DNA from: Bacteroidia bacterium
GTDB lineage: Bacteria; Bacteroidota; Bacteroidia; NS11-12g; UBA955
Length of the DNA stretch: 64,000 nucleotides
Assembly (NCBI GenBank): GCA_030158725.1
Contig: JAOASJ010000031.1
Coordinates: forward strand, 6,504 to 70,503
Direction: 5' to 3'
How positions within the stretch are numbered: the stretch's first letter is position 1; each line of letters starts with the position of its first letter. Under the pieces are notes generated by a model that was not told the DNA's origin, searched no databases, and saw only the letters and a list, made by a program, of their open reading frames with translations. This document shows, one piece after another, positions 1 to 64,000 of the stretch. Position numbers and translations under genes: made by a program.

Positions 1-1158
1 TTTGCAGCTTCATAGGCTATCTGCACACTAGGGTAGGCCTGGCCAAGCAAACCCAATAATTCACATTCTTCTTTTAATGCATTTGAATCCAATGCACGAG
101 GTAAATTGGGTTGACAAAAATAGTAGATAGCTTCTTGAGGCAATAATTCTATAACTGGTTTTCTGTCTTTGTCTTTTACCATGCCAAAAACTATATGCAG
201 ATGATTGTATTTTTCTTTTTTAAGTTGTTGTATGACCAGTTTTAATCCATGTGCATTGTGTCCAGTATCAGCAATGGTTAGTGGTTTTTGGTTCAGAATT
301 TCCCAACGGCCTCTAAAATGTGTTAAGCCTCGAACATTTTGCAATGCTTTTGCAACGGTGTAATCATTGAATGGCAAGTCCATAGATTTTAAAACTTCTA
401 TGGCTTGCAAAACTGTAACACTATTCTTTTCTTGATAAATCCCCTTTAAGTCAGTCTCTATTTCGGTATTATAAAAACGCACATTGCGGTCTGCAAAGTA
501 AATTGTTGAATTACATGATTGAGCTTTCTCTTCAAAAACAGCATCTGTTTCATTGCTGCTTTCACCAATTACAACAGGAATTTGATTTTTAATAATACCA
601 GCTTTTTCAAAAGCGATTTTTTGGAGTGTATCTCCAAGTAAATCGCTGTGGTCCATTCCTATATTTGTTATAACCGATAGAATTGGATTTATAATATTTG
701 TACTGTCTAAGCGACCGCCAAGTCCCGTTTCAATGATTGCATATTCAATTCCCTGAGAGGCAAAATAATCAAAACACATTGCCACAGTGATTTCGAAAAA
801 AGAAGGTTGTATGCTGTCTAAATGAGGAATTATCTTTTCAGTGAATTCAATTACGAACTGTTCTGAAATCATTTCTCCGTTTACTCTAATCCGTTCTCTA
901 AAATCTTTAAGATGTGGGGAGGTGTATAAACCTGTTTTAAACCCATGAGCTTGAAAAATGGCAGAAAGCATATTGCTCACACTGCCTTTGCCATTAGTGC
1001 CAGCAATATGAATACACTTGAATTTTTCTTGAGGATTCCCTAAGATTTCACAAAGCTTAAGGGTATTGTGTAAGTCTTTTTTTATCGCTGATTTACCATC
1101 CCTAGTAAAATAGGGTAGACGGGCATATAAAAACTCTACAGTTTCTAAATAGGTCATT
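1..1158 (-). CDS. folC: Bifunctional folylpolyglutamate synthase / dihydrofolate synthase. Partial: the C-terminus runs off the window edge.
   Basis: The reverse-strand ORF starts with ATG at 1156-1158 (MTYLETVEFLYARLPYF...). It contains the Mur-ligase P-loop HIAGTNGKGS and reaches coordinate 1 without a stop, which is why the ORF track omits it. Confidence 0.75.
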
Positions 1159-1172
1159 AATAAAGTAAACTG

Positions 1173-1931
1173 TTATTTTAATTTGAATGTAAAGGTGATA
1201 GTTCCTTCTACACTTACAGGATTATTGGCTGCGTTAAAACTAGAACTTCTTAAATAGTTGATGGCTACATTTTCCAAGCAATCTGATGCTCTAGACAATG
1301 GACTGATGTTGTCATAACGAATTTTACCATCAGGTAAAAGTGTTACTTCTAAAACCACTTTACCTTCTTCGTTGCAAGTGTTTTTACCATTACCCAATCT
1401 AAAACTTCTGCCGCTAAATGAGTGTGTAGTTCCTGTTCCACCTCCACCAGTTCCTCCAACTTGACCTTTAGGGTCACCACCATTTATTCCTTTAGGGTCA
1501 CCTTGTGGTCCTAATTTATCACCATCGCCTGAATTTTGTTGCTTTTGAGTGCTTTTACCTTTGTTCAATGCAGCTAATGCATCATCAACTGGCTTAGGTT
1601 TATCTGTTGGTGTTGCTTGGCTTTTCCCTTTAGTTTCACTTGCTTTTTTTGTTGCTACGGCATCTGCATCCGTTGTTTGCTCATCTGCTTCTGCCGAGGC
1701 TGGAGTACTTGCTGAACTCGCTTCACTTTCTGCTGAAATTGGAATTAATTCTGGACCACCATTGTCTGGTTCTCCCAAACTTACTGCAACTGCTCCCAAA
1801 TCAGGCTCCTTTGGTACTTCCAATTCGTAATGGAAATTATAAAGCCAAAATATTAGGAACATTCCAAAACAAATTAATGCAGTGGATGTGCCTGAAATAA
1901 ATTTGTTTTTCTTTTCGTTTTTTAAGTCCAT
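1173..1931 (-). CDS. TonB family energy transducer.
   Basis: It has an N-terminal TM anchor, a long Pro/Ala/Glu/Lys-rich low-complexity linker and a C-terminal TonB-like beta domain (GKVVLEVTLLPDGKI...VEGTITFTFKL). Confidence 0.55.
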   Translation of the reverse strand: MDLKNEKKNKFISGTSTALICFGMFLIFWLYNFHYELEVPKEPDLGAVAVSLGEPDNGGPELIPISAESEASSASTPASAEADEQTTDADAVATKKASETKGKSQATPTDKPKPVDDALAALNKGKSTQKQQNSGDGDKLGPQGDPKGINGGDPKGQVGGTGGGGTGTTHSFSGRSFRLGNGKNTCNEEGKVVLEVTLLPDGKIRYDNISPLSRASDCLENVAINYLRSSSFNAANNPVSVEGTITFTFKLK

Positions 1932-2102
1932 TTCAAAATTGTTTTAAATGATTTAATCTGTAATACCTTTTTAAATCAAAAGGTAAATGAAATTAAATGG
2001 GGTTCTAACAAGTACAAATATCCTAAGATTTTTTAGAACAAGTATTTTGACTTATTCACAGAATCTACTTTAGTAAACGTTTTAGATGGTTTAAAATTGT
2101 AA

Positions 2103-3092
2103 TTATTGTACAATTTTCACTTCATACCACATGCCATTTTGAACAACTTGAACCGATTGGCCTTTTTTAGTCAAATCAGCAGCATGGAAATTGGCATTGC
2201 CTTCCATTCTGTATCTAGCAATTAATTGGTACTTTATTTCACTTGCTGTGTTTTCAATTTCAACACTAGGTGTAGGTTCAACAACTGGGGCAGAAACAAT
2301 TGGTTCTGGACTTGTTTCAACAATAGGCTCTGATTCAACAACTGTGATTTCAGTGCTTGGTGTTTCAATAAGAGCAGCAGTGTCTTCCAGTATTGTATCT
2401 GTTGTAATTGGAGTTTCTATACTTGGAGTAACAACTTCAATAGAAGGTAACACAGATGCTTCTTGAATGGTGCTGGTTTTATTTTCAACACCTAAGTATA
2501 TAAAATGAGCTAGTAATGCAACAGAAGCCGCAACCAACCATGGTTTTAATCCTCTTTTTGGTATCTCTAAAGAAACAATTGGCGTTTTGTCTGCAACTGT
2601 TTCAGAAGTTCTATCCTTTAATTCGCTTGCAATTTCTTCCTTATATTCTGAAATAGAATGAACTTGGTTGATGTTAACTGAACCCAATCCATAACTCTCA
2701 ATTGAAAGGTTGATGTTTGAACTTGGAGCAAACCAAACATTTGATTGTCCTTTGTGAAATGTTCCTAATTTGCCAAATGATTTGTTTGAGTTTAGCTCAA
2801 CTTCATTTCTGATTTTATCAATCTCTGTTTTGCAAAATTCAAGGGCATCATTGTAGTTAAGATTTTCGGATTTTTGAATTTCACTAACCAATAAGCCATC
2901 ATTTTGAATTAAATGTGGATTGAAGAAAATGTGTTTTGCAAATGGTTTAAGTACATCTTTTGACGCATTGAAATTGCAAGGGCTGTCCCTAACTATAAAT
3001 CCACCAAAGTCTGGCAGTATTACGCACTCATGACGGTGTAATAGTTGTTCTACAATTTTCTCTATGCTCGATTTCCTTGTGTACATTTTCAA
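2103..3092 (-). CDS. HU-CCDC81-like / SPOR domain protein, probably septal peptidoglycan-binding.
   Basis: The N-terminus has HU-like duplicated modules (ILPDFGGFIV...). A central TM segment and a Thr/Pro/Glu/Val-rich linker follow. The C-terminus has a SPOR-like domain (YQLIARYRMEGNANFHAADLTKKGQSVQVVQNGMWYEVKI). Confidence 0.45.
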   Translation of the reverse strand: MKMYTRKSSIEKIVEQLLHRHECVILPDFGGFIVRDSPCNFNASKDVLKPFAKHIFFNPHLIQNDGLLVSEIQKSENLNYNDALEFCKTEIDKIRNEVELNSNKSFGKLGTFHKGQSNVWFAPSSNINLSIESYGLGSVNINQVHSISEYKEEIASELKDRTSETVADKTPIVSLEIPKRGLKPWLVAASVALLAHFIYLGVENKTSTIQEASVLPSIEVVTPSIETPITTDTILEDTAALIETPSTEITVVESEPIVETSPEPIVSAPVVEPTPSVEIENTASEIKYQLIARYRMEGNANFHAADLTKKGQSVQVVQNGMWYEVKIVQ

Positions 3093-3184
3093 ACCTCAAA
3101 AATAAACAAAAAAATTAAATTTAAGCGATAATTTTCAAACTTCTGAAAAATATCTAATGTTCTTATTTTACTAATGATTTACCT

Positions 3185-3982
3185 TTATATTTCGAATTCA
3201 TTGTTTTTTTTGTCAATACCAATTCCAAACAAAGCGAAATCGTATTTTACTGGGTCCGATTTGTCGAATTTACGAAGGTTCTGGGTCAATTGTAAAGCTG
3301 TTTTCCAATCGCCTTTTTCTGAATCTATTAAGCCAAGAATATGCGCTTGTTTAATAACGTGCACATCGAGTGGGCAGATTAATTGACTAGGGGAGATGGA
3401 ATTCCAAATTCCGAAATCTACTCCGTATTTATCTTTTCTGACCATCCATCGTAAATACATATTTAATCTTTTACAAGCACTTCCGCCATCTGGATAGGCA
3501 ATATGCTTTTTGGTTCTATTGATGAAAAACTCACTTTCCTCGTAAGACAATCGGAATCCATTTAAGGCTTTTTCTATGGTTTTATCTTTGGAATTAATGT
3601 GCTTTGAAAAACTGTATTCCAAGCCTTCTCCACTTAAATAAAGCGATTTTATAAAGGCTATCAATGACAACAAATCTTCTTCATTAAAAGTTCTATGAAC
3701 AAATCCCAAGCATTTTTTCAAATCGGTTTCGCTGTGATTTATAATAAAGTCATGGGGCGAATGGTCAAATATTTCAATTAGTTTCTCTCCACTATTAATA
3801 ATTGATTTACGCTGCCCCCATGCTATTATGGCTATGAAAAATGCAATGATTTCAATGTCCTCTTTTTTCTTAAACCTATGCGGAATCGAAATAGGATCAT
3901 CCTTAATAAATCCCATTTGATTAAATTGTTCATGTTTAGAATCCAAAAAGGCTTTTAAATTTTTCATTTTTTGAATCAGCAA
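3185..3982 (-). CDS. TIGR02757 (DUF2400) family protein of unknown function.
   Basis: A 265-aa soluble protein with the general features of the conserved Bacteroidetes DUF2400 family. The call rests on overall resemblance only. Confidence 0.4.
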   Translation of the reverse strand: MLIQKMKNLKAFLDSKHEQFNQMGFIKDDPISIPHRFKKKEDIEIIAFFIAIIAWGQRKSIINSGEKLIEIFDHSPHDFIINHSETDLKKCLGFVHRTFNEEDLLSLIAFIKSLYLSGEGLEYSFSKHINSKDKTIEKALNGFRLSYEESEFFINRTKKHIAYPDGGSACKRLNMYLRWMVRKDKYGVDFGIWNSISPSQLICPLDVHVIKQAHILGLIDSEKGDWKTALQLTQNLRKFDKSDPVKYDFALFGIGIDKKNNEFEI

Positions 3983-4106
3983 ATATATTGAACTTACTTA
4001 ATCCTTAGGCATTTCAAACCACAGATTTAGATATTGGACATATATTTATAAATGGTTAATATCCTTTTGCTCGGTTTATTGATAAGTTTCTTTTTTTTAT
4101 GTTCCT

Positions 4107-4523
4107 TTGCCTCCAATGAATCACTGGCTTTTGAAATCTGAACCCGTTAAATATTCTTGGGATCAAATGCTGAAAGACAAAAAAACTTTTTGGGATGGAG
4201 TGCGCAATTATCAAGCTCGCAACAACCTTAGAGAAATGAAAAAAGGCGACCTTTGTCTGTATTACCATAGCAATGATGGAAAAGAAGTTGTTGGTATTGT
4301 TAAGGTGGTAAAAGAGTTCTACCAAGATCCAACCACAGATGATAGCAATTGGGTAGTAGTAGATGTAGCGCCTTTTAAGTCATTGAAAAAACCTGTTACT
4401 TTAGAAACAATTAAAGCGGACAAGCGCTTAGAAAATATTGGTTTGGTTAGACAAGGCCGTTTAAGTGTTATGAAATTAACGGCACATGAGTTTGATGTAA
4501 TTTTAGAACTATCTGAAGCTTAA
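4107..4523 (+). CDS. EVE (PUA-like) domain protein.
   Basis: 138 aa with a typical EVE signature (NHWLLKSEPVKYSWDQMLKD...GDLCLYYHSNDGKEVVGIVKVVKEFYQDPT). Its stop overlaps the pyrR start (TAATG). Confidence 0.7.
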   Translation: MPPMNHWLLKSEPVKYSWDQMLKDKKTFWDGVRNYQARNNLREMKKGDLCLYYHSNDGKEVVGIVKVVKEFYQDPTTDDSNWVVVDVAPFKSLKKPVTLETIKADKRLENIGLVRQGRLSVMKLTAHEFDVILELSEA

Positions 4524-5056
4524 TGGAAGAAAAACTATTATATGACCACCAAAAACTCAATGCTACAATCAACCGATTGGCATATGAATTAATTGAAAAT
4601 CATGAGCAGTTTGCCAACACAGCAATAATTGGTTTGCAACCTAGAGGTGTTCTTTTGGCTAGAATAATTAGACAAAGGGTTGAAGAAATTATTCAATGTA
4701 AAATTAAATACGGCGAATTAGATATAACATTTTTTAGAGACGATTATAGAACCAATGACAAACAGTTGGTGGCAAGTCCTATTCACATTCCTTTCAGTAC
4801 TGAAAATTTAAACATCATTTTAATTGATGATGTTTTGTATACAGGAAGAAGTATCAGAAGTGCTATGGATGCTTTAGTTGGATTTGGTAGACCAGCCAAA
4901 ATTGAGCTGTGTGTTTTAATAGACCGCAAATTTAACCGTGAAAATCCCGTTGCCCCAGATTATGTTGGAAAAACGGTAGATACACGCGGCCATGGTCAAA
5001 AAGTAAAAGTAGAGTGGGAAGAGAAAAATTATAAAGTTTGGTTGATTAACGAATGA
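4523..5056 (+). CDS. pyrR: Bifunctional pyr operon regulator / uracil phosphoribosyltransferase PyrR.
   Basis: 177 aa with the PRTase motif IILIDDVLYTGRSIRSAMDAL. Immediately followed by pyrB with a 4-nt overlap. Confidence 0.85.
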   Translation: MEEKLLYDHQKLNATINRLAYELIENHEQFANTAIIGLQPRGVLLARIIRQRVEEIIQCKIKYGELDITFFRDDYRTNDKQLVASPIHIPFSTENLNIILIDDVLYTGRSIRSAMDALVGFGRPAKIELCVLIDRKFNRENPVAPDYVGKTVDTRGHGQKVKVEWEEKNYKVWLINE

Positions 5057-5982
5057 CACAATTATCTGTAAAACATCTTTTAGGCATTAAAGATCTCAAA
5101 GAAGAGGATATCCAACTTATTTTTGAGACTGCTGATAATTTTAAAACGATTATCAACCGACCAATTAAAAAAGTTCCTTCTCTTAGAGATATCACCGTTG
5201 CTAATTTATTCTTTGAAAATTCAACCCGTACTAGAATATCTTTTGAATTAGCCCAAAAACGTTTAAGTGCCGATACCATTAATTTTGCTTCATCATCTTC
5301 TTCTGTTTCAAAAGGGGAAACCCTAATAGATACCGTGAAGAATATATTAAGCATGAAGGTTGATATGGTTGTCATGCGTCACCCAAGTCCAGGTGCTTGT
5401 ATATTTCTTGCCAAACACATTGATGCTACAATATTAAATGCAGGTGATGGAACCCACGAACATCCAACCCAAGCTTTGTTAGATGCCTATTCTATCAAAG
5501 AATCATGTGGTGATGTTGCAGGTAAAAAAGTTGCCATAGTTGGAGATATTCTTCACAGCCGTGTGGCCTTATCAAATATTTATTGCCTTCAAAAATTAGG
5601 CGCTGAAGTTATGGTCTGCGGTCCTAGCACCTTAATTCCTCGTCATATTGAACAACTAGGTGTAAAGGTTGAACACAATTTAAGAAAAGCTCTTGAATGG
5701 TGTGATGTTGCCAACATGCTTAGAATTCAATTAGAAAGACAAGATATTAAATATTTCCCAAGTCTAAGAGAATACAGCATGCAATACGGTCTTACTCTCG
5801 ATTTATTAGACAGCATAGGGAAAGATATTACCATAATGCACCCAGGTCCAATTAATAGAGGTGTAGAAATTACCAGCGAAGTTGCTGATAGCGACTATAG
5901 CATCATACTTGATCAAGTAGAAAATGGTGTAGCAATTAGAATGGCTTGCATGTTCTTGCTAGCCAACCACAAAGATTCATAA
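5053..5982 (+). CDS. pyrB: Aspartate carbamoyltransferase catalytic subunit.
   Basis: Carries the STRTR carbamoyl-phosphate-binding motif, the HPTQ motif and the HPGP/NRG motifs. 309 aa. Confidence 0.9.
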   Translation: MTQLSVKHLLGIKDLKEEDIQLIFETADNFKTIINRPIKKVPSLRDITVANLFFENSTRTRISFELAQKRLSADTINFASSSSSVSKGETLIDTVKNILSMKVDMVVMRHPSPGACIFLAKHIDATILNAGDGTHEHPTQALLDAYSIKESCGDVAGKKVAIVGDILHSRVALSNIYCLQKLGAEVMVCGPSTLIPRHIEQLGVKVEHNLRKALEWCDVANMLRIQLERQDIKYFPSLREYSMQYGLTLDLLDSIGKDITIMHPGPINRGVEITSEVADSDYSIILDQVENGVAIRMACMFLLANHKDS

Positions 5983-5986
5983 ATTC

Positions 5987-7006
5987 ATGAGCAATCCGAT
6001 ATTAGTAGAAGTTACCAGAGGAGGCGTTTTAGAAAGTTTCCATAGAGGCGTTATTTGTATTGTTAATCAAGATAATAAAATCATCTATTCTGTAGGGGAT
6101 ACCCAACAAATTTGCTTTCCTAGATCTGCCCTTAAATTTTTTCAGCAAATTCCTCTTTTATGTTCTGGTGCTGTTGAACATTTTGGTTTTACAGAACAAG
6201 AAATTGCCCTGTTTTGTGGCTCCCACAATGGTGAACATAAACACGTTGATACAGTTAGATCTATTTTGAATAAAATTGGTTTAGACGAATCTTACCTTTT
6301 ATGCGGCCCCCAAATGCCAACACTTAAGGATGATCAAGTTGAACTAATTAAAGGTGATTTAAAACCTTTACGCATTCACAACAATTGCTCTGGTAAACAC
6401 GCTGGCTTTTTGGCTTATTGTGTTTACAGAAATTGGCCTGTAGAAAATTACATTGATCCGAACCACCCTTTACATTTAGAAATTCTTGATGTCATATCTG
6501 AATTTCATGAATATCCTAAAGAGAATATACAACAAGGTATTGATGGCTGTTCTGCTCCAATATTTGCATTCCCAGTTTATAATCAAGCCATAGCTTATAA
6601 AAATTTAATTTACCCAAATAAATTCAGCGAGTCTGTTCAAAAAGCTTGTAAAACCATGGTAGATGCAATTGTCAATTACCCAGAAATGATTGCTGGTGAG
6701 AAAAGATATTGCACCGATTTAATGCGCCATTCTCAAGGAAAATTAATTGGCAAAACTGGCGCTGATGGAGTATACTCAATTGGCATCAAAGATTTGAACT
6801 TTGGTATCTGTATCAAAGTGGATGATGGAAAAATGGGCCCTCAATACAATATCGCTCAAGCTGTAATCGAACAATTGAACATTTTAAGTCCTGAGTGTAA
6901 TTCTGTTCTTAGACACTATGTAAACCAAGAAAACAAAAATTTTGGTGGTCTATGTACTGGAGAAACTTTGGTTTCTGAAAATGTAAATGTGCTTATTGAA
7001 AACTAA
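5987..7006 (+). CDS. L-asparaginase II family (Rhizobium-type, Asparaginase_II fold) amidohydrolase.
   Basis: 339 aa. The N-terminus LVEVTRGGVLESFHRG and the GSHNGEH and CSGKHAG motifs are typical of the Asparaginase_II family. It starts 4 nt after the pyrB stop. Confidence 0.6.
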   Translation: MSNPILVEVTRGGVLESFHRGVICIVNQDNKIIYSVGDTQQICFPRSALKFFQQIPLLCSGAVEHFGFTEQEIALFCGSHNGEHKHVDTVRSILNKIGLDESYLLCGPQMPTLKDDQVELIKGDLKPLRIHNNCSGKHAGFLAYCVYRNWPVENYIDPNHPLHLEILDVISEFHEYPKENIQQGIDGCSAPIFAFPVYNQAIAYKNLIYPNKFSESVQKACKTMVDAIVNYPEMIAGEKRYCTDLMRHSQGKLIGKTGADGVYSIGIKDLNFGICIKVDDGKMGPQYNIAQAVIEQLNILSPECNSVLRHYVNQENKNFGGLCTGETLVSENVNVLIEN

Positions 7007-7820
7007 GCAATCCTAAGGATTTAAATACCTTATAAACGACATCCTTGCGGTCTTGAAATAATTTCTTCGAGCTTTTTTCATTTGGAAAAACAAGATTCGC
7101 AAAGTAATATACATTGTCTTTGGTCTCAAAATAACCAACATACCAAGCGACTTCAGGGTTTTGGGTAGCACTCCATCCCGTTTTTGCCCTTAACTTATAC
7201 TCGCTTGTACTGTCTGCCAACATTATGTTTTCACAAAGGCGTATTGTGCGTTCAGATAACGGCAATTGACGGGTATGCAAACGTCTTAAAAAATCAATCT
7301 CTTGCATAGGACTTATACGCATGCCTCCCGTTAACCAATACAAATCAACACCTCCACTTGTGTCCATATTTCCATATTGCATTTTATCTAATAGCTCTTT
7401 CATTTTATTAGACCCCATGCGCCTAGCAAGTTCTTGGTAATACCAAACAGTTGAGTTTTGAAAAGCCATTTTTAAAGTATGGTCCTTACTCCAGTTGGGT
7501 GACCAACGTTCAATACTGTCCCATTTTATTTCGAAATTTTCATCCGTTGCAGTTCCAGTTTCTAAGGCCATTAAGGTAGTAGGTATTTTAAATGTAGATG
7601 CCGGTGTAAAGACTTTATTTAACGTGCTGCTATCGTAAAGGTAGTAGGTTTTGTTCTTTGTATCGTATATAACCATACTGCCTTTAGTGTTTATACTGTC
7701 GTAAAAATTTTTAAAATCAACAAGTTTAATCTTGTCTTTGTCCTTAGTGATAAAAGCTGAAATAAGAATACATGCAAACATCAAGAATGCTATTCTTTTG
7801 GTAGTTTTAAAACCGTTCAT
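6993..7820 (-). CDS. Class D (OXA-type) beta-lactamase.
   Basis: Signal peptide followed by the STFK (S-x-x-K) active site, the YGN motif and KTGWSA (KTG), plus WYVGY. 275 aa, typical OXA architecture. Confidence 0.85.
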   Translation of the reverse strand: MNGFKTTKRIAFLMFACILISAFITKDKDKIKLVDFKNFYDSINTKGSMVIYDTKNKTYYLYDSSTLNKVFTPASTFKIPTTLMALETGTATDENFEIKWDSIERWSPNWSKDHTLKMAFQNSTVWYYQELARRMGSNKMKELLDKMQYGNMDTSGGVDLYWLTGGMRISPMQEIDFLRRLHTRQLPLSERTIRLCENIMLADSTSEYKLRAKTGWSATQNPEVAWYVGYFETKDNVYYFANLVFPNEKSSKKLFQDRKDVVYKVFKSLGLLSFQ

Positions 7821-7824
7821 TGAA

Positions 7825-8760
7825 TTATTGATTGTATATTGTTTTACCTATTTGCTCAATAGCTATGTTGTAAAAAGGTGTTTTTAACCCAAGATTCTGA
7901 GATTCTTTGACAACAAATTCACTAAGCGTTTCAATTTCACTTGCTTTTCCCAAAGTATAATCTCTATGCATACTAGAAGAACTACCATCAGGTAATTTTA
8001 AAAACTGTTGCCAATGCTGTTCTACAATATCTTCGGGTAGTTTGATTTTCATTGCCTTTGATAATGTATAAACTTCATACATCATGGCCTTTAATGCCTT
8101 TGAATGTTCTGCATTCTCAACGATTTCTTTTTTTGTCAAATTGTAGGCGGAGGTATAGGTGGCAATAGGGGAGATGAAAGTAAATTTACGCCAAATGTTC
8201 TCTTCTATATTGTCTACACAAAATGCATTTATATGGGCCTCTTTAAGTAATTTCTCGAGTTCAAATAAGCGTTCTGTGTTGCTTTCAATATGGCCAAAAT
8301 AAACCGAATGAGATTTACTCTCCATTAATATTTGTGCCGGAGCTTCTAGTTTGCTGACTATGTAAATGAAAGCTGCACACAGAATTGAATTAGGAAATTT
8401 ACGTTTCAAAACTTCACTATGGCTGATGCCATTTAGCAAAGGCATTATTATCGTTTGTTCACTGACAGAGTTTGATATGGTATCGCATAAGGATTCTAAA
8501 TCATAACTTTTACAGGCTATAATCACCGCATCCATTTTAGGAAATGCATTGCAATTGTCAGCAGCCATAAATGGTTTAACCAAACAAGTACCTTCAGGTT
8601 CTATTAATTCTAGTCCATCACTTAATATCTTCTCAAGGTTTTTACCCCTGCATAAAAAGTATATTTCTAAATCGTTATTGGTTTCAGAATACTTGGCCAA
8701 TTTTGCGCCAATAAAGCCACCAACACCGCCAATACCAGCAACTAATATTTTTGTTTTCAT
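7825..8760 (-). CDS. panE: 2-dehydropantoate 2-reductase (ketopantoate reductase, ApbA/PanE family).
   Basis: N-terminal Rossmann motif ILVAGIGGVGGFIGAKLA. 311 aa. The ApbA C-terminal domain layout is present. Confidence 0.7.
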   Translation of the reverse strand: MKTKILVAGIGGVGGFIGAKLAKYSETNNDLEIYFLCRGKNLEKILSDGLELIEPEGTCLVKPFMAADNCNAFPKMDAVIIACKSYDLESLCDTISNSVSEQTIIMPLLNGISHSEVLKRKFPNSILCAAFIYIVSKLEAPAQILMESKSHSVYFGHIESNTERLFELEKLLKEAHINAFCVDNIEENIWRKFTFISPIATYTSAYNLTKKEIVENAEHSKALKAMMYEVYTLSKAMKIKLPEDIVEQHWQQFLKLPDGSSSSMHRDYTLGKASEIETLSEFVVKESQNLGLKTPFYNIAIEQIGKTIYNQ

Positions 8761-9317
8761 ATGTTAAATGGTTTAAAATCGAAATCTGATTTTAAAACAG
8801 AATAATGCACCGAATCAAGAAATTGGCCATCAAAATAACAATCTTCTCTGAAGTGTCCTTCTTTTGTAAATCCATTTGCTTGTAACAGCTTAATGCTTGC
8901 TTGATTTGCTGGATCAACAACAGCGGCAATGGAATTTAAATTTAAATGAGCAAAACCAAAGTGCATCAAGGGTTTTAATATTTCTCTCATAACACCTTTT
9001 TTATGTTCTGGTTTGTTTAAAATATAGCCTATTTCTGCTCTGTAATTTTCTTGTTGCATGCGCACATAACCAATGATTCCAATTAGTTTTGTTTCGTTTT
9101 TATAGGTAATTCCCCAATTCACACTATCATTTTCATTAAATCCCTTTTGCAATCTATGGATATGCATCAATGCCTCTTCTTTTAGTTTGCAAATTGGCCT
9201 AGGAATAAATCTCATGAGCTCAGGATTTGAACGCATTTCAAAAACTTCATCTACATCTGTATCCTTTATCTCTCTTAAATAAAATCGTTCTGTTTCTATA
9301 ACGGGAAATGCTCTCAT
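8757..9317 (-). CDS. GNAT family N-acetyltransferase (RimJ/RimL-like).
   Basis: 186 aa with a GNAT fold pattern and an acetyl-CoA-binding region (NLNSIAAVVDPANQASIKLLQANGFTKEG). Confidence 0.7.
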   Translation of the reverse strand: MRAFPVIETERFYLREIKDTDVDEVFEMRSNPELMRFIPRPICKLKEEALMHIHRLQKGFNENDSVNWGITYKNETKLIGIIGYVRMQQENYRAEIGYILNKPEHKKGVMREILKPLMHFGFAHLNLNSIAAVVDPANQASIKLLQANGFTKEGHFREDCYFDGQFLDSVHYSVLKSDFDFKPFNI

Positions 9318-9337
9318 CTAGTTTGTTTTTTACTAAT

Positions 9338-10516
9338 TTAGTTTACATTAATTTCAGTTTCAAATTTACACTTTATCATATAGAAAGCGACTAGAATACT
9401 TGATATTCCTGCGAATAAAAATAAAGCATTGGAACCAAACTGCATCCATACTATTCCTGCCAATACACTAGCCAATAAACTAAAAATACTTTGGAAAGCA
9501 GAATAGGTGCCTATTGCTGTACCTGTATCTTCATTCTTACAATTGTTGCTTATCCATGCTTTTGAAATCCCCTCAGTAGCCGCAGAAAACAAACCGTAAA
9601 TTAAAAACAACAAACCCATAATGAAAGGTTGATTGAAAATACCCATGCCCATGTAGACTATTGAAAATAAAATCAACCCAAATATATACATTTTTTTCAA
9701 GCCAATTTTATCAGCCAATAAACCCAAAGGAAAGGCTGCAATGGCATAAATTAAATTATAGAATATATACAGGCCAATTACCCAAGTATCATTCATGCCC
9801 TCTGATTTGGCTTTCATAAGTAGGAAAACATCACTGCTGTTTATTAACGTAAACAATAGCAATCCTTTTATTAATTTGCGGTAGGATATTGAGCTTGTTT
9901 TCCAATAATTTAAAAAGGCAAAAAATGAAACGTTTTTGGATTTAACTTTTTCTGTTTTCTTTTCTTTCAACAATAGAGAGATTAAAACAGCCAAAAGACC
10001 AGGAATTATTGCAAATAAAAAGAGTGTTTTATATGATGCAGGGTGAAAGTATAAATACAATAAACCCAAACCTGGACCAATAACTGCGCCAAGTGTATCC
10101 ATCGATCGGTGAAAACCGAAGACCTTACCTTTGTTTTCTTTGCTTGATTCATTTGATAATATTGCATCGCGCGCACCGGTCCTAATTCCTTTACCTAATC
10201 TGTCCAAAGTGCGCATACAAAACACCCAAAAAGGAAATACAAATACCACCATTAACGGTTTAGAAATTGCACTTAATAGGTAACCGAGACGAACAAAGGG
10301 TAGGCGTTTGCCGGATTCATCCGACCATTTGCCAAAATAGCCTTTACTTAATCCAGCACTTGCCTCAGCTATTCCTTCAAGTAGACCAATAAGAACAATT
10401 GAAAACCCAATTGAATTTAAATACAATGGCATCACTGGGTATAGCAATTCACTTGACATGTCTGTGAAAAGACTTATCAGTGACAGTATCCAAACACTTT
10501 TTGTAATTGCAGACAC
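9338..10516 (-). CDS. MFS transporter.
   Basis: 392 aa with about 12 predicted TM helices and an MFS signature loop (GKWSDESGKRLPF). Confidence 0.75.
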   Translation of the reverse strand: MSAITKSVWILSLISLFTDMSSELLYPVMPLYLNSIGFSIVLIGLLEGIAEASAGLSKGYFGKWSDESGKRLPFVRLGYLLSAISKPLMVVFVFPFWVFCMRTLDRLGKGIRTGARDAILSNESSKENKGKVFGFHRSMDTLGAVIGPGLGLLYLYFHPASYKTLFLFAIIPGLLAVLISLLLKEKKTEKVKSKNVSFFAFLNYWKTSSISYRKLIKGLLLFTLINSSDVFLLMKAKSEGMNDTWVIGLYIFYNLIYAIAAFPLGLLADKIGLKKMYIFGLILFSIVYMGMGIFNQPFIMGLLFLIYGLFSAATEGISKAWISNNCKNEDTGTAIGTYSAFQSIFSLLASVLAGIVWMQFGSNALFLFAGISSILVAFYMIKCKFETEINVN

Positions 10517-10538
10517 TATTCCTTTTATGGTTTTTTTA

Positions 10539-11639
10539 TTAACCTAGTACCGAAACACCTATTAATTTTCCAATTCCAAAGGTTATTGCAGCAGCCATCA
10601 AACCGAATAAGACTTGTCTAAAGCCTGAATACCAAACACTTTTTCCTGTAAATAGTGTAATAGCAGCTCCAATAATAAACAAACCTACAGCACTTAAAAT
10701 GGTACTAAATATTACAGCTTCATATCCACCAATAAAGAAAAATGGAATAACTGGTAAAATAGCACCCATTGCAAATAAAATAAAGGAACTAACTGCTGCT
10801 TCCATTGCTGAACCTTTTAAGTCCTCCGCATTGATTCCAAGCTCTTCTTTGATTAATACTTCATGTGCGTGGTCTTTATTCTTCATAATGTCTGAGGCCA
10901 TCTTTCTCGATTGTTCTTCGGGAATACCTTTCGACATATAGATTAGCGCCAACTCTTTTTCTTCTCCTTCTGGATTGGTTTCTAACTCATCCATCTCTAA
11001 TTGCATTTGGTTTTCAAAAAGCTCTTGTGAACTTTTTACAGATATCCATTCACCCAAAGCCATAGATAATGCACCTGCTAATAAACCAGCCATACCTGCA
11101 AGTAAGACTTCTTTCTGACCACTGCTTGCGCCGGCAATTCCCATCACCAAACTGAAATTAGATACCAAGCCATCATTGCCTCCCAATACAGCAGCCCTAA
11201 GTGCATTTCCGCCAACAGATCGGTGTCTTTTTTCAAAGCGCGCCAAATTAGAACCTGAAATATTGGGACTGTGGTTTAAAATGTTCTTTAATATGGTAAC
11301 GTGCGCCGTATCAGAAAGCGATTCAGCTGTGTTTGTTTTTTTTCTTGCATTAACAACAGATGATGAAATGCTTTTTTCAGTATCTAACAATACACCTAAG
11401 ATATAATCGTATCCCATCACTTTGCCAATCTGCTTTAAGATTTTTGCTCTATTCGATGGACCAGGCATATTGTTGATGTCCATGCCATTCTTTTGCATAA
11501 ATGCTTGCGCATGTCCGTATTCTATTTCACTCATTTGATGAAAAACATTGGCCACATTAGCATCTTCTTCATGCTCTGCAAGTAGTTTATATAGAAAGCT
11601 TGCGTCAATTTCTGTTTGTATGTTTTTTAAATCAATCAT
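10539..11639 (-). CDS. Membrane-bound ferritin-like / VIT1-CCC1 family iron-manganese transporter (MbfA-like).
   Basis: The N-terminal soluble domain is ferritin/erythrin-like (EHEEDANV...EIEYGHAQAF). The C-terminus is a VIT1/CCC1 membrane domain (GGNDGLVSNFSLVMGIAGA...). Confidence 0.6.
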   Translation of the reverse strand: MIDLKNIQTEIDASFLYKLLAEHEEDANVANVFHQMSEIEYGHAQAFMQKNGMDINNMPGPSNRAKILKQIGKVMGYDYILGVLLDTEKSISSSVVNARKKTNTAESLSDTAHVTILKNILNHSPNISGSNLARFEKRHRSVGGNALRAAVLGGNDGLVSNFSLVMGIAGASSGQKEVLLAGMAGLLAGALSMALGEWISVKSSQELFENQMQLEMDELETNPEGEEKELALIYMSKGIPEEQSRKMASDIMKNKDHAHEVLIKEELGINAEDLKGSAMEAAVSSFILFAMGAILPVIPFFFIGGYEAVIFSTILSAVGLFIIGAAITLFTGKSVWYSGFRQVLFGLMAAAITFGIGKLIGVSVLG

Positions 11640-11678
11640 CTAATAAATAAGCGAATTATTGAATACAAAGTTAGGTAT

Positions 11679-14156
11679 TTACAAAGAATTACTTTTTAAA
11701 TGTTTGTTATTAAAATATTTGATTAGCTCCAATACAAGCAGCATAATACTTGCGCCTAAAATTGAAATAAGAAAGTGATAAGTGCCTGGGTTTTGAAAAC
11801 TAAATAGTATCTGTAAATATGGAATATTAAGCGTTAACAAAAGCATCAAAACTGCGCTAAATATTATGAATATTAAAGATTTGTTGTTCTCTTTTAAAAC
11901 AGAAAAAGCACTTCTGGTTTTAGAGAGATTACTTAATATTAAAAAGATATTTCCAATAATTAAAGCGGAAAAACTAATTGCCCTTGTCTCTAATTCTGAA
12001 TGTCCTTCGTTAATGGTAAACAAATAAACTGTCATAACAAATGCAAGCAATAATCCACCCTGAAAAATACTGCGCAGTATCTTATTGCGACCAAAAAAAG
12101 TGTCATCTAGATTTCTAGGCTTTCTCGTCATAATATCAGCTTCTTCCTTTTCAGATTCAAATGCAATGGAACAAACAGGATCAATAATTAATTCTAAAAA
12201 TACAATATGAACAGGAAGCAATATAATGGGTAGATTTTCGAAAAAAGCAGGAATCAATGACAATCCAATTATTGGTACATGTATGGCCATAATATATGTC
12301 ATAGCTTTTTGAAGGTTGTCATAGATTTTTCGCCCACCTCTGATAGCTGAAACTATAGAAGCAAAATTATCATCTAATAACACTATGGAGGCAGATTCTC
12401 TTGCAACATCCGTACCTCTTAATCCCATGGCAATTCCTATTTGAGCGGCCTTTAATGCTGGTGCATCGTTAACGCCATCTCCAGTCATTGCGACAATATG
12501 GCCTCGCTTCTTAAAAGCATTTACTATCCTAAGCTTTTGTTCAGGAATTACTCTAGCAAATATGCTTACCGTATCAATCACCTGGCTTAATTCATCATCA
12601 TTTAATTCCTTAAGTTCTTCACCAGTCATCATTATGCCATTTTCACTAAGGCCAATTTGATTGCCAATGCTTTTTGCAGTAACTGGAAAATCGCCCGTTA
12701 TCATTACAACCTTTATACCTGCGGTTTTACATTCTTCAAGTGCTGATTTTACTTCAGGTCTAATTGGATCTTCAAATCCTAAAAAACCAAGAAAATTAAA
12801 CTTGAAATCTGTTTGCTTTTCAGGAATTTCGTTGCTTTGCGTTGTTGAATTTGCAACACCAATAACTCTAAGTCCCGCTTCCGCCATTTTTACGATTTCC
12901 TCTTTTAGATTGTCAAGCACTTGGCCCTCAATTTTGCAAAGATTCAATATCGCTTCAGGAGATCCTTTACATGATATATTGAAGGTTTCAGATTCGCCTT
13001 TTGTTACCCGAGTCATAGCAAATAACTCTTTGCTTAATGGATATTCCTTTATTAATTTTTCTTTTTCATAATCAACTTTATACAATTTTGCATGGTTCAA
13101 AATGGCTTGCTCCATTGGATCTATTGGATTAATCTGAGATGCGAGAATGGCCGTATGACAAATAATAGCAACCTCATCACTTTTGGATTCAAAATCAGCT
13201 TTAGAATAAACGATGTCTTTTTGAAATACAGAAACCAACTCCATTTTATTTTGAGTTATAGTACCTGTTTTATCACTGCATAAAACACTGGTTGAACCAA
13301 GTGTTTCAATTGCATTGGCTTGCCTTGATAATACGTTTTTCTTAGATAGTCTCCAAGCGCCTAATGCTAAGAAAACGGTTAGAACAACAGGGAATTCTTC
13401 GGGTAATATTGCCATAGCTGAAGAAAGTCCACTTAACAGTGATTCTATAAAATTCCCTCGAGTTTGATAATATGCGATGACAACAATAACACTTATTAAA
13501 CCTCCAATAATGAAAAGCGTTTTTATCAGTCTTTTCATTTCAAGTTGCAAACGTGTTGCTTCAGGTTTAATATCTTGTAATGAACGGCCTATTTTCCCAA
13601 ATTCTGTGTTGACACCTGTAGCTATAACTTTGGCGTTTGCCTTGCCTTGAATAAGCAAACTTCCACTGTAAATTGGCATACCATTTTCTTTTAAAACAGG
13701 AACAGATTCTCCAGTTAATAGCGATTCGTCAATTGTTAAATGATTAGAATCAATAACAATTGCATCGGCAGAAATTCGATCTCCTTCATTTAGAATCATG
13801 ATGTCATCAATGACAATCTCTCTTGAGGGTACTCGTTTGGTTTTGCCATCCCTTAGCAACAATGTTCTTGGAGAGGATAGTTTTTTTAGAGAATCGAGTG
13901 CTTTTTCGGTTTTTTGACGTTGATAAAAGGTAATAAAAATAATTATGAATATACTAGAAAATAAGATGATACCTTCTCTGTAATCTCCGATAATAAGGTA
14001 TAAACTGCCACATGCCAATAAGAGCATGAACATAGGCTCTTTTATAACACTTAATGCAATTTCAAATACAGATTTTGTTTCTGAATTTGGTAATTCATTG
14101 TATCCACCTTTTTTTAGCTTTTGCTGAGCTTCAACATTCGTCAATCCGATTTCCAT
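11679..14156 (-). CDS. Cation-transporting P-type ATPase (P2-type, Ca2+/Mg2+-like).
   Basis: Phosphorylation motif DKTGTITQN, the TGES motif, MITGD and the hinge TGDGVNDAPALKAAQIGIAMG. 825 aa. Confidence 0.9.
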   Translation of the reverse strand: MEIGLTNVEAQQKLKKGGYNELPNSETKSVFEIALSVIKEPMFMLLLACGSLYLIIGDYREGIILFSSIFIIIFITFYQRQKTEKALDSLKKLSSPRTLLLRDGKTKRVPSREIVIDDIMILNEGDRISADAIVIDSNHLTIDESLLTGESVPVLKENGMPIYSGSLLIQGKANAKVIATGVNTEFGKIGRSLQDIKPEATRLQLEMKRLIKTLFIIGGLISVIVVIAYYQTRGNFIESLLSGLSSAMAILPEEFPVVLTVFLALGAWRLSKKNVLSRQANAIETLGSTSVLCSDKTGTITQNKMELVSVFQKDIVYSKADFESKSDEVAIICHTAILASQINPIDPMEQAILNHAKLYKVDYEKEKLIKEYPLSKELFAMTRVTKGESETFNISCKGSPEAILNLCKIEGQVLDNLKEEIVKMAEAGLRVIGVANSTTQSNEIPEKQTDFKFNFLGFLGFEDPIRPEVKSALEECKTAGIKVVMITGDFPVTAKSIGNQIGLSENGIMMTGEELKELNDDELSQVIDTVSIFARVIPEQKLRIVNAFKKRGHIVAMTGDGVNDAPALKAAQIGIAMGLRGTDVARESASIVLLDDNFASIVSAIRGGRKIYDNLQKAMTYIMAIHVPIIGLSLIPAFFENLPIILLPVHIVFLELIIDPVCSIAFESEKEEADIMTRKPRNLDDTFFGRNKILRSIFQGGLLLAFVMTVYLFTINEGHSELETRAISFSALIIGNIFLILSNLSKTRSAFSVLKENNKSLIFIIFSAVLMLLLTLNIPYLQILFSFQNPGTYHFLISILGASIMLLVLELIKYFNNKHLKSNSL

Positions 14157-14206
14157 AGTAAATACAAAGTTAAGCCACTTTTATCTACTTGGTATTTAAA
14201 TGTTTA

Positions 14207-16363
14207 TTAATAAAAATTCACCACACCAGTCTCAACATCATACAAGCCCCCAACAATTTTTATTTTTCCTATAGATTCTAATTCTGCGATTAATGGACTT
14301 TCTTTTTTAATTCTCTCAATAGTCAATAATACGTTTAATTCAGATACCTTATTTACAAAATCTAGATTTGAACCATTTCTATTAATGGTAAAACTTGTTT
14401 CACTGTCAATAGCGGGTTGTACCTTGTTTAATAAGCTTGTTAAATTCCCTAATTTCACATGGTTGCATGCACCTATTATTGCGCCACATTTAGTATGCCC
14501 AAGAACTACAATAAGCTTAACCCCGATTTCATGAATTCCAAACTCCATACTTCCTAGTATGTCTTCATTTAAGATGTTCCCTGCAATTCGGACGCTAAAA
14601 ATATCACCTAATCCAAGGTCAAAAATATGTTCGGTTGTGGTTCTAGAATCTATGCAACTCAATACAATTGCAAAAGGGTTCTGACCAAATGACGTTGCAT
14701 TGACTTGTTGTTTAAGATATTTTTCAGCCCAATTTCCCTTTACAAATCGATCATTTCCATTTTTTAAAATCTCTAAGATGTCTTCTGGTGACATTCTTTC
14801 TTGTGTCTGTTTGTCCAAAACATCTACAAATTCAATTCGATCTTCTGGATGATAAAGAGACTTAATACCTAAGACGTTTACTTTGATGTTTTTAAGTCCA
14901 CTTACAGTATTCTTGTAGTTGTTAATAATGTCCAATACATCTGGATCTATATAGTCTGAATATGTTGCATCAATTATAACTTTCGAGTCTTCTGGGATAT
15001 TCCATAACGTTTCTTGAATGCTCGCTTTGTTTAAAAATGAAACTTGGTTTGGGAGTTCAAGACGAATTGTTTCATCCAAATGTAAAGTTTCTTTTTTTAG
15101 TACAAATGGATTGTTAAAATTGCTTTTTAATAAATAGAAAATACTAATTCCCAAGCCTATAAGGACTCCTACTAATAAATCAGTAAAAACAATTGCTAAG
15201 ATGGTACATATAAAGGGAATAAATTGATTGTATCCTTTTGAATACATGTCTTTATACAGCTCTACTTTGGTCAGTTTGTAACCTGTTACCAATAGAATTG
15301 ATGCCAATGAAGCCAATGGAATTAGATTTAAAAATGGGCCAAGCAATAGTAAACTAAGCAACAAGAAAATCCCATGAAAAATACTAGATAATTTTGTTTT
15401 ACTACCAGCGTTGATGTTTACTGAACTTCGAACAATAACAGAGGTAATTGGAATCCCACCTATAAATCCTGCAAGCATATTTCCAGCGCCTTGAGCAAGT
15501 AACTCAACATTTGGTGATGCTAGTCGTTTTTCAGGGTCAATATTTTCAACTGCTTCTAAATTTAGTAAGGTTTCAAGTGATGCGACAATGGCAATGGTAA
15601 ATGCGATAATCCAAACATCGTGATTCCCAATTTCTGAAAATTTAGGTAATACCAGTAATTGTTGATACCCTTCAAGTTTAGGAATATTTACAAGATGGGA
15701 CTCGTGAATGTATAAATCAGGTATATAAAGTTTGAAAATCTGATTGAGAAATATGCCTAAAAAGACAACAAATAATGAGGCAGGTAATAGCTGTATGTTT
15801 TTTAATCTGGTCTTGTCCCAATATACCAAAGCAATTAATGATATTATAGAGACAATTATAGCTCCCCAAGAAAAATAATTGAAAATTTGAAGCAGTTCTG
15901 AAAAAGTATTTTCTCCGTCAGATTGAGAAAATGAAAAATCATCCTCCGGGTCTTTGTCATATCCTACAGCATGTGGAATTTGTTTCAAAATAAGAATGAC
16001 GCCAATAGCAGCCAAAAGTCCTTTAATTACATTTGAAGGTATGTAATTGGCAATAAAACCTCCTTTAAAGAGACCTAAAATAATTTGAAAGGCACCAGCC
16101 AAAACAACAGCGAGCAAAAAAGTTTCGAAACTGCCTAGTTTTAATATAGAACTTAACACTATCGCAGATAATCCTGCCGCAGGTCCACTTACACTTGTAT
16201 GAGATTGACTTAAAAAACCAACCACTATCCCTCCAATTATCCCCGAAATTATCCCTGAAAGGAGAGGTGCACCACTTGCTAATGCTACACCCAAACACAG
16301 TGGTAATGCAACAAGAAACACAACCAAACCAGCGGGTAAATCACTTTTAATTTTTTTAAACAT
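14207..16363 (-). CDS. SulP family anion transporter fused to a C-terminal beta-carbonic anhydrase.
   Basis: SulP TM core, then the beta-CA motifs SCIDSR (C-x-D-x-R) and GHTKCGA (H-x-x-C). 718 aa. Confidence 0.85.
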   Translation of the reverse strand: MFKKIKSDLPAGLVVFLVALPLCLGVALASGAPLLSGIISGIIGGIVVGFLSQSHTSVSGPAAGLSAIVLSSILKLGSFETFLLAVVLAGAFQIILGLFKGGFIANYIPSNVIKGLLAAIGVILILKQIPHAVGYDKDPEDDFSFSQSDGENTFSELLQIFNYFSWGAIIVSIISLIALVYWDKTRLKNIQLLPASLFVVFLGIFLNQIFKLYIPDLYIHESHLVNIPKLEGYQQLLVLPKFSEIGNHDVWIIAFTIAIVASLETLLNLEAVENIDPEKRLASPNVELLAQGAGNMLAGFIGGIPITSVIVRSSVNINAGSKTKLSSIFHGIFLLLSLLLLGPFLNLIPLASLASILLVTGYKLTKVELYKDMYSKGYNQFIPFICTILAIVFTDLLVGVLIGLGISIFYLLKSNFNNPFVLKKETLHLDETIRLELPNQVSFLNKASIQETLWNIPEDSKVIIDATYSDYIDPDVLDIINNYKNTVSGLKNIKVNVLGIKSLYHPEDRIEFVDVLDKQTQERMSPEDILEILKNGNDRFVKGNWAEKYLKQQVNATSFGQNPFAIVLSCIDSRTTTEHIFDLGLGDIFSVRIAGNILNEDILGSMEFGIHEIGVKLIVVLGHTKCGAIIGACNHVKLGNLTSLLNKVQPAIDSETSFTINRNGSNLDFVNKVSELNVLLTIERIKKESPLIAELESIGKIKIVGGLYDVETGVVNFY

Positions 16364-16452
16364 TTTATAAAATCGTTTGAATATATTAACTCAATAATAT
16401 CCCGCAATTTACGGAATCATTTGCCGCTTTAATATAGAAAATATCAATATTA

Positions 16453-16872
16453 TTAAGATGTTTTATTCTGACTTTCTTTCCGAAACAACAAAATAAAAGA
16501 CATTACAGATAATGCCAAGGTTATTGGTGTGAATATAATTTTCTCTAAATTACTTTCTGAAAATAAATTACCTATAGTATTAAATATGAAAAGATTTAAA
16601 AGTACTAAGTAGATAAATTTAGCCAAATTACTTGGACATTTTTTTCTAATCACCCCAAGCTCAGATAACACAAAAACAAGAATTAATGCGTTAACAGATA
16701 GTGAAATAGCTTCCATTTTTTGCATGTTTTCAATCGTTTTTATTTTTCCACCCCAAACGATAGAAAATGGAATTACACGAAACAATACCAAAACATGAAA
16801 AACAAAAACAAACAAAAAAGTAATCAAAAAAAGAATGAGTATATTTTTTTTATTCATGTTCAAGTATTTCAT
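16453..16872 (-). CDS. Hypothetical small integral membrane protein.
   Basis: 139 aa with 4 predicted TM helices. No recognisable motif. Confidence 0.35.
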   Translation of the reverse strand: MKYLNMNKKNILILFLITFLFVFVFHVLVLFRVIPFSIVWGGKIKTIENMQKMEAISLSVNALILVFVLSELGVIRKKCPSNLAKFIYLVLLNLFIFNTIGNLFSESNLEKIIFTPITLALSVMSFILLFRKESQNKTS

Positions 16873-16965
16873 TAAACAAAGTTAAGTTTTAGAATTTAAT
16901 TACGATAGATTTAAAATTTTAAATTAATTCAGTTGTTTTCGTTTAAAATTGCAACTTAAATATTT

Positions 16966-17493
16966 TTGATTCTGAATCTTGAGCAACTATATCAAACGCA
17001 TAAAAACTTGGTTTATAATCTTGCGCTAAACTATGTTCAAAATTCTGAAGATGCGGAAGAAATTACCCAAGATGTCTTTTTAACCGTGCACCAATCAATG
17101 TCCAGTTTCAAAGCCCAAGCAAATATTAAAACTTGGATTTACCGTATTACCATTAATAAATCATTGGATTTTTTAAAAGCCAAAAAACGTCAAAAAAGAT
17201 TTAGCAACTTAACTTCTTTGTTCTTTGATAATAGCTCTGAAATAAAACATCAAGAATCTGATTTTAAACATCCTGGAATTATTATGGAGGAAAAAGAAGC
17301 CTTCAAGAAATTGTTCGAAACCATTAATCAATTGCCCGATAATCAAAAGACTGTACTCATTTTATCGAAAATCGAGAATAAATCTCAGAAAGAAATAGCT
17401 GAAATTTTAAATCTCACAGTTAAAGCAGTTGAGTCTTTGTTTCAAAGAGCCAAAAAAAATATTGAAAAAAATTACCCCAACCCAAAGGATTAA
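16966..17493 (+). CDS. RNA polymerase ECF-type sigma-70 factor.
   Basis: Region 2 (LVYNLALNYVQNSEDAEEITQDVFL) and region 4 HTH (LPDNQKTVLILSKIENKSQKEIAEILNLTVKAVESL). The start is TTG as the ORF is drawn. Confidence 0.8.
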   Translation: MILNLEQLYQTHKNLVYNLALNYVQNSEDAEEITQDVFLTVHQSMSSFKAQANIKTWIYRITINKSLDFLKAKKRQKRFSNLTSLFFDNSSEIKHQESDFKHPGIIMEEKEAFKKLFETINQLPDNQKTVLILSKIENKSQKEIAEILNLTVKAVESLFQRAKKNIEKNYPNPKD

Positions 17494-17522
17494 TAAAATA
17501 ACATCGTCTAAATAATTATAAA

Positions 17523-17780
17523 ATGAAACCGTATCATCCAATAGATCGTTTAAGCCAAATTGAGAAAGTGGAAGCGCCAAACCATTTGTTTGAAAAAATA
17601 CAATCAAGAATTGGTAGTCAAAAAACAGAGAATTTTTCAATTGGTATGTCATACGCTATTGCCGCATCAATTGCTTTATTTCTTTGTCTAAACATTAGCC
17701 TTATTGTTTTCAAAGAAAATACGACAAACAAAATGAACTTATTCACCCAGTTGAATTCTAATAACGATCTATACAAATGA
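17523..17780 (+). CDS. Small single-pass membrane protein, a putative anti-sigma factor (CnrY-like in size and topology).
   Basis: 85 aa. Roughly 40 aa of cytoplasmic N-terminus, one TM (AIAASIALFLCLNISLIVF) and a short periplasmic tail. It sits 30 nt downstream of the ECF sigma and its stop overlaps the next gene's start (ATGA). Confidence 0.4.
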   Translation: MKPYHPIDRLSQIEKVEAPNHLFEKIQSRIGSQKTENFSIGMSYAIAASIALFLCLNISLIVFKENTTNKMNLFTQLNSNNDLYK

Positions 17781-18220
17781 ACAAAGTAAAATTACTAACT
17801 GTTGCAGCAATAATATTGCTTTTGTCTAATCTCATTTTAGTGGGTTTTATTTTGAAAAATAAACCTGGCAGGGGTGATGGTCCTAAAGATTATATTATTG
17901 AAAAATTAAATTTTGATGATAAACAAATTGAAGATTATAATGCGTTAATAGAAGCTCATAGATCAGAAATTAGGAAAAATGAAAAAGAAATTCATGCGCT
18001 AAAAAGTACTTTATATGCTGGTTTGAACACCATTAATCAATCGATGAAGGATTCTTTAATGAATCAAATAGCAGCAATTCAAGTTTGTATTGAAGATACC
18101 CATTGCAAACATTTTAAAGATATTCAAAGTTTATGTAAACCTGAACAAATTAAAGCGTTTGATGCTTTGTTGTTGGAAATGTCTGACCTGTTTTCTCCTA
18201 GAAAAAAGCCTAGAAGATAA
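17777..18220 (+). CDS. TM-anchored periplasmic helical protein, a putative periplasmic heavy-metal sensor (CnrX/CpxP-like fold).
   Basis: 147 aa. N-terminal anchor, then a helical domain with LTxxQ-like spacing and clustered His/Cys (EAHRSEI, EIHALK, CIEDTHCKHF). Translationally coupled to the upstream small TM protein. Confidence 0.4.
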   Translation: MNKVKLLTVAAIILLLSNLILVGFILKNKPGRGDGPKDYIIEKLNFDDKQIEDYNALIEAHRSEIRKNEKEIHALKSTLYAGLNTINQSMKDSLMNQIAAIQVCIEDTHCKHFKDIQSLCKPEQIKAFDALLLEMSDLFSPRKKPRR

Positions 18221-18221
18221 A

Positions 18222-18878
18222 ATGAATGTATTGTTTAGATTTATTTCTTTTATAAGTATTTTCATAATTAGTTATTCCTTTGCTACACCGCTTGCAGGTG
18301 TTAAAGTTGTTCTTATTCGTCCACATCAAGCTGATTCAATAAATATTGATGGTTTTAAATGTTACCTTTCTAATATTGTCATATCTGATTCAAACAAAAA
18401 GAAAGACTTAAGTCCAAGTAATTATCATTTATTGGATTTTACCAGTTCTGATACTGCAACACTGTATTTAAGTCCATTCGCTAATGCAAATTTACTTGAA
18501 TTTAATCTGGGACTTGATAGCGTAATCAATACATCTGGGGCTTTGGGAGGTCAATTAGATCCGAGCAACGGTATGTACTGGACTTGGCAAAGCGGCTACA
18601 TCAATTTTAAAATTGAAGGCACCTCTCCACATTGTTTAGCAAGAAACCACGAATTTCAATTTCACGCTGGAGGATATGCCTATCCATACAATGCCCTCAA
18701 TACAATCAATCTTGAACTTATACCCAACAAGGCATTTCATATTGAAATTGACCTAGCACTTTTTTTCAAATTGATTTCTATTCAGAATCTTAACCATGTA
18801 ATGTCGCCTGGTCCTAATGCCATAAAAATCTCCAAAGCCCTGGCATCATGTTTTAAAACAGTAATTGATGAAAAATAA
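18222..18878 (+). CDS. MbnP-like periplasmic copper-binding protein (partner of the MbnH-type peroxidase).
   Basis: Signal peptide. A 218-aa beta-rich protein with conserved Trp/His-bearing segments (GMYWTWQSGY, FQFHAGG). Its start is set at the ATG at 18222, not the track's 18090, to avoid overlapping the upstream gene. Its 3' end overlaps the start of the di-haem peroxidase gene. Confidence 0.45.
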   Translation: MNVLFRFISFISIFIISYSFATPLAGVKVVLIRPHQADSINIDGFKCYLSNIVISDSNKKKDLSPSNYHLLDFTSSDTATLYLSPFANANLLEFNLGLDSVINTSGALGGQLDPSNGMYWTWQSGYINFKIEGTSPHCLARNHEFQFHAGGYAYPYNALNTINLELIPNKAFHIEIDLALFFKLISIQNLNHVMSPGPNAIKISKALASCFKTVIDEK

Positions 18879-19875
18879 AATACTTCTTTTATTACTCTCG
18901 GTTGTTTTCTTGGCTCTCATTTCTATTGATAAACATGAGTCAAGTTTTCCAAAATATTTCCCAAAACCAGTTTATCAATTTGAACAGAATCAAAGCAATG
19001 ATTTGAAAATTGAATTGGGTCGTACTCTATTTTATGACCCCATACTTTCTTTAGATAATACAATTTCATGTGCTTCTTGTCACAATCCTTATAATGCTTT
19101 TGCGCACGTTGACCACAATCTAAGCCATGGTATAAATGACAAAATTGGTAAACGCAATGCGCCTGTATTGTTTAACTTGGCTTGGCATAAATCCTTTATG
19201 TGGGATGGGGCCATCAACCATCTGGATGTTCAAGCCCTTGCTCCAATTTCTCATCCTGATGAAATGGGGGAGACCATGTCAAATGTCTTGCTAAAGTTGA
19301 ATAGAAATCAAATCTACAAACAGCTTTTTTATCAAGCCTACGGTGACTCCCAAATAAACACTGAAAGAACACTTAAATCTATCTCTCAATTTTTATTAAG
19401 TTTAATCAGCTCAAATTCTAAATACGACAGCATGTTGCTTGGTAAAATCCAATTTAATACACAAGAACAAAATGGTTACCGCTTGTTTAAACTGCATTGT
19501 AATTTTTGCCATAAAGAGCCATTGTTCTCTGACTTTTCATTTAAAAATAACGGACTTTCTTTGGATACGAGTTTGAATGACTTTGGACGCTACAGTATTA
19601 GCTTGTTGCCAAATGATTCATTCAAATTCAAAGTGCCTACTTTGCGAAATGTTGAATTTTCTTATCCGTATATGCACGATGGGCGATTTAAAACATTAGC
19701 CCAAGTAATGAACCATTACAATTCAATAGATTTAAAAAATAAAAAAATCTCTACTGAACTACAAAGAAATTTAAATTTAAGCAGCAATGAGAAGGTTGAT
19801 ATTATTGCATTTTTAAGAACTTTAACTGACAAAAAGTTTCTTTTTAACCCCCAACACGCTTACCCTAAAAAATAA
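18865..19875 (+). CDS. Di-haem cytochrome c peroxidase family protein (MbnH/MauG-like).
   Basis: Two CxxCH haem motifs (CASCHNP and CNFCHKEP). CCP family hallmarks RNAPVLFN, WDGA/HDGR, PTLRN. 336 aa with a signal peptide. Confidence 0.8.
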   Translation: MMKNKILLLLLSVVFLALISIDKHESSFPKYFPKPVYQFEQNQSNDLKIELGRTLFYDPILSLDNTISCASCHNPYNAFAHVDHNLSHGINDKIGKRNAPVLFNLAWHKSFMWDGAINHLDVQALAPISHPDEMGETMSNVLLKLNRNQIYKQLFYQAYGDSQINTERTLKSISQFLLSLISSNSKYDSMLLGKIQFNTQEQNGYRLFKLHCNFCHKEPLFSDFSFKNNGLSLDTSLNDFGRYSISLLPNDSFKFKVPTLRNVEFSYPYMHDGRFKTLAQVMNHYNSIDLKNKKISTELQRNLNLSSNEKVDIIAFLRTLTDKKFLFNPQHAYPKK

Positions 19876-19925
19876 TAAATTTCTTGCAAAGGATTCAAGA
19901 AATTTAATCGTCTAACCAATAAAAC

Positions 19926-20786
19926 ATGAGAAAAATATATTTAAGTATAGCCATTGTTACTGTATCTCTATGCAATATAAATGGTCAAACAGTTCCCAAT
20001 TCTAGCTTCGAAACTTGGTCGCAAAATGGACCTTTTGAAACCCCAAACAATTGGAATGTTAGTCCTGCTGCTTCAAAATCAACCGATGCGCACACTGGCA
20101 CTTATTCCTTACAACTTAAAACCGGGATTTTTACCAACCCTCAAACCCAAGCAATTGATACAATACCTGGAATGGCAACAACTGGTCAACAAGGTATGGG
20201 ACCAGGCAATCAAGGAACAAACGGTTACTCTTTTGGGGCTAGACCGGATAGTCTGGTTTTTTGGTACAAATACCAAGCACAAAATAATGATTCGTTTGTT
20301 GTACGCCTTAATTTGACCAAATGGAATTCAGGGGTTAAGGACATGATTTCGGACCTGGTTTTTATAGGTGGAGCGACTATGAAATATACCAGAGTCGCAA
20401 TTGCATTACCTTATTTTTTAAATTCACAACCCGATACTGCAACCATACAGATAATTAGCAGTCTTAGTCCTAGAGAAAATTTAATTTTGGGTTCTACATT
20501 ATTGATTGACGATATTGGTTTTATTAGCAACAGCAGTGCGGTAGAACAAAACACAATTAACAATAATGTTCAGGTTTCAATTTACCCAAATCCGTTTAAC
20601 AATTCATTCACTATTGCCAATTTTAACAGTGACAATATCAAACTAATAGACATCTTTGGTGCTTTAGTTTTAGAACAAAACACGCGCAACATTGAAACTA
20701 TTGATATTTCAACATCTTCATTAGCTCCAGGTATCTACTTTATAGTATTGAATGATGGTGTTTACCACAAAATAATAAAAGAATAA
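19926..20786 (+). CDS. Secreted protein of unknown function with a T9SS type-A C-terminal sorting domain.
   Basis: Signal peptide. C-terminal roughly 80 aa match the Por_Secre_tail pattern (VSIYPNPFNNSFTI...APGIYFIVLNDG). The stop is directly adjacent to the multicopper oxidase start. Confidence 0.6.
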   Translation: MRKIYLSIAIVTVSLCNINGQTVPNSSFETWSQNGPFETPNNWNVSPAASKSTDAHTGTYSLQLKTGIFTNPQTQAIDTIPGMATTGQQGMGPGNQGTNGYSFGARPDSLVFWYKYQAQNNDSFVVRLNLTKWNSGVKDMISDLVFIGGATMKYTRVAIALPYFLNSQPDTATIQIISSLSPRENLILGSTLLIDDIGFISNSSAVEQNTINNNVQVSIYPNPFNNSFTIANFNSDNIKLIDIFGALVLEQNTRNIETIDISTSSLAPGIYFIVLNDGVYHKIIKE

Positions 20787-22517
20787 ATGAAAATAAAATC
20801 ACTTTTCACCTTAATAGCATTGATTGCATGGAAGTTGTCAAATGCCCAATACAACCAATTATGGATTCCTGATACTTTGACTGGGACAAATTTTAACTTG
20901 ACCATCAAAGATACTTTTGCCCAAATATGTAATACAGGGAATCAAACAATAACAGGTGGGATTAATGGGAAGTTTTGGGGACCTACTTTGTTCTTTAAAA
21001 AAGGAGAGGTGGTGCATTTAAATGTGAAGAATAATTTAAATGATTCAACAACCATACATTGGCATGGCATGCATTTACCTGCGGTGATGGATGGCGGTCC
21101 TCATCAAGTTATTCCTCCAGGAGCTCTTTGGCAACCATATTGGAAAGTTGCAAATAATGCGTCAACGTATTGGTACCACCCACATTTACACGAAATGACC
21201 ATGGAGCATATAAGCAAGGGTATTGGTGGATTGATTATCGTAAGAGATAGCATTGAATCGTCTTTGAGTTTACCAAGGACTTATGGACTAGATGATATTC
21301 CAATGGTTTTGACCGACAGAGATATTAATTCTTCCAATCAATTTGATTTGGTGCCTTATGGCGACAGTTGTTTGGTAAACATGACTCTTAGAGCACAATA
21401 TACAGTGCCAACTCAGGTCGTACGCTTTCGTTTGTTAAATGCCGCTATTGAGCGTTCATTTAACATTGGTTTTAGCGACAATAGAACTTTTTATGTTATT
21501 GGTTCTGATGGAGGCTTGTTAAATGCTCCAGTTCCTCTAACCCGTTACTTATTGCATGCAGGTGAAAGAATTGAAATATTGGTAGACTTCAAAGGTCAAT
21601 CAACATCAATCGACATTAAAGCATTTAATTCAACCCTCGGAAATGCAATTCCGGGTGGCGAGAATTTCCCAAATGGTCCTTTTGCAAATGCTTTGGGAAA
21701 GAAAGACTTTGTCATGCTGCATTTGAATTTTAAATCGGCGACCAACAATGCAATTACTAGTATTCCTACTGTTTTAACCAATAATATACTTTTGAAATCA
21801 GCAGATGCTCAAATAACAAGAGCTCTAACAATGACAGATAGTGCGGGTGTTCCAGGAACTTTGGGCCCAAATACCTTTATAATTAACCACAGATTATTTA
21901 AACTAAACTATATTGATTACCAAGTGCCATTAAACAATACAGAAATTTGGCAGATCACAAATTCCACTGCTTTTGGGCACCCATTCCATATCCATGACGT
22001 TGAATTTAATATTATCAGTGTAAATGGAGCCGCACCATCAGCAGCTCAAGCTGGCTGGAAAGATGTGGTTTTTGTGCCTGGCGCAAGTGGAGGAGGACCA
22101 GGTGGTGGAGGTACGCCTTACGTAATTAAATTTATTGCAAAATTTGATGATTATGCAGACGCCCTTCATCCATTTATGTACCACTGTCACATTTCGTTGC
22201 ATGAAGATGAAGGAATGATGGGACAGTTTGTAGTAACTGATCCATCAAATAAAATTAACACCAATGAGAATCTTACATCATTTTCATTGTTTCCAAATCC
22301 AGCAAACCAAACACTTTATTTCAAGTTTAATAACAGCAATCAAAATGTTTATTATGTGAGAATAGTTGATGCCTTAGGTAGAACAATTATGATGTTGCCT
22401 GCCCCAGAATTAAATAAGGGCATTGATATTTCACAATTAATTCCAGGTGTTTATTCAGTTATACTTACAGATGGAGATTCAAAAAAAGTAAGCATTCAAA
22501 ATTTCGTTAAGGAGTAA
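20787..22517 (+). CDS. Multicopper oxidase (laccase/CueO-like) with a T9SS type-A C-terminal domain.
   Basis: Copper-binding motifs HWHGMH, HPHLH, HPFHIHD and HCHISLHEDEGMMGQF. C-terminal FSLFPNPANQTLYF...PGVYSVILTDG. 576 aa. Confidence 0.85.
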   Translation: MKIKSLFTLIALIAWKLSNAQYNQLWIPDTLTGTNFNLTIKDTFAQICNTGNQTITGGINGKFWGPTLFFKKGEVVHLNVKNNLNDSTTIHWHGMHLPAVMDGGPHQVIPPGALWQPYWKVANNASTYWYHPHLHEMTMEHISKGIGGLIIVRDSIESSLSLPRTYGLDDIPMVLTDRDINSSNQFDLVPYGDSCLVNMTLRAQYTVPTQVVRFRLLNAAIERSFNIGFSDNRTFYVIGSDGGLLNAPVPLTRYLLHAGERIEILVDFKGQSTSIDIKAFNSTLGNAIPGGENFPNGPFANALGKKDFVMLHLNFKSATNNAITSIPTVLTNNILLKSADAQITRALTMTDSAGVPGTLGPNTFIINHRLFKLNYIDYQVPLNNTEIWQITNSTAFGHPFHIHDVEFNIISVNGAAPSAAQAGWKDVVFVPGASGGGPGGGGTPYVIKFIAKFDDYADALHPFMYHCHISLHEDEGMMGQFVVTDPSNKINTNENLTSFSLFPNPANQTLYFKFNNSNQNVYYVRIVDALGRTIMMLPAPELNKGIDISQLIPGVYSVILTDGDSKKVSIQNFVKE

Positions 22518-22576
22518 TAACATATCTCATCCCAAAATAAAATCATTTTCTTTCAAACCCATATTTAAAATAATTA

Positions 22577-23926
22577 ATGAAAATCTCTAGCCTTTTAATC
22601 GCACTTGTTTTTACAACACTTGCAAATGCACAAACCAATCCGATAATTACCTCATGGTTGCAGAATACCACTGGAATTCTTGGTAGACATTATGTAAATG
22701 GAAATTCTACTCCAATTAACGATGCCGATACCGCCAATGTTATGTCGGTTTCATATTCGAGTAATTGGGTTTACATCAGAACCAACGGTGTGCCTTCTTA
22801 TATTACAGGTCCATTTTTAGATGGCAATCCTTCAATCACCACTGCTCAAAAAGCCATTTTTAAATTGAGTTTAAACCCTGCAAAAAATACAGGCACATTA
22901 ACGAATACTACAGGTGGAAATATTGGATTGTTTATAAATGGTGTTGCTTTGTTTGACTACCGAGACGGTGTTTCTTGGAGCAATGCAAACAACGCTTTAA
23001 AAGGTGGTCCTTTGGGAGGAATGGGCGATAATGTTTGGAACCGTGATGCGGTTGTGGCTGAAAGAAAGGGTTTCGATTGCGCGAAAGGCCATCCTGCAAT
23101 GGGCAATTACCACCACCATCAAAATCCTAGTGCTTTTAATCTTGATCAGAATGTGGTTTCAACCATTTGTAACTTATACAATGCTGATGGATTATATGTT
23201 ATAGATTCAACAAAACATTCGCCACTTATTGGTTTTTCTTACGATGGATTTCCAATCTACGGCGCTTATGCATATAAAAATGCGGATGGAACAGGTGGAA
23301 TTGTTCGCATGAAATCTGCTTACAAATACAGAAATATCACAACAAGAACTACTTATTCTAACGGAAGTAATGTAACTGCAGGTCCTGTTGTTTCAAGCAC
23401 ATATCCACTTGGTTACTTTAGAGAAGATTATGAATTTGTGGCAGGAACGGGTGATGATATACTTGATGTTCACAATGGCCGTTTTTGCGTTACCCCTGAA
23501 TACCCGAATGGTATATATTGTTATTTTGCAACTGTTGACGCTAATTGGAATTCTGCATATCCCTATGCTGTTGGTCCAACTTTCTATGGGGTTAAAAATG
23601 CTGTAAAAGTTACTGCGATTAGTGAGCCAGTCACAATTTATAAGTCCAATAATACCGGTGTTGAATCTTTCATTCAAGAGATGAATATTAGCATTTACCC
23701 GAACCCTACGAGCGATTTATTGGCAGTTCAATGCAATGAAATCAACCGCGAGAACATCAATGTTGAATTGTACGATTTTACTGGCAAATTGGTTCAGTCT
23801 TGTGTTTTATTACAAGGCAGTACCATCGCGTATTTCGATACCCAAACATTGTATGCGGGTCAATATATAGTGAAAATTAATACCACTTCAAAGGTATATA
23901 CCCGTAACATAAGCATTGTTAAATAA
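22577..23926 (+). CDS. YHYH family protein with a T9SS type-A C-terminal domain.
   Basis: Signature GHPAMGNYHHHQNP and a YDGFPIYG segment. C-terminal ISIYPNPTSDLLAV...AGQYIVKINT sorting domain. 449 aa. Confidence 0.7.
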   Translation: MKISSLLIALVFTTLANAQTNPIITSWLQNTTGILGRHYVNGNSTPINDADTANVMSVSYSSNWVYIRTNGVPSYITGPFLDGNPSITTAQKAIFKLSLNPAKNTGTLTNTTGGNIGLFINGVALFDYRDGVSWSNANNALKGGPLGGMGDNVWNRDAVVAERKGFDCAKGHPAMGNYHHHQNPSAFNLDQNVVSTICNLYNADGLYVIDSTKHSPLIGFSYDGFPIYGAYAYKNADGTGGIVRMKSAYKYRNITTRTTYSNGSNVTAGPVVSSTYPLGYFREDYEFVAGTGDDILDVHNGRFCVTPEYPNGIYCYFATVDANWNSAYPYAVGPTFYGVKNAVKVTAISEPVTIYKSNNTGVESFIQEMNISIYPNPTSDLLAVQCNEINRENINVELYDFTGKLVQSCVLLQGSTIAYFDTQTLYAGQYIVKINTTSKVYTRNISIVK

Positions 23927-23932
23927 TGTGAT

Positions 23933-24532
23933 ATGTTAAAATTATCATCACGTTTTTCATTATTGCTTATAACCACTTTAGTCTTCGGTTTTATCAATGA
24001 GACGCCTCAATCCATCAATGATTTTACACTCAAAAACATTGATGGAAAAATGGTTTCACTAAGCAATTATAAAGAGGCTAGGGGTTTTATTATTGTATTT
24101 ACTTGCAACCATTGTCCATTCGCAAAACTATATCCTGAGCGCTTTAACCAATTGAATTTAAAGTACAAGCCATTGGGTGTCCCATTGCTCGCAATAAGTT
24201 CAACGGATACAATACTATATATCGAAGACACTTATTCAAAAATGGTAAAAAAAGCAAAAAAGGAAAAGTTTAATTTCCCCTACCTATTTGATGGAGAGCA
24301 AACAGTAGCTAAGAATTTTTCTGCACAAAAAACACCTCATGCTTATGTGGTTTGGAAAGAAAATAATAAATGGGTTGTTAAATACGATGGGGCAATAGAT
24401 GATAATGGCAACAATCCTGAAAAGGTCAGCAAACACTTTGTTGCTGATGCGGTAGATTCATTGCTGTTGAATAAGTCAGTGGCAATCCGACAAACTAAAT
24501 CAATTGGTTGTCAAATTCTATTTAGAAAATAG
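23933..24532 (+). CDS. Thioredoxin-fold (redoxin/AhpC-TSA-like) thiol-disulfide oxidoreductase.
   Basis: Signal/anchor sequence. CxxC motif in FIIVFTCNHCPFAKLY. 199 aa. It is the last gene of the same-strand run. Confidence 0.6.
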   Translation: MLKLSSRFSLLLITTLVFGFINETPQSINDFTLKNIDGKMVSLSNYKEARGFIIVFTCNHCPFAKLYPERFNQLNLKYKPLGVPLLAISSTDTILYIEDTYSKMVKKAKKEKFNFPYLFDGEQTVAKNFSAQKTPHAYVVWKENNKWVVKYDGAIDDNGNNPEKVSKHFVADAVDSLLLNKSVAIRQTKSIGCQILFRK

Positions 24533-24570
24533 AATTTGACTCGACTTTGTTTGTCTAATTTTTTTAAAAA

Positions 24571-24602
24571 AATGTAAAGGAGTGATTTTACATTCCTTTT
24601 TT
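24571..24602. terminator. Rho-independent terminator, bidirectional, between convergent genes.
   Basis: Perfect hairpin aatgtaaa-ggagtga-tttacatt followed by a T-run (cctttttt) and preceded by an A-run. Confidence 0.6.
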
Positions 24603-24701
24603 AAATAATTTTCAGATGTAATATTCACCCTTCAAAGGTGGCAATATTTAGATTTGAACCCCTTACATTTTAAATCTTAAAGTTGTATAACTTACTGATA
24701 A

Positions 24702-27137
24702 TTAAGTCTTGTTTTGATGCTGAACCAATGGTAAAGTGATAATAAATTCAGTGCCTTCATTAGGTTTGCTCACTGCATTAATTTCTCCACCCATGCTTTC
24801 TAATTGTGCTTTAACCATATACAATCCAATCCCATTGCCTTCAGAATTATTGTTAAACCGCTTATATAGACCAAACAACTGAGAACCATATTTGTCCATA
24901 TCAATTCCAATTCCGTTGTCTTTAAAATGAAGTATAACTTGTTCGCTTTTAATCTCAGACCAAATGTCCAATCTTGCAACTTGACCTGCTTTTGCATATT
25001 TTATACTATTGCTAATCAAGTTGTAAAAAACACTGTTCAAATAAGTTCTAATCGACCCAATATTTCCACATTTTGAAAAATCATCACTGATTTGAATTTT
25101 ACTGCTCTCTATTTGTTTACTTAAAATGTTTTTAACATCGCCTAACAAGTCTTTGAATTCAACAAACTCATTCAACTCAGATACATCTTTTTTGACTTTT
25201 AATATTTCATTTAAGTCAACTATAACCGTTTCTAATCGCTCAGTTGATATATCAATTTTTTCTAAAATTTCTTCTTTTTCAATTGGGTCATTTGACTCTT
25301 TTAACAAGGAATTTAAAGCAACAATATTAGCGACTGGTGCCCTTAAATTATGGGAAACTATAAAGGCAAATTGCTCTAAATCTTTGTTCCTTCTTAACAA
25401 AACGGAGTTGGTATTTAACAAGGTGTTTTCCATTTCTTTTCGTTTGCTAATATTTTGAGCTGCAATACAATAACCAATTATTTCATTTTTATTTAATACT
25501 GGAATAGCCGTAATTTCAAAGTAGTCTAATTTTGTTTCATTTAAATAGGTCGTTTCATAAGCAAATGATTTCTTTTCATTTGTGATTTTTTCAAATACCC
25601 AATTGAAATTTACTTTTTTGTCAGGATGTAATAATTCAAGGAAACTTAGGCCTGTCTGAATTTGAAATCCTGTTAAAATATTGTATTCCTTTAACATGAT
25701 TTTATTGTAAGACTGGATTATGAAATTCACATCCATCAAAAAATAGCCTATTTCTGTATTCTCAAAAATAGAATTCATATTGGCCTCAGATTTTGTTAAA
25801 AGTTTATAAGCATCTTCTTTCTTAAAATACGTTTCCAACATTTCAGCTATAGTATTAAGCAAGAATATTTCTTCTTCTAAAAACAAATAATTCTGAGAGG
25901 ATTCATTTTGCGGTGGATAAACCACTTCTATGAATGAATCAGCATATTCCTTACAATTAATTTCGGACCTTATTTTATTTAAACTTGCATTAAATCCAAT
26001 TGATTGATACAAGTCTGAACCACATTTAATTCGAGCTTCACAATCAACATCAAACTGGAATGCATACGGAATTAAGTTGACTATACTATTTAATAAAGTA
26101 TCCTTATCGTGGTTATCGTTTAAAAGCAATTTGTTTACTTGATGTAAAACATCCAGCTCTTTAATACGCATGCTCAATAATTTGCTGTTTTGTTCTTTCT
26201 TAATCTTGATGCGTATGTTTTTAACCGCCGTAGACAAATTCTTCGCAATGGTCTCTAATACTTTTACCTCTTGTTCATCAAATGAATCGACACTGTCTGA
26301 ATATATGTTGATATTTCCTGTTACATGTTTATGGTAATTTAAAGCAATCGATACACAACCTTTTAATCCGTATTCATCTGCTTTGTCCTGCCAAAACGCG
26401 AAGTTTTCTATTAGTTTAAAATTATTTGCTATTGTAGTAAGTCCTGTATTGAGAACATTAGCTGTAGGACCGTTGCCTTGAATTTTGTCTGCTAAATTTA
26501 TTTTAATGTCTTTGGTATAGCCAGTTTTTCCATATTCTGCAGCAATTTTTAAATTTTGATCTTTTGCATCAAATTCTGGTTTTACACCTATCCAAACCAA
26601 TTTATAATTTCCAAATTCCACCAAATATTTACAGACTTCTTGTGTCAAATTCAATTCATCATGAATGTTGTAAATTAATTCACTTACTTGGTTAATTAAC
26701 TTCAATTCAGATATTCCTCGAGTTAACTTATGGTTTATCTCAACCTTCTCTGTTATATCGGTTAAAATTCCATTCCAAATTATATCTCCATTTTCTTGTT
26801 TCTTTGGGATAGAATTGAAATGTAAATATTGAGACTCTCCATTGCCGTTTTTTCCTCTAACTTCAATATCGAATATGCTTAAGTTTTGATAGGATTCGTA
26901 TTCGGCTTTGCGAAAACGTTCAATATCATCAGGGTCAATTAATCCTCTTAGAATTTCTTGGTCATTGTATAATTCGTTCAAACTACATCCCGAATATTCC
27001 TCTATGTTTTTGCTTAAATAGGTAAACTTCCCAATTCCAGAAACAAACATAGTATATTGGTAAATTATAACTCCTGGGATATTGCTGCTAAGCGCTTCTA
27101 GGAAATTACTGTTTAAATCGGTTTTTTCTTCATTCAT
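24702..27137 (-). CDS. Cytoplasmic multi-PAS/GAF sensor histidine kinase.
   Basis: HisKA H-box (FAFIVSHNLRAPVANI). HATPase_c N/G boxes (YNLISNSIKYA, DNGIGID, GNGIGLYMVK). 811 aa. No N-terminal TM segment and no adjacent response regulator. Confidence 0.85.
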   Translation of the reverse strand: MNEEKTDLNSNFLEALSSNIPGVIIYQYTMFVSGIGKFTYLSKNIEEYSGCSLNELYNDQEILRGLIDPDDIERFRKAEYESYQNLSIFDIEVRGKNGNGESQYLHFNSIPKKQENGDIIWNGILTDITEKVEINHKLTRGISELKLINQVSELIYNIHDELNLTQEVCKYLVEFGNYKLVWIGVKPEFDAKDQNLKIAAEYGKTGYTKDIKINLADKIQGNGPTANVLNTGLTTIANNFKLIENFAFWQDKADEYGLKGCVSIALNYHKHVTGNINIYSDSVDSFDEQEVKVLETIAKNLSTAVKNIRIKIKKEQNSKLLSMRIKELDVLHQVNKLLLNDNHDKDTLLNSIVNLIPYAFQFDVDCEARIKCGSDLYQSIGFNASLNKIRSEINCKEYADSFIEVVYPPQNESSQNYLFLEEEIFLLNTIAEMLETYFKKEDAYKLLTKSEANMNSIFENTEIGYFLMDVNFIIQSYNKIMLKEYNILTGFQIQTGLSFLELLHPDKKVNFNWVFEKITNEKKSFAYETTYLNETKLDYFEITAIPVLNKNEIIGYCIAAQNISKRKEMENTLLNTNSVLLRRNKDLEQFAFIVSHNLRAPVANIVALNSLLKESNDPIEKEEILEKIDISTERLETVIVDLNEILKVKKDVSELNEFVEFKDLLGDVKNILSKQIESSKIQISDDFSKCGNIGSIRTYLNSVFYNLISNSIKYAKAGQVARLDIWSEIKSEQVILHFKDNGIGIDMDKYGSQLFGLYKRFNNNSEGNGIGLYMVKAQLESMGGEINAVSKPNEGTEFIITLPLVQHQNKT

Positions 27138-27275
27138 GTTTTAGTAATACATTTAATAAAATTTAAATGTATGGTCAAGCAAATGTAGATGTTTATAATA
27201 TCAGAAAGAGTTTATTTTTCTGAAATTATGATTGTTTAATCAATCATCTCAATGAAGAATTTGTCCTCTTTATTT

Positions 27276-27905
27276 CTATTGTTTTGGTTTGGCGTAACTT
27301 AAACGCTCCAAGCTAGTTGTTTTATGATAGCCATCCAATCCACTGCCTGCCAAACTTCCTGCTTTCTCAATATCTAAATATCCATCTTCACACAAATCTT
27401 CGTTCGGATAATATATTCCCAATATTTCCCCAATGACTATACTTGTGTTGTTGATTTTGATATCAATTATTTCCTTCAATTCCAGAGCAATTTGAATCCT
27501 ACTTTCCAATACAAATGGGGCATAAAACCCATCTTTAATTTCAGCACTTAAACCACAAGCTTCGAATTCGGAAACTTCTGCAGCATACCTGGCTGAGGTC
27601 TGATGTGCCTGTTTGTAAATACCTTCATGTATATGGTTAACCGTGTAGTATTTTGTTTCGATTATATTCGTAACGGTATGACGAAGATGGGCTTCTGGTC
27701 GAGAAATAAATCCCAATAGGGCAGGATTGGCACCCAAATGAACAAAGGAATTAAATATGGCTAAGTTGTCATTTCCAACTTTGTTTTTTGTGCCAATTAA
27801 ACCAATGCTTTTAAAGCCTGTTAAAGAGTTTATTAAATTGGCTCGCTTCCTTGAATCCATTTCAAGTAAACCGTTTCTGTTCAAATGTTCGAGTTGAATT
27901 GACAT
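27276..27905 (-). CDS. Flavin reductase-like (FMN-binding split-barrel) family protein.
   Basis: 209 aa with a flavin-reductase-like domain pattern (GLIGTKNKVGNDNLAIFNS...). Moderate confidence. Confidence 0.5.
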   Translation of the reverse strand: MSIQLEHLNRNGLLEMDSRKRANLINSLTGFKSIGLIGTKNKVGNDNLAIFNSFVHLGANPALLGFISRPEAHLRHTVTNIIETKYYTVNHIHEGIYKQAHQTSARYAAEVSEFEACGLSAEIKDGFYAPFVLESRIQIALELKEIIDIKINNTSIVIGEILGIYYPNEDLCEDGYLDIEKAGSLAGSGLDGYHKTTSLERLSYAKPKQ

Positions 27906-27960
27906 ATAACTAACTTTTAAACCAAAGTAAAGCTAAAATGTTTGAGCTTGACTCTGAAAG

Positions 27961-30825
27961 CTAGTAATTCTCAGACAACCAAAGATAAATGACATCTTGG
28001 ATTCTTGTCCTGTAATTACCTGTTATTAGTTCTTTGTTTTCTTCTATTGGACAAATTCTGTTGCTTAAGAACACATACACCAAACCTGATTTTGGGTCAG
28101 CCCATGTGCATGTTCCAGTAAAACCAGTGTGTCCAAACATTTGATGACTGCCTAAGGTACTGGCTGGACTGGTTTTGCCAGAAAAATCTGGTTTGTCAAA
28201 ACCCAAACCTCTTCTAGAATCTAAATTTTGATAGGTAGTGAACTTCTTTATGGTGCTTAATTTTAAGTATTCTCTACCATTGTATGTGCCACCTTGAACC
28301 AACATCTGCATCAATGCAGCCAAATCGCCTGCCGTTGAAAATATGCCTGCATGTCCGCTTACGCCGCCTAACATAGCAGCTCCAGGATCGTGAACATAGC
28401 CGCAAAGTTCTTGTTGTCTAAATAGACGGTCCAATTGTGTTGGTGCTATATTGTCTGTCTTCTGTTTTTTCCATGGATTATAGGTTATGTACCTTAATCC
28501 CATTGGTCTGTAAAACTCTTCTTCTACAAATTGGTCCAAACCTTTGCCTGATACTTTCTCTACAACCAATTGCATTAAAATCATACTTAAGTCGCTGTAA
28601 CGGTAAACTTTTGGCTCTAAAGGTGAATCAAATACACGCTTGTAAATGGTATCCTTATTTGCTTTTAACATATACAGTTTGTCTGCCACCTTTATGCAAA
28701 AAGCGCTGTCTTCTTTTGCACAGTATACACTATCAATAAAGGGCAAAGTTTCTTTGTAAAAAGGAATCCATGCTGTCAAACCAGCTCTATGTTGGAGAAT
28801 ATCTGAAATGATTAAATTCTCTTTATTGGTGCCTATTGATTGAGGTAAATAATATCCTAAGTTTTTCTGTAAATCAATTTTTCCATTTTCATATAGCTTC
28901 ATCACCGCTAGGGTAGTGGCGGCAATTTTTGTTACTGAAGCGATATCATAAATGCTACTGTCGTTTACTTTTTTTAATTTGTCGTAATTTAGATAACCAT
29001 ATGAACGGTTAAAGACTTCTTTGCCATCTTTTAAGACCAAAACTCTGCAACCAGGTGCTGCTTTCTTTTGAATCAACTGTTGGACTATACCATCAATTTC
29101 ATTTAGTTTATTGGTGTTGTTAATGTTTAAGCTGGATTCATTTTTTGAATAAGTTCTTATTTTAATGGGCAATTTCCCTTTTTGAGAAATCTTTCCTACA
29201 AGTAAATTAACTGCAGCTTTATGGTAATATTTTAAGTCTTCATAAGCTGCAACAACTGCAGCATTTTCAGGTAAGTATTGCAATACATAAGGATTACAAA
29301 AACCAACAACTATAAGTTTCTTTTTCTTTGCCAATAAATTTATCAAAGCAAAGTCATTATCCGTATATCCTGCTTTTTCTTGTTTCCAAAATTTAGGTTG
29401 GTGTAAACTTAATACCACCGTAGTATATGGGCCTAATTTATTCAACAAACCACCCTGCTTTTCAGCATTGGCATCTTTATCCATAGAAATGAAATGATTG
29501 AAACCATTGGCACTCAATTCTGTTTTCCAAGATGATTCTAACAAATCGCCAATGGTAACGAAAACAGTTTTGTCATTCTCTAATTGACTTATGGTTTTTT
29601 GAGGATCTCTAACAATCTCAACTGCTGAATTTGCAACATCTTGAAGCAAGATTTCATTTTTATTGCTGTTCAAATCCTGCAATAAATGGGCAGTTTCTAT
29701 TGGTTTATACTGGTCTAATCCCGCAACTTTCTTCCATTTTAAAATTCTTGTAACACGTTTGTCTAATTCGGCCTCGCTAACCAATCCTTTTAAAATAGCA
29801 TCTTTAATAAGTTCAAATGCTTTAGGCACATTTTCACTGAACATTAAAATATCATTACCAGCTAAAAATGCTTCAAGTTCTAAAAAACCTGGTTCATAAT
29901 ACTTTGAAACGCCTTTCATGTTCAAGGCATCTGTAATCACCAATCCATCAAACTTCATTTTCTGACGGAGTACAGTATCAATAATGTATTTTGATAGAGA
30001 TGCTGGTCTATTTGGTCTTGAGTCCAACTGAGGAAAGAATATATGTGCCACCATGATAGATGGAACGCCTTGCCCGATTAAATATTTAAATGGATAAAAT
30101 TCAGTGCTGTCTAATTGTTGGTAAGATTTGTCTACCTCTGGCATATCCAAATGTGAATCGGTATGTACATCACCATGGCCAGGAAAATGTTTGGCGCATG
30201 AAAGAACATCTTCACTCAACATCCCTTTGCTAAATGCATCGGCAGTAAATGAGATTCTTCTTTTGTCGTCACCAAATGCCCTAAAGCCAATTATCGGGTT
30301 TTTAGGATTAACATTGATATCTACATCAGGTGCAAAGTTCATGTGTATGCCTAATCGCTTTAAATCGCGTCCTATTGCTGCACCAATTTCGAAAGTTAAA
30401 CTGTCTTTTTGCAAAGCACCTAAAGTGATAGCATAAGGAAACTTTTGAGTGTGCTGTAAACGCATTGCTAAGCCCCATTCTGCATCTATACCAATCATCA
30501 TTGGTACTTTTGAAATGGATTGTAAATAATTGCTTAGATATGCTTGTTTTAATGGGTCATTTTGAAAAAACACCAAACCACCAACATGGTAATTTAATAC
30601 CTGATTTTCCAAATCTGCTGTATGTTGAGCATCCTTATTGCTATAGGCTGCTACCATAAACAATTGTCCAATCTTCTCGTCCAAACTCATTTGCTTGAGT
30701 TGGTATTCATACCAAAATTCAGGCACTTGAGCATTCAATTTGTCATTAAACAATAAACAAATTGCGAGAATAGATATCTTAAAGATTTTTATCAAAATAG
30801 GAAATTGTTCTGAACTATCTTTCAA
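27961..30825 (-). CDS. Glycoside hydrolase family 3 (NagZ-like beta-N-acetylhexosaminidase) fused to a C-terminal serine hydrolase (beta-lactamase/PBP4-AmpH fold).
   Basis: GH3 motifs KHFPGHGDVHTDSH and GIDAEWG. C-terminal SxxK (ASVTKI) and a beta-lactamase-fold domain. 954 aa. The 5' end overlaps the upstream enoyl-CoA hydratase gene by 11 nt. Confidence 0.85.
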   Translation of the reverse strand: MKDSSEQFPILIKIFKISILAICLLFNDKLNAQVPEFWYEYQLKQMSLDEKIGQLFMVAAYSNKDAQHTADLENQVLNYHVGGLVFFQNDPLKQAYLSNYLQSISKVPMMIGIDAEWGLAMRLQHTQKFPYAITLGALQKDSLTFEIGAAIGRDLKRLGIHMNFAPDVDINVNPKNPIIGFRAFGDDKRRISFTADAFSKGMLSEDVLSCAKHFPGHGDVHTDSHLDMPEVDKSYQQLDSTEFYPFKYLIGQGVPSIMVAHIFFPQLDSRPNRPASLSKYIIDTVLRQKMKFDGLVITDALNMKGVSKYYEPGFLELEAFLAGNDILMFSENVPKAFELIKDAILKGLVSEAELDKRVTRILKWKKVAGLDQYKPIETAHLLQDLNSNKNEILLQDVANSAVEIVRDPQKTISQLENDKTVFVTIGDLLESSWKTELSANGFNHFISMDKDANAEKQGGLLNKLGPYTTVVLSLHQPKFWKQEKAGYTDNDFALINLLAKKKKLIVVGFCNPYVLQYLPENAAVVAAYEDLKYYHKAAVNLLVGKISQKGKLPIKIRTYSKNESSLNINNTNKLNEIDGIVQQLIQKKAAPGCRVLVLKDGKEVFNRSYGYLNYDKLKKVNDSSIYDIASVTKIAATTLAVMKLYENGKIDLQKNLGYYLPQSIGTNKENLIISDILQHRAGLTAWIPFYKETLPFIDSVYCAKEDSAFCIKVADKLYMLKANKDTIYKRVFDSPLEPKVYRYSDLSMILMQLVVEKVSGKGLDQFVEEEFYRPMGLRYITYNPWKKQKTDNIAPTQLDRLFRQQELCGYVHDPGAAMLGGVSGHAGIFSTAGDLAALMQMLVQGGTYNGREYLKLSTIKKFTTYQNLDSRRGLGFDKPDFSGKTSPASTLGSHQMFGHTGFTGTCTWADPKSGLVYVFLSNRICPIEENKELITGNYRTRIQDVIYLWLSENY

Positions 30826-31597
30826 AGTTTGCTTTTCTTTTATTTAAGAAAGCATCGGTTCCTTCTTTAAAATCTTTAGTGCTAAAAGCATGCCCAAATT
30901 CTTCAATCTCAGTTAAAAATCCATCTTTACCTTCAGTGAAATATGCATTGATGCATTTAATTACTTTAGCAACTGCAATTGGAGATTTACTTGAAATCTT
31001 AGTTAATATTTCCATACATCTTGGCAACAAGTCTTCTATTGGAAGTACTTCATTTACCAAGCCATATTCCATAGCTTCGTTTGCGCCTATTACATCTGCA
31101 GTTAATAACAACTGAGTGGCTTTGCCTTTCCCGATTAATTGAATTAATCTTTGTGTGCCAGCATATCCTGGAGGCAAGCCAAGGTTAACTTCTGGTTGAC
31201 CAAACTTTGCATTTTCAGAAGCCAAACGCATGTGACAAGCCATTGCCAATTCACATCCTCCACCTAATGCAAAACCATTAACAGCTGCAATAACTGGCTT
31301 TCCGGAATTTTCAATTGTGTTCATTACTTCATGTCCATCAGCCGACATTTGATTGCCTTGCTTGGGTGTAAAATTTACAAACTCAGAAATATCTGCACCT
31401 GCTGCAAAAGCTTTTTGTCCTGCTCCAGTTAAAATGATGCCATGAACTTCTTTATCTGAATTAGCTTCTATTACTGCTTGTTTTATTTCTTGAAGGGTTT
31501 GAATATTAAGTGCATTTAATTTGCTTTCTCTATTAATGGTAATCGTGCAAATACCATTTTCATTGTTGCTTAAAATGTTTTCGTACATAATGGGCAA
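30815..31597 (-). CDS. Enoyl-CoA hydratase/isomerase (crotonase) family protein.
   Basis: Crotonase signatures ILTGAGQKAFAAGADI and GFALGGGCELAMACH. 260 aa. Confidence 0.85.
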   Translation of the reverse strand: MPIMYENILSNNENGICTITINRESKLNALNIQTLQEIKQAVIEANSDKEVHGIILTGAGQKAFAAGADISEFVNFTPKQGNQMSADGHEVMNTIENSGKPVIAAVNGFALGGGCELAMACHMRLASENAKFGQPEVNLGLPPGYAGTQRLIQLIGKGKATQLLLTADVIGANEAMEYGLVNEVLPIEDLLPRCMEILTKISSKSPIAVAKVIKCINAYFTEGKDGFLTEIEEFGHAFSTKDFKEGTDAFLNKRKANFER

Positions 31598-31734
31598 ATT
31601 TAAATTAAAAATTTTAGATACTTATAGGTAGTTTATATTCATTGTGTCTATTTAATTGCATAATCAACTTGTCCTTTGTTGGATAATACTATTTGTATAG
31701 CGCTCAAATAGATTTATTTTTGTTGAACTACTAT

Positions 31735-32907
31735 ATGAGAACCAATTACTTGTTTTTGATTTTTTGTTTTGTTTTTTCTACATCTGTTTTCGCTGATATA
31801 CCTAAAGATCTAATGAAGCGCATTCTTAATGCTAATGCTTCATTCGAACAATATCAGATAAAATATGAGCGTAAATTTAAATACCCTTTAGAAAAAGATA
31901 CTTTATCTGAAGTCTATATTTCTACAATATACAGAACCGATTTAGAATATTATATCGGTTATCAACAAGTTAATTATCTTAAATCAAATGCCGCTAGAAG
32001 CATTATAGCTTCGAATACTAAAGGTATGTATAGAGTGAATTTTAGCAACAATATTTCATATAAAACATTGCTTGCCGATAATGAACCTTTGTTGATTAAA
32101 AACTTAAGTGCAAGTATTTATAAACCTTTATTGTATAGCAGAAGCGATTTGGCCAGTTTTACTGAAAAGAACAAAGATGCAAAGTTTATTTATTTAGAAA
32201 AAACAGATAGTGTTAAAGATGCAAAAAAGCGTTTCGTTTGCATTGAAAAAACCATCATTTGTATTGATAAACAAACTTATCTTCCTGTTTCTGAAGAACA
32301 ATTTACCATTGGCAAAACCAATAACCAATACAGTTTATACAAATTGGTTGATTACACTCTTCTGGATAAAAATTCATACAAACCAATTTTAAAAACAGCT
32401 GATTCATTTATTGCAGTTATAAAAACCTTCCCAGACGGTGATTCAATAAAAAATTCAAGAAAAGATTTGTATCAGAAAATTAAACCAGGAGATACCTTAA
32501 CCCAAATTATGGCCACTTTGTTTAGAAAGGCTAATTTTAAATTCCAAGACATTAAGGATTCTATCGTTCTTCTCGATTTTTTCTATACCACCTGTGCTCC
32601 TTGTGTTGCTGCAGCTCCTGAATTAAACGCGTTGTATTCAAGCTATAAAAACAAAGGGGTATATTTATTCGGAATAAATGCCTTTGAAACCGATTGGGCT
32701 AACATCAATAAATATGTCACAGATCATCAAATTTTATATCCAATAATAGAGACAAATAAACAAACTTTATATAATTTTGGCGTCACTGGATTTCCGCGCT
32801 TATTAATTATTAAAAATGGAGTTCTTGTGAAAATTATATATGGTTATACCAAAGGTGTAACCGAAATGCTTAAATTAAATATTGATCAACTGTTAATCAA
32901 ATCATAG
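31735..32907 (+). CDS. TlpA/ResA-like thioredoxin-fold protein with a roughly 270-aa N-terminal domain of unknown function.
   Basis: Signal peptide from MRTNYLFLIFCF. The track ORF begins earlier, at 31693. C-terminal thioredoxin fold with CxxC (FYTTCAPCVAAAPEL). Confidence 0.55.
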   Translation: MRTNYLFLIFCFVFSTSVFADIPKDLMKRILNANASFEQYQIKYERKFKYPLEKDTLSEVYISTIYRTDLEYYIGYQQVNYLKSNAARSIIASNTKGMYRVNFSNNISYKTLLADNEPLLIKNLSASIYKPLLYSRSDLASFTEKNKDAKFIYLEKTDSVKDAKKRFVCIEKTIICIDKQTYLPVSEEQFTIGKTNNQYSLYKLVDYTLLDKNSYKPILKTADSFIAVIKTFPDGDSIKNSRKDLYQKIKPGDTLTQIMATLFRKANFKFQDIKDSIVLLDFFYTTCAPCVAAAPELNALYSSYKNKGVYLFGINAFETDWANINKYVTDHQILYPIIETNKQTLYNFGVTGFPRLLIIKNGVLVKIIYGYTKGVTEMLKLNIDQLLIKS

Positions 32908-32908
32908 A

Positions 32909-33547
32909 ATGTATTTATTCCCAATTTTAAATGGTATTTGGCAAGGTTTTGTTATCAGTATTTTATTGTTTGGCCCCGCTTTTTTTAAACTCATTCACAC
33001 CAGTATTCAAGATGGTTTCAAAAAAGGTGTGATGTTGGCATCCGGTGTTTTTTTAAGCGATTTATTGGTCGCCATATTATGTATTTTAGGGGTTGCTGAT
33101 TTTATGCAAAACCCAGCATTTCAAAAAATGTATAGCCTTTGTGGTGCTGTAGTCCTTTTTTTAATGGGGGTAAAATATTTCCGCCACCAATACAAAGCTT
33201 TCTTACAATCTTATTCGGCTAGGGTTCCTTCAAGTAAAAGCATATTAAAAGGTTTTTGGCTAAATCTTGTTAATCCTTTTACTTTCATTCTTTGGTTTAA
33301 TGTTATGGGCTCTATTAGTTTAAAATATGCCGAAGAAGCTAACTATAAAATACTATTAAGTGTTAATTTAATAACAATTCTTGTTGTGCTTTTTTTAATG
33401 GATGTTTTGAAAGTATTTCTCTCTCACTTAATCGGCAAAAAATTAAACGCTAGAATTTTCTTTACCATCAATAAATATTTTGGTTTGCTATTAATGATTA
33501 TTGGTTCCGTGTTTCTTGCACGATTTATTGGTTTAATTGTTCGATAA
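32909..33547 (+). CDS. LysE family amino-acid exporter.
   Basis: 212 aa with 6 TM helices, a typical LysE/RhtB topology. Starts 1 nt after the upstream stop. Confidence 0.65.
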   Translation: MYLFPILNGIWQGFVISILLFGPAFFKLIHTSIQDGFKKGVMLASGVFLSDLLVAILCILGVADFMQNPAFQKMYSLCGAVVLFLMGVKYFRHQYKAFLQSYSARVPSSKSILKGFWLNLVNPFTFILWFNVMGSISLKYAEEANYKILLSVNLITILVVLFLMDVLKVFLSHLIGKKLNARIFFTINKYFGLLLMIIGSVFLARFIGLIVR

Positions 33548-33548
33548 T

Positions 33549-34400
33549 CTAAATGATCGAAAATATATAAACCAATAAACATTGAATAATTAACAAACCA
33601 TCTAACAATATCTTGTAATAATAATGGTGTTTGATCATACTTTTCGAGTAGATTAAATACAGCAACAAAATGCTTGAAATTAAAAAAGCTAACTCAATCA
33701 CTATAGCTCCTGTTACAGTTAAATAATAAACTGTGAAAAAATTCATCGCCAACAACAAACAAATAACTATTCTCTGAATTTGCTTTACAGTATATATATG
33801 TGCCAAGGTCACTATGCCATCTTCTTTGTCAACCTCTTTATCTCTGATATCAAACGGAAGCGTTATGGCTGCAATGAATGAAAAGCGTGCAATAAACAAT
33901 GCGATTAATTCAACTTTATCTATATTTACATTACCTATTTCAATAGGAATGTTTAGTGTTAAATAGGTCCAAACAAAAGCTACCATGAAGGTCTTTAAAA
34001 ATGGTATTTTCTTTATTGCATTTATGTTTTTGTGTTTAATTACAAACGGTAGTGAATACAACAAAGTAATAGTTCCTATAAGAAATAGTTTAATATACAA
34101 TTCACTTGAAATGTTAAGCAAGCAAATTGAAAGTCCAATTATAGAAAAAAGTATAATGACTTTTAAGTTCAAATAGAATGGCTCTTTCTCAAGTTTGTTT
34201 CCTGCGTGAAATTTGTTTTTTAGTAATTTGTGTAGGTTGTAATCTAACAAGCTGGCAAAGAATAAAAGTCCTGAATATGGGGCAAACTCTATGTTGTGCT
34301 TGCATAGAATTAATGTTTGAAAATACAAAGCCAATGCTCCAAAAGCAACGATGAAGTTATACTCAACAAAGTAATTCAATATTGATTTAAGCTTATTCAA
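33549..34400 (-). CDS. Polytopic membrane protein, possibly a UbiA-superfamily prenyltransferase-like protein.
   Basis: 283 aa with about 8 TM helices. Has an Asp-rich loop (DIRDKEVDKEDGIVT) resembling the second UbiA motif. The first NDxxDxxxD motif is not evident. Confidence 0.3.
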   Translation of the reverse strand: MNKLKSILNYFVEYNFIVAFGALALYFQTLILCKHNIEFAPYSGLLFFASLLDYNLHKLLKNKFHAGNKLEKEPFYLNLKVIILFSIIGLSICLLNISSELYIKLFLIGTITLLYSLPFVIKHKNINAIKKIPFLKTFMVAFVWTYLTLNIPIEIGNVNIDKVELIALFIARFSFIAAITLPFDIRDKEVDKEDGIVTLAHIYTVKQIQRIVICLLLAMNFFTVYYLTVTGAIVIELAFLISSILLLYLIYSKSMIKHHYYYKILLDGLLIIQCLLVYIFSII

Positions 34401-34503
34401 CTTTATTTAAAATGAATTTAAATTCAATGCAAAGTAAACTATAAACTCAATTAATGTGGTTCTATATTTGATTTTATTAATGATTAATAACTAAATTTGC
34501 AGC

Positions 34504-35496
34504 ATGAAAATCGCTGTAGTAGGTGCCACTGGTTTGGTCGGAACAAAAATGTTAGAAATCTTAGAGGAAAGAAATTTTCCATTAACTGAATTAATTCCAG
34601 TAGCCTCAGAAAAATCGATTGGTCAAAAAGTAAAATACAAAGGCAAAGAATATTCAGTAGTTGGTATGCAAACAGCAATTTCAATGAAACCAGATATTGC
34701 TTTGTTTTCAGCAGGTGGAAATACAAGTTTGGAATGGGCGCCACTTTTTGCAGAAGTTGGAACTACGGTTATTGATAATTCTTCTGCATGGAGAATGGAT
34801 CCAAGTAAAAAATTAGTGGTTCCTGAAGTTAATGCTAACGTATTGACTAAGGATGATAAAATTATTGCAAACCCAAATTGTAGCACCATTCAAATGGTTG
34901 TTGTTTTAAAACCACTTCATTTGAAATATAAAATAAAAAGGGTAGTGGTAAGCACTTACCAAAGTGTGACCGGTACAGGTAAAAAGGCTGTAGACCAATT
35001 GATGAATGAACGCAATGGTGTTTCAGGGCCAATGGCGTATTCATATCCAATCGACCTGAATTTAATCCCACAAATTGATGTATTCACGCCAAATGATTAC
35101 ACCAAAGAGGAAATGAAAATGGTAAACGAAACCAAGAAAATTATAGGCGATGACAGCATTAGAGTTACCGCTACCGCTGTTCGTGTGCCTGTTATGGGTG
35201 GCCATAGTGAAAGTGTTAACATTGAATTTGAAAACGATTTTGAACTGCCTGAATTGATCAATCTATTAGAAAATTCACCAGGTATTGTTCTTCAAAATAA
35301 TTTAGCCAATGCTGAATACCCAATGCCACTAAATGCACACAACAAAGATGCTGTATTTGTTGGCAGAATTAGACGCGACGAATCACAAGATAAAACCTTA
35401 AACTGTTGGATAGTTTCTGATAATTTGAGAAAAGGCGCTGCTACCAATGCGGTGCAAATTGCAGAATATTTGGTCCATCACGGATTGTTGGCTTAA
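34504..35496 (+). CDS. asd: Aspartate-semialdehyde dehydrogenase.
   Basis: N-terminal Rossmann motif MKIAVVGATGLVGTKM. Active-site region NPNCSTIQMV. 330 aa. Confidence 0.9.
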   Translation: MKIAVVGATGLVGTKMLEILEERNFPLTELIPVASEKSIGQKVKYKGKEYSVVGMQTAISMKPDIALFSAGGNTSLEWAPLFAEVGTTVIDNSSAWRMDPSKKLVVPEVNANVLTKDDKIIANPNCSTIQMVVVLKPLHLKYKIKRVVVSTYQSVTGTGKKAVDQLMNERNGVSGPMAYSYPIDLNLIPQIDVFTPNDYTKEEMKMVNETKKIIGDDSIRVTATAVRVPVMGGHSESVNIEFENDFELPELINLLENSPGIVLQNNLANAEYPMPLNAHNKDAVFVGRIRRDESQDKTLNCWIVSDNLRKGAATNAVQIAEYLVHHGLLA

Positions 35497-35561
35497 TTTT
35501 TTGTCATTTTAAAGCCACCTTTTACCTCAAAATAGCGTCTTACTATAAATTTGACTTATTT

Positions 35562-38500
35562 TTGAACATCCGTAAATATTTAACCATATTATTTTTTGCT
35601 TTTAGTGTTAGCACTCAGGCTCAATGTATCATTGGTGTTAAAGGTTTGCCTTGTATAAATAATCCTTTAGAATTTCTTTCTAATACCCCTGGGGCAACAA
35701 ACCATAATTGGAATTTTAACAATGAGGGTTTTAATAACACCAACTCTAATCCAACTTTTACGTTTGCAACCTTAGGAACTAAAACAATTACCTACTCTTG
35801 TACTTTGCCTAATGGTAACCCCTGCAGCAGCTCTATTACAGTAGTAATAAAAGACCGTCCGAAAATTAAAATCAGATTGCTCAGCGATTCTGTTCAATGT
35901 TTTGAAAATAATATTTTCTGCTTTGTTGATTCGAGTGTATCTGGTGATAATGACTATTGTATAAAATCGATAAAGTATTTATTTAGTGACGGTGAACTTA
36001 TAACCAAGTACGGAAGTAAGAATAAACCAGTGTCCTTGCCATCCAATTTTTGCAAGTCATACCTCGATCCTCAAGGTGCCGTCCATACGCTAACCGTTGA
36101 AATAGAAGATTGCAATGGTTGTATTTACAAACAGCAAATGCCATTTACAATGAAAGTGCAAATGCTGCCACCCATCTCTGCTATTTTTGATGAAAAATCT
36201 AGCAACTGCAACGGAACTGTTAGAGTTAAATTCACCAATCAAACCCAAATGTCTCGTTCTAATGTATCCAAATTTATTTGGGATTTTGGTGATGGAAGTA
36301 AAGATTCAACAAATTGGGATAGTGTATTCCACGATTACACTTCGGGTAATAAATTGACTAAGATATTTTCACCCAAACTAATTATTTATACTGGAAATGG
36401 ATGTAAGCGTGAATTCAATCTGAAAGATATTGTAGTTTTTAACTTTAAGCCGTTTATTACCAAAGACCGCGATTCAATTTGTGTTGGTGAAACCATCAAC
36501 TATAAATTATTTCCACTCGAAATGAAGGATTATATAAGTGAAATTAAAATACGTTGGGATTTTGATCCAGGTATTGATTTCGCCTACCAAGCAAGTAATT
36601 CCTACCAAACCGTTGGGCCTCATATCGTCACTTGCACAGTGCCTCATGTTTGCGGTCCTTATGTACTTTACGATACAATTACAGTTATTGGTCCTAAGTC
36701 AGTCATTGAACCTGATTGGATTGACCCATATGAAAGGTATCAATGCCAAGCAAAAGATACCGTGCATGTTGCCGATCATTCTGATTATTACCACAATGAC
36801 CATAATTTTTTAGACGATGACAGTCTTTTGAATAAAAAGCCTGCCCAGTTTAAATATGCGTTTAAATTTGATCCACGACTTGGTCGCAATGTGCCTTTAA
36901 AACCGTTTAACTACGACCGTAATGATGTCAATGTTGAACGAATATGGGATTTTGATGACCCTTATTGTTTGCCTTGCACCAGCGACAGAAAAGCCAATAT
37001 GAATGTTGGTTTGAACTGCAGATACTCGAGAGATAGTGCAGATTATCACGTCTATACCGATTGGGATTCAGTCTACAACTATTTATACACCAAGGCTTAT
37101 TTCAATCTGGCTTACTTTGACCCAATTGTGAAAACCTGCTCAAATAAAAAAATTTGGTATGCCGATTCACTGTATGCAGTTACCGATTCGGTTCTCTATT
37201 ATGCGGATAATGCTCTAGGACTCAAAGCCAAAGATAGCAGTGTTTTCAAACATGTTAAACATTTTATCAAAATAAATGCAGGCCTAAAAGGTAAAGCAGT
37301 TTATGATCCATTTTCTGATTTAAGGGTTTACATACCAAGCGGCTGTTCAATACAAATTGACAAAAAAGATGGTTCTGCTTTTTTACAAGTTAATGGGCCT
37401 CAACTTTATAATGTCAGCAATTTCCATAGAATTATTACTGGGCAAAACGATTCTTGCTTTTTTGTTTATGGAATAAAAATATTTAAAGATACTTTGCCCT
37501 TGAATTGGGTGAAAAATTACCATTTAAGGGTACACAAAGTTAAACTTCCCAATATTAGGTCGAACGATAGCATTAATTCTATTTTACACAGGCGATTGTT
37601 TTATCAAATTGTACCTAGATGCTTTAAGATTACGCTTTCTTTGAGAGATACAGTGCATCCAATGCATTGTTTTAATCAGGCAAGTGCAGCAGTGGCTTTA
37701 TTGCCTCCTTCAGCAAAAAGATTAAGTATTAATGATCATTATTGTTATGGTTACAATGCTAAGGTTCTAGAGTTTAGTTTGGAAGACACCAAGCCCGGCT
37801 GTTTGTCTCCTAATGTTCAGTTTAATCCAGATTACATAAAAAATCCAGATGATTGGAATTTGCTTAATAATTTGTACTATGGAGATATGGCTAGAAATGT
37901 TTTTCTAAACGGTACACCACCATACAAGGGATATGCTAAAGAAGGGCCCAATAATGGTTTGTTTTATTGGGTGTACAATGATAGCATTTTGGGCAAGAAG
38001 AACATTCAAGATATTAATTTGGCTTTAATTGTAGGAAATGGATTAAGCCCTGATGAATGTGCTGATACCGTTTACTACAAGAATTTCGCAAGCTTCCCTA
38101 GATTGTCGCCTGATATTGTTTTTGCGACCAACAACAAATCAGTAGAACATACATGTAAAGATACTTTTGTTTATGTATATATTCCCAGCGATAGACCGGA
38201 TGCTAATTTCTTAGCCAATCAATCGAGTTGGTATATTATAGATAACCGTTCAGGAGATACATTAGAGCGTATTGATGAAACGTATTTTAAAGTACGCGAC
38301 CATTACAAGTATCCTAATCAGAAAGTTAACTACACAGTAATTGAAAGAAGTAAAATTAATAAGCATAAATTAAAATTGGTTCAAACAGATACTTTGTTTA
38401 CAGCAATAGTTCATAAATATAAAGCCATTGCTTTGCCAGGTGCTGGATTAAATGAATTGAAAAAAGATATGGCCAGACTGGGCTTCGATATTAATGACTT

Positions 38501-40676
38501 TTCAGATTCTACTGTTTTAGATTTTATTTGGAATGGAGTTGGTGTTATTGGCAATCCAACAACAGGTAGCAAAGGATGTTTTGATACTACTGGCTATGGC
38601 TATCTTTTAAAATATTATTACAAAATTAGTTCAGCTACTGTTTTAAGTTTTAAAGACAGTAGTTTATACCCAGCCGATAGTGCTTTGATAAACAATAAAT
38701 ACAAAAAGGTCTATGCTTTCAGGGTTGACCACAATAGCTCTTATAATATTTATAGAAACATTAGCAGTTATTTCCCAGGTTATTGCGCATTAGAAGATTT
38801 TGTAACCGTTGCTGTTGGTTTTAGCGCTAAAGTAGAATTCTCTGATACAATTATTTGCATTGGCAAGACTCTAGAAGCTACTACCGACTTTAGATATTTT
38901 AGCACTGATTCAAGTACCTTTAGTGAATATGATACCACAAAATATTGGTTCAAGCGCATGAATCAAGCGGGCGCAAATAACAGGGAAGGTCTAACTATTT
39001 GGGACTATAGCAAGGAAGATGACGATGTCAACAAACCTGCAACTATTTTTGGCAATTTCCCATATTCTAAAAAAGGTTACGGAACGCCTTTTGTTATTTT
39101 AGGCAATGAACAATCTGGCATTTATTATAAGAAAGCGGGGATCTACACGCTTAGAGTTTTAGCTTCTGATAGCAACTATTGCACTGATACATTCACACAA
39201 AAGATATATGTTACTGGTCCCAAAGCTGGATTCTATACCGATATCATTACACCAAATTGTAAAACAATTTTAGAGCTTTTTGATACCTCGAAAATCATAG
39301 ACCCTTGCGCTGCAAAAGGTTTGGATCCATGCGATTTTATTTACAAATGGAACATCGATTGGGGTGACGGATCAGGTTCCGTTGATTACTTCAAGCAATT
39401 ACCAAAGCAAATCGGTCACGACTATACTAAAAATGGATATTATACCATTACTTTAACCATCGAATCTATTCTAGGCTGCAGAGATACTGTGCAAAAGCAA
39501 GTCTTTATTCCAGGTCCTAGTCCTGAGTTTAAACCATTAACAAGCTTAAGAATTTGTGTCAATGATTCTGTTGCTTTTAGAAATTTTAGTGGCAATTATA
39601 CTGAGTCTGCACAATGGTTATGGAATTTTGGTGACGGTTTTTACATTCCTCAAAAAGACACGGGTAAAATGGTTCATCAATATAAAATTCCTGGTACTTA
39701 TGATGTTTTCTTGAGTCAATACGACAGCATTGCAAATACAGGAAAATATTGCGCCGATATTTACCCTGATGTTAATAAAGGACAAAAGAAAATTACAGTT
39801 ATTGTAAGTCCATATGATGTGGTGAAATTGATTGCAAGACCTATGGTTATTTGCGTAGGTGACACCATTCGAGCCCAAGCAAATGTTCAAAGTGCCAATA
39901 CGTATAATTTATTCAATTGGACCGTTGGCAATGTGAAAAACCAAACAAATTCTTTGTTCTACAATTTCGCACCTAAAAAACGAGGTCAATATTTAATTAC
40001 AATGTTGCCAGATACCAACGGTATAAATGGTGCTTTTTGTCCGGGTTACGACTCATTATGGGTAGTTGCCGATAGCGTTAAAGCTGACTTTACCATTGAC
40101 GAAACTCAAAAACCGAAATACTGTTTTACCAATACTTCGCAATGGGCTATTAGCTATAGATGGGGATTCTTTCACGACAAAGATATTAGACCAGGGAAAT
40201 TAGAATTTAAAGCAAATGTGGGTCAGTATGAACCTGAACGGTATATATGTGAAAACTTCGCCTTGCATCCAGGTGAGAATTGGATCTGTTTAGAAGCCAC
40301 CAATGCCTTGGGTTGCCACGATACTGTTTGTAAGAAAATTTACAATGATTTTGAATTTGCAATTTTACCGCCGAATGTCTTTACACCTTCAGGAAATGAT
40401 GGTTTTGTGGGCACAGACAAAGAAGGCTTACAAGGAAATAATGTATTTAATATATACACTAAAAATGTTTCAAATTACCATCTAATCATATACGATAGAT
40501 GGGGTGTTAAAGTTTTTGAAAGCGATGACACAGGCTACGATTGGAATGGACATTTGAATAATACTGGTGAAGAATGTCCCGATGGTACTTATTATTATAT
40601 TCTAAACTATAGGTATATTGGAAAAGACAAAGATGAACCTATTCTTAATGGTGTAGTTAAATTAATTTGGGAATGA
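35562..40676 (+). CDS. Very large (1704 aa) secreted PKD-repeat protein with a gliding-motility-associated (T9SS type-B) C-terminal domain.
   Basis: Signal peptide. Multiple PKD-like modules (WDFGDG, WNFGDG, WNIDWGDGSG motifs). Terminal CTD (FTPSGNDGFVGTDKEG...YDRWGVKVFESDD...YYYILNYRY...NGVVKLIWE). Confidence 0.75.
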   Translation: MNIRKYLTILFFAFSVSTQAQCIIGVKGLPCINNPLEFLSNTPGATNHNWNFNNEGFNNTNSNPTFTFATLGTKTITYSCTLPNGNPCSSSITVVIKDRPKIKIRLLSDSVQCFENNIFCFVDSSVSGDNDYCIKSIKYLFSDGELITKYGSKNKPVSLPSNFCKSYLDPQGAVHTLTVEIEDCNGCIYKQQMPFTMKVQMLPPISAIFDEKSSNCNGTVRVKFTNQTQMSRSNVSKFIWDFGDGSKDSTNWDSVFHDYTSGNKLTKIFSPKLIIYTGNGCKREFNLKDIVVFNFKPFITKDRDSICVGETINYKLFPLEMKDYISEIKIRWDFDPGIDFAYQASNSYQTVGPHIVTCTVPHVCGPYVLYDTITVIGPKSVIEPDWIDPYERYQCQAKDTVHVADHSDYYHNDHNFLDDDSLLNKKPAQFKYAFKFDPRLGRNVPLKPFNYDRNDVNVERIWDFDDPYCLPCTSDRKANMNVGLNCRYSRDSADYHVYTDWDSVYNYLYTKAYFNLAYFDPIVKTCSNKKIWYADSLYAVTDSVLYYADNALGLKAKDSSVFKHVKHFIKINAGLKGKAVYDPFSDLRVYIPSGCSIQIDKKDGSAFLQVNGPQLYNVSNFHRIITGQNDSCFFVYGIKIFKDTLPLNWVKNYHLRVHKVKLPNIRSNDSINSILHRRLFYQIVPRCFKITLSLRDTVHPMHCFNQASAAVALLPPSAKRLSINDHYCYGYNAKVLEFSLEDTKPGCLSPNVQFNPDYIKNPDDWNLLNNLYYGDMARNVFLNGTPPYKGYAKEGPNNGLFYWVYNDSILGKKNIQDINLALIVGNGLSPDECADTVYYKNFASFPRLSPDIVFATNNKSVEHTCKDTFVYVYIPSDRPDANFLANQSSWYIIDNRSGDTLERIDETYFKVRDHYKYPNQKVNYTVIERSKINKHKLKLVQTDTLFTAIVHKYKAIALPGAGLNELKKDMARLGFDINDFSDSTVLDFIWNGVGVIGNPTTGSKGCFDTTGYGYLLKYYYKISSATVLSFKDSSLYPADSALINNKYKKVYAFRVDHNSSYNIYRNISSYFPGYCALEDFVTVAVGFSAKVEFSDTIICIGKTLEATTDFRYFSTDSSTFSEYDTTKYWFKRMNQAGANNREGLTIWDYSKEDDDVNKPATIFGNFPYSKKGYGTPFVILGNEQSGIYYKKAGIYTLRVLASDSNYCTDTFTQKIYVTGPKAGFYTDIITPNCKTILELFDTSKIIDPCAAKGLDPCDFIYKWNIDWGDGSGSVDYFKQLPKQIGHDYTKNGYYTITLTIESILGCRDTVQKQVFIPGPSPEFKPLTSLRICVNDSVAFRNFSGNYTESAQWLWNFGDGFYIPQKDTGKMVHQYKIPGTYDVFLSQYDSIANTGKYCADIYPDVNKGQKKITVIVSPYDVVKLIARPMVICVGDTIRAQANVQSANTYNLFNWTVGNVKNQTNSLFYNFAPKKRGQYLITMLPDTNGINGAFCPGYDSLWVVADSVKADFTIDETQKPKYCFTNTSQWAISYRWGFFHDKDIRPGKLEFKANVGQYEPERYICENFALHPGENWICLEATNALGCHDTVCKKIYNDFEFAILPPNVFTPSGNDGFVGTDKEGLQGNNVFNIYTKNVSNYHLIIYDRWGVKVFESDDTGYDWNGHLNNTGEECPDGTYYYILNYRYIGKDKDEPILNGVVKLIWE

Positions 40677-40739
40677 TTTCTTAATCTTGAATAAGTTTTT
40701 ACTAAATCATTAGGTTTAATTTCGTCCTAATATTTAACC

Positions 40740-41618
40740 ATGTCTGTCAAACAAATCGAATTAACCGTTGCTCCACCAGCACCTCACATGGTTGGAGACG
40801 GATTTAGAGTACATAATTTTATACCTTCTGTTTACCGTTTAGAAATGCAAAGAATGGATCCATTTATTATGATGGATTACAATTCAAAATTCATGTTTCC
40901 TCCTACAGATGAACGAAGAGGAGTAGGGGTTCATCCTCATAGAGGATTCGAAACCGTGACTATAGCGTATAAAGGTAAAGTTGCCCACCATGACAGTGCT
41001 GGTAACAGTGGTACTATTGGTGAAGGTGAAGTACAATGGATGACTGCAGCCTCGGGTATTCTTCATAAAGAATACCATGATGAATCGTTTAGCCGCTCTG
41101 GTGGATTGTTTCAAATGGTGCAGCTTTGGATTAATCTTCCATCAAAATATAAAATGTCCGAGCCTAAATACCAGGCCATAGATAGGGAAAAAATTGTGAC
41201 TTGTAATTTGCCAAATGAATCTGGTCATATTGAAATCATTGCAGGGAAATACAAGGACTTAAAAGGAGCAGCGGAAACTTTTACTCCAGTAAATTTATTC
41301 AATGTTTTTCTGAATGCCAATAAATCTACAGATTTTGAATTCCCTTCACATTACAATACATTTTTATTGGTGATTGAAGGAAGCATTAAAGTGAATCAAT
41401 CTGAAACTATAGAAACTAACCATTTGGTTTTGTTTGAAAACAAAGGAGAAAAATTCCAAATTGAAGCTGAAGAAAATTCGATTGTCTTAGTTTTAAGCGG
41501 TGAACCAATAAATGAACCTATTGTGGCAAATGGTCCCTTTGTTATGAATACCAAAACTGAATTGATTCAAGCATTCCGAGACTTCCATGCTGGAAAATTT
41601 GGCTATCTAGCCGAATAA
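40740..41618 (+). CDS. Pirin family protein.
   Basis: Cupin metal-binding motif HPHRGFETVT and a bicupin layout. 292 aa. Confidence 0.85.
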   Translation: MSVKQIELTVAPPAPHMVGDGFRVHNFIPSVYRLEMQRMDPFIMMDYNSKFMFPPTDERRGVGVHPHRGFETVTIAYKGKVAHHDSAGNSGTIGEGEVQWMTAASGILHKEYHDESFSRSGGLFQMVQLWINLPSKYKMSEPKYQAIDREKIVTCNLPNESGHIEIIAGKYKDLKGAAETFTPVNLFNVFLNANKSTDFEFPSHYNTFLLVIEGSIKVNQSETIETNHLVLFENKGEKFQIEAEENSIVLVLSGEPINEPIVANGPFVMNTKTELIQAFRDFHAGKFGYLAE

Positions 41619-41812
41619 TTGTATTATTAAAAGAGCTTATATGTTGATTTTTAAGATTTTAGCGTATTTCTTTTCCCTTTAATATGCTTTATTTTTTCTT
41701 GAAATAGGTATTTTTACTTAATTTTTTTGGAGATTTAATCGAGTTTTGTTTATTTTGCAACATTGAAAAGTCGCTACTTTTTCTTTTCAATAACTAATAA
41801 AACACACACACC

Positions 41813-42682
41813 TTGCTTAAATTTCTTAAATATCCGTATGTCTTTTTTCCAAATTTGAAAGGAAGGGGCTTAACTTTATTGTCATTTGCCATTTATATTA
41901 CGGCATGTTTATATTTCCTCTCTAACTTAGGGATTAATGAAATAAGAAATGATTTCACTTTAAAAGCAAGCATTTATGGCGTTGTTTTGGTTTCCATTCT
42001 TTTAGGTTCTAATTATTTACTGATTAAGTTAAATAAAAATTACTTCAATGAAGATTCTTGGACCGTTGAAAAAGAATTCAAATGGATTTTTGCAAATATC
42101 TTAACCATAGGAATTTTTAATGCCATATTCGCAACCAGCAATGAATATACAGCAATTTCAAAAATAGACATTATTGAATTTGAATTTTTGACCATGCTAT
42201 TAGGAACTATTCCAATGTTCTTGATTATTATTATAAATGAAGCACGTTGGAGAAACTTATTTCATAAAAATGCTGAAAAGCTAAATGCTAAGTTAAATTC
42301 ATTCTCAAAATTGAGCAAAGTTAATACTGCAGATAATAGCAATACCATTGTTATTGAGATTGAAAACAAAGACAAACAAACACCTTTGCATTTAAATGAT
42401 TTGATCTACATACATTCTGATAATTCAGGTTTTGAATTGTGTACCTCAGAATCAAATGAGCTTTCAAACATCTATATTCATTCTGATTTGAATTCATTGG
42501 AATCAAATCTTTTTTCAAATAAGAAATTAATGAAATGCCACCCTAGTTTTATTGTAAACATAAACCAAGTTATTCATGTAACTGGAAATGCTAGAGGATA
42601 TAAATTGCATTTGAAAAACACTTCAACCCAAGTTCCCGTGTCTATGAAATATCAAAAGGCATTTGAACGCATGATTGTTTAA
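41813..42682 (+). CDS. Membrane-anchored LytTR DNA-binding domain protein with no receiver domain.
   Basis: N-terminal roughly 150 aa with 4 TM helices. C-terminal LytTR domain (LIYIHSDNSGFELCT...CHPSFIVNINQV...VSMKYQKAF). A TTG start is assumed. Confidence 0.6.
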   Translation: MLKFLKYPYVFFPNLKGRGLTLLSFAIYITACLYFLSNLGINEIRNDFTLKASIYGVVLVSILLGSNYLLIKLNKNYFNEDSWTVEKEFKWIFANILTIGIFNAIFATSNEYTAISKIDIIEFEFLTMLLGTIPMFLIIIINEARWRNLFHKNAEKLNAKLNSFSKLSKVNTADNSNTIVIEIENKDKQTPLHLNDLIYIHSDNSGFELCTSESNELSNIYIHSDLNSLESNLFSNKKLMKCHPSFIVNINQVIHVTGNARGYKLHLKNTSTQVPVSMKYQKAFERMIV

Positions 42683-42766
42683 TCCGCTTTTAACTTATTT
42701 TTCTTAAAATTAATTTGATGCTCAATTATTTGTGCAATACTATAAGCAAATAATTATCTTCGCGGC

Positions 42767-44533
42767 ATGGAAATGGATTTGCTTTTAAAATCAGGGATAT
42801 GCAATGCTTTAAATCATTTGTATGGTGCTTCAGTTGAAATTGATTCAATTAAATTAGAACCAACAAATGCAGATTTTAAAGGTGACTTTACCTTCGTAAC
42901 CTTTCCTTATCTCAAAGTTTCTAAAAAAAATCCTGAGCAAACTGCCAATGAAATTGGAGAGTATTTGCAAGCTAATTTAAATGAAATAGAATCTTTTAAT
43001 GTAGTAAAGGGTTTCCTTAACATTGGTTTTAGTCAAACTTTTTGGATTGAAAAATTCAAAACAATTGACAATCTTAAAACTTCTGAATCTAAGGGCAAAG
43101 TTATGGTGGAATATTCTTCACCAAATACCAATAAACCACTGCACCTTGGTCACATACGAAACAATCTTTTGGGTTATAGTGTTTCAACTATTCTAAAGAC
43201 CTATGGTTACGATGTTACCCAAGCCAATTTGATCAATGATAGGGGTATTCATATTTGTAAGAGTATGATAGCTTGGCAAAAATTCGGGAATGGTGAAACG
43301 CCTGATTCTAGTGGTTTGAAAGGCGACCATCTCGTTGGTAAATACTATGTTGAATTTGACAAACATTTCAAAGCCGAAATTAAAACTTTAACTGAATCAG
43401 GATTAGAAGCAGCTCTTGCAGAAAAACAAGCGCCGTTAATTCTAGAAGCCCAAGAAATGCTTAGGAAATGGGAAGCTGGTGATACAGAAGTTATAGAACT
43501 TTGGAAAAAAATGAATGCATGGGTTTATGCTGGCTTTGAAGTAACATACAAAAACTTAGGGGTTCATTTCGATCAATACTATTATGAAAGCAATACCTAT
43601 TTGTTGGGGAAAGACCTGATTGATGAGGGTTTGAATAAAAATGTCTTTTATAAAAAAGACGATGGAAGTGTTTGGATAGATTTGAGAGAAGAGGGTTTAG
43701 ATGAAAAATTGGTTTTAAGAAGTGACGGCACTTCAGTTTATATAACACAAGATATCGGAACAGCCGAACTAAAATATAAACAGTACGCTTGCGATAAAAG
43801 TATTTATGTAGTAGGCAATGAGCAAGATTACCATTTTAAAGTCTTGTTTTTAATTCTTAAAAAACTTGGAAAAACTTGGGCCAATGGCTTATACCACTTA
43901 AGTTACGGAATGGTTGATTTGCCTTCTGGAAAAATGAAAAGTAGGGAAGGTACGGTCGTTGATGCGGACGATTTGATGCAAGAAATGATTGATACTGCTA
44001 AGGCTAAAACAGAGGAATTGGGTAAAACCGATAACATGCCTGAACAAGAGAAAATTGAATTGCACAGAACTTTAGGATTGGGTGCACTTAAATTTTTCAT
44101 GCTAAAAGTAGATCCTCAAAAACGAATGTTGTTTAATCCCGAAGAGTCTATCGACTTGCAAGGAGATACTGGTCCCTTCGTTCAATATACCTTTGCGCGT
44201 ATTAGCAGTATGCTTCGTGCCGCCAATGCCGATGACTTAAATGCAGAATATGAAATTAATTCTGCCAATGAAACAGAAATTAATTTAATTAAAGAATTGG
44301 ATAATTATAAACAAGAGCTTCAAAAAGCAGCATTGTCTTATAGTCCATCCTTAATTGCAAATTATTCTTTAAATCTTGCGAAAGCGTTTAACAGAGTTTA
44401 CAATGATGTTTCATTTTTAAAAGAAGAAGACAGCAACAAAAGACGTTTTAGGATTTCTTTGGCTCAAAAAACATCTGAAACTATTAAGCAGTCGCTTAAT
44501 ATGTTAGGCATTCACGCACCAAATAGAATGTAA
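42767..44533 (+). CDS. argS: Arginine--tRNA ligase.
   Basis: Class I HIGH motif (SPNTNKPLHLGHIRNN), the KMSK-like loop (SGKMKSREG) and a DALR anticodon-binding C-terminus. 588 aa. Confidence 0.9.
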   Translation: MEMDLLLKSGICNALNHLYGASVEIDSIKLEPTNADFKGDFTFVTFPYLKVSKKNPEQTANEIGEYLQANLNEIESFNVVKGFLNIGFSQTFWIEKFKTIDNLKTSESKGKVMVEYSSPNTNKPLHLGHIRNNLLGYSVSTILKTYGYDVTQANLINDRGIHICKSMIAWQKFGNGETPDSSGLKGDHLVGKYYVEFDKHFKAEIKTLTESGLEAALAEKQAPLILEAQEMLRKWEAGDTEVIELWKKMNAWVYAGFEVTYKNLGVHFDQYYYESNTYLLGKDLIDEGLNKNVFYKKDDGSVWIDLREEGLDEKLVLRSDGTSVYITQDIGTAELKYKQYACDKSIYVVGNEQDYHFKVLFLILKKLGKTWANGLYHLSYGMVDLPSGKMKSREGTVVDADDLMQEMIDTAKAKTEELGKTDNMPEQEKIELHRTLGLGALKFFMLKVDPQKRMLFNPEESIDLQGDTGPFVQYTFARISSMLRAANADDLNAEYEINSANETEINLIKELDNYKQELQKAALSYSPSLIANYSLNLAKAFNRVYNDVSFLKEEDSNKRRFRISLAQKTSETIKQSLNMLGIHAPNRM

Positions 44534-44739
44534 TGTCTATTGAACTTGGCAAATACCGACACTATAAAGGAAACTTCTATGAAGTTATTGGTGTTGTAAA
44601 ACATTCTGAAACCTTAGAAGAATTGGTTTTATACAAACAACTTTACGGTGAAGGCGCTTTATGGGTGCGCCCTTTGTCTATGTTTTTAGAGACAATAACT
44701 ATAGATGGGGTAACAAAGTCTCGATTTGAGAAAGTTTAA
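44533..44739 (+). CDS. DUF1653 domain protein.
   Basis: 68 aa with YRHYKGNFYEV...ELVLYKQLYGEGALWVRP, typical of DUF1653. Overlaps the argS stop (TAATG). Confidence 0.55.
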   Translation: MSIELGKYRHYKGNFYEVIGVVKHSETLEELVLYKQLYGEGALWVRPLSMFLETITIDGVTKSRFEKV

Positions 44740-44845
44740 GTCAATTTATTGTTAAAAACTTGTCACCTGAATTTTTACTAATATTTATTTTCTAAAGGGG
44801 AATTTCTTATATTTGCATTATAATAACATTATTATCAAAAGATTT

Positions 44846-45733
44846 ATGAAAAAATTACTTTATTCAGCGATGGCTCTATTTGTAGCTGGCGCTCTATTTA
44901 CCGGATGCGGTGACGACAACAACGGCGGCGGAACAGTTGACACAACTCCAAAACCATCTATTGAATTCCAAACCAATACTGGTACTTTCTCTGGTTACAC
45001 ATTCGCTAACGACAAGAAAGTTATCGGTTCTACTATCAAAATTGGTGTTAAATTGACTTCAACCATCAATTTGAAAAGCACTAAAATGACAGTAAAATAC
45101 AACAACCAAGCTGAACAAATTATCGGTACTGATTCTGTGTTCTCTGGTTCAGTTACTTCTACTAGCAGAGATTACACATTTGTATTGCCACAAGATAAAG
45201 GTACTTATACTTTTACTGCTTACGCAACCAACAAAGATGCTACAACTTCTTCAGCTAAAATTGAAATCATCGCTTTCGGTCCATTAGCAGATCAAGGTAC
45301 TGGTTTAGTTTACAGCTTAAAAGCTACTACTGCTGGTAATTTCAGTGCTTTCGATTTATTCGAAGGAATTGCAATCACTGCTGCTTCAGGAGCTGGTAAT
45401 GAAGGTAGCAGAGATATTGTTGATGCTTCAACTTCTGCAACTCTTTCTAGATCTTGGAAATCACAAAACGGAACTCAATTCGTTATCTCTGGTGTTGATG
45501 GTAAATTAAACAGCAAAGTATACACTCAATTCGCTTCTGAACAAGATGTGATTGATGCTTGGGATGCTACTGCAGGTAAATCTACAACTGTTACTGGTAT
45601 CGATGATGGTAAATTGGTTATCGCTAAAGTAACTAGAGGTTCAGCTACATACTACTACTTAATCGCTATCGATACTGTTACCGATGATGTAGGATCTGAA
45701 GACGATACTTACACTTTCCAATACAAACAATAA
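44846..45733 (+). CDS. Lipoprotein of unknown function.
   Basis: Signal peptide with lipobox (LFTGCGDDNNGG), starting at the internal Met MKKLLYSA. The protein is Thr/Ser-rich and beta-strand-rich. Confidence 0.45.
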   Translation: MKKLLYSAMALFVAGALFTGCGDDNNGGGTVDTTPKPSIEFQTNTGTFSGYTFANDKKVIGSTIKIGVKLTSTINLKSTKMTVKYNNQAEQIIGTDSVFSGSVTSTSRDYTFVLPQDKGTYTFTAYATNKDATTSSAKIEIIAFGPLADQGTGLVYSLKATTAGNFSAFDLFEGIAITAASGAGNEGSRDIVDASTSATLSRSWKSQNGTQFVISGVDGKLNSKVYTQFASEQDVIDAWDATAGKSTTVTGIDDGKLVIAKVTRGSATYYYLIAIDTVTDDVGSEDDTYTFQYKQ

Positions 45734-45762
45734 TTAATAGTTTTATTTCCTAAAATTATTTC

Positions 45763-45793
45763 AAAAGGCTCCTTTTTAAGGAGCCTTTTTTTT
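45763..45793 (+). terminator. Rho-independent terminator.
   Basis: Hairpin aaaaggctcc-ttttta-aggagcc followed by a T8 run. Confidence 0.65.
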
Positions 45794-45837
45794 GGAACAA
45801 ATTTTGTTCACTATGTCTTAAATCAATTAGTGTATTT

Positions 45838-46680
45838 ATGAAAGTTAAAATTGTATTCGTCCTACTCCTCAGTATTATAGTGGTTTCTTGCGTTAGCAAA
45901 AAGAAGTATAAGTCACAGATGGCCCGTGTTGAAATATTAAGAGACTCCGTTGAAATGGTAGTCCACCAACTTGACCAATGTTTAGCCGATAAGCAAAAAA
46001 ACAAATCTGAAATTGAAAATTTAGAATCGGAAGTTTTAAGATTGAAAGCCACCAGTAATGCGCTGCTTAATCAGTTAAGTGAATTATCTGTAATCACAAA
46101 AACTCAAGCTGAAAGCATTAAAAAATCTTTGGAAAACCTATCCAGTAAAGATGCTTACATCAAAGATTTGCAAATAGCAATGGCTAGAAAAGATTCAATG
46201 AATCTTGCTTTGGTAATGAATCTAAAAGGGGCTTTAGTTGATATTAACGATGAAGATGTTGAGATAAAAATCGAAGGTAGTGCTGTGTTTATTTCTGTGT
46301 CTGATAAACTCTTGTTTACATCCGGCAGTTACACCCTAACACCTGAAGCAATGCTCGTTCTTGGAAAAGTAGCTAAAGTATTAAATGGTCAACCAGAAAT
46401 TAGATTCATGGTTGAAGGCCATACCGACAACAAACCGATTTTAAATAAAGCAATGAAAGACAATTGGGACCTTAGTGTGCTCAGAGCAACAACCGTAGTT
46501 AGAACTTTACAAAACAATTTCAGTATAGATCCAACCAGAATGATTGCAGCTGGTCGCAGTGAATATATGCCAGTGGTGCCAAATGATAGCGACAACAACC
46601 GTTCGCTTAACCGCAGAACTAGAATCGTTATAATTCCAGAACTTGATCAATTTTTCAAATTATTGGAACCTAAAAATTAA
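45838..46680 (+). CDS. OmpA/MotB-family peptidoglycan-binding protein with an N-terminal coiled coil.
   Basis: Signal/anchor sequence and a long heptad-like helical region. C-terminal OmpA-like domain (VEGHTDNKPI...NRRTRIVI). 280 aa. Confidence 0.7.
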   Translation: MKVKIVFVLLLSIIVVSCVSKKKYKSQMARVEILRDSVEMVVHQLDQCLADKQKNKSEIENLESEVLRLKATSNALLNQLSELSVITKTQAESIKKSLENLSSKDAYIKDLQIAMARKDSMNLALVMNLKGALVDINDEDVEIKIEGSAVFISVSDKLLFTSGSYTLTPEAMLVLGKVAKVLNGQPEIRFMVEGHTDNKPILNKAMKDNWDLSVLRATTVVRTLQNNFSIDPTRMIAAGRSEYMPVVPNDSDNNRSLNRRTRIVIIPELDQFFKLLEPKN

Positions 46681-46692
46681 AAACCTTTTAAC

Positions 46693-46728
46693 AAAAAAAA
46701 CCATCAATGTAAATTGATGGTTTTTTTT
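46693..46728. terminator. Bidirectional rho-independent terminator between convergent genes.
   Basis: A8-ccatcaa-tgtaaa-ttgatgg-T8, a perfect 7-bp stem flanked by A and T runs. Confidence 0.65.
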
Positions 46729-46746
46729 ATGTTTTAAAAACAAATA

Positions 46747-46947
46747 TTATTCTTCAGTCTTTTTCTTAACTGTTTTTTTAGCAGCTGCTGGTTTAGCTTC
46801 TTTTACTGCTTTTACTTTTTTTACTTTTGGCTCAGCTTTAGCTGCATCAACTTTTTTCTTAAGTGCAACTGCTGGTCTAGGTCTTGTTACGCCGTAACTT
46901 GCAATATTGATTTTACCTTTTTTTGAACGTTTGTCTCCTTTTCCCAT
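46747..46947 (-). CDS. 30S ribosomal protein THX with a Lys/Ala-rich C-terminal extension.
   Basis: The N-terminus MGKGDKRSKKGKINIASYGVTRPRP matches the THX core (MGKGD..R.GK....YG..RPR). It is followed by a roughly 40-aa K/A/V-rich tail. 66 aa. Confidence 0.5.
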   Translation of the reverse strand: MGKGDKRSKKGKINIASYGVTRPRPAVALKKKVDAAKAEPKVKKVKAVKEAKPAAAKKTVKKKTEE

Positions 46948-46963
46948 AATGATTATATTGAGG

Positions 46964-46993
46964 CAAAATTAAACATTTTTATCGTATTCTCAA
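46964..46993 (-). promoter_or_regulatory. Candidate Bacteroidetes sigma-A promoter (-33 TTG / -7 TAnnTTTG) for the THX gene.
   Basis: The minus strand reads TTG-(19 nt)-TAATTTTG, ending 16 nt upstream of the THX ATG. This is canonical spacing for Bacteroidetes promoters. Confidence 0.35.
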
Positions 46994-47101
46994 TATTTGA
47001 AGGAAAAATTTACTTTTATCACAAAAAAAATCAATTTATCAAATAATAAAAAGGCATAGTAAACGACTATTAGGTTTGGTTTAGGTCAAAAATCGTTTAC
47101 T

Positions 47102-48565
47102 TTGCATTCACCTTTTAACGTGAGAAAAGTATTCCTTAAAAATCTTTTGCTTCTTCAAGCACTTAACTTAATCATTAAGCCTGCTTGGCTTTTGTTGATC
47201 GACCGTGAAGCGCAAAATTTATTGGGACAAACCTACGGTGAATACTACCTTGTACTTAATCTTACCCTAATTGCAAACATTGTATTGGATTTAGGTATCC
47301 AAAATTTCAACAACACATCTGTGGCTGCAGATGAAAATTTTTTCAAAAACAACTTCAAAGGAATTTTCTTCCTTAAAGGCATATTATCCTCTTTATATTT
47401 CCTGGTGGTAATAGGATTGGCCATGCAATCAAGCATCCCAATGCCCAAAGATTTATTGTTAGTCTTAATAGCAAATCAAATAGTTACAAGTTTTGTCCTT
47501 TACCTAAGAAGCAATATAAATGGGCTGCATCTTTATACTGTTGATAGTTTATTGTCTGTTAGCGATAAATTCTTTGCCATACTATTATGTGTAGTTTTTT
47601 ATTTAAGCAATCAAATTAGTATTTTCAATTTCGTATTGGCTCAATTAATTGCATCTTGCATTACATTCTCTATTGCCTTGTTCATTAATTTAAAACGCTG
47701 GAAGAAAATTATAAGCGTTGGCAAGAATGAAAGTTCCGAAAAATTGAAGTCATTATTACTTAAAAGTCTTCCTTATGCGCTTTTATTTACCTTAATGAAT
47801 TTTTACACCCGCATTGACGTTAGCATGATGAATGTTATGTTGAAGGATGCTGCTTTTCATGCAGGATTGTATGCCCAAAGCTTCAGATTGCTCGATGCTT
47901 CTGCCATGTTTGCAATGCTTTTTGCTGGTTTGCTTTTGCCAATGTTTGCAAAAATGATCAAAGAACATTCAGACTTAAGACCTTTACTTAATTTATCAGC
48001 TACCATTCTTCTTATAATCTCTATAACAGTCTCAATGGCCTGTTACTTATTTGGTGAAGAAATTCTAAATGCTCTTTATCAGTTTAAAAATGAGGAGTCT
48101 CTAGCCATGTCATCATCTGTATTCAAAAACATCATGTTGGCCTTTGTTCCAATGTCTTTAATCTTTGTGTTTAGCACTCTGTTGACGGCTAAAAAGGATA
48201 TTTGGTATATGAACGGGTTTGCCTTAGCCGCTTTTATAATCAATATTTCTATCAATTATTTTTTAATACCTAAATACCAGTCGTTTGGGGCCTCAATTGG
48301 TTCTCTAATAACCCAAACAGCATTTGCTCTTTTTTGTATTTGGCGATGTGTCGTCCTATTTGAATTTAAATTACCTTATCTTCAAATTGCAAAATTTCTA
48401 GCCTTGATTTTAATTCTTGTTGGGGTTAATTTTTTCATTAAGTCATTGACAAACATTTATTTAGTCTTGTTAATCTTTGGCGCCGCCTCCGTTTTGTTCA
48501 GTGTCTTATTAAAACTAATTGATATGGATAAATTGATGGGTTTTTTTAAGAAAACCGCACAATAA
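47102..48565 (+). CDS. Polysaccharide biosynthesis / oligosaccharide flippase (Wzx-like, MOP superfamily) protein.
   Basis: 487 aa with about 12-14 TM helices, a typical Wzx topology. Confidence 0.65.
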   Translation: MHSPFNVRKVFLKNLLLLQALNLIIKPAWLLLIDREAQNLLGQTYGEYYLVLNLTLIANIVLDLGIQNFNNTSVAADENFFKNNFKGIFFLKGILSSLYFLVVIGLAMQSSIPMPKDLLLVLIANQIVTSFVLYLRSNINGLHLYTVDSLLSVSDKFFAILLCVVFYLSNQISIFNFVLAQLIASCITFSIALFINLKRWKKIISVGKNESSEKLKSLLLKSLPYALLFTLMNFYTRIDVSMMNVMLKDAAFHAGLYAQSFRLLDASAMFAMLFAGLLLPMFAKMIKEHSDLRPLLNLSATILLIISITVSMACYLFGEEILNALYQFKNEESLAMSSSVFKNIMLAFVPMSLIFVFSTLLTAKKDIWYMNGFALAAFIINISINYFLIPKYQSFGASIGSLITQTAFALFCIWRCVVLFEFKLPYLQIAKFLALILILVGVNFFIKSLTNIYLVLLIFGAASVLFSVLLKLIDMDKLMGFFKKTAQ

Positions 48566-48643
48566 AAAAATGGAGATTCTGTTAAGAACTTTCCATTCGA
48601 AAAAACCTATTTTTGCAGACTTAAGTATACCTCATTTACATAT

Positions 48644-49654
48644 ATGCAAAATCAGTTTGAAGAAATAGGCAACGGACTCATCACATTCAAAGATGTAGTC
48701 GCTTTATTTTCTAGGTGGAGAAAACAGTTAATTATTCTTGGACTTGTATCAATAGTCGTTTCGTCTATTATTTCCTTCATGTTGACTCCAAAATACCAAT
48801 CAACTGTGGTGTTTTATCCAACAACCAACAATTCAATTTCAAATGCTTTGTTGACAGATTTGAATCAAAGACAAAAAGATCCTCTAGAGTTTGGTGCTGA
48901 AGAAGAAGCTGAGAAAGCCCTTCAAATATTGCAATCATCTAAGTTAACCGAACGTTTGGTAAGAAACTACAATTTGCTGGAGCACTATAAAATAGATCCT
49001 AAAAGTAGTTTGAGAAAAACCAAACTTGCCAATAAAATAGGCGCCAATTTTAGTTTTAGCCGCACCCGTTACTTATCTATTCGCGTGGATGTAATGGATG
49101 AGGATGCTCAAATGGCTGCAAAGATGGCAAACGGTATATTGGATTTATACGATTCAATCAAAAACGAAATCCAATTGGAAGTTGCTATTCCTGCTTTAGA
49201 CATTGTTAAACGTCAAATGCAAGCAAAGGAAAATGAAATTAACAACATCAAATCTGAACTTCAAAAGCTAGGTAGCGAAGGTGTAACAAACTACGAAGAG
49301 CAATCTAGAGCCTTGAACGAGGAGATCTATAAAGCGCGTGCAGCAGGTAAAATGGACAAGGTAAGCGACTTAATTGAACAACTGAAAAGTCTTGTTCAAT
49401 TTGGTGGTCAATTCACTGCATTAACTGAAACCTTGCAATTAGAATTGGATAAATTGTCTGACCTTAAAGCAAAATATGAACGTGCTGAAGTAGACGTAAA
49501 AGAAACATTGAATAATAAATTTACCGTTAGTGGTGCTGATGTGGCTGAGCAACGTGCTTATCCTGTTCGCAAATTGATTGTTTTAGTTTCTTTAATCTGT
49601 ACCATTGGTTTTTCAGCTATATTCTTTGCAGTATACGAGAAACTTAGAAAATAA
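48644..49654 (+). CDS. Wzz-like polysaccharide chain-length determinant protein.
   Basis: N-terminal TM after a conserved Wzz-like start (ITFKDVVALFSRWRKQLIILG...PKYQSTVVFYPT). A long coiled-coil periplasmic domain and a C-terminal TM. 336 aa. Confidence 0.5.
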   Translation: MQNQFEEIGNGLITFKDVVALFSRWRKQLIILGLVSIVVSSIISFMLTPKYQSTVVFYPTTNNSISNALLTDLNQRQKDPLEFGAEEEAEKALQILQSSKLTERLVRNYNLLEHYKIDPKSSLRKTKLANKIGANFSFSRTRYLSIRVDVMDEDAQMAAKMANGILDLYDSIKNEIQLEVAIPALDIVKRQMQAKENEINNIKSELQKLGSEGVTNYEEQSRALNEEIYKARAAGKMDKVSDLIEQLKSLVQFGGQFTALTETLQLELDKLSDLKAKYERAEVDVKETLNNKFTVSGADVAEQRAYPVRKLIVLVSLICTIGFSAIFFAVYEKLRK

Positions 49655-49656
49655 GC

Positions 49657-51117
49657 TTGAGCTTTTCCCAAGTCATATTGTCTAAAAAAGAAAATCAGCT
49701 GATTTTCGGTTTTGGTGCTTTTTCAATTCTTATTGGAATTGCAGGCATATTGATGGATTTTTATCTAGTTGCTTTATTGCCGTTTGGACTGGGCTTGTTT
49801 TTCTTGTGTTATTATAAACCGGCCTTTTATGTATTGTTAATTTGTTTTCTGGTTCCCTTGTCTGTATTTATTGATGATGTTGGTGGTGGCTTAGGCCTAT
49901 CTATTCCTACAGAACCAATGATATGGATAGTGTTTGTAATGTATGTTTTTCAGCAGGTTTTAACTGGAAAATTTGAATTGAAATTCATGAAAATGCCTCT
50001 GGTGCTTTTTATTTTAATCAATTTGTTTTGGATGGTTTTGTCTGCACTTAATAGCACCATACCTTTAGTTTCAATCAAATATTTATTGGCGAGACTATGG
50101 TTTGTTTCTGTCTTCTTTTTCTTTTTATTTAAAATATTTCAAAACCAAAACTATATCCGCCGTTACTTTTCATACATGTTGTATGGAACCGCTTTGGTGG
50201 TTGGTTTTACTTTGATTAAACACGGTGCTGAAGGGTTTTCGAGAGGTTGGGGGTATTCAATCATGCAGCCGTTTTTTGGTGACCATACCATTTATTCAGC
50301 CTACATCGCCTTTTTTGTTCCCATTGCAGTGGTTTTCGCCATGCGTGGCAATTGGTTTAAATTTACTATCCTTCACCGCCTAATTTTTGCTGGCATAGCC
50401 TTGGTGTTAATTTTAGGCATCATATTTTCTTTTACACGTGCATCTTGGATTAGTCTAATTGCTGCTATTGGATTTTATATCATTATGAAATTCAAAGTTA
50501 AGTTCAAACATTTAATGCTTGCACTTGGTCTTATTGTAGCTGTGGCTTTTATTAAACAAGATCAGATACTATACAGTTTGGAAAGCAATAAACAGGGTAG
50601 TGCCGACGATTTAGAATCGCATGCCGCTTCAGTTTCAAATATAAGTACCGATCCTTCTAACCTAGAGCGTCTCAACCGCTGGCAATGTGCTGTCTTGATG
50701 TTTAAGGAAAAACCAGTATTTGGTTTTGGACCAGGAACCTATACTTTTCAATATGCACCTTTTCAAAGACCGGAAAGCTTAACCCTGATCAGTACCAATA
50801 GTGGTGATTTAGGAAATACACACAACGAATATTTAAATGCACTTTCTGAAATGGGTTTAATAGGTGCTTTGTCCTGGTTAGGCGTTTTTCTCGCTTCAAT
50901 TTACACAGGCATGAGTGTGGCTTATGATGAAAGTAAAGAGTCTTGGAAAAGAAGTTTGGCCACCGCTACAGTCCTTGGTCTAATCACCTATTACATACAC
51001 GCTTTCTTAAATAACTTTAGCGACTTTGACAAAATTGCTGTTCCACTTTGGGGCTTCATGGCTGTATTAGCGGCTTTGAAATATTACCAAAATCAAGAGC
51101 AAAGTAACTCTTTCTAA
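49657..51117 (+). CDS. O-antigen ligase (Wzy/WaaL) family protein.
   Basis: 486 aa polytopic membrane protein with a large periplasmic loop near the C-terminus, typical of O-antigen ligases. A non-ATG start is likely. Confidence 0.6.
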   Translation: MSFSQVILSKKENQLIFGFGAFSILIGIAGILMDFYLVALLPFGLGLFFLCYYKPAFYVLLICFLVPLSVFIDDVGGGLGLSIPTEPMIWIVFVMYVFQQVLTGKFELKFMKMPLVLFILINLFWMVLSALNSTIPLVSIKYLLARLWFVSVFFFFLFKIFQNQNYIRRYFSYMLYGTALVVGFTLIKHGAEGFSRGWGYSIMQPFFGDHTIYSAYIAFFVPIAVVFAMRGNWFKFTILHRLIFAGIALVLILGIIFSFTRASWISLIAAIGFYIIMKFKVKFKHLMLALGLIVAVAFIKQDQILYSLESNKQGSADDLESHAASVSNISTDPSNLERLNRWQCAVLMFKEKPVFGFGPGTYTFQYAPFQRPESLTLISTNSGDLGNTHNEYLNALSEMGLIGALSWLGVFLASIYTGMSVAYDESKESWKRSLATATVLGLITYYIHAFLNNFSDFDKIAVPLWGFMAVLAALKYYQNQEQSNSF

Positions 51118-51674
51118 TTGTTGGGATACAAATACTTCAAGTGTTTCTTCTTTAACTTAAATCCTTTGGATTGGTATATCTTTAAATTGTAATAGTTAAA
51201 ATTGATTCTTGGTCCATTTATAAGCAACGGACCAAAAAGACTTATAACAGAACCACTAAATATTAACATGGTTCCAATGACATCCCCCAATATCCCCAAA
51301 CCCAATAAAGTATAGCCACCATAAGCAGCTGAAATGCCGTATGGGATACTTAAAAGCCCCAAGCCTGTAAATACCAAATTAGGGTTTTTTAGTTTTCTTA
51401 TTTGATTGATGTTAAAGGTATCGCATTTTAAATTCAATGAATTTGTTAGTGAAAAAACCGTGTCGTTGATAATTTTTAAATGCCCTCTACATTTTTTACC
51501 ATCTTTGCTAACCGCCAATAAGCGTTTGCCTTCTGTAAATATTTTAGAATAAATATTGAGTCCAGTCGATTTGCAAATTAAATACTTTCGAGTAATAGAA
51601 TCGTTTTGCGTTTGGGCATGAGCAAAACTGAATGAAAATAATAACACAATTAGTAATAGCTTGAAATGAAACAT
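51114..51674 (-). CDS. Hypothetical secreted/membrane protein.
   Basis: Signal peptide and a C-terminal Gly-rich TM hairpin. No recognisable domain. Confidence 0.35.
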   Translation of the reverse strand: MFHFKLLLIVLLFSFSFAHAQTQNDSITRKYLICKSTGLNIYSKIFTEGKRLLAVSKDGKKCRGHLKIINDTVFSLTNSLNLKCDTFNINQIRKLKNPNLVFTGLGLLSIPYGISAAYGGYTLLGLGILGDVIGTMLIFSGSVISLFGPLLINGPRINFNYYNLKIYQSKGFKLKKKHLKYLYPNN

Positions 51675-51794
51675 ATTCTTAATACAATTTAATTTCCGTT
51701 AGCCCCCAAAATGTCTTTTAAAATAAAACTGAAAAAAGCCTATAAATAATTTTGAACTTCAAATTTTTATGAATACTTTTGCATCCCTTTAAAA

Positions 51795-51881
51795 GCCCAG
51801 GTGGCGGAATTGGTAGACGCGCTGGTCTCAAACACCTGTGGGTTCACCCCCGTACCGGTTCGACTCCGGTCCTGGGCACCA
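51795..51881 (+). tRNA. tRNA-Leu (anticodon CAA), type II with a long variable arm.
   Basis: Perfect 7-bp acceptor stem (GCCCAGG/CCTGGGC) plus a CCA end. Leu-type D-loop TGGCGGAATTGGTAGACGC. Anticodon loop CTCAAAC with U33, anticodon CAA and A37. T-arm CCGGTTCGACTCCGG. Confidence 0.85.
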
Positions 51882-51885
51882 AAGT

Positions 51886-51916
51886 AAAAACCTTGATAGA
51901 AATGTCAAGGTTTTTT
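51886..51916 (+). terminator. Rho-independent terminator downstream of tRNA-Leu.
   Basis: A-run, then ccttga-tagaaatg-tcaagg, then a T6 run. Confidence 0.6.
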
Positions 51917-52007
51917 GTTTTTTAATGCTGTTTTTTTATTTCTTAAAAACATTTACACATTTTAGAATTTCATTATTTCAAGCGTGTAATTTGTATAATT
52001 TTGCAAT

Positions 52008-53285
52008 ATGAATATTTTGATTCTTGGGAGCGGTGGTAGAGAGCATGTTTTTGCAGATAAAATTAGTAAAAGTCCCTTGTGTGATAAGCTTTTTATTGCA
52101 CCTGGAAATGCTGGAACTGCAGAGTGTGGAACCAATTTGCCAATCTCTCCACTTGATTTTGCTGCCATTGAAAACGCTTGTATTGAACATCAAATCCATT
52201 TAATTGTTCCAGGCAATGAAGATCCTTTGGTGGCTGGTATAGTTGATTTTATTGAATCCAATGAGAAATTAAGTAATGTTTTAATTGCAGGTCCCAATAA
52301 AGCAGGAGCCCAACTTGAGGGAAGTAAAGATTTTTCAAAAGCTCTTATGCAAAAAAACAATATTCCCACTGCGGCTTATTGTACTGTTGAAAAACATAAT
52401 ATAGATGAAGGTTTTGCTTTCTTAGAATCATTAAAACCACCTTATGTTTTGAAAGCAGATGGTTTAGCAGCTGGTAAAGGTGTTTTGATTGAAACAGATT
52501 TGCAAGTAGCAAAAAATAATTTAGCAGAAATGCTAAATGGTAAATTTGGTGCCTCTAGCGCGAAAGTGGTTATTGAGGAGTTCTTGCATGGTATTGAATT
52601 GTCAGTTTTTGTATTGACAGATGGCGAACATTATTTAATGCTCCCTTCAGCTAAAGACTATAAACGTATTGGTGAAGGCGACCAAGGTTTAAACACCGGT
52701 GGAATGGGTGCAATTTCTCCAGTTCCTTTTGCCGATAAAGCCTTTATCGATAAGGTTGAACAAAGAATTGTTATCCCAACCATTCAGGGTTTGAAAAACG
52801 ATGGAATAACCTACAAAGGCTTCTTGTTTATTGGTTTGATGAATGTCGATGGCGAACCGAAAGTGATTGAATACAATTGCCGTATGGGGGATCCTGAAAC
52901 TGAAGTTGTATTACACAGAGTGAAAACAGACTTGCTCGAATTAATGCTAGCAACCTGCAAAGGCAATATCAACGAAGTGAATTTAGAAATTGATGAACAA
53001 ACTGCTGTGACTGTTTTCTTAGTTTCTGGCGGATACCCTGAAGATTTTGTTAAAGGCTATACTATTTCAGGTTTAGACCATATCTCAAATTCAAAAGTTT
53101 ACCAAGCTGGAACTAAAAACGAAAATGGTAATATTGTTACCAATGGAGGTAGAGTATTGGCCATTACTTCAACTGGCAACAATATAAAAGATGCTTTATC
53201 TATTTCAATGCAAAATGCCGAAAAGATTCAGTTTACCGACAAGTATTACAGAAAAGATATAGGATTAGATTTATTAAATTTATAA
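52008..53285 (+). CDS. purD: Phosphoribosylamine--glycine ligase.
   Basis: N-terminal MNILILGSGGREH and an ATP-grasp core. 425 aa. A possible TAATTTTG -7 box lies 4 nt upstream of the ATG, which suggests a leaderless transcript. Confidence 0.9.
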   Translation: MNILILGSGGREHVFADKISKSPLCDKLFIAPGNAGTAECGTNLPISPLDFAAIENACIEHQIHLIVPGNEDPLVAGIVDFIESNEKLSNVLIAGPNKAGAQLEGSKDFSKALMQKNNIPTAAYCTVEKHNIDEGFAFLESLKPPYVLKADGLAAGKGVLIETDLQVAKNNLAEMLNGKFGASSAKVVIEEFLHGIELSVFVLTDGEHYLMLPSAKDYKRIGEGDQGLNTGGMGAISPVPFADKAFIDKVEQRIVIPTIQGLKNDGITYKGFLFIGLMNVDGEPKVIEYNCRMGDPETEVVLHRVKTDLLELMLATCKGNINEVNLEIDEQTAVTVFLVSGGYPEDFVKGYTISGLDHISNSKVYQAGTKNENGNIVTNGGRVLAITSTGNNIKDALSISMQNAEKIQFTDKYYRKDIGLDLLNL

Positions 53286-53881
53286 TGAACAAATTCAGAC
53301 ACGAACGCGTTAGACAAAGGCTTAGTACTAGGTTTCTTAAATATTTTTTTAGAGGCTTATTAATCTCAATTCCTTTAGTTGCTACTGCTGCTATAATCAT
53401 TTGGTTGTTTCAAACCATTGACAACATTTTAGGAGAAGACCATATTCCTGGATTGGGAATTTTAATTATTCTATCCATTATTTTATTTGTTGGATTTATA
53501 GGTTCTTCTTATGTGGCCAAACCATTTATCGATTGGTTCGACGATTGGTTAGAGAAAACACCGGGTATTAAGTTTTTATATTCTTCCGTTAAAGATATTA
53601 TGGAAGCATTTGTGGGTGAAAAGAAAAAGTTTTCAGAACCTGTAATTGTTGAATTGGCCGCTGATGGTGTTTACAAAGCTGGATTTATAACCAAGAAGGA
53701 CTTAAAAACTATCGGTCTTGAAGGTTATGCGGCTGTGTATTTTCCTAAATCATACGGATTTGTTGGTGATATGTATTTCGTGAAAAACGAAAAGATAAAG
53801 CCTCTAAATGCTAACCCTACCGATGTCTTTAAGATGATTGTTTCCGGGGGCGTAACTGGCGTCGATGATTCAGACGTTTAA
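53285..53881 (+). CDS. DUF502 family membrane protein.
   Basis: 198 aa with 2 N-terminal TM helices and a DUF502-like pattern. The start overlaps the purD stop (TAATGA). Its 3' end overlaps the convergent gene by about 53 nt. Confidence 0.55.
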   Translation: MNKFRHERVRQRLSTRFLKYFFRGLLISIPLVATAAIIIWLFQTIDNILGEDHIPGLGILIILSIILFVGFIGSSYVAKPFIDWFDDWLEKTPGIKFLYSSVKDIMEAFVGEKKKFSEPVIVELAADGVYKAGFITKKDLKTIGLEGYAAVYFPKSYGFVGDMYFVKNEKIKPLNANPTDVFKMIVSGGVTGVDDSDV

Positions 53882-54539
53882 ACCATTCGTATAATCCAAT
53901 ACACATGGCCAACATGGCCATATTGTATAAGAAATCTTCTATAGGAATACTTCCCAATCTAAATCCTGTAATCTCTGCCTCATTGTAATGTACAACGGGG
54001 AAAGCTGTTAATAGTCCGTTGACGATTAACATAGGTATTAAGGAAACAACAAAAGCAAAGTAAAACCAACTCATATACCTTCTTCTAATAACCATCAAAT
54101 GTGTGCCCAACAACAAGGATAAAAACAGTGAGGTTAATGCGGTATATAAATGGTCATTAAACCAATAAAGCAATGAGCATGAAATACCGAAAAATAGGAG
54201 GGTAAACCAGCGGTAAAGTTCTTCAAATGTTTCACTTCTTCCTATATAGGCCCTCAAACATTCGTAGATGAATATACAAGCATATGGTACCGTGAAGAAA
54301 AACATGACTTCTTCAATAGGAAGATCATAAACGTAATAGGAACAAAGATAAATTGAGTTAAAGCCCCAAACATGCATTTGAGCAAACCATTGGTCCCATA
54401 ACAAGAACAAAACAGCAGTGATTGCGATAGCAGGGAAGGCCTGTGGCCAAAATTTATAAAAGGCGACTTTTTTGTCGAATGACAAAATAAATGGAAACAA
54501 AATCGTTCCCAAATTTATCCATAAATACAAATTATTCAT
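53829..54539 (-). CDS. Fused lycopene cyclase domain (CrtYcd-type) membrane protein.
   Basis: Two copies of the lycopene-cyclase-domain PxE(E/D) motif (DLPIEEVMFFF and GSIPIEDFLY) in a 6-7 TM protein. The start is set at MNNLYLW, so it overlaps the upstream sigma factor stop by 4 nt. Confidence 0.5.
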   Translation of the reverse strand: MNNLYLWINLGTILFPFILSFDKKVAFYKFWPQAFPAIAITAVLFLLWDQWFAQMHVWGFNSIYLCSYYVYDLPIEEVMFFFTVPYACIFIYECLRAYIGRSETFEELYRWFTLLFFGISCSLLYWFNDHLYTALTSLFLSLLLGTHLMVIRRRYMSWFYFAFVVSLIPMLIVNGLLTAFPVVHYNEAEITGFRLGSIPIEDFLYNMAMLAMCIGLYEWFKRLNHRRQLRPRKQSS

Positions 54540-55104
54540 TAACCGTCTTGTGCGTTGCGAAATCCTCGCCATACACATGAAGTTTTTGACGAAGAATTCT
54601 TCTTGCTACAAATATACGGGTTTTTACTGTGCCAATTGGAATGTTCAACTCCTCGGCTATTTCCTGATATTTGAACCCTTCTGTGTTCAACATAAAGGTT
54701 ACCTTTAAGTCTGTAGGCAATTGAGAAATGGCAGTTTCTAAATCCTTTCTAATAAATTTCAACTCAGCATCGTTGTCAGTTTTATGAGATGGTAAATCTA
54801 AAAAATAGGTATTGTCAGTTGTGTCAATAAAGGTGTTCCTTTTTGACATTCTGCGGTATTGATTGATAAAACTATTTTTTAGAATAGTAAACAACCAAGC
54901 ACGCAAATTGCTGCCTTCGTGAAATTTGTCTTTGTAGCGCAATGCTTTTAAATACGTCTCCTGGACTAAGTCCTTAGCATCATCACTGTTTCTTGTAAGT
55001 TGAATCGCTAAAGTTCTAAGAGCTTTGCTTTCTGATTTCAATTTTTCTTCAAAATTCAAATCCAATACAGAAGTGTTTGTCGTATTCATGGGAGCAAATC
55101 TCAT
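54532..55104 (-). CDS. RNA polymerase ECF-type sigma-70 factor.
   Basis: Region 2 (DLVQETYLKALRYKDKF) and region 4 HTH (YQEIAEELNIPIGTVKTRIFVARRIL). 190 aa. Confidence 0.8.
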   Translation of the reverse strand: MRFAPMNTTNTSVLDLNFEEKLKSESKALRTLAIQLTRNSDDAKDLVQETYLKALRYKDKFHEGSNLRAWLFTILKNSFINQYRRMSKRNTFIDTTDNTYFLDLPSHKTDNDAELKFIRKDLETAISQLPTDLKVTFMLNTEGFKYQEIAEELNIPIGTVKTRIFVARRILRQKLHVYGEDFATHKTVNE

Positions 55105-55274
55105 GTTTAATAATGTTTAATGAATCTTGTTTTGTTTAAGAACGTTCAGATTTTTCTTAAACGAATTTAATACTTACTTTAAAATGAGTGATTTATATAA
55201 AATTTCTATAAAGATATAGTAGATTTCTTTGGTGTTAATACATTATAAATAATTGATTTTCATGTTAAGTTCAT

Positions 55275-55310
55275 CTTAATTACTGTTGAAGTCTTTAAAC
55301 AGTAATTAAG
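55275..55310. promoter_or_regulatory. Perfect 13-bp inverted repeat with a 10-bp spacer, a candidate operator or RNA hairpin in the divergent intergenic region.
   Basis: cttaattactgtt-gaagtcttta-aacagtaattaag. It lies about 170 nt upstream of the sigma factor start on the minus strand and about 235 nt upstream of queD. Confidence 0.4.
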
Positions 55311-55507
55311 CTAGGTATTTGCTTTTAAATTGATTTAAGTATATGTAAATAAGCATATTGATTATAAATATAGGCTTTTTATTTTGTGTAAGAAAAGGTA
55401 AACAATAACTAGAGTATGTTAAGAGTAGATTCTTACTTGTAATGAATTCGATTATCGATTTTTAAGATAAGATTTTAGAGCGATTTTATTTAAGTTTGCT
55501 ATTCCCA

Positions 55508-55532
55508 AAACTATTTAGACTTTAAATAGTTT
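55508..55532. promoter_or_regulatory. Perfect 10-bp inverted repeat immediately upstream of the queD start codon.
   Basis: aaactattta-gactt-taaatagttt. It ends 13 nt before the queD ATG, covering the expected ribosome-binding or TSS region. Confidence 0.4.
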
Positions 55533-55545
55533 ATTAACTATCAAA

Positions 55546-55956
55546 ATGAAGGTATCCGTTTTTAGAAAAGCCCACTTTAATGCTGCACATAGATTGCACA
55601 ACGCCAATTTAAGTGATGAAGAAAATAAAAAATTATTTGGCCTGTGCAACAACCCAAATTACCATGGACATAACTATATGTTAGAACTTAAAGTGAAAGG
55701 TGAGGTTGATCCAATTACTGGTTTTGTTATTGACACCAAAATACTAAAGGACTTAATTCAAACTGAAGTACATGATTGTTTTGATCACCGCAACCTTAAT
55801 TTAGATACTGCTGAATTTAAAACCTTAAACCCTAGCGCTGAAAATATTGCTATTGTAATTTGGAATAAAATGAGAGCAAAACTTCCACAAACCCTTGAAG
55901 TAAGTCTTAGACTATACGAAACTGAAAATAATTACGTCGAATTTGACGGCAAATAA
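55546..55956 (+). CDS. queD: 6-carboxy-5,6,7,8-tetrahydropterin synthase / 6-pyruvoyl-tetrahydropterin synthase.
   Basis: PTPS signature FRKAHFNAAHRL...CNNPNYHGHNY with Zn-binding His residues. 136 aa. Confidence 0.85.
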   Translation: MKVSVFRKAHFNAAHRLHNANLSDEENKKLFGLCNNPNYHGHNYMLELKVKGEVDPITGFVIDTKILKDLIQTEVHDCFDHRNLNLDTAEFKTLNPSAENIAIVIWNKMRAKLPQTLEVSLRLYETENNYVEFDGK

Positions 55957-56617
55957 TATGCACACAGAAGACCACGACCACGAGCACGACCACGATTTCG
56001 ACGATTCACACATTGATACTCCAATGCGCAATGATGCATTTGATAAATCTGATGATGAAAAAATCGAGATTATACAAGAGCATTTTAAAGCTATAATGGA
56101 AACCCTAGGATTGGATTTAAATGATGACAGTCTTAAAGGTACACCAAAACGCGTGGCTAAAATGTATGTCAAGGAAATGTTCTGGGGATTGAACCCAAAC
56201 AACAAACCTGAAGTATCGCATTTTAAAAACAAGTTTAGATACAATGAAATGCTTATCGAGAAGGATATTCATTTCTATACCAACTGCGAACATCATTTTG
56301 TGCCTTTCTTTGGTAATGCGCACATCGCTTATATTCCTAATGGTAAAGTAATCGGTTTGTCAAAGCTTAATAGAATTGTTGAGTATTTTGCCAAACGCCC
56401 GCAAGTTCAAGAGCGCATGACTATGCAAATTTCTAATGAACTAAAGAAAATTCTGGGAACAGATAACGTTGCAGTCATTATCAATGCAAAGCATTTATGC
56501 GTAGCCAGTCGCGGTATCAAAGACAACAGCAGCCATACAACTACTTCTGAATATTCTGGTCGATTCAACGACCCTGAAACAAGAAATGAGTTGCACCGTC
56601 TGCTTGCTTTGAATTAG
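55943..56617 (+). CDS. folE: GTP cyclohydrolase I (FolE) with a His/Asp-rich N-terminal extension.
   Basis: Active-site region CEHHFVPFFG and the overall FolE length. The N-terminus reads MTANNMHTEDHDHEHDHDFDDSH. The start overlaps the queD 3' end. An alternative ATG at 55958 retains the tail. Confidence 0.9.
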   Translation: MTANNMHTEDHDHEHDHDFDDSHIDTPMRNDAFDKSDDEKIEIIQEHFKAIMETLGLDLNDDSLKGTPKRVAKMYVKEMFWGLNPNNKPEVSHFKNKFRYNEMLIEKDIHFYTNCEHHFVPFFGNAHIAYIPNGKVIGLSKLNRIVEYFAKRPQVQERMTMQISNELKKILGTDNVAVIINAKHLCVASRGIKDNSSHTTTSEYSGRFNDPETRNELHRLLALN

Positions 56618-56668
56618 TTCCTTTTATTTCCTTAATTTCTTTATTTTCGCATCTTTCAATCAAATAAT

Positions 56669-59600
56669 ATGAATAGATTATTATGCCTTCTTTTGCTTAC
56701 GCCGTTTATCCTGAAAGCGGATTCAGTATTTCAATACAAAGATTATTGGAAAAACAGAAAACCCAATGCAGCCTATTGGCAACAAGATGTTCATTACACC
56801 ATTCAAGCGAATATTGATGATAAGAAAGATGAAATAACTGGTACTGAAACTTTAGTATATTATAACAACAGTCCAGATGTATTAAACAAAGTATACTTCC
56901 ATTTATATCAAAATGCTTTCCAACCTGGAAGTTATGCCCATGCATTGAATGAAGTAAACAATGAAGAAACTAAATTCGGCAAATATGAAGCCCTGAAAAT
57001 GGGAACCGTAATTGATGGTTTTAAAATAAACGGTCAAGATGTTACCTATGTAATTGATAACACCATATTAATTGCAAGTCTCGCAAAACCGCTAGCTCCT
57101 GGTGAATCTGTAACTTTCAATATAAGTTTTAGAACCTACTGGGACAATGGTACCATGAGAAGACGTTTTAAGACCTTTACACCAGATGGAATCAACAAAC
57201 ATTTTGATGGGGTGCATTGGTATCCAAGAATATGTGTTTACGATAGAAAGTTTGGTTGGGAAACCGATCAACACCTCGGTAAAGAGTTTTATGGCGATTA
57301 TGGCGTATTCGATGTTCAATTAAATTTTCCATCTAACTATGTGGTTGAAGCAACAGGAACTCTGCAAAATGAATCAACTGTTATGCCTGCCGATTTGCGT
57401 AAAAGTTTGGATATAGCCAATTATTCAGTAGAACAAGTAGGTGCTAATGGTAAAACCAAAAGAGTTCCTACCAACTATAAATACACTATTCCAGGAGATT
57501 CAAGAAAAACATGGATTTACCACGCTGAAAATGTGCATGACTTTGCATTTACTGCCGACCCAACCTATAGAATGGCCGAAGTAATGTGGAATGGTATCCG
57601 TTGTATTGCCTTGGCACAAGAACAAAATGCACCATACTGGTATCCAACTGCTGCTTTTGTTGCCAAGGTTGTTGAGACCTACAGCAATGATTTCGGTATG
57701 TATGGTTGGCCTAAAATTGTTGCAGCAGATGCACGCGATGGTATGGAATATCCAATGATTACTTTAAATGGAGGAAATTGGCCTGGTCACCAATACGTTA
57801 TAGCGCATGAAGTTGGCCACAACTGGTTTTTTGGTATGATTGGCAACAATGAAACTTACAGAGCAATGCTCGATGAAGGTTTCACTCAGTTCTTAACTTC
57901 ATGGAGTATCAAACGATACAACAATATTCCTATGCATGCCAATGCTTACGACGAACAAGCGGTATACAATGGATACTTAAACGATGCAATAAATAAAAAT
58001 GATGAACCATTAAATACCCATAGCGACGATTTTGGTTCTGCTATTGGACACGGTGGTGGATATAGACATGTGTATTACAAAACAGCAACAATGTTGTACA
58101 ACCTACAATATGTTCTAGGTGATACTTTGTTTTTGAGTTCAATGAAACATTATTTCAATAAATGGAAATTTGCACATCCTTATCCAGATGATTTTAGACA
58201 AGCCATTATTGAATACAGTAAAGTTGATTTGAATTGGTTTTTCGATCAGTGGATGGAAACCACCAAGTCTATAGACTATAAATTAATTGGATTCCAAAGA
58301 ATTAAACGCAATTCTAACGATGGTAAATATTACTATCAAATAGAACTGAAACGCAAAGGCGATATGCAAATGCCTATTGACTTAACCATTAAAGATAGGA
58401 AAAATCAAAATTATGAATACCTAATTCCAAATACCTATTTCGCAAAACAAGAGGGTAGGACTGTGCTCAAAACTTGGAAAGGTTGGGGTTTGCTAAACCA
58501 AAAGTACCTAGATACTGTTGTGTTGAACAGCAAAATCAGAACAATAGAAATAGATACCACCCACCGTTTAGCAGATATATATAGATTGGATAATCGTATG
58601 GATGGTTATAATTACGCTCTACCTTCAATTGTGAAATTCGATAAAGGCATTGCTCAAACCTCTAGCTTTAACCATCAGAATGTTTATCTGCGTCCAGATT
58701 TGTGGTTTAACGCTGTAGATGGAATGAAAATAGGTATGCATACCCGCTTTGAATACGCTAAAGTTAAACATGTGCTTGACTTTAATCTTTGGTACAATTC
58801 AGGTATAGGTGCTGAACAAAAATATACCACAAATGTTAGACGACCTTTGTCTTACAGACTTCAATATTCTAATCTTGTCGGCAGAGATGCTTATGTTTTC
58901 TGGGATACAAGATACCTAGATGGGGTATATTATGATGATTTAGGATTCAAAAAAACTTTCGGTAAAAACTTCGTTAACATTCATTTCAAGTCTATTTCTA
59001 TGGATAGCAATGCGAGTGTTTACTGGCCTTATGCTGCGAGTGTAAACCGCGAGTACAAAAGTAACCGCAGTATCATCATCGATTTTAATAGAAACTACCG
59101 TTACAAAAGAGGAAATGGTATCATTAAGTCATCTTTGAGAGGTAGCAGTCTAACTAAAGATTATGCGTATGGTTCTTTTAAATTGGAGGTATTAAACAAC
59201 AACCATTTTGGAAAATTAGATATTAAAACTAGATTCTATTTCCAACATATTGAAGGTAGTTCTATTCCTGAAGAAGTGATGCTTAATTTGGCATCTGCCA
59301 ATATGGAAGAAATGCTAGAAAGCAAATTTACCCGCTCACGTGGCTGGATTCCTCAAGAGTATTTAGGTTATGGCAACAGCACCAACCATTTTCAAATTGG
59401 TGGTGGACTTAACTTGCGTGGTTATGCCGGTTATTTAGCACCTGTAACTAAAGACAACTTAGTTTACCAACTTTACAAAGGAAATGGCGGTGTGTCTGCT
59501 TCAGTTGAAATAGACTTCGACCGCTTTGTGAAATTTGCCCCTAAAATTACTAGAAATTGGTTGAAAATGGATTTATATGCTTTTGCTGATGCAGGTGTAT

Positions 59601-59815
59601 TATACAACACTAATGTCCTTAACTCTGTGTATTCTCCATTAAGAATGGATGCTGGTCTTGGAACTTGTATGACCATTTCAAAATGGGGTAAACGCAATTT
59701 AATTCAACCTTTCACTCTTCGATTTGATATGCCATTTGTTTTGAACACTGCCCCATATGCTGATAAAGGATATGTGCAAAGTCGTTGGGTAATTGGAATT
59801 GGTAGAAGCTTTTAA
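56669..59815 (+). CDS. M1 family zinc metallopeptidase (aminopeptidase N-like) with a long C-terminal extension.
   Basis: Signal peptide. Zinc motif HEVGHNWFFG with a downstream Glu (LDEGFTQF). 1048 aa. The C-terminal roughly 450 aa are beta-rich and of unknown function. Confidence 0.8.
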   Translation: MNRLLCLLLLTPFILKADSVFQYKDYWKNRKPNAAYWQQDVHYTIQANIDDKKDEITGTETLVYYNNSPDVLNKVYFHLYQNAFQPGSYAHALNEVNNEETKFGKYEALKMGTVIDGFKINGQDVTYVIDNTILIASLAKPLAPGESVTFNISFRTYWDNGTMRRRFKTFTPDGINKHFDGVHWYPRICVYDRKFGWETDQHLGKEFYGDYGVFDVQLNFPSNYVVEATGTLQNESTVMPADLRKSLDIANYSVEQVGANGKTKRVPTNYKYTIPGDSRKTWIYHAENVHDFAFTADPTYRMAEVMWNGIRCIALAQEQNAPYWYPTAAFVAKVVETYSNDFGMYGWPKIVAADARDGMEYPMITLNGGNWPGHQYVIAHEVGHNWFFGMIGNNETYRAMLDEGFTQFLTSWSIKRYNNIPMHANAYDEQAVYNGYLNDAINKNDEPLNTHSDDFGSAIGHGGGYRHVYYKTATMLYNLQYVLGDTLFLSSMKHYFNKWKFAHPYPDDFRQAIIEYSKVDLNWFFDQWMETTKSIDYKLIGFQRIKRNSNDGKYYYQIELKRKGDMQMPIDLTIKDRKNQNYEYLIPNTYFAKQEGRTVLKTWKGWGLLNQKYLDTVVLNSKIRTIEIDTTHRLADIYRLDNRMDGYNYALPSIVKFDKGIAQTSSFNHQNVYLRPDLWFNAVDGMKIGMHTRFEYAKVKHVLDFNLWYNSGIGAEQKYTTNVRRPLSYRLQYSNLVGRDAYVFWDTRYLDGVYYDDLGFKKTFGKNFVNIHFKSISMDSNASVYWPYAASVNREYKSNRSIIIDFNRNYRYKRGNGIIKSSLRGSSLTKDYAYGSFKLEVLNNNHFGKLDIKTRFYFQHIEGSSIPEEVMLNLASANMEEMLESKFTRSRGWIPQEYLGYGNSTNHFQIGGGLNLRGYAGYLAPVTKDNLVYQLYKGNGGVSASVEIDFDRFVKFAPKITRNWLKMDLYAFADAGVLYNTNVLNSVYSPLRMDAGLGTCMTISKWGKRNLIQPFTLRFDMPFVLNTAPYADKGYVQSRWVIGIGRSF

Positions 59816-59821
59816 TCGTAT

Positions 59822-60019
59822 ATGAAAAATCAATTTAAAAAGCTGGCTGTATTAATTGGGTTTGTCACCTTATTTGTTGGATCTGCTTTGTTTATGTATT
59901 TTAAATACATACACAATAAACCCAAAATAAAAATAATAGCACCCAAAACAGAGGTGGATCCCATGAAGTTTGATAGCTTATTATATGAGCAAAACAAAGA
60001 CAAACAAATCGCTAAATAA
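59822..60019 (+). CDS. Hypothetical small membrane protein.
   Basis: 65 aa with a single TM (LAVLIGFVTLFVGSALFMYF). Starts 7 nt after the upstream stop. Confidence 0.3.
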   Translation: MKNQFKKLAVLIGFVTLFVGSALFMYFKYIHNKPKIKIIAPKTEVDPMKFDSLLYEQNKDKQIAK

Positions 60020-60056
60020 GCGGGATTGATTTGTCTTTACTTAATCCTAATGTATT

Positions 60057-61094
60057 CTATTTTTTAAGCAATTCATCAAGCGCTTTTTGATAGCGCTTGG
60101 CGTTTTGTAAATGCAAATTATAATCTTTTGCAAAGTTGTGATAGCCACTGAAATCTTCTTTGGCACACATATATAAATAGTTATGGCTTGCTGCATTTAA
60201 GACCGCATCTATTGATTGTTTGGATGGAACACAAATTGGTCCCGGAGGTAAGCCTTTGTTTAAATAGGTGTTGTATGGAGATTGAACACTTAAATGTACC
60301 TTTAATACGCGCTTTAATCCTGGTTGATTTAAAGCAAACTTAATGGTTGGGTCTGCTTGCAAAGGCATACCTATACGCAAGCGGTTTAAATACATACCCG
60401 CGACCATTGGCATTTCATCGTTTTTATTCGTTTCCTTAGAAACAATGCTCGCCAATATAGAAACTTCTATAGGCGACAAGCCAACTGATGAACTTCCCAT
60501 TAAACTTGATGCTTTTTTTCTGCGCTCTGAGTTCCAAAATTTTTCATATTCTAAAGCCAGTTTAATAATTAATTCGTCTGCTTCTGTGTGCCAATACAAA
60601 TTATAAGTATCGGGCAAAATCATTGCATAAATGGTCTCCTTTCCAAATCCAAATTGCCTACAAAATGCAGTATCACTCAATATCTTATAATAATCTATGC
60701 TATCACCTTCTAATTTTTCGCCACAAAGCGCTGCAAATTTTTCCAAGGTGATTAAAGGCCTAATAACCAAGTTGACTGTTTTCATTTTGCCTTCTCTAAA
60801 AGTTTTAGCCAATTCAACAAGATTCATGCTAGGGCTTACCGTGTAACGTCCTGCTTTTACCCATCTGTTCAAATTGATTTTATTAGAAATAGCTTCGAAG
60901 ATGAAAGGGAACTTTAATCCATAATTAGATTCTAATTTTTTACTTATGGTTTGAATATTATCAGTACTATCTATATAAACAAATTGCTCTTTGCTGATTT
61001 TTAAAGCAGGTGATTTGTAAATGTAAATACCAACAATACTCAACAAGATTAAGCTCGAGATAATTACAATTAATAAGGATTTAATAAGCTTCAT
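60057..61094 (-). CDS. mltG: Endolytic murein transglycosylase MltG (YceG family).
   Basis: N-terminal TM and a YceG-like domain (VTIPEGsimilar: RYTVSPSMNLVELAKTF...LQADPT...GLPPGPIC). 345 aa. Confidence 0.75.
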   Translation of the reverse strand: MKLIKSLLIVIISSLILLSIVGIYIYKSPALKISKEQFVYIDSTDNIQTISKKLESNYGLKFPFIFEAISNKINLNRWVKAGRYTVSPSMNLVELAKTFREGKMKTVNLVIRPLITLEKFAALCGEKLEGDSIDYYKILSDTAFCRQFGFGKETIYAMILPDTYNLYWHTEADELIIKLALEYEKFWNSERRKKASSLMGSSSVGLSPIEVSILASIVSKETNKNDEMPMVAGMYLNRLRIGMPLQADPTIKFALNQPGLKRVLKVHLSVQSPYNTYLNKGLPPGPICVPSKQSIDAVLNAASHNYLYMCAKEDFSGYHNFAKDYNLHLQNAKRYQKALDELLKK

Positions 61095-61202
61095 TTCTTA
61101 TGCAAACTTACTTTTTATTCTTCAAATCATGAAGTCAAATTCTTGTTGATGACTATTTTAAATCTAGGTTTAAATTCTAATGCTAAGACCTTATTTTTGC
61201 AT

Positions 61203-61745
61203 ATGGAATTGATTGAAACGGGTTTTAAAGGGTTATTGTTAATTAAACCCAAAGTATTTAAAGATGAAAGAGGATATTTCTTCGAGTCGTTTAATCAAGA
61301 TAAGTTTGAATCCATTGGTATAATTGAGAAATTTACTCAAGACAATCAATCTCTTTCTAATAAAGGAATTGTTCGAGGCTTGCATTTTCAAACACCACCA
61401 CATGCACAAGGCAAATTGGTAAGAGTAATAAAAGGCGCCGTTCAAGATGTGGTTGTCGATATTAGAAAAAATTCAACAACCTACGGAAAGAGTTATTCAG
61501 TTGAGTTAAGTGAAGACAATTTTTTAATGTTGTATATACCACCTGGATTTGCCCACGGTTTTGCAACCTTAGAAGACCAAACCATTTTTTCATATAAATG
61601 CACAGATACTTACCACCCTGAATGTGAAGGTGGCTTGGCTTGGGATGATAGAGAGTTTGCTATTGAATGGTCGGTTACCAATCCAATTTTATCTGAAAAA
61701 GATAAAAAATACCAAGCCTTCAGCTTGTTTGTTTCTCCTTTCTAA
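61203..61745 (+). CDS. rfbC: dTDP-4-dehydrorhamnose 3,5-epimerase.
   Basis: RmlC cupin signature (FKDERGYFFESFN...VRGLHFQ...QGKLVRV...PPGFAHGF). The start is set at MELIETGF, later than the track's 61143. Confidence 0.85.
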   Translation: MELIETGFKGLLLIKPKVFKDERGYFFESFNQDKFESIGIIEKFTQDNQSLSNKGIVRGLHFQTPPHAQGKLVRVIKGAVQDVVVDIRKNSTTYGKSYSVELSEDNFLMLYIPPGFAHGFATLEDQTIFSYKCTDTYHPECEGGLAWDDREFAIEWSVTNPILSEKDKKYQAFSLFVSPF

Positions 61746-63380
61746 TTAACGTTCAACAACCTCAGCCAATACTCTGAAACCTAATGTTGCATTGGGCTCT
61801 GAGTATCTTTCTTTGGATATTATCATGATGTCATACTGGGTTGAAATCCACGAACCTCCTTTAGATGTTCCTTTTTCTTCTATCATTTCTGCAACATTGC
61901 CTGAGCAGTTGTACATTCCATAGTTATTTGGAAAATAGGAAGTGGTGAAATGCGGAATTAAAGCGCCATCAGCAGTTTTGTTCATTGCAATACCGTTGTT
62001 GTTAACCCAAGAATAGATATTGTTGCTGTCTTGATAAAGATATTGGTCCTCCAACGGTGCAAAATTAGCTAAATAACAACCTCGGCTATTTCTTGTGTAA
62101 CTTCCTCCCCAACCATATAGATTTTTATAACCTCCATAAGCAGCATGCATCCACTCATTTTCATTTGGCAATCTGAAAACCACTTTGTGATATTCTCTTT
62201 TGGGATTGGAATTGTATTTTTCACCCAACCATTTACAATAGGTTAGGGCAGATTCATAGGTAATTCCAACAACAGGAAAATTATTGAAGGCTGAATGCCA
62301 AGCATATTGTTCAAAATAGCTGTATCTAAAAAATGGTTTCCAAATTCCAACTTTGGGTTTTAAAATGCTGTCTGTGTTTTCTATTAAAAACTGTTTGTAT
62401 TCTAAATTGCTAATTTCATTGCTCATGAATTTAAAATTATCAGAGTTGTTCTGTTTTGGAATGTACTCAAATCCATTTGAATTCATTTTATTTTGAATCT
62501 CAAATTTAGGGATTGTTTTATTGTCATAGGTTTCTACTACCTCAATAACATATCTAAATCCTATATGTGAAGAAGCTGTTCCGTCTTTTGAATATTGTGC
62601 AACATAGTTTATTCGACAGTTATAGGGTGTTGTATTCCAACTGCCTCCTTTTGAAAGTCCTTCTTGCTCTAGCCATTCAGCAACATTACCACTCATATTG
62701 TATAAACCAAATGCATTCGGCCAGTAAGAGTATACCTCAGTTGTTATCATCGTATTATATGGTTGAAGTGTTTCATGTGAAATGGTGCCCATCTTACAGT
62801 TTAATAAAAATTTACCAATATGCTTTTTGTCTGGACCGCAATACCTCACACCCTCACATGCCCAAGGAAAATTAGTCCCAGGTTTTTGGCCACCTTCTGC
62901 CGCCATTATCCATTCTGTCTCACTAGGAAGTCTAACAATTACTTTTTTGATTTTGCTATCTGTATTGGTTTTGAAGAATTCATTGTATGTATCTTGAATC
63001 CAATTGCAATAAGCCTGAGCCTGCTTTTGACTCACTCCAACTACTGGCATATTTTGAAATGCATTGGATTGGAAATAGCTGTTTTTAAATGATTCAATTC
63101 CTTTACCCCAAACATTGGTGTCAGGTTGCACTTTATTGAACACTGAATTATCATTTGATTTCACCCATTGCAAAAAAGTCTTGTATTCTAGGTTGCTAAC
63201 TTCAGTTTCTTTCATATACAAATAACTACTTTGTATCGGTTTTGAACCTTTTAAAACACTACCGTCTACTATTATAGGCATGTAGAAATTATTAGGATAT
63301 TGAATATTTTTAGAATGGACCAAAAGGCTTGTAAATGCTATGCTTAAGAATAGAAATATGTATTTCGTATGCATAAACAA
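61746..63380 (-). CDS. Tandem-duplicated formylglycine-generating-enzyme (SUMF1/FGE) fold protein, GldJ/GldK-like.
   Basis: Two FGE-like halves, each with the PVVGVS/PVVGIT...YC.W and Y(N)MSGNVAEW / YNCSGNVAEM signatures. Signal peptide with no lipobox Cys. 544 aa. Confidence 0.55.
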   Translation of the reverse strand: MFMHTKYIFLFLSIAFTSLLVHSKNIQYPNNFYMPIIVDGSVLKGSKPIQSSYLYMKETEVSNLEYKTFLQWVKSNDNSVFNKVQPDTNVWGKGIESFKNSYFQSNAFQNMPVVGVSQKQAQAYCNWIQDTYNEFFKTNTDSKIKKVIVRLPSETEWIMAAEGGQKPGTNFPWACEGVRYCGPDKKHIGKFLLNCKMGTISHETLQPYNTMITTEVYSYWPNAFGLYNMSGNVAEWLEQEGLSKGGSWNTTPYNCRINYVAQYSKDGTASSHIGFRYVIEVVETYDNKTIPKFEIQNKMNSNGFEYIPKQNNSDNFKFMSNEISNLEYKQFLIENTDSILKPKVGIWKPFFRYSYFEQYAWHSAFNNFPVVGITYESALTYCKWLGEKYNSNPKREYHKVVFRLPNENEWMHAAYGGYKNLYGWGGSYTRNSRGCYLANFAPLEDQYLYQDSNNIYSWVNNNGIAMNKTADGALIPHFTTSYFPNNYGMYNCSGNVAEMIEEKGTSKGGSWISTQYDIMIISKERYSEPNATLGFRVLAEVVER

Positions 63381-63492
63381 ATATACTTTTTTAAAATATA
63401 TTTTTGGAATCTAATTAAATGTTTCTATAATTGTGGCAACGATTGTTGAAAACTTTAATTATTGAAACACACCAATAAAAATCAACAACAAT

Positions 63493-63870
63493 ATGAAGCA
63501 ATTTTATTTGAATCTAAAATGGGTACCTGAATTTTATTTTATCATGGTTTCCATTCTATGGTTTTACCTTTCTGTAAACATTCAACACAGCAACAATGTG
63601 AATTTTCCTGCTGTTATTTTAATTGTATTGTTTCACATGCAATTGTTTATGAACGACCAGAAACTTGGTAAGGTCTTAGCCGCAATTGTAGCCATTGGCT
63701 CTTTTGTTTTATTGTATATTTTATCGCAAAGAATATTGAATTCTATGCAATTCGATCAAGATTCACAAATGTATACATTAGGAATAGGCAATTTGATTAT
63801 TGTGAATTTCATCATGGCAATTCTTATGTATAGAAAACATAGAATTTCCGAAAGCGCAATAGAAGCTTAA
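63493..63870 (+). CDS. Hypothetical small membrane protein.
   Basis: 125 aa with 3-4 TM helices. No motif recognised. Confidence 0.3.
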   Translation: MKQFYLNLKWVPEFYFIMVSILWFYLSVNIQHSNNVNFPAVILIVLFHMQLFMNDQKLGKVLAAIVAIGSFVLLYILSQRILNSMQFDQDSQMYTLGIGNLIIVNFIMAILMYRKHRISESAIEA

Positions 63871-63877
63871 GTTTTTC

Positions 63878-64000
63878 TTACTGGTCTAACGCCTCAGTAA
63901 CTGCTTTATTCAAAGCCTTAGGATCTGCCTTTCCTTTACTTAATTTCATTGCTTCACCAATAAATAAGCCCAATAAGCCTTTTTTACCAGCTTTGTATTC
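63878..64000 (-). CDS. GatB/YqeY-domain protein, C-terminal fragment. Partial: the gene continues beyond the window end.
   Basis: The reverse-strand translation ends ...EYKAGKKGLLGLFIGEAMKLSKGKADPKALNKAVTEALDQ*, which resembles the GatB/YqeY C-terminal helix. Confidence 0.35.
   Translation of the reverse strand, partial: EYKAGKKGLLGLFIGEAMKLSKGKADPKALNKAVTEALDQ

Follow-up and report, generated by a model that had tools for sequence, protein, structure and literature searches.

A putative ECF-sigma-controlled copper-handling gene cluster of the cell envelope with a conserved MbnP-MbnH-YHYH core in Bacteroidota

Nine open reading frames (g1 to g9) lie on the + strand at positions 16966-24532 of the window, the whole 64-kb stretch of DNA that was analysed. 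An ORF check of the window found all nine at the coordinates reported in the first-pass annotation. The reported spacings also agreed except for g1-g2, which is 29 nt and not 30. The g2 and g3 genes share an ATGA overlap, g3 and g4 are separated by 1 nt, and g4 and g5 overlap by 14 nt (11 nt if g5 starts at the ATG at 18868). The remaining spacings are 50 nt (g5-g6), 0 nt (g6-g7), 59 nt (g7-g8) and 6 nt (g8-g9). The g1 gene lacks an ATG start; the TTG at 16966 is plausible and the exact start is uncertain. The ATG of g4 sits within a longer TTG ORF (18090) and is the start that fits the N-termini of 32 homologues. The gene that follows the cluster (24702-27137) is convergent. The protein families first proposed for all nine genes were borne out by Pfam and NCBIfam profile searches of each ORF, including the match of the 18222-18878 ORF to MbnP (Table 1).

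Table 1. Features of the cluster and their positions in the window
Feature	Position	Strand	Description	Details
g1	16966-17493	+	ECF-type sigma factor, 175 aa	Sigma70_r2 E 1e-17; Sigma70_r4_2 E 1.2e-15
P1	17483-17511	+	ECF-type promoter-like motif CAAAGGATT-N11-ATCGTCTAA	ends 12 nt before g2 ATG
g2	17523-17780	+	small single-pass membrane protein, putative anti-sigma factor, 85 aa	
g3	17777-18220	+	membrane-anchored periplasmic helical protein, Spy/CpxP/CnrX (LTXXQ/Metal_resist) superfamily, putative metal sensor	
g4	18222-18878	+	MbnP-family periplasmic protein, 218 aa	PF20243 E 6.6e-36; WxW = W120-T-W122
g5	18865-19875	+	MauG-type di-haem enzyme, MbnH-like, 336 aa	CCP_MauG E 2.4e-52
Stem-loop	19876-19906	+	AU-rich; possible partial terminator or processing site	right after g5 stop
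P2	19887-19915	+	second copy of promoter-like motif, CAAAGGATT-N11-ATCGTCTAA	ends 11 nt before g6 ATG
g6	19926-20786	+	small T9SS cargo, PCMD-like (jelly-roll) N-domain	Por_Secre_tail E 2.7e-14
g7	20787-22517	+	three-domain multicopper oxidase with T9SS type-A C-terminal domain	Cu-oxidase_3, Cu-oxidase_2, Cu-oxidase, Por_Secre_tail
g8	22577-23926	+	YHYH-domain protein with T9SS type-A C-terminal domain	PF14240 E 5.9e-58; Por_Secre_tail E 1.2e-12
g9	23933-24532	+	exported thioredoxin-fold CxxC (CNHC58) redoxin, TlpA/ResA/AhpC-TSA type	AhpC-TSA E 2.2e-16; Redoxin E 1.4e-10
Hairpin	24576-24602	+	terminator-like hairpin and short T run	dG -9.4 kcal/mol, z -2.09

The g1 protein scores 102 bits against TIGR02937 (cut-off 42.9). 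The g2 protein has a single hydrophobic segment (residues 45-63, KD 2.51) and reached no family above threshold in the profile search (DUF3379, E 6.5e-4); its placement between the sigma gene and g3 is kept in at least 25 loci. The g3 protein of the window, with a transmembrane segment at residues 8-26, itself matches LTXXQ at E 0.0038, under the Pfam cut-off. Among 35 members of its family, 21 match Metal_resist (PF13801, best 9e-12) and 11 match LTXXQ. The family profile finds Spy (1.8e-5), NccX (0.0039) and CnrX (0.018) in the PDB, the NccX match being full length with the transmembrane segment included. At least 90% of members share H61 and H112, and E106, H109 and C120 are the majority residues. 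The family matches agree with the sigma/anti-sigma/sensor interpretation of the first-pass annotation and suggest that g1, g2 and g3 form a CnrH/CnrY/CnrX-like triad.

The CnrYXH and NccYXH systems of Cupriavidus, which sense nickel and cobalt, share several features with this triad. Both combine an ECF sigma factor with a very small single-pass anti-sigma factor and a membrane-anchored periplasmic four-helix sensor of the Metal_resist/LTXXQ superfamily, and both have sigma-dependent promoters (predicted here) before the anti-sigma gene and the effector genes. However, the gene order is sigma, anti-sigma, sensor here and anti-sigma, sensor, sigma in Cupriavidus, and the sigma gene here lies outside the autoregulated unit. 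The conserved sensor residues (H61, E106-x2-H109-x2-H112 and a Cys) also differ, and the effectors are binding and oxidase proteins here instead of an RND efflux pump.

The bipartite ECF-type motif CGAAGGA-N15-CGTCTAA has exactly two matches in the window, P1 and P2, where shuffles give 0.13. The final codons of g1 and its stop codon overlap the -35 half of P1. In 31 related loci a P1-type motif follows the sigma gene and precedes the anti-sigma/g3 genes; in about 42 cases among the related loci a P2-type motif comes right behind the stop codon of mbnH and ahead of YHYH (or of the oxidase or g6). Over the 1.95 Mb of related loci the motif has 76 matches on the cluster strand and none on the opposite strand, and 74 of the 76 fall at one of two fixed positions. 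YHYH is preceded by it more often in loci with the triad (21/65) than in those without (3/35; Fisher p 0.0076), and a Kapaibacterium genome likewise has it ahead of YHYH. The motif is absent upstream of the sigma gene in the window and in all 52 loci, and no other shared motif was found there.

Because the motif precedes the anti-sigma gene and recurs behind mbnH, the cluster would comprise two sigma-dependent units, a division that the earlier reading missed. P1 is predicted to drive the anti-sigma, sensor, MbnP and MbnH genes, and P2 the g6, oxidase, YHYH and redoxin genes, which would make YHYH a member of the sigma regulon. Judging by its position and co-occurrence alone, the motif would be the binding site of this sigma factor. 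YHYH comes directly after P2 in most relatives; in the lineage of the window g6 and the oxidase appear to have been inserted between them. The cluster had been described as a single nine-gene operon with a clean terminator at 24571. Since the promoter-like motif occurs twice inside it, the nine genes are probably carried on more than one transcript, and a stem-loop follows the mbnH stop (dG -8 kcal/mol, z -3.86), with equally good folding in 1 of 200 shuffles. The end of the cluster has instead an AT-rich 9-bp hairpin (24576-24599, with a short T run on its 3' side) that a consensus terminator scan did not pick up.

The g4 and g5 proteins had been read as MbnP-like and MbnH-like, and structural and family comparisons uphold both identities. 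An AF2 model of g4 (pLDDT 87) matches six chains of MbnP (7L6G) in a Foldseek search of the PDB (E 3.5e-8 to 1.2e-7, prob 1.0, TMq ~0.6); these are the only significant matches, the next having E 0.018. Sequence profiles of the MbnP-like family do not reach 7L6G, and g4 scores 24.5 bits against the NCBI equivalog model TIGR04052 (cut-off 140), a local match over residues 88-151 that spans WxW and H148. M118, W120, W122, H148 and M194 are invariant among 33 sequences. The residue types that define the MbnP copper site, namely the first Trp of WxW, a His and a Met, are invariant in the MbnP-like proteins, the ligands being matched by type and not residue by residue. The g5 protein carries the haem motifs CASCH69 and CNFCH212 and scores 205 bits against TIGR04039 ('MbnH family'), under the cut-off of 363. 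In alignments its Y285 falls at the position of the Tyr in MbnH (6E1C) and of the Met ligand in canonical peroxidases, and 121/121 homologues retain this MauG-type Tyr ligand. The His-Tyr versus His-Met rule for this enzyme class has been described (PMC11892367), and the kynurenine/Cu(I) chemistry of MbnP/MbnH has been summarised (PMC11951088).

As in the methanobactin-operon and 'orphan' MbnPH of Methylosinus trichosporium OB3b (7L6G, 6E1C), a WxW MbnP-fold protein here adjoins a MauG-type (His-Tyr) di-haem enzyme, and the expected chemistry would likewise be conversion of Trp to kynurenine, making a Cu(I) site. Unlike these systems, the MbnP-like protein is shorter (218 versus ~290 aa) with 13-15% identity to 7L6G, both proteins of the pair fall under the TIGR04052 and TIGR04039 cut-offs, and there is neither a methanobactin gene nor an MbnT TonB transporter. 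A T9SS-exported YHYH protein is the constant third partner, and control is by a CnrYXH-like ECF module where methanobactin operons have MbnI/MbnR. In methanotrophs, MopE/CorA and CorB/MCA2590 similarly pair a copper-binding protein with a di-haem peroxidase gene; the copper-binding protein reaches the cell surface and its copper site depends on kynurenine. However, MopE/CorA has a different fold and no sequence relation to YHYH, while here the kynurenine candidate (the MbnP-like protein) is periplasmic, the surface protein is encoded by a separate gene, and export is through the T9SS.

Conservation was assessed in 160 related loci (80+80), which have the top scores among at least 594 and at least 558 matches and are therefore biased towards relatives of this window. 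MbnH adjoins MbnP in 76/76 loci, with a median gap of -4 nt, and a YHYH gene with a T9SS tail lies no more than 9 kb away on the same strand in 38/41 loci, with a median MbnH-YHYH gap of 58 nt. In a reverse census starting from YHYH, MbnP and MbnH were present in 42/53 loci; about a fifth of the close YHYH orthologues have no MbnPH nearby. This synteny is kept from Chitinophagales to Kapaibacteria, and independent gene calls with Pfam labels agree with it. Unsupervised clustering of all neighbours recovered only the families of the cluster itself and a T9SS sulfatase-family gene (14 loci). The conserved core thus appears to be MbnP, MbnH and the T9SS-tailed YHYH protein, in hundreds of Bacteroidota species. 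The sigma gene is present in 30/66 loci and the triad in about half; where the triad is missing the motif is mostly missing too, and hence the core does not depend on the sigma factor.

Only 4 of the 48 loci with room for them hold all seven recognisable families (sigma, g3, MbnP, MbnH, oxidase, YHYH, redoxin), and g6 is lineage-restricted. This does not fit the nine-gene unit of the first-pass annotation, which named the families correctly without singling out the most robust association, MbnP-MbnH-YHYH. It had also proposed a census of MbnP and MbnH with the oxidase and YHYH; YHYH accompanies them as above, the oxidase in only 8/41 loci. The suggested restriction to T9SS-bearing Bacteroidota holds in a broad sense that includes Ignavibacteria and Kapaibacteria. 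Taken as composition, conserved core and two-promoter architecture, the predicted organisation is in our judgement very probable.

The accessory genes vary. The PCMD match of g6 is faint (E 0.65), and PF13201 is found in three of the 29 proteins of its family. The gene is absent from 158/160 census loci, being found only in the lineage of the window, in locus L003 and, as a 43%-identical homologue, in L165/L166; in L165, too, a T9SS multicopper oxidase follows it directly. It is probably a lineage-restricted accessory gene that accompanies the oxidase. The redoxin tracks the oxidase (8/10 oxidase loci versus 2/70 others) and is present in 9/41 loci. The two form an optional accessory pair, found in ~10-20% of loci overall, in which they differ from the CueO/PcoA and Scs/TlpA copper systems. 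Like CueO/PcoA-type oxidases, g7 has the complete T1/T2/T3 copper site set (HWH91, HPH131, HPFHIH398, HCHISLHEDEGM466), and the CxxC redoxin beside it recalls Scs/TlpA-type proteins. Unlike them, its sequence has no Met-rich insert and it falls under the CueO equivalog cut-off (349 bits, cut-off 525). CueO/PcoA-type oxidases are periplasmic, whereas the T9SS type-A tail of g7 implies that this oxidase should act on the cell surface.

To our knowledge the YHYH family (PF14240) has no known function or structure. The g8 protein is a full-length match that keeps the His/Asp set of the family, in which D167, H172, Y178, H179, H181, H214, D223, E283, D284, D297, N300 and R302 are conserved. It is the most conserved protein of the cluster (median identity 69.7% over 94 loci versus 41.5% for MbnP), and its orthologue group stands apart within PF14240 by ~70% identity across orders, the T9SS tail, and the linkage to MbnP/MbnH and the ECF promoter. 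The searchable literature yielded no account of the MbnP-MbnH-YHYH linkage; together with the sigma motif this linkage would provide the first functional context for this 'enigmatic' domain. YHYH has been predicted to be a Zn hydrolase (PMC7824862). Relatives are fused to dockerin, cohesin, fn3 and Ig (display/adhesion) modules, YHYH being N-terminal to stalk and anchor modules, and in Deinococcus it adjoins a HupE/UreJ-type (HupE/UreJ_2) permease. None of these features is copper-specific, and they count against a copper chain. A Chondrinema plasmid carries sigma, LTXXQ-like, YHYH and TlpA genes and lacks MbnPH.

We tentatively interpret the cluster as an ECF-sigma-controlled envelope copper-handling module with a conserved core and optional add-ons, and give the whole mechanistic chain, drawn from family knowledge, a probability of roughly 0.45. 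The periplasmic sensor would detect a metal, most likely copper, and the sigma factor would be released. MbnH would use H2O2 to oxidise W120 of the MbnP WxW to kynurenine, creating a high-affinity Cu(I) site with which MbnP may buffer or relay periplasmic Cu(I). The His/Asp-rich YHYH metalloprotein, the constant partner, would reach the cell surface by way of the periplasm. In loci that have it, the surface oxidase may oxidise Cu(I) or other substrates, and the redoxin may keep envelope thiols (or cargo cysteines) in order. The copper assignment would follow from MbnP family membership and from an oxidase found in a minority of loci. The 'copper acquisition/detoxification' role proposed earlier likewise derives from family membership, and the sequence favours neither direction. 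We slightly favour a response to copper excess or stress over acquisition, with copper being sequestered and oxidised and no transporter involved, because CnrX/Spy-type sensors are known from metal-excess or envelope-stress responses, because the anti-sigma gene would be under feedback control, and because no importer or efflux pump recurs among the neighbours in 160 loci.

The module might instead serve copper supply, not defence, which we consider unlikely. MbnH-matured MbnP would be a Cu(I) chaperone that loads T9SS cargo before folded export, always YHYH and the multicopper oxidase when present, and the sigma module would match cargo production to copper availability. Methanotroph MbnPH and MopE/CorA do belong to copper-acquisition regulons (PMC3621798). 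The MbnP/MbnH-YHYH linkage is tight in both census directions, YHYH resembles an enzyme head domain in its high conservation, His/Asp/Tyr set and position before stalk/anchor modules, and the oxidase needs four coppers and also exits through the T9SS. However, copper binding by YHYH is only presumed, no copper importer recurs in the loci, one in five or so of the close YHYH orthologues stands apart from MbnPH, and CnrX/Spy-type sensors belong to excess or stress responses.

Still less probable is a role other than copper, in which the MauG-type enzyme would install a protein-derived cofactor on the MbnP-like protein and/or YHYH for another job, such as handling another metal (Zn, Ni, Fe) or extracellular polymer hydrolysis/oxidation, and the oxidase would be an unrelated laccase-type add-on. 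The Zn-dependent hydrolase prediction, the module fusions and the Deinococcus permease neighbour of YHYH point this way, as do the sulfatase-family gene, the Chondrinema plasmid and the divergence of Bacteroidota MbnP and MbnH from the NCBI equivalog models. Against it, the MbnP copper-site residue types (first WxW Trp, His, Met) are invariant and the fold matches only MbnP, and the accessory genes, where they occur, encode a multicopper oxidase with all four sites and a TlpA-like redoxin, classic proteins of a copper context. That the genes are mere neighbours, independently regulated units on one strand with no common function, is very improbable: the hairpin after mbnH, the 50- and 59-nt gaps, the variable accessory genes and the lack of a shared motif upstream of the sigma gene would allow it, but core synteny is kept from Chitinophagales to Kapaibacteria, the recurring neighbour families are those of the cluster plus the sulfatase, and one bipartite motif precedes both units and is essentially confined to two positions in 160 loci (74/76).

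The nine genes of the cluster belong to a modular array. Its core is MbnP, MbnH and YHYH. The triad of ECF sigma factor, putative anti-sigma factor (g2) and putative sensor (g3) is present in about half of the loci, and the PCMD-like protein (g6), the multicopper oxidase, a sulfatase and the redoxin are optional. This modularity emerges from neighbourhood censuses, which show a fixed core and variable blocks. In a scan with one genome per species, at least 594 genomes had an MbnP-like relative. The best 80 of these loci were taken, and all fall within Bacteroidota in the broad sense, with Ignavibacteria and Kapaibacteria included. The window proteins, with T9SS tails stripped from the queries, were compared with all ORFs of these 80 loci (see table). 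The first-pass annotation had presented the nine genes as a single unit, yet the seven recognisable families (sigma factor, g3, MbnP, MbnH, oxidase, YHYH and redoxin) occur together in only 4 of 48 of these loci and g6 in a single one. It had also placed MbnP and MbnH in one neighbourhood with the oxidase and YHYH; the pair and YHYH do recur, but the oxidase is found in a minority of loci.

Features of the window. Identity, median percent identity to the window protein in 94 loci, the close clade excluded; occurrence, among the best 80 of at least 594 MbnP-anchored loci.
Feature	Position (strand)	Description	Identity	Occurrence
Upstream genes	10539-16363 (-)	VIT1-family transporter; P2-type cation ATPase; SulP permease fused to beta-carbonic anhydrase
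TAnnTTTG box	16961-16968	Last three bases are the TTG at 16966
g1	16966-17493 (+)	ECF sigma factor	56.2	30/66, upstream
P1	17483..17511 (+)	Promoter-like motif before g2
P1, -35 half	17483-17493 (+)	Last sigma-gene codons and stop (CCA AAG GAT TAA)
g2	17523-17780 (+)	Putative anti-sigma factor	33.5
g3	17777-18220 (+)	Putative sensor	39.4	36/75, upstream
g4	18222-18878 (+)	MbnP-like protein	41.5
g5	18865-19875 (+)	MbnH-like di-haem enzyme	56.7	76/76, directly 3' of MbnP, loci with room
Second hairpin	19876-19906	Directly 3' of the mbnH stop
P2	19887..19915 (+)	Promoter-like motif before g6
g6	19926-20786 (+)	PCMD-like T9SS cargo		1/41
g7	20787-22517 (+)	Multicopper oxidase	65.7	8/41
g8	22577-23926 (+)	YHYH protein	69.7	38/41 loci with flanks of 6 kb or more; same strand, at most 9 kb away
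g9	23933-24532 (+)	Redoxin	64	9/41
End hairpin	24576-24599	9-bp hairpin, then short T run
PKD protein	35562-40676 (+)	1704 aa, CHU_C type-B T9SS signal
GldJ-like protein	61746-63380 (-)	544 aa, FGE-sulfatase domain

The oxidase and redoxin travel together, as the redoxin is present in 8 of 10 oxidase loci and in 2 of the 70 others among the best 80 of at least 594. Unsupervised clustering of the neighbour ORFs returned the families of the cluster and one extra, seen in 7 loci, a protein of the sulfatase family with a T9SS tail; importers of the CopCD type, TonB-dependent receptors and efflux pumps did not recur in it. The reverse census was anchored on YHYH in metagenome contigs. Among its best 80 of at least 558 loci, 42 of 53 have both MbnP and MbnH on the strand of YHYH, as do 19 of 24 loci that extend 5 kb or more to each side; 7 of 80 have the oxidase and none of 80 has g6. 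Gene calls made independently, with Pfam labels computed beforehand, gave the same picture. On a 3.3-Mb Kapaibacterium contig the order is sigma factor, an 86-aa ORF, Metal_resist, MbnP, MbnH, one ORF of no known family, and YHYH. The closest relatives among the loci examined (L001 and L081, 90% identity) have eight genes without g6, and L003 has all nine together with the sulfatase. A rearranged locus has the order MbnP, MbnH, YHYH, a g6-like gene (43% identical) immediately 5' of a T9SS oxidase, and a second YHYH.

The T9SS sulfatase is absent from the window; its usual place is between the oxidase and YHYH (L003:14297-15871, L008, L023, L025, L027, L055 and L065, and 7 YHYH-anchored loci such as L116:1159-2745). 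The L003 copy matches Sulfatase (E 5e-38) with an active-site motif of C-S-S-T-R instead of C/S-x-P-x-R. In L165 (362-12281) and L166 the MbnP of the rearranged cluster is preceded by MBL-rhodanese, glyoxalase, YgaP-like and two thioredoxin/rhodanese genes. These two loci have no sigma triad, sulfur/thiol redox genes stand at its usual place, and the second YHYH is longer (517 aa).

Pfam and NCBIfam profile searches bear out every family named in the first-pass annotation. The assignment of g4 to MbnP holds at the level of Pfam PF20243 (E 6.6e-36, 124.4 bits against a cut-off of 27), and the score for the NCBI equivalog TIGR04052 (24.5 bits) stays far below its cut-off of 140. In the PDB, searches with the g4 sequence and profile gave no match and did not reach the MbnP structure 7L6G. 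An AF2 model (pLDDT 87) matched six chains of 7L6G in Foldseek (E 3.5e-8, probability 1.0, TMq 0.57-0.62) and nothing else at E<=0.001, the next match having E 0.018. The WxW motif (W120-T-W122) is invariant in 33 sequences, as are M118, H148 and M194. These His and Met residues are candidates for the copper ligands seen in 7L6G. In MbnP the first Trp of WxW is turned into kynurenine (PMC11951088). On the predicted structure and the alignment, g4 shows the MbnP fold and motif.

The haem motifs of the adjacent MbnH-like enzyme, CASCH69 and CNFCH212, are invariant in 121 of 121 homologues, and the inter-haem Trp, W113, is kept in 113 of 121. In the alignment Y285 takes the position of the MbnH Tyr (6E1C), where the canonical peroxidases 3O5C and 1IQC have their Met ligand; all 121 of 121 orthologues keep Y285. 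MauG-type and canonical di-haem enzymes are told apart by His-Tyr versus His-Met ligation (PMC11892367), and by this alignment g5 carries the MauG-type ligand set. Its best NCBIfam model is the 'MbnH family' TIGR04039, ahead of MauG (173 bits), at 205.1 bits against a cut-off of 362.85. The cluster belongs to the MbnP and MauG-type families at the level of Pfam, fold and motif but lies outside the NCBI equivalog level. A MauG-like literature match in Flavobacterium is the partner of PhoX and was set aside as unrelated to the cluster.

YHYH is the most conserved protein of the cluster by identity to the window (see table). It matches PF14240 with 196 bits (cut-off 25). In 43 diverse representatives D167, H172, Y178, H179, H181, H214 and D223, and also E283, D284, D297, N300 and R302, are invariant or nearly so. 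The family comprises 2,149 clusters at 50% identity (E<=0.001), and eukaryotes and jumbo phages are also reported to have the domain. PDB sequence and profile searches matched the T9SS tails alone and reached no solved YHYH structure, and the AF2 model has a mean pLDDT of 42 (alignment n=27, approximately 70% identity). In its relatives the domain lies N-terminal to Ig, fn3, SprB, Calx-beta and cohesin/dockerin modules and T9SS tails, which is the predicted architecture of a displayed head domain. In the searchable literature we found nothing on its function beyond the prediction, from three His and one Asp, of a Zn-dependent hydrolase, in a report that calls the domain 'enigmatic' (PMC7824862).

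A tblastn search of plasmids with YHYH gave three anecdotal contexts only. On a Chondrinema litorale plasmid (L163, NZ_CP111058, 4098-7702) the genes run sigma factor, 105-aa ORF, LTXXQ-like protein, YHYH, 214-aa ORF of no known family and TlpA-like redoxin, in the absence of MbnP, MbnH and the CGTCTAA motif at this locus. The association of YHYH, sensor and redoxin is therefore independent of MbnPH there. On a plasmid of Deinococcus sp. KNUC1210 (L162, NZ_CP092194, 5779-7855) YHYH is followed after 5 nt by a HupE/UreJ_2 membrane protein. HupE/UreJ_2 is a metal permease family, and the pairing is an anecdotal hint that YHYH may handle metal. Two or more adjacent YHYH paralogues, some without a recognisable T9SS tail, are seen in L025, L027, L028, L043, L122 and L165.

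The type-A T9SS sorting domain (TIGR04183/PF18962, cut-off 23 bits) is found in g6 (46.9 bits), the oxidase (37.1) and YHYH (42.7). Each of the three has a signal peptide and a Gln at the predicted mature N-terminus. Besides its tail, g6 gives a faint PCMD (jelly-roll) signal, in a family of just 29 proteins. The oxidase is a complete three-domain multicopper oxidase (HWH91, HPH131, HPFHIH398, HCHISLHEDEGM466) without a Met-rich insert and below the cut-off of the CueO equivalog (349 against 525 bits). The redoxin is TlpA/ResA-like, with a CNHC motif. CueO with Scs/TlpA-type redoxins and the methanotroph surface copper proteins MopE/CorA-CorB are among the nearest known systems. Elsewhere in the window are a GldJ-like protein and a PKD protein with a CHU_C signal; within the 64 kb of genome seen, these are consistent with a gliding, T9SS-bearing organism.

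The first gene of the triad is an ECF sigma factor by Pfam and NCBIfam profiles. It has no ATG; many relatives use a TTG or GTG start two codons downstream of the TTG at 16966, where the window reads CTG, and the start in the window is uncertain. The product of g2 (85 aa) has one hydrophobic segment (45-63) and no family above threshold, and its position is conserved across loci. That of g3 (147 aa) has a TM segment at the N-terminus. Alone, the window g3 reaches LTXXQ below the cut-off (E 0.0038). Among 35 orthologues from related loci, Metal_resist PF13801 matches 21 (best 9e-12) and LTXXQ 11. A profile of the 35 scored best against Spy among solved structures (1.8e-5), followed by NccX (0.0039) and CnrX (0.018); the NccX match spans the full length, membrane anchor included. 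H61 and H112 are kept in at least 90% of members, and E106, H109 and C120 each occur in most of them; the family does not show the ligand pattern of CnrX. The profiles make g3 a sensor candidate of the CnrX/Spy superfamily. Known modules of this type respond to metal or envelope stress. Like CnrYXH, the cluster has an ECF sigma factor and a promoter-like motif before anti-sigma and effector genes, and g2 and g3 are candidates for the small single-pass anti-sigma factor and the membrane-anchored sensor; gene order, ligand pattern and effectors set the two systems apart.

The 9-mer ATCGTCTAA has three copies in the window. One lies between g1 and g2 and another between g5 and g6, at distances of 12 and 11 nt from the following start codon, and each of these two has CAAAGGATT upstream of it. 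The consensus of 70 distinct sites from the loci is gCGAAGGA(t/a)t-N13-atCGTCTAA; in the form CGAAGGA-N15-CGTCTAA the motif stands before the anti-sigma gene and before effector genes. A search with the regular expression [CA][GA]A[AG]GG, 14-17 nt, CGTCTA matched the window exactly twice, at 17483 and 19887 on the + strand (shuffle mean 0.13). In 1.95 Mb of loci there were 76 matches on the cluster strand and 0 on the opposite strand. Of these, 31 separate the sigma gene from the anti-sigma/g3 genes, and about 42 stand just 3' of the mbnH stop, before YHYH, the oxidase or g6. The motif before YHYH is commoner with the triad (21 of 65) than without it (3 of 35; Fisher p 0.0076). The layout is that of a putative ECF-dependent promoter pair, and position and co-occurrence suggest that this sigma factor binds the motif.

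Two sigma-dependent units would result, with P1 serving anti-sigma factor, sensor, MbnP and MbnH, and P2 the YHYH unit. As P1 would drive the anti-sigma gene, feedback on the anti-sigma factor is expected. Between P2 and YHYH the window lineage has g6 and the oxidase, which thus appear to have been recruited into the YHYH unit. The motif is absent before the sigma gene (0 of 52 loci), and this gene is probably expressed from elsewhere, outside the two units. Upstream of the sigma gene, dyad enumeration and searches for AAC-N-CGT and TAnnTTTG gave no convincing shared motif, and TAnnTTTG shows no enrichment in the window, with 99 copies where 110 are expected. The -35 half of P1 overlaps the end of the sigma gene, so that the sigma C-terminus and the anti-sigma promoter would constrain each other.

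The cluster is bordered upstream by a divergent ORF for a membrane protein of 139 aa and downstream by a convergent PAS-GAF histidine kinase gene. The internal spacing reported earlier (ATGA overlap, 1 nt, 14-nt overlap, 50, 0, 59 and 6 nt) was recovered, except that the g1-g2 gap is 29 nt and not 30. The 'clean terminator' is an AT-rich hairpin with a short T run (dG -9.4 kcal/mol, z -2.1) and was missed by the terminator consensus scan, which had no match at the cluster end. The second hairpin is of comparable strength (dG -8, z -3.9). An Rfam search of 16300-24800 had no match, and a sigma-70 consensus scan was uninformative (38 sites, 38 expected). The genes for a P-type ATPase, VIT1 and SulP-carbonic anhydrase that flank the cluster were rejected as members of the system; they lie on the other strand, are non-copper-type and do not recur in related loci.

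Gene composition, T9SS tails, conserved synteny and the two-promoter architecture are the observed basis for a mechanism whose steps are drawn from the families. The sensor would report periplasmic metal, and the sigma factor would be freed. MbnH would convert W120 of MbnP to kynurenine, giving a Cu(I) site, and MbnP would buffer or relay Cu(I). YHYH, which would cross the periplasm before T9SS export, may be the functional partner of MbnP, and the oxidase and redoxin would act in surface oxidation of Cu(I) or a substrate and in thiol maintenance. We give this whole chain, as a response to copper excess, a probability of roughly 0.45. It is favoured because CnrX/Spy modules answer stress, the anti-sigma factor appears to be under feedback and no transporter recurs. 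Supply of copper to T9SS-exported cuproproteins would suit an oxidase with copper motifs and a T9SS tail; we consider such a role unlikely. Still less likely is a system for a non-copper cofactor or metal, for which the zinc prediction for YHYH would speak and against which stand the MbnP fold and WxW motif of g4. That the genes are mere neighbours is highly improbable given the conserved synteny.

Beyond the copper-stress reading, it is a speculative, rather doubtful proposal that YHYH represents a copper protein class of the cell envelope not recognised before, or a second client of the MauG-type enzyme, whose metallation or cofactor maturation depends on MbnP/MbnH in the periplasm. If true, this would be a dedicated metallochaperone and maturation route for T9SS cargo, turned on by its own ECF sigma factor, and the first function for a domain whose sequences form more than 2,000 clusters.

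To our knowledge MbnP and MbnH are so far understood in methanotrophs only, and their biological role is open there too. What is new here is the constant YHYH partner, the T9SS delivery of partners, the promoter motif and a breadth of at least about 600 species. We found no description of the MbnP-MbnH-YHYH linkage in the searchable literature; Manesis et al. 2021, whose analysis of gene neighbourhoods lies outside it, may mention Bacteroidota contexts. The divergent MbnP/MbnH branch, which spans at least about 600 Bacteroidota genomes at species level, comes with a constant third partner, a dedicated ECF module of metal-sensor type and a recognisable promoter. Cultivable carriers such as Parasediminibacterium sp. 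JCM 36343 and Chitinophagaceae bacterium IBVUCB1 open to test the purpose of kynurenine-copper proteins outside methanotrophy, the role of the YHYH domain and the metal loading of T9SS-exported cuproproteins. In complete genomes the promoter motif can be used to trace the rest of the regulon. Two off-position matches, L117:1386-1414 and L045:5991-6016, are possible additional members.

Follow-up and report, generated by a model that had tools for sequence, protein, structure and literature searches.

Three small adjacent genes in a Bacteroidota genome encode a genuine, uncharacterised system, which consists of an RpoE-like ECF sigma factor, a single-pass membrane protein of 85 aa and a membrane-anchored periplasmic protein of 147 aa with the fold of CnrX, and which is not an orthologue of the Cnr system. 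The genes lie in a 64,000-nucleotide stretch of contig JAOASJ010000031.1 from a Bacteroidia bacterium, referred to here as a whole as the window. We lean, if only slightly, towards the view that the three products form a signalling module in the membrane that operates in the manner of CnrYXH with different components. The triad (sigma factor, small transmembrane (TM) protein and a third protein of 143-167 aa) was found in 14 of the 15 independent Bacteroidota lineages sampled, often with overlapping start and stop codons, and a profile of the 147-aa protein collected 3192 cluster representatives at E<=1e-3. Given this recurrence, the three open reading frames are not chance.

The three reading frames of the original prediction were all found in place, on the + strand. 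The gene for the sigma factor (175 aa, 16966..17493) has an uncertain TTG start, and its start codon varies among close relatives. It is followed by the genes for the 85-aa protein, a putative ultra-short anti-sigma factor (17523..17780), and for the 147-aa protein, a putative sensor (17777..18220). The translational coupling proposed for these last two genes is visible as an ATGA overlap at 17777-17780 (ATG at 17777-17779, TGA at 17778-17780). The gene for an MbnP-family periplasmic copper-binding protein (18222..18878, +; PF20243, 6.6e-36; motif YWTWQ) starts 1 nt past the stop codon of the 147-aa gene, and is followed by that of its partner, a MbnH/MauG-like di-haem enzyme (18865..19875, +; CCP_MauG, 2.4e-52; MbnH family TIGR04039, 1.4e-60, under its cut-off). 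The tight co-directional cluster continues with a secreted 286-aa protein of no known function that carries a T9SS sorting domain at its C-terminus (19926..20786, +; Por_Secre_tail, 2.7e-14), and a CueO-like multicopper oxidase (MCO) that also carries a T9SS sorting domain (20787..22517, +; Cu-oxidase_3, 4.8e-30; Cu-oxidase_2, 1.3e-19; CueO NF008205, 4e-104, below cut-off; Por_Secre_tail, 7.8e-10). An uncharacterised YHYH-domain protein with a T9SS sorting domain (22577..23926, +; PF14240, 5.9e-58) comes next, and an anchored AhpC/TSA or ResA-like thiol-disulfide oxidoreductase (23933..24532, +; AhpC-TSA, 2.2e-16; Redoxin, 1.4e-10) closes the cluster, inside which a scan for terminators found none.

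Upstream of the triad, a conserved box, TTTAAAATTGCAAC (16942..16955, +), ends 10 nt 5' of the sigma start codon. It is the sole invariant block in an alignment of the upstream regions of the window and loci L001-L004, and this TTTAAAATTGCAMC box is the only robust conserved upstream element. A possible reading of it is a promoter element of the Bacteroidetes -7 type (TAnnTTTG-like), which would imply a very short leader. No ECF-type (AAC...CGT) promoter was identifiable upstream of the triad. When the upstream regions of 15 loci were compared by eye, a CGT(C/T)TAAA element was seen in some (the window, L007, L008 and L017) and no consistent -35 partner was found for it, so an ECF promoter is not claimed. 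A scan with the sigma-70 consensus gave matches no commoner than in shuffled sequence (38 vs 38).

The identification of the first gene product as an ECF sigma factor is borne out by matches to Sigma70_r2 (1e-17), Sigma70_r4_2 (1.2e-15) and the ECF family TIGR02937 (2e-29; 102 bits, over the cut-off of 42.9). Against the Bacteroidetes-type family TIGR02985 it scores 113 bits, below the cut-off of 126. Its closest solved structures are AlgU, RpoE and SigW (69-60 bits), and CnrH (4cxf_A) follows at rank 11 with 42 bits. Judged by these scores, the sigma factor resembles RpoE, AlgU and SigW more than CnrH and falls outside the CnrH group.

CnrX consists of an N-terminal TM anchor and a four-helix hooked-hairpin periplasmic domain, and the AF2 model of the 147-aa protein (pLDDT 84.9) has the same architecture, with a TM helix (residues 3-27) followed by helices at 36-44, 48-81, 88-119 and 122-138. 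Structure prediction had been proposed as the test of a CnrX-like nature, and its outcome agrees with the proposal, the model being a TM anchor with a helical hairpin bundle. In a Foldseek search of the PDB the best 15 matches are all CnrX or NccX (probability 1.00, TM-score on target 0.77, ~107 columns), with an E-value against CnrX of just 0.017 for a fold class, helical hairpins, that matches easily. The rmsd is 2.6-3.5 A for the soluble-domain CnrX entries and 15 A for a full-length NccX entry. The hydrophobic helix, read from the sequence, has 21 residues without an obvious cleavage site, which makes the protein anchored and not soluble. A cleaved signal peptide was considered and rejected, since the 21-residue stretch contains an invariant Asn and the segment is covered by the PF13801 profile as in CnrX.

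Direct sequence searches failed to connect the 147-aa protein with its structural matches. In the PDB, neither phmmer nor two profiles of the 147-aa family retrieved CnrX, CpxP, Spy or ZraP, and an hhalign alignment against CnrX was co-linear but weak (E=0.032, probability 1.6%). The link to CnrX rests for this reason on the fold search and on transitive Pfam matches. The protein itself is over no Pfam threshold and does not match PF13801 (Metal_resist; gathering score 29.2 bits, with CnrX itself at 91 bits) at E<=1. PF13801 is matched by 18 of 63 relatives at E<=0.01, and four relatives of 36-44% identity (P0209, P0188, P0191 and P0197) score 32-41 bits, above the cut-off, in alignments that span the whole profile, TM anchor included. 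P0209 and P0188 come from sigma/small/sensor/MbnP-MbnH-YHYH loci. By transitivity through these relatives, the 147-aa protein is assigned as a putative divergent member of PF13801, in the CpxP/Spy superfamily.

Among 209 sequences of the family, near-invariant residues are N18 (206/209), H61 (207/209), E106 (205/209), H112 (208/209) and C120 (207/209), with N18 lying inside the TM helix. The family signature comprises H61, E106, H109 (present in most members), H112-F113 and C120. The strings EAHRSEI, EIHALK and CIEDTHCKHF, singled out in the original prediction for their clustered His and Cys, are all present in the reading frame. The clustered Cys are not a feature of the family at large: C104 and C110 occur in the close clade only, and C120 alone is family-wide. 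A family metal site built on C104 and C110 was rejected, position 110 being usually Tyr or Phe and position 104 variable. C120 is probably too far from H61 for one common site. The Ni/Co ligands of CnrX (H42, H46, E63, H119 and M123, the last of which is the signalling ligand) correspond to K37, I41, I58, H112 and I116, so that H119 alone is kept, one ligand of five. The two alignment methods hhalign and MAFFT agree in placing H112 on CnrX H119 and LCKPEQ on LKPEH.

The 85-aa protein has the topology that had been predicted for it: as read from the sequence, ~38 residues precede a single hydrophobic helix (~39-63), and 22 residues follow as a tail. Its AF2 model (helix 6-11, helix 20-83, pLDDT 74) adds little beyond helix boundaries. 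[quoted passage not shown] The N-terminal segment (~35 aa) carries a conserved motif, L..LsqIkkVeaP..Lf.kI..rI, the TM helix holds a polar Asn (N57), and the tail ends in a conserved NNxLY. These three features persist across sequences that are just 16-29% identical. In every triad a small TM protein of this kind (85-114 aa) sits between the sigma and sensor genes. Searches with the 85-aa protein gave no PDB match at all and no match to Pfam or NCBIfam anti-sigma families, and a profile of 19 homologues did not retrieve CnrY (4cxf) from the PDB at E<=10. DUF3379 alone gave a weak match, at positions 44-104, covering the pre-TM helix and the TM helix. Class I anti-sigma factors have a cytoplasmic domain of ~50-100 aa that is recognised by profiles, and the cytoplasmic part of the 85-aa protein, at ~35 aa, falls outside this class. 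Class I domains are rare for Bacteroidetes ECFs (6%), and it has been suggested that the phylum uses anti-sigma factors of other classes (PMC7406223).

The proposed tie between the triad and the MbnPH/MCO genes is kept across distant Bacteroidota. In 10 of the 15 lineages the triad is immediately followed by MbnP, MbnH, YHYH or MCO genes, down to 38% sensor identity. MbnP is found downstream of the triad in L001-L004, L011-L016 and L018, mostly straight after the sensor gene, and in L017 it comes after a YHYH gene. A YHYH gene accompanies MbnP in every sampled locus that extends far enough downstream, and the AhpC/TSA redoxin gene is also present in L001-L003, L011 and L012. The gene for the 286-aa T9SS protein varies: L002 and L003 lack it, and L001 has just a 34-aa remnant of it. 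In five of the 15 lineages (L007-L009, L019 and L020) the triad has the same conserved residues and no copper gene nearby, and its presence at such loci argues for a regulatory rather than a structural role. TonB-dependent-receptor-like outer membrane proteins, whose substrate is unknown, adjoin the triad in L008, L017 and L020. No publication on this system came up in literature searches that paired MbnP/MbnH with sigma factors or with Bacteroidetes, or YHYH with copper.

[quoted passage not shown] The two sensors have a common fold and, by transitivity, belong to the same Pfam family. They share one ligand (H112, equivalent to CnrX H119) and the LKPE turn motif. The published CnrYX mechanism involves TM contacts and docking of the CnrY tail in the CnrX dimer (PMC6851896), and the short periplasmic tail of the 85-aa protein could dock on its sensor as well. 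The systems differ in gene order, as was predicted, the sigma gene being first here and the Cnr order being Y-X-H, with CnrY at -2 relative to CnrH (PMC7826278). They differ further in the sigma factor (CnrH-type versus RpoE-like here), in the cytoplasmic part of the small protein (45 aa in CnrY versus ~35 aa here, with no sequence similarity), and in the metal ligands, where other residues stand in place of H42, H46, E63 and M123 and the family conserves a set of its own, H61, E106, H109, H112 and C120. The output of CnrYXH is a RND efflux pump (cnrCBA), compared with MbnPH, MCO, YHYH and a redoxin here, in the phylum Bacteroidota. The likeness to CnrY and CnrX that was put forward originally thus stands for the sensor fold, the size (CnrX has 148 aa) and the PF13801 relatives, but not for four of the five metal ligands, the type of sigma factor or similarity to CnrY.

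A gene order identical to that of the triad is published for ECF281 and ECF290 and for the Azospirillum RpoE8 operon, with the ECF at position 0, the anti-sigma factor at +1 and a PF13801 'heavy-metal resistance' protein at +2 (PMC7826278). ECF281 and ECF290 have zinc-finger or RskA-like class I anti-sigma factors and are derived from the CnrH-like ECF20, whereas here no anti-sigma domain can be recognised in the +1 protein, and the sigma factor is of the RpoE-like kind. In ECF241 (68% Bacteroidetes) the partner protein is in some cases a PF13801 match, and its N-terminal part is not long enough to hold an anti-sigma domain of the normal kind (PMC7826278). This single partner spans the membrane twice and is proposed to carry a FecR-like anti-sigma domain at its C-terminus, and its sigma factor belongs to the FecI clade, in contrast to the two separate single-pass proteins described here. 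The wiring is therefore less new than the original prediction made it, which overstated its novelty, in view of the published ECF281/ECF290 order and the PF13801-like partners in the mostly Bacteroidetes ECF241.

In methanobactin and MbnPH operons, an ECF-type sigma/anti-sigma pair encoded beside the MbnP/MbnH genes forms part of MbnIRT, a FecIRA-like system in which MbnI and MbnR are of the FecI/FecR type and signal via a TonB-dependent transporter. The present system differs in being without a FecR domain or a transporter, the sensor being a CnrX-fold protein. CpxP, Spy and ZraP, which belong to the same helical-hairpin superfamily as the 147-aa protein, are soluble and act on two-component histidine kinases, and CpxP and ZraP feed back on signalling. 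The 147-aa protein keeps two LTXXQ-like motifs, FDDKQ50 and CKPEQ124, in which Q50 and Q124 are invariant. It differs from these proteins in being TM-anchored and paired with an ECF sigma factor, and it is structurally nearer to CnrX.

In the signalling module that we favour, the 85-aa protein would bind the sigma factor as an ultra-short, two-helix anti-sigma factor outside class I, and the 147-aa protein would expose its CnrX-fold helical domain in the periplasm from its one TM anchor. The two membrane proteins would probably be in contact within the membrane, via the conserved Asn of each TM helix, and probably also in the periplasm, with the NNxLY tail docked on the sensor. The translational coupling of their genes and the conserved polar residues N18 and N57 give only indirect support for such membrane complexes. 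A putative buried polar set, made up of H61 in helix 2, E106, H109 and H112 in helix 3, and C120 in the turn between helices 3 and 4, would bind the ligand, most likely copper. Ligand binding would then shift the contact between sensor and anti-sigma factor, so that the sigma factor is freed or re-captured, in a response that could be to excess or to shortage. The sigma factor would set expression of its own operon, which runs without gaps into the genes for MbnP-MbnH, the T9SS-secreted multicopper oxidase, YHYH and the ResA-like redoxin.

The 147-aa protein could instead be a membrane-tethered chaperone or stress modulator of the CpxP/Spy type, which we regard as unlikely. In the way that CpxP acts for CpxA, it would inform the small anti-sigma factor of general stress in the envelope or in protein folding. 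The role of the conserved His, Glu and Cys residues would then be structural, and the copper genes would be just one output among several. This would suit the weak Pfam match of the window protein, which is to LTXXQ (PF07813; 18.3 bits, E=0.0038, under the cut-off of 24.3, over profile positions 2-99 of 100), as well as the two retained LTXXQ-like motifs with their invariant Gln residues and the JGI labelling of relatives as periplasmic protein CpxP/Spy. The RpoE-like, envelope-stress type of the sigma factor, the lineages in which copper genes are missing beside the triad and the loss of most CnrX metal ligands also agree with it. However, the structural matches to CnrX stand far above those to CpxP (rank 29, E=0.66) and ZraP (3lay, rank 47), and only five relatives match LTXXQ, compared with the 18 that match PF13801. 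Near-invariant His, Glu, His and Cys at core heptad positions would be unusual if purely structural, and the coupling of MbnP, MbnH and YHYH to the triad down to 38% sensor identity likewise speaks against this reading.

The module might also sense a signal other than copper, for example a different metal (zinc or nickel, say) or a change in redox state that acts on C120, in which case the copper neighbourhood of one clade would be uninformative. The same conserved residues do occur in triads with and without copper genes, the TonB-dependent-receptor-like proteins adjoin the triad at three loci, and a single invariant periplasmic Cys could be a redox switch. We nevertheless hold this to be rather improbable, because MbnP/MbnH/MCO is the only recurrent functional theme beside the triad. 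Least probable in our estimate is that the 147-aa protein is itself an output, a ZraP-like periplasmic metal-binder or chaperone that buffers copper or passes it to MbnP or the oxidase, with the sigma factor controlled by the 85-aa protein alone or by an unlinked factor: metal-binding chaperones belong to PF13801 and its relatives, ZraP, which is also among the structural matches, being one, and the gene, whose product carries conserved metal-type residues, directly precedes and touches that of MbnP, but it stays with the sigma factor and small protein at the loci without copper genes, is translationally coupled to the small protein and not to MbnP in most loci, has an invariant TM Asn that would pair with the polar residue in the TM helix of the small protein, suggesting a heteromeric membrane complex, and finds its best structural matches in the sensor CnrX and not in ZraP.

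Only ~6% of the Bacteroidetes ECFs have a recognisable class I anti-sigma factor, and how they are regulated is an acknowledged gap (PMC7406223). The conserved triad, with its sensor family of thousands of cluster representatives, would close this gap in part. The module is well defined and open to testing, consisting of three small proteins in which a handful of residues are invariant. A broader proposal, which we offer tentatively, is that the 85-114-aa proteins represent a new class of ultra-short membrane anti-sigma factors widespread in Bacteroidota, which together with a CnrX-fold His/Glu/His/Cys co-sensor would be the missing regulator of many RpoE-like Bacteroidota ECFs, and that in one large clade they would form the first periplasmic copper-sensing ECF pathway, in control of copper handling by MbnPH, YHYH and MCO. 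Copper sensing by ECFs is to date known mainly from cytoplasmic CorE-type sigma factors and CarR (PMC6851896); a CnrX-fold protein that senses copper in the periplasm would solve the task in another way. The triad would further give the first access to how MbnP/MbnH/YHYH genes are regulated outside methanotrophs, and to the regulation of copper proteins secreted by T9SS. Even with a ligand other than copper, the family would still show the CnrX scaffold moving its binding site along the helical hairpin.

The cluster opens with an ECF sigma factor gene (175 aa; 16966-17493, + strand, TTG start), followed by co-directional genes for an 85-aa small transmembrane (TM) protein (17523-17780, +) and a 147-aa TM-anchored periplasmic protein, here termed the sensor (17777-18220, +), whose ATG overlaps the TGA of the 85-aa ORF (ATGA). 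These three ORFs were located as described in the original prediction of a triad resembling the Cupriavidus Ni/Co system CnrYXH (anti-sigma factor CnrY, periplasmic sensor CnrX, sigma factor CnrH), which was accurate as to their sizes, topology, ATGA overlap and quoted His/Cys strings. Downstream lie genes for MbnP (PF20243, 6.6e-36; 18222-18878, +), a MbnH/MauG-like di-haem enzyme (18865-19875, +), a CueO-like multicopper oxidase (MCO) with a T9SS tail (20787-22517, +), a YHYH-domain T9SS protein (PF14240; 22577-23926, +) and a ResA/AhpC-like redoxin (23933-24532, +), with a 286-aa T9SS-tailed protein of unassigned function encoded between MbnH and the oxidase (19926-20786, +). A mechanical ORF list places the MbnP start at TTG 18090, with a 131-nt overlap with the sensor gene; ATG 18222, 1 nt past the sensor stop codon, better suits the Pfam match and the homologues. 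Because the cluster is nearly gapless (widest intergenic gap 59 nt) and no terminator-like site was found at its gene boundaries (the two detected both lie within coding sequence, fewer than in shuffled sequence), the ten genes look like one operon.

Among the close relatives (loci L001-L004), the 286-aa protein varies: L004 encodes it intact, L001 keeps a remnant of 34 aa, and L002 and L003 lack both it and the oxidase. A YHYH protein with a T9SS tail is found with MbnP at every locus with enough downstream sequence (the window, L011-L018), and is a steadier companion of MbnP than the oxidase; MbnH is called at all of these loci except L015. A literature search gave no copper link for the uncharacterised YHYH domain (PF14240).

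The sensor matches the LTXXQ (CpxP/Spy family) profile below threshold (E=0.0038; 18.3 bits, cut-off 24.3), covering profile positions 2-99 of 100. An AlphaFold2 model made with 16 close homologues (mean pLDDT 84.9) has a TM helix (3-27) and helices 36-44, 48-81, 88-119 and 122-138. Searched against the PDB with Foldseek, this model has CnrX or NccX as all of its best 15 matches (e.g. 2y3d_A: probability 1.00, target-normalised TM-score 0.77, 107 columns aligned at rmsd 3.3 A). Lower on the list come a VirG-like protein from Salmonella, CpxP (rank 29) and ZraP (rank 47). The E-values of the CnrX/NccX matches are modest (~0.02), so the fold match alone is no proof of homology. An exhaustive sensor-profile search retrieved 3192 cluster representatives at E<=1e-3 (1380 at E<=1e-10), and 18 of 63 diverse family members match PF13801 (Metal_resist), the profile on which CnrX (query sequence identical to PDB 2y39) scores 91 bits. 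The Pfam cut-off of 29.2 bits is exceeded by four members (32-41 bits), which share 36-44% identity with the window protein and whose matches cover the whole profile, anchor included. Profile searches of PDB sequences with the sensor family did not retrieve CnrX, and the hhalign match to the single CnrX sequence is weak (E=0.032) yet co-linear across 123 columns. The sensor is therefore assigned, from its predicted structure and by transitivity of the profile matches, to the CnrX fold and, as a distant member, to the CnrX Pfam family, in keeping with the CnrX-like fold proposed originally.

The alignment register against CnrX is the same by hhalign and by an independent MAFFT alignment, and pairs H112 with CnrX H119 and LCKPEQ with CnrX LKPEH, while CnrX H42, H46, E63 and M123 correspond to K37, I41, I58 and I116. 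Of the five metal ligands described for CnrX (PMC6851896), a single one is retained, and judged from these alignments the sensor is no CnrX orthologue as to its binding site. Across 209 sensor-family sequences, conservation centres on N18 within the TM helix (206), Q50 (209), H61 (207), E106 (205), H109 (173, with Asn in 28), H112 (208), F113 (208), C120 (207) and Q124 (208). Q50 and Q124 are the glutamines of two LTXXQ-like motifs (FDxxQ and CKPEQ, respectively) and link the family with the CpxP/Spy/ZraP/CnrX superfamily. The clustered His/Cys strings noted earlier are present, but in the same sequences C104 and C110 are restricted to the close clade. H61 falls in the heptad core of helix 2, and consecutive core positions of helix 3 are filled by Q102, E106, H109 and H112, suggesting a putative buried polar site about one turn from that of CnrX.

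The small protein has no relative in Pfam, NCBIfam or the PDB, its sole match being a weak one to the pre-TM helix and TM region of DUF3379. Every triad examined has a gene for an 85-114-aa protein between the sigma factor and sensor genes. An alignment of 19 such proteins, with just 16-29% identity outside the close clade, retains three features: the N-terminal L..LsqIkkVeaP..Lf.kI..rI motif, a polar TM-helix residue (mostly Asn; Glu or Gln in one subclade) and a C-terminal NNxLY, whose N81 and Y84 are kept in 90% or more of the sequences. In the AF2 model (pLDDT 74), a short helix (6-11) is followed by a second helix running from residue 20 into the TM segment. This resembles the layout of CnrY, which combines a pair of short cytoplasmic helices with a single TM helix and a short tail in the periplasm, although the cytoplasmic part is shorter in the small protein (~35 residues, compared with 45 in CnrY). 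In the Cnr system the CnrY tail is docked in the CnrX dimer, with additional TM-TM interplay (PMC6851896), and the conserved tail and the matching polar TM residues of small protein and sensor are consistent with analogous contacts. An anti-sigma role is proposed by analogy; homology to anti-sigma factors did not hold up: CnrY (PDB 4cxf) was not retrieved at E<=10 and no Pfam or NCBIfam anti-sigma family was matched.

Relative to L001-L004, the small protein and sensor (window 17523-18220) diverge faster than their neighbours, in a mosaic manner. In L003 they are 60% and 62% identical, respectively, against 82% for the sigma factor, 86% for MbnH and 93% for SulP; the corresponding values are 84% and 58% in L004, and 73% and 99% in L001. 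This fast, mosaic divergence suggests recombination or diversifying selection acting on the two membrane proteins.

The sigma factor passes the general ECF model TIGR02937 (102 bits, cut-off 43), and its best specific NCBIfam model, the Bacteroidetes-type TIGR02985, is sub-threshold. Its nearest solved structures are AlgU, RpoE and SigW (69-60 bits), with CnrH at rank 11 (42 bits), and by these scores it is classed as RpoE-like. With this, and with four of the five CnrX ligands replaced in the sensor, orthology to Cnr was abandoned. No ECF-type promoter was found upstream of the sigma gene, where the sole conserved element is TTTAAAATTGCAMC (16942-16955), 10 nt 5' of the start. It resembles the Bacteroidetes -7 box, in which case the leader would be very short. 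The start codon (window 16966-17010 and its equivalents) varies among close relatives: TTG at 16966 in the window, TTG two codons downstream (CTG in the window) in L001-L003, and no ATG, GTG or TTG in L004, whose closest alternatives are ATT or CTG. The amino-acid sequence LEQLYQTHKNLVYNLAL is conserved with distant loci, and the region is thus coding. The variable start codon and the conserved box 10 nt upstream suggest that the mRNA is nearly leaderless and has a non-canonical start codon.

The comparison, made by tblastn and ORF calling, took in related loci (L001-L020) from genome and metagenome collections, some 15 independent lineages drawn from Chitinophagales, Sphingobacteriia, Flavobacteriales (including Crocinitomicaceae) and other Bacteroidia. 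In 14 of the 15 the genes run sigma factor, small protein, sensor, and their start and stop codons often overlap; the exception, L010, has no sigma gene. Copper-type genes lie directly downstream in 10 of the 15 lineages, down to 38% sensor identity, bearing out the copper context originally proposed. The arrangement MbnP-MbnH-(MCO)-YHYH-(redoxin) follows the triad in the window, L001-L004, L011-L016 and L018; L017 has the same genes with YHYH first, L005 has an MCO and L006 a MauG-like enzyme. Five lineages (L007-L009, L010, L019, L020) show the same conserved residues with no copper gene adjoining the sensor locus. Since copper-linked and copper-free loci both carry it, the triad is an independent regulatory unit, which one large clade wires to MbnPH, YHYH and MCO.

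Other neighbours were also observed. A 139-aa multi-pass membrane ORF without a Pfam match (16453-16872, -) lies between the SulP and sigma genes, and has no match in the near-identical L001-L004, where the SulP-sigma distance is only about 220-270 nt. The adjacent 718-aa ORF (14207-16363, -), 85-93% conserved in L001-L004, is an apparent fusion of a SulP-type anion transporter with a C-terminal beta-carbonic-anhydrase-like domain, with CxDSR and HxxC motifs visible in translation. Two genes upstream of the triad is an 825-aa Ca/Mg-type P-type ATPase (11679-14156, -), in whose translation no CPx copper motif was seen; a 54%-identical homologue lies at L007 2-2272, ~1 kb upstream of that copper-free triad with one gene intervening, and may be a coincidence or a second recurrent neighbour. 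Large CarboxypepD_reg + OMP_b-brl_3 outer-membrane proteins adjoin the triad at L008 (5011-7356), L017 (1-2626) and L020 (2170-5031), typed by Pfam in L017 and L020 and by the translated N-terminus only in L008. MbnP is absent from L008 and L020, two of these three distant loci, and the outer-membrane proteins may be an alternative output, e.g. a metal uptake receptor.

In the proposed mechanism, the N-terminus of the small protein would sequester the sigma factor, while the CnrX-fold sensor would touch the small protein in membrane and periplasm. A ligand bound within the sensor bundle would alter this contact and change sigma availability, and the sigma factor would then drive its own operon, copper genes included. 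The recurrent gene neighbourhood makes copper the most likely ligand; MbnPH suggests copper acquisition, and the CueO-like oxidase suggests detoxification.

CnrYXH is the closest paradigm. Of the original interpretation, the sensor fold and family and the copper context are retained, and Cnr orthology, ligand identity and anti-sigma homology are not. [quoted passage not shown] Public annotation of sensor relatives reads 'CpxP/Spy' or 'hypothetical', and a literature search found no paper on the Bacteroidota triad or its MbnPH link. The triad is real, widespread and uncharacterised, but not a new principle. Class I anti-sigma domains accompany only 6% of Bacteroidetes ECFs, and anti-sigma factors of other classes may prevail in the phylum (Casas-Pastor et al., PMC7406223); the triad is a concrete candidate for such non-class-I anti-sigma regulation in Bacteroidetes.

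Follow-up and report, generated by a model that had tools for sequence, protein, structure and literature searches.

Does a pair of overlapping genes in a Bacteroidota genome really encode the copper protein MbnP and its di-haem partner MbnH, and if so, what could such a pair be doing there? The question arises from the window, by which we mean the whole 64-kb stretch of DNA that was analysed. A sequence-only reading had taken the two genes for an MbnP-like/MbnH-like pair standing outside any methanobactin context and without an adjacent TonB-dependent transporter (TBDT), and such an arrangement was regarded as unusual. The physiological role of MbnP and MbnH is described as unknown or speculative, methanotrophs included (PMC9601215, PMC11951088). 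The pair forms the core of a cluster of nine co-directional genes at 16966-24532, which are presumably co-transcribed; the next gene past the cluster (24702-27137) lies on the opposite strand. The genes of the cluster are as follows.

16966..17493, + strand: ECF-type sigma-70 factor, first gene of the cluster, 175 aa (Pfam Sigma70_r2, r4_2)
17523..17780, + strand: putative anti-sigma factor between the sigma and LTXXQ genes, 85 aa, one predicted transmembrane segment
17777..18220, + strand: membrane-anchored helical protein of the LTXXQ / Spy-CpxP-CnrX kind, 147 aa (Pfam LTXXQ E 0.0038, under the gathering score)
18222-18878, + strand: MbnP-like gene, 218 aa, signal-like peptide at the N terminus
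18865-19875, + strand: MbnH-like di-haem gene, 336 aa counted from TTG, with an ATG at 18868
19926..20786, + strand: T9SS cargo of unknown function, 286 aa (Por_Secre_tail the sole match)
20787..22517, + strand: three-domain multicopper oxidase (MCO) with a T9SS sorting domain, 576 aa (Cu-oxidase_3, Cu-oxidase, Cu-oxidase_2 and Por_Secre_tail)
22577..23926, + strand: YHYH-domain protein with a T9SS sorting domain, 449 aa (Pfam YHYH E 5.9e-58, and Por_Secre_tail)
23933..24532, + strand: secreted thioredoxin-fold protein, last gene of the cluster, AhpC/TSA-Redoxin with a CNHC motif (AhpC-TSA E 2e-16, Redoxin E 1e-10)

Identity of the two overlapping genes

In the list of open reading frames the MbnP-like gene has an ATG start one base past the stop of the upstream gene. 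A longer, TTG-started frame from 18090 is listed as well, and 218 aa is the length found in most close homologues. The MbnH-like gene likely starts at the ATG at 18868 rather than at the TTG at 18865, and its overlap with the MbnP-like gene is accordingly 11 nt, or the 14 nt reported from the sequence alone if the TTG is used.

The 218-aa protein matches the Pfam family MbnP (PF20243) with E 6.6e-36 and 124.4 bits, where 27 are required, over profile positions 25-188 of 189. When its AF2 model (pLDDT 85.7) was compared with the PDB by Foldseek, the six chains of the MbnP crystal structure 7L6G were the only significant matches, with E 6.5e-9 to 1.5e-8, probability 1.00 and TM (query) 0.59-0.64, at an identity of just 14-16% in the structural alignment. 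Sequence searches of the PDB did not find 7L6G, neither by phmmer with the 218-aa protein nor with a profile of 30 subfamily sequences, and homology is therefore shown through the Pfam match, the fold search and a profile-profile alignment by hhalign with canonical MbnPs (97.5% probability, E 8e-12). The sequence of 7L6G itself was obtained indirectly, via the MbnP of a Methylocystis plasmid.

It is clear that this protein differs from the characterised ones. The subfamily is approximately 70 residues shorter (218 aa here, compared with some 290-350 aa), the alignment shows no counterpart of the four Cys conserved throughout the canonical MbnP set, and both proteins of the pair score under the cut-offs of the corresponding NCBI equivalog models. 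For the MbnP-like protein the model is TIGR04052 (MbnP_like_WxW, “metallo-mystery pair four-Cys motif protein”), which gave 24.5 bits against a cut-off of 140 and covered the WxW core alone. The subfamily is common in Bacteroidota and very large: an exhaustive HMMER search gave 1,495 cluster representatives with a limit of E ≤ 1e-30 and 4,709 when the limit was E ≤ 0.001; the matches listed are all close relatives and include no bridge to the canonical MbnPs.

The partner carries two CxxCH motifs, as had been noted from the sequence, and matches Pfam CCP_MauG with E 2.4e-52. Its best NCBIfam model is TIGR04039 (MbnH), with 205.1 bits against a cut-off of 362.85 over positions 5-335 of 336, while the MauG model gave 173 bits, also under its cut-off. 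The protein aligns end-to-end with MbnH 6E1C, N- and C-terminal extensions included. By plain sequence score against the PDB, two canonical peroxidases (142 and 135 bits) rank above MbnH (127 bits).

Collectively, the overlapping genes encode a genuine MbnP/MbnH pair, albeit a short and divergent one of a Bacteroidota type, and the proposal made from the sequence is borne out. The case that was set against it, an unrelated 218-aa protein that neither aligns to MbnP nor has the conserved Trp and His, did not hold; the protein aligns, and it keeps the Trp pair of the WxW motif, the family-invariant His and a Met.

Candidate copper site and haem ligands

In MbnP, Kyn174 of a WxW motif is made by MbnH, and copper is held by His, Met, Kyn and water (PMC11951088). 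The candidate copper site of the MbnP-like protein consists of W120 and W122 (WxW), H148 and M194, and also M118, all invariant across 30 subfamily members. W120-T-W122 is aligned with W-N-W of 7L6G, and the blocks that hhalign matched between the MbnP-like protein and canonical MbnPs are GMYWTWQSGY/GMAWNWQAGR, FQFHAGG/WMVHVGS and HVMS/GCMS. W.W..G and H.G are invariant across the canonical, Deinococcus, Chondrinema and Bacteroidota MbnPs, and H148 aligns with the sole His that is invariant in all groups. For M194 the counterpart is the invariant Met of the canonical GCMS; in Deinococcus the position is a His, and such a Met/His exchange looks like the swap typical of metal ligands. A second His, that of the NH motif, which all canonical MbnPs have, is not conserved and is replaced by Thr in this protein. 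The copper-binding His and Met of 7L6G were assigned from conservation, so that H148 and M194 are putative ligands, and W120 or W122 may be the counterpart of Kyn174. The WxW loop is the part of the AF2 model with the lowest confidence (pLDDT 59-69).

For the di-haem protein the residues of interest are the following.

C69-H73, C212-H216, W113, Y285, + strand: key residues of the MbnH-like protein, bCcP/MauG superfamily, 336 aa from TTG

The haem motifs are CASCH (residues 69-73) and CNFCH (212-216). Y285 falls in the column of the Tyr of MbnH 6E1C and MauG, which is the Met column of the bCcPs 3O5C and 1IQC, and it is invariant in 75 of 75 aligned (non-gap) partner sequences. In MauG the Tyr is a haem ligand, and the aligned Tyr is presumably one in MbnH as well. 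The His/Met electron-transfer haem of canonical H2O2-detoxifying bCcPs is not found, its Met column being occupied by the invariant Tyr, and the alignment gives no match for the distal His of the bCcP loop. With two c-type haem motifs and a Tyr in place of Met as predicted sixth ligand of the second haem, the protein most probably belongs to the MbnH/MauG-type branch.

Gene neighbourhood in Bacteroidota and beyond

The neighbourhood of the MbnP-like gene was compared across 80 related genomic loci. The di-haem gene follows the MbnP-like gene directly in all 80, so the tight pairing that had been noticed in the window is no matter of chance. Around the pair we find a conserved Bacteroidota module, apparently unreported, of an ECF sigma factor, an anti-sigma factor, an LTXXQ protein, MbnP, MbnH and a T9SS-secreted YHYH protein, to which the window adds the T9SS MCO and the thioredoxin-fold protein. 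All six genes occur together, for example, in Nemorincola caseinilytica JCM 32105 (L072) and Parasediminibacterium JCM 36343 (L046).

The sigma factor matches TIGR02937 with 102 bits against a cut-off of 42.9, and in 34 of the 67 loci with enough upstream sequence a homologous gene precedes MbnP by at most 3 kb. We infer from its position and topology that the 85-aa protein encoded next is an anti-sigma factor; in Pfam it has a weak match to DUF3379 and nothing else. By BLAST, 18 of 80 loci have a homologue at this position, and unannotated genes of 86-91 aa occupy it in loci L087, L088 and L090. An LTXXQ-like gene is present in 37 of 80 loci, its homologue in L090 and L091 having a faint to weak match to Metal_resist. 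We considered this 147-aa protein as a CnrX-like metal sensor with conserved ligands and rejected the idea, as no His or Cys is conserved across 38 homologues. A promoter and terminator scan, which does not model Bacteroidota promoters, gave no more sites than shuffled sequence. In 36 regions inspected ahead of the sigma gene no common ECF-type motif was seen; the element TTTAAAATTGCA(A/C)C found there is common to the closest relatives only.

Downstream of the pair, three of the four genes encode a T9SS C-terminal sorting domain according to Pfam. The observation that T9SS genes follow the pair is therefore sound, but their presence is not incidental, as the YHYH cargo is the most conserved partner: it occurs in 63 of 71 informative loci (those with at least 1.5 kb of downstream sequence), mostly directly after MbnH, and in the reverse check three of three independently chosen YHYH orthologues stood beside MbnP-MbnH. 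The 286-aa cargo, with a homologue in one of 80 loci and no informative PDB relative, is accessory and lies outside the conserved part of the module. The MCO has CueO as best NCBIfam match (349 bits against a cut-off of 525), its translation shows HxH, HxH, HxxHxH and HCHxxxH motifs, and an MCO lies near MbnPH in 10 of 80 loci, or about one in eight, also in L094. The thioredoxin-fold protein, with a weak ResA-like match, accompanies the MCO in 10 of the 80 loci.

The pair is linked to copper by the MCO in the window, in the 10 loci and in L094, and by Deinococcus radiodurans, where genes for MbnP, CCP, a hypothetical protein, CopC and CopD stand in a row. The AhpC/TSA protein here, and the KatG-like and MsrA/B genes that adjoin the pair in L094, hint at peroxide stress as much as at copper. 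A P-type ATPase encoded upstream (11679-14156) was considered as a copper pump and dismissed, its Cation_ATPase_N and C domains being of the P2 type.

Methanobactin genes and a transporter were searched for in the window. By tblastn with Methylocystis MbnB, MbnC, MbnM, MbnF and a TBDT as queries, on which the test for a methanobactin operon rests because mbnA is too short for searching, nothing better than E 0.046 was obtained, and the TBDT query gave nothing under E 0.6. No TBDT is encoded in the 64 kb, where all listed ORFs of at least 576 aa belong to other families. The large same-strand ORFs upstream of MbnP in other loci, considered as hidden TBDTs, are CotH, GH3, MetRS, an OLD-family ATPase and similar instead. 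Among 53 large flanking ORFs in the other loci there were two matches to TonB_dep_Rec_b-barrel, three to OMP_b-brl_3 and seven to CarboxypepD_reg, and a TBDT-like gene is found nearby in a few Bacteroidota loci (L087, L090). In this subfamily a TBDT neighbour is thus the exception and its absence the rule.

The statement that the pair lies outside a methanobactin context with no adjacent TBDT therefore stands, but its framing as unusual does not. MbnP/MbnH pairs were described in 2013 as “conserved far beyond Mbn producers” (PMC3621798), and MbnPH-like genes occur in other copper operons, together with AhpC_TSA genes (PMC9426467); with such pairs known since 2013, any novelty of a pair outside methanobactin operons is weak. 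As to annotation, the locus is ordinary and correctly captured by Pfam and by NCBI naming, the Bacteroidota relatives already being called “MbnP family protein”, and it gives no evidence for methanobactin-like chemistry in Bacteroidota.

Proposed function and comparison with known systems

A nine-gene cluster that combines an ECF sigma module with a CueO-like MCO, a YHYH protein and a thioredoxin-fold protein makes an envelope-signal-induced copper-handling system most likely. The reading that we favour, and consider reasonably probable, is a short Bacteroidota-type MbnP/MbnH copper system in which a kynurenine-copper MbnP, encoded in a cluster induced by an envelope signal, serves the buffering or routing of periplasmic copper. 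Both proteins would be exported to the periplasm, where the MbnH-like enzyme, with one haem ligated by His/Tyr as in MauG and MbnH, would be taken by H2O2 to a high-valent bis-Fe(IV) state. In this state it would oxidatively convert a Trp in the WxW motif of its MbnP-like partner, either W120 or W122, to kynurenine, which would complete the copper site with H148 and M194, and the matured protein would bind periplasmic copper. Induction by an envelope signal would run through the sigma factor, the anti-sigma factor and the LTXXQ/CnrX-like protein, and the presumed flow of the buffered or routed copper could possibly lead to cuproproteins ahead of T9SS export. In general terms, a role of the module in handling copper or oxidative stress in the envelope is probable. 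With its minimal core in a small, tidy operon, the Bacteroidota subfamily offers a simpler genetic context for the purpose of the kynurenine-copper site.

More tentatively, and with considerable doubt, MbnP, MbnH and the T9SS-secreted YHYH protein, often with the ECF sigma factor, the short anti-sigma factor and the LTXXQ protein, may constitute an undescribed system, in which a kynurenine-copper protein or MbnH matures or metallates a secreted protein prior to T9SS export. If true, the “enigmatic” YHYH domain would for the first time be assigned a function, that of a secreted protein with a copper or redox cofactor, and MbnPH would gain a physiological role. Through this locus the uncharacterised YHYH domain is newly connected with copper or redox biology.

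It is a different matter whether the YHYH protein is the real client of the pair, or an additional one, the MbnH-like enzyme modifying it before export or MbnP passing copper to it, and the secreted protein being a surface or extracellular metal binder. We regard this as unlikely. The linkage in 63 of 71 loci and beside all three chosen orthologues points to such a role, as does an identity across the phylum of 72-78%, far above the 37-47% of MbnP; the domain has invariant His clusters (H172, H179-181, H214) and invariant Trp residues, and MopE and CorA, each with a di-haem peroxidase as partner, are likewise surface-associated or secreted (PMC3621798). A metal site has indeed been predicted for the YHYH domain, but the predicted function is that of a Zn hydrolase and not of a copper protein (PMC7824862). 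The AF2 model of the domain, from an alignment of 30 homologues that are 72-89% identical, has a pLDDT of 36.9 and no usable fold, and sequence and profile searches of the PDB matched the T9SS tail only. Furthermore, the pair occurs without YHYH in eight of the 71 informative loci, and MbnP retains a complete candidate site of its own and is therefore not merely an adaptor.

Peroxide defence, in which the di-haem protein would mainly be a periplasmic H2O2 scavenger, induced with the AhpC/TSA-like protein by a stress ECF sigma factor, and the MbnP-like protein an electron donor or sacrificial partner and not a copper protein, appears distinctly unlikely. Canonical peroxidases are the best PDB sequence matches, the operon encodes an AhpC/TSA protein, KatG-like and MsrA/B genes adjoin the pair in L094, and in a 2023 Biochemistry study MbnH reportedly detoxified H2O2 when MbnP was absent. 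In place of the Met ligand of the peroxidases there is however, as in MauG and MbnH, an invariant Tyr, the distal His is unaligned, the WxW motif, His and Met are strictly kept in MbnP, which would be needless in a simple electron donor, and multicopper oxidase and CopC/CopD genes recur near MbnPH. Highly improbable, finally, is copper acquisition as in methanotroph and Bordetella-type operons, with the pair taking copper imported through the outer membrane by a transporter whose gene lies at another place in the genome: MbnT-like TBDTs are frequent neighbours of canonical MbnPH (PMC3621798), copper-repressed TBDT operons contain MbnPH-like genes (PMC9426467), and the few TBDT-like genes and CarboxypepD_reg matches described above agree with it, but the window holds no TBDT, TBDT adjacency is not conserved in the subfamily, and the presence of a CueO-like oxidase in the operon fits copper detoxification better.

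The short MbnP/MbnH copper system that we favour resembles several known systems in part. The CnrH/CnrY/CnrX system of Cupriavidus metallidurans consists of an ECF sigma factor, a single-pass anti-sigma factor CnrY of approximately 95 aa and a membrane-anchored, periplasmic helical CnrX of approximately 148 aa. The anti-sigma factor (85 aa) and LTXXQ-like protein (147 aa) of the window make up a similar set in another gene order, and the likeness is one of analogy only, as the metal-ligand His, Glu and Met of CnrX are not conserved in the 38 LTXXQ-like homologues and the LTXXQ match is sub-threshold. MauG is a di-haem enzyme with a His/Tyr haem that performs long-range oxidation of Trp residues in a partner protein. 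The MbnH-like protein shares its Tyr column, whereas the score is lower with the MauG model than with that of MbnH (173 against 205 bits), no mau or amicyanin genes are nearby, and the partner is MbnP-like and not MADH, in contrast to the pair of MauG and pre-methylamine dehydrogenase. With the canonical bCcPs of Shewanella (3O5C) and Nitrosomonas (1IQC) it shares the top plain sequence scores, the two-domain di-haem architecture and the inter-haem Trp; it differs by Tyr for the Met ligand, PYMHDG for PYFHDG, the added MbnH-type N- and C-terminal segments, and the obligate pairing of its gene with an MbnP-like gene.

In the gammaproteobacterial methanotrophs, too, the gene of a copper protein, MopE/MCA2590 or CorA of CorA/CorB, adjoins that of a di-haem cytochrome c peroxidase. 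In MopE and CorA a Trp-derived kynurenine binds copper, and the proteins are surface-associated or secreted (PMC3621798, PMC11951088), which resembles the secreted YHYH and MCO cargo of the window. Their folds differ from that of MbnP, and copper is bound via two His and Kyn (PMC11951088). The MbnP-like protein of the window, in contrast, has no T9SS signal, and the secreted cargo belongs to other families, in which any kynurenine is hypothetical.

The closest counterpart is MbnP/MbnH of Methylosinus trichosporium OB3b (7L6G, 6E1C), with the same order of two overlapping or abutting genes and both proteins periplasmic. The MbnP-like protein agrees with its OB3b counterpart in fold, and its WxW motif, H.G His and (C/V)MS Met can be aligned; the MbnH-like protein has in common the two CxxCH motifs, PYMHDG, the Tyr in the column of the axial ligand and the extensions at both termini. 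The MbnP-like protein is shorter than that of OB3b and without the four Cys and the NH His, both window proteins are under the TIGRFAM cut-offs, and in place of mbnABC and MbnT the neighbours of the pair are an ECF sigma module and T9SS cargo, namely the YHYH protein and the MCO.

The gene pair and its putative operon

It is clear from the open reading frames that the 218-aa protein and the di-haem protein belong to a row of nine co-directional genes running from 16966 to 24532, with gaps of 0-59 nt or short overlaps (4 nt, 11-14 nt). The row is flanked upstream by a divergent gene, and downstream a histidine-kinase gene converges on it.

Genes of the cluster in order (forward strand)
Gene 1: ECF sigma factor
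Gene 2: 85-aa single-pass protein, presumed anti-sigma
Gene 3: 147-aa anchored LTXXQ-like protein
Gene 4: 18222-18878, +, MbnP-like protein, 218 aa
Gene 5: 18865 (TTG) or 18868 (ATG) to 19875, +, MbnH-like di-haem protein, two haem c motifs, Pfam CCP_MauG
Gene 6: 19926-20786, T9SS protein of 286 aa, no family
Gene 7: T9SS multicopper oxidase, all four copper motifs, closest to CueO
Gene 8: 22577-23926, YHYH-T9SS protein
Gene 9: exported AhpC/TSA-Redoxin protein, CNHC motif

The 218-aa reading frame begins one base past the stop codon of the upstream gene, and the N-terminus of its product is hydrophobic and signal-like (MNVLFRFISFISIFIISYSFA). It is overlapped by the di-haem reading frame by 14 nt (TTG) or 11 nt (ATG). 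The di-haem protein carries its haem c motifs as CASCH (residues 69-73) and CNFCH (212-216) and matches CCP_MauG with E 2.4e-52, and three of the four genes downstream of the pair encode a T9SS C-terminal sorting domain. The reading frames and the CCP_MauG match thus bear out the overlapping pair followed by T9SS genes that was described in the sequence-only reading. The window holds neither a TonB-dependent transporter (TBDT) nor methanobactin biosynthesis genes: every reading frame of at least 576 aa in it was assigned to a family other than TBDTs, and tblastn of MbnB, MbnC, MbnM, MbnF and one TBDT against the window gave at best E 0.046.

Judging only from the spacing, we infer that the nine genes are co-transcribed; scanning for promoters and terminators gave no useful signal. 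Just 5' of the sigma gene start (16930-16965) lies a short element, TTTAAAATTGCA(A/C)C, with equivalents in the closest relatives (L001-L004); no counterpart turned up in more distant loci, and the element may belong to the promoter or 5' UTR. Elsewhere in the window, 14207-16363 (-) encodes an anion transporter of the SulP family joined to a beta-carbonic anhydrase domain, and the trio of MFS, VIT1 and SulP-carbonic anhydrase genes also lies 5' of MbnP in L092, a locus without the sigma module. A 954-aa fusion of glycoside hydrolase family 3 and beta-lactamase-fold domains (27961-30825, -) is also found downstream in L001 and L002. The 1704-aa PKD-repeat protein at 35562-40676 (+) has a CHU_C (type B) T9SS signal, and therefore both type A and type B cargo are encoded in the window.

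Identity of the two proteins

Simple searches argue against the 218-aa protein being an MbnP, while more sensitive evidence supports membership at family level. Neither phmmer with the protein nor a 30-sequence subfamily profile retrieved the MbnP crystal structure from the PDB, and the NCBI equivalog TIGR04052 gave 24.5 bits, under its cut-off of 140. However, Pfam MbnP (PF20243) gave 124 bits, above its cut-off of 27, and the AlphaFold model (pLDDT 85.7) had as its sole significant PDB matches the six chains of the MbnP structure 7L6G (E about 7e-9, probability 1.0, TM 0.59-0.64, identity 14-16%). The 7L6G sequence was obtained via a Methylocystis iwaonis plasmid MbnP, a small canonical alignment was built, and hhalign of this alignment against the Bacteroidota subfamily gave 97.5% probability and E 8e-12. 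GMYWTWQSGY, FQFHAGG and HVMS of the 218-aa protein align with GMAWNWQAGR, WMVHVGS and GCMS of 7L6G, respectively.

W120, W122, H148 and M194 are unchanged throughout the subfamily. In a wider alignment including Deinococcus and Chondrinema MbnP-family proteins, both WxW tryptophans and the His of H.G are the only invariant ligand-type side chains; the Met of (C/V)MS is His in Deinococcus and Met in all others, which looks like a typical metal-ligand swap. The published copper site consists of His, Met, water and Kyn174, the latter from a WxW-motif Trp (PMC11951088). The protein does align to MbnP and keeps the WxW pair and the family-wide His, contrary to the outcome that the sequence-only reading named as refuting it. 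H148 and M194 are candidate His and Met ligands by conservation. In place of the second invariant His of canonical MbnPs (NH motif) the protein has Thr; it lacks the four Cys behind TIGR04052's original name and is some 70 residues shorter than canonical MbnPs.

By raw score the di-haem protein falls between groups, with 142 and 135 bits for the canonical peroxidases 3O5C and 1IQC, 127 bits for MbnH (6E1C) and about 80 bits for MauG. NCBIfam ranks MbnH first (205 bits) and MauG second (173 bits), both under their own cut-offs. The residues that tell the groups apart point to the MauG/MbnH branch: the column of the peroxidase Met axial ligand (NTM, ETM) is occupied by Tyr285 (NHY), as in MbnH (IYS) and MauG (HYV), and each of the 75 Bacteroidota partners that align there keeps this Tyr. 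PYMHDG, in place of PYFHDG in peroxidases, and the N-terminal (F/L)PKY(F/I)P.P and C-terminal AFL.TLTD..F...P segments are shared with MbnH. Several RefSeq/PLSDB plasmid records name a di-haem MbnH-like gene of about 383 aa "methanobactin export MATE transporter MbnM" (e.g. L085:4887-6038), and a Trichormus gene so labelled aligns end to end with MbnH; the label looks like a systematic naming error.

Conservation of the context

Scanning one genome per species gave 464 confirmed relatives, of which 80 loci were kept, all from Bacteroidota or allied MAGs (Chitinophagales, Saprospiraceae, Sphingobacteriales, a few Flavobacteriaceae and Kapaibacteria/Ignavibacteria); the closest relative, at 90% identity, comes from freshwater MAGs. 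An MbnH-like gene lies directly 3' of MbnP in 80/80 loci, and a YHYH-domain gene with a T9SS tail is present in 63 of the 71 loci having at least 1.5 kb downstream (58 close orthologues, 46 immediately after MbnH). In the reverse direction, 3/3 YHYH orthologues, picked solely for the length of sequence around them, adjoin MbnP-MbnH. A homologous ECF sigma gene lies within 3 kb upstream in 34/67 loci, an LTXXQ-like gene occurs in 37 loci, and a multicopper oxidase with a thioredoxin-fold gene in 10. The six-gene order sigma, ~90-aa gene, ~150-aa gene, MbnP, CCP_MauG, YHYH-T9SS recurs on independent contigs (gene calls, Pfam labels). Relative to this form, the lineage of the window and L001 and L003, which are nearest to it, have a cargo of no family and/or the oxidase inserted between MbnH and YHYH; the 286-aa cargo has the sorting domain as its only family match, a VPNSSFETW-type segment at its start, and a homologue in L003 only among the 80 loci.

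The YHYH protein keeps 72-78% identity across widely differing Bacteroidota (L001-L080, L087-L095), where MbnP is 37-47% and MbnH 50-63% identical. Invariant are the His clusters H172, H179-181 and H214 and the cysteines C168, C198 and C304. It has no solved relative, and AlphaFold failed (pLDDT 37); a phage-genomics remark calls the domain "enigmatic" and mentions a metal site predicted for it (PMC7824862). The YHYH protein could be the pair's true client, a rival reading to be set against the WxW kept in MbnP.

In L094 the module is rearranged (KatG-like peroxidase, MsrA/B fusion, MbnP, MbnH, sigma, two small genes, YHYH-T9SS, MCO-T9SS, sulfatase-T9SS), which ties the pair to genes of oxidative stress in addition to copper. 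Peroxide defence is a second rival reading, against which stands the MauG/MbnH-type Tyr285.

TBDTs are not conserved neighbours: 53 flanking reading frames of at least 600 aa gave TonB_dep_Rec_b-barrel in 2, OMP_b-brl_3 in 3 and CarboxypepD_reg in 7. Large same-strand frames just 5' of the pair were rejected as TBDTs, being unrelated housekeeping or cargo genes. A third rival reading, copper uptake, would call for a transporter encoded elsewhere. The missing TBDT, flagged as odd in the sequence-only reading, is the norm for the subfamily, and the T9SS cargo genes 3' of the pair include YHYH, its most faithful partner.

Proposed chemistry and known systems

The best-supported reading is that known MbnP/MbnH chemistry operates on a pared-down scaffold. 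With H2O2 the di-haem enzyme would reach a high-valent state and turn a WxW Trp of its MbnP-like partner into kynurenine, which would complete a His/Met/Kyn copper site, as published for MbnP/MbnH (PMC11951088, PMC11892367). The putative copper connection rests on homology, the operon multicopper oxidase (one also occurs in about 1 in 8 related loci) and parallels such as Deinococcus radiodurans, where a plasmid (L096) carries MbnP, CCP, a hypothetical gene, CopC and CopD in a row. In another non-methanotroph arrangement, on a Chondrinema plasmid (L082), two CCP/MbnP pairs follow each other, one of them in reversed order. T9SS cargo folds in the periplasm prior to its export, and so one may speculate that the pair supplies or conditions secreted metalloproteins.

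The sigma factor, short anti-sigma and anchored helical protein recall the metal-sensing system CnrH/CnrY/CnrX. One homologue of the 147-aa protein has a faint Metal_resist match; no ligand residues are conserved among its homologues, so the likeness is only an analogy.

The pair reportedly lies typically near copper-homeostasis genes, according to the abstract of a 2019 JBC paper. In 2022, MbnPH-like genes were noted in further copper operons that also hold AhpC_TSA genes (PMC9426467), and Bacteroidota members already carry the name "MbnP family protein" in Pfam and NCBI; a pair lacking a methanobactin context is therefore no novelty, and the claim of an unusual context is not supported. In the searchable literature on YHYH, PF14240, MbnPH and MbnH we found only the phage-genomics remark on YHYH and no description of the subfamily module, which two key primary papers may cover. 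The subfamily differs from known MbnPs in being short, without the Cys, under the equivalog thresholds and in conserved linkage with a T9SS YHYH gene and an ECF module, and the most useful outcome is this conserved MbnP-MbnH-YHYH(T9SS) module as a testable lead on the function of both MbnPH and the YHYH domain.
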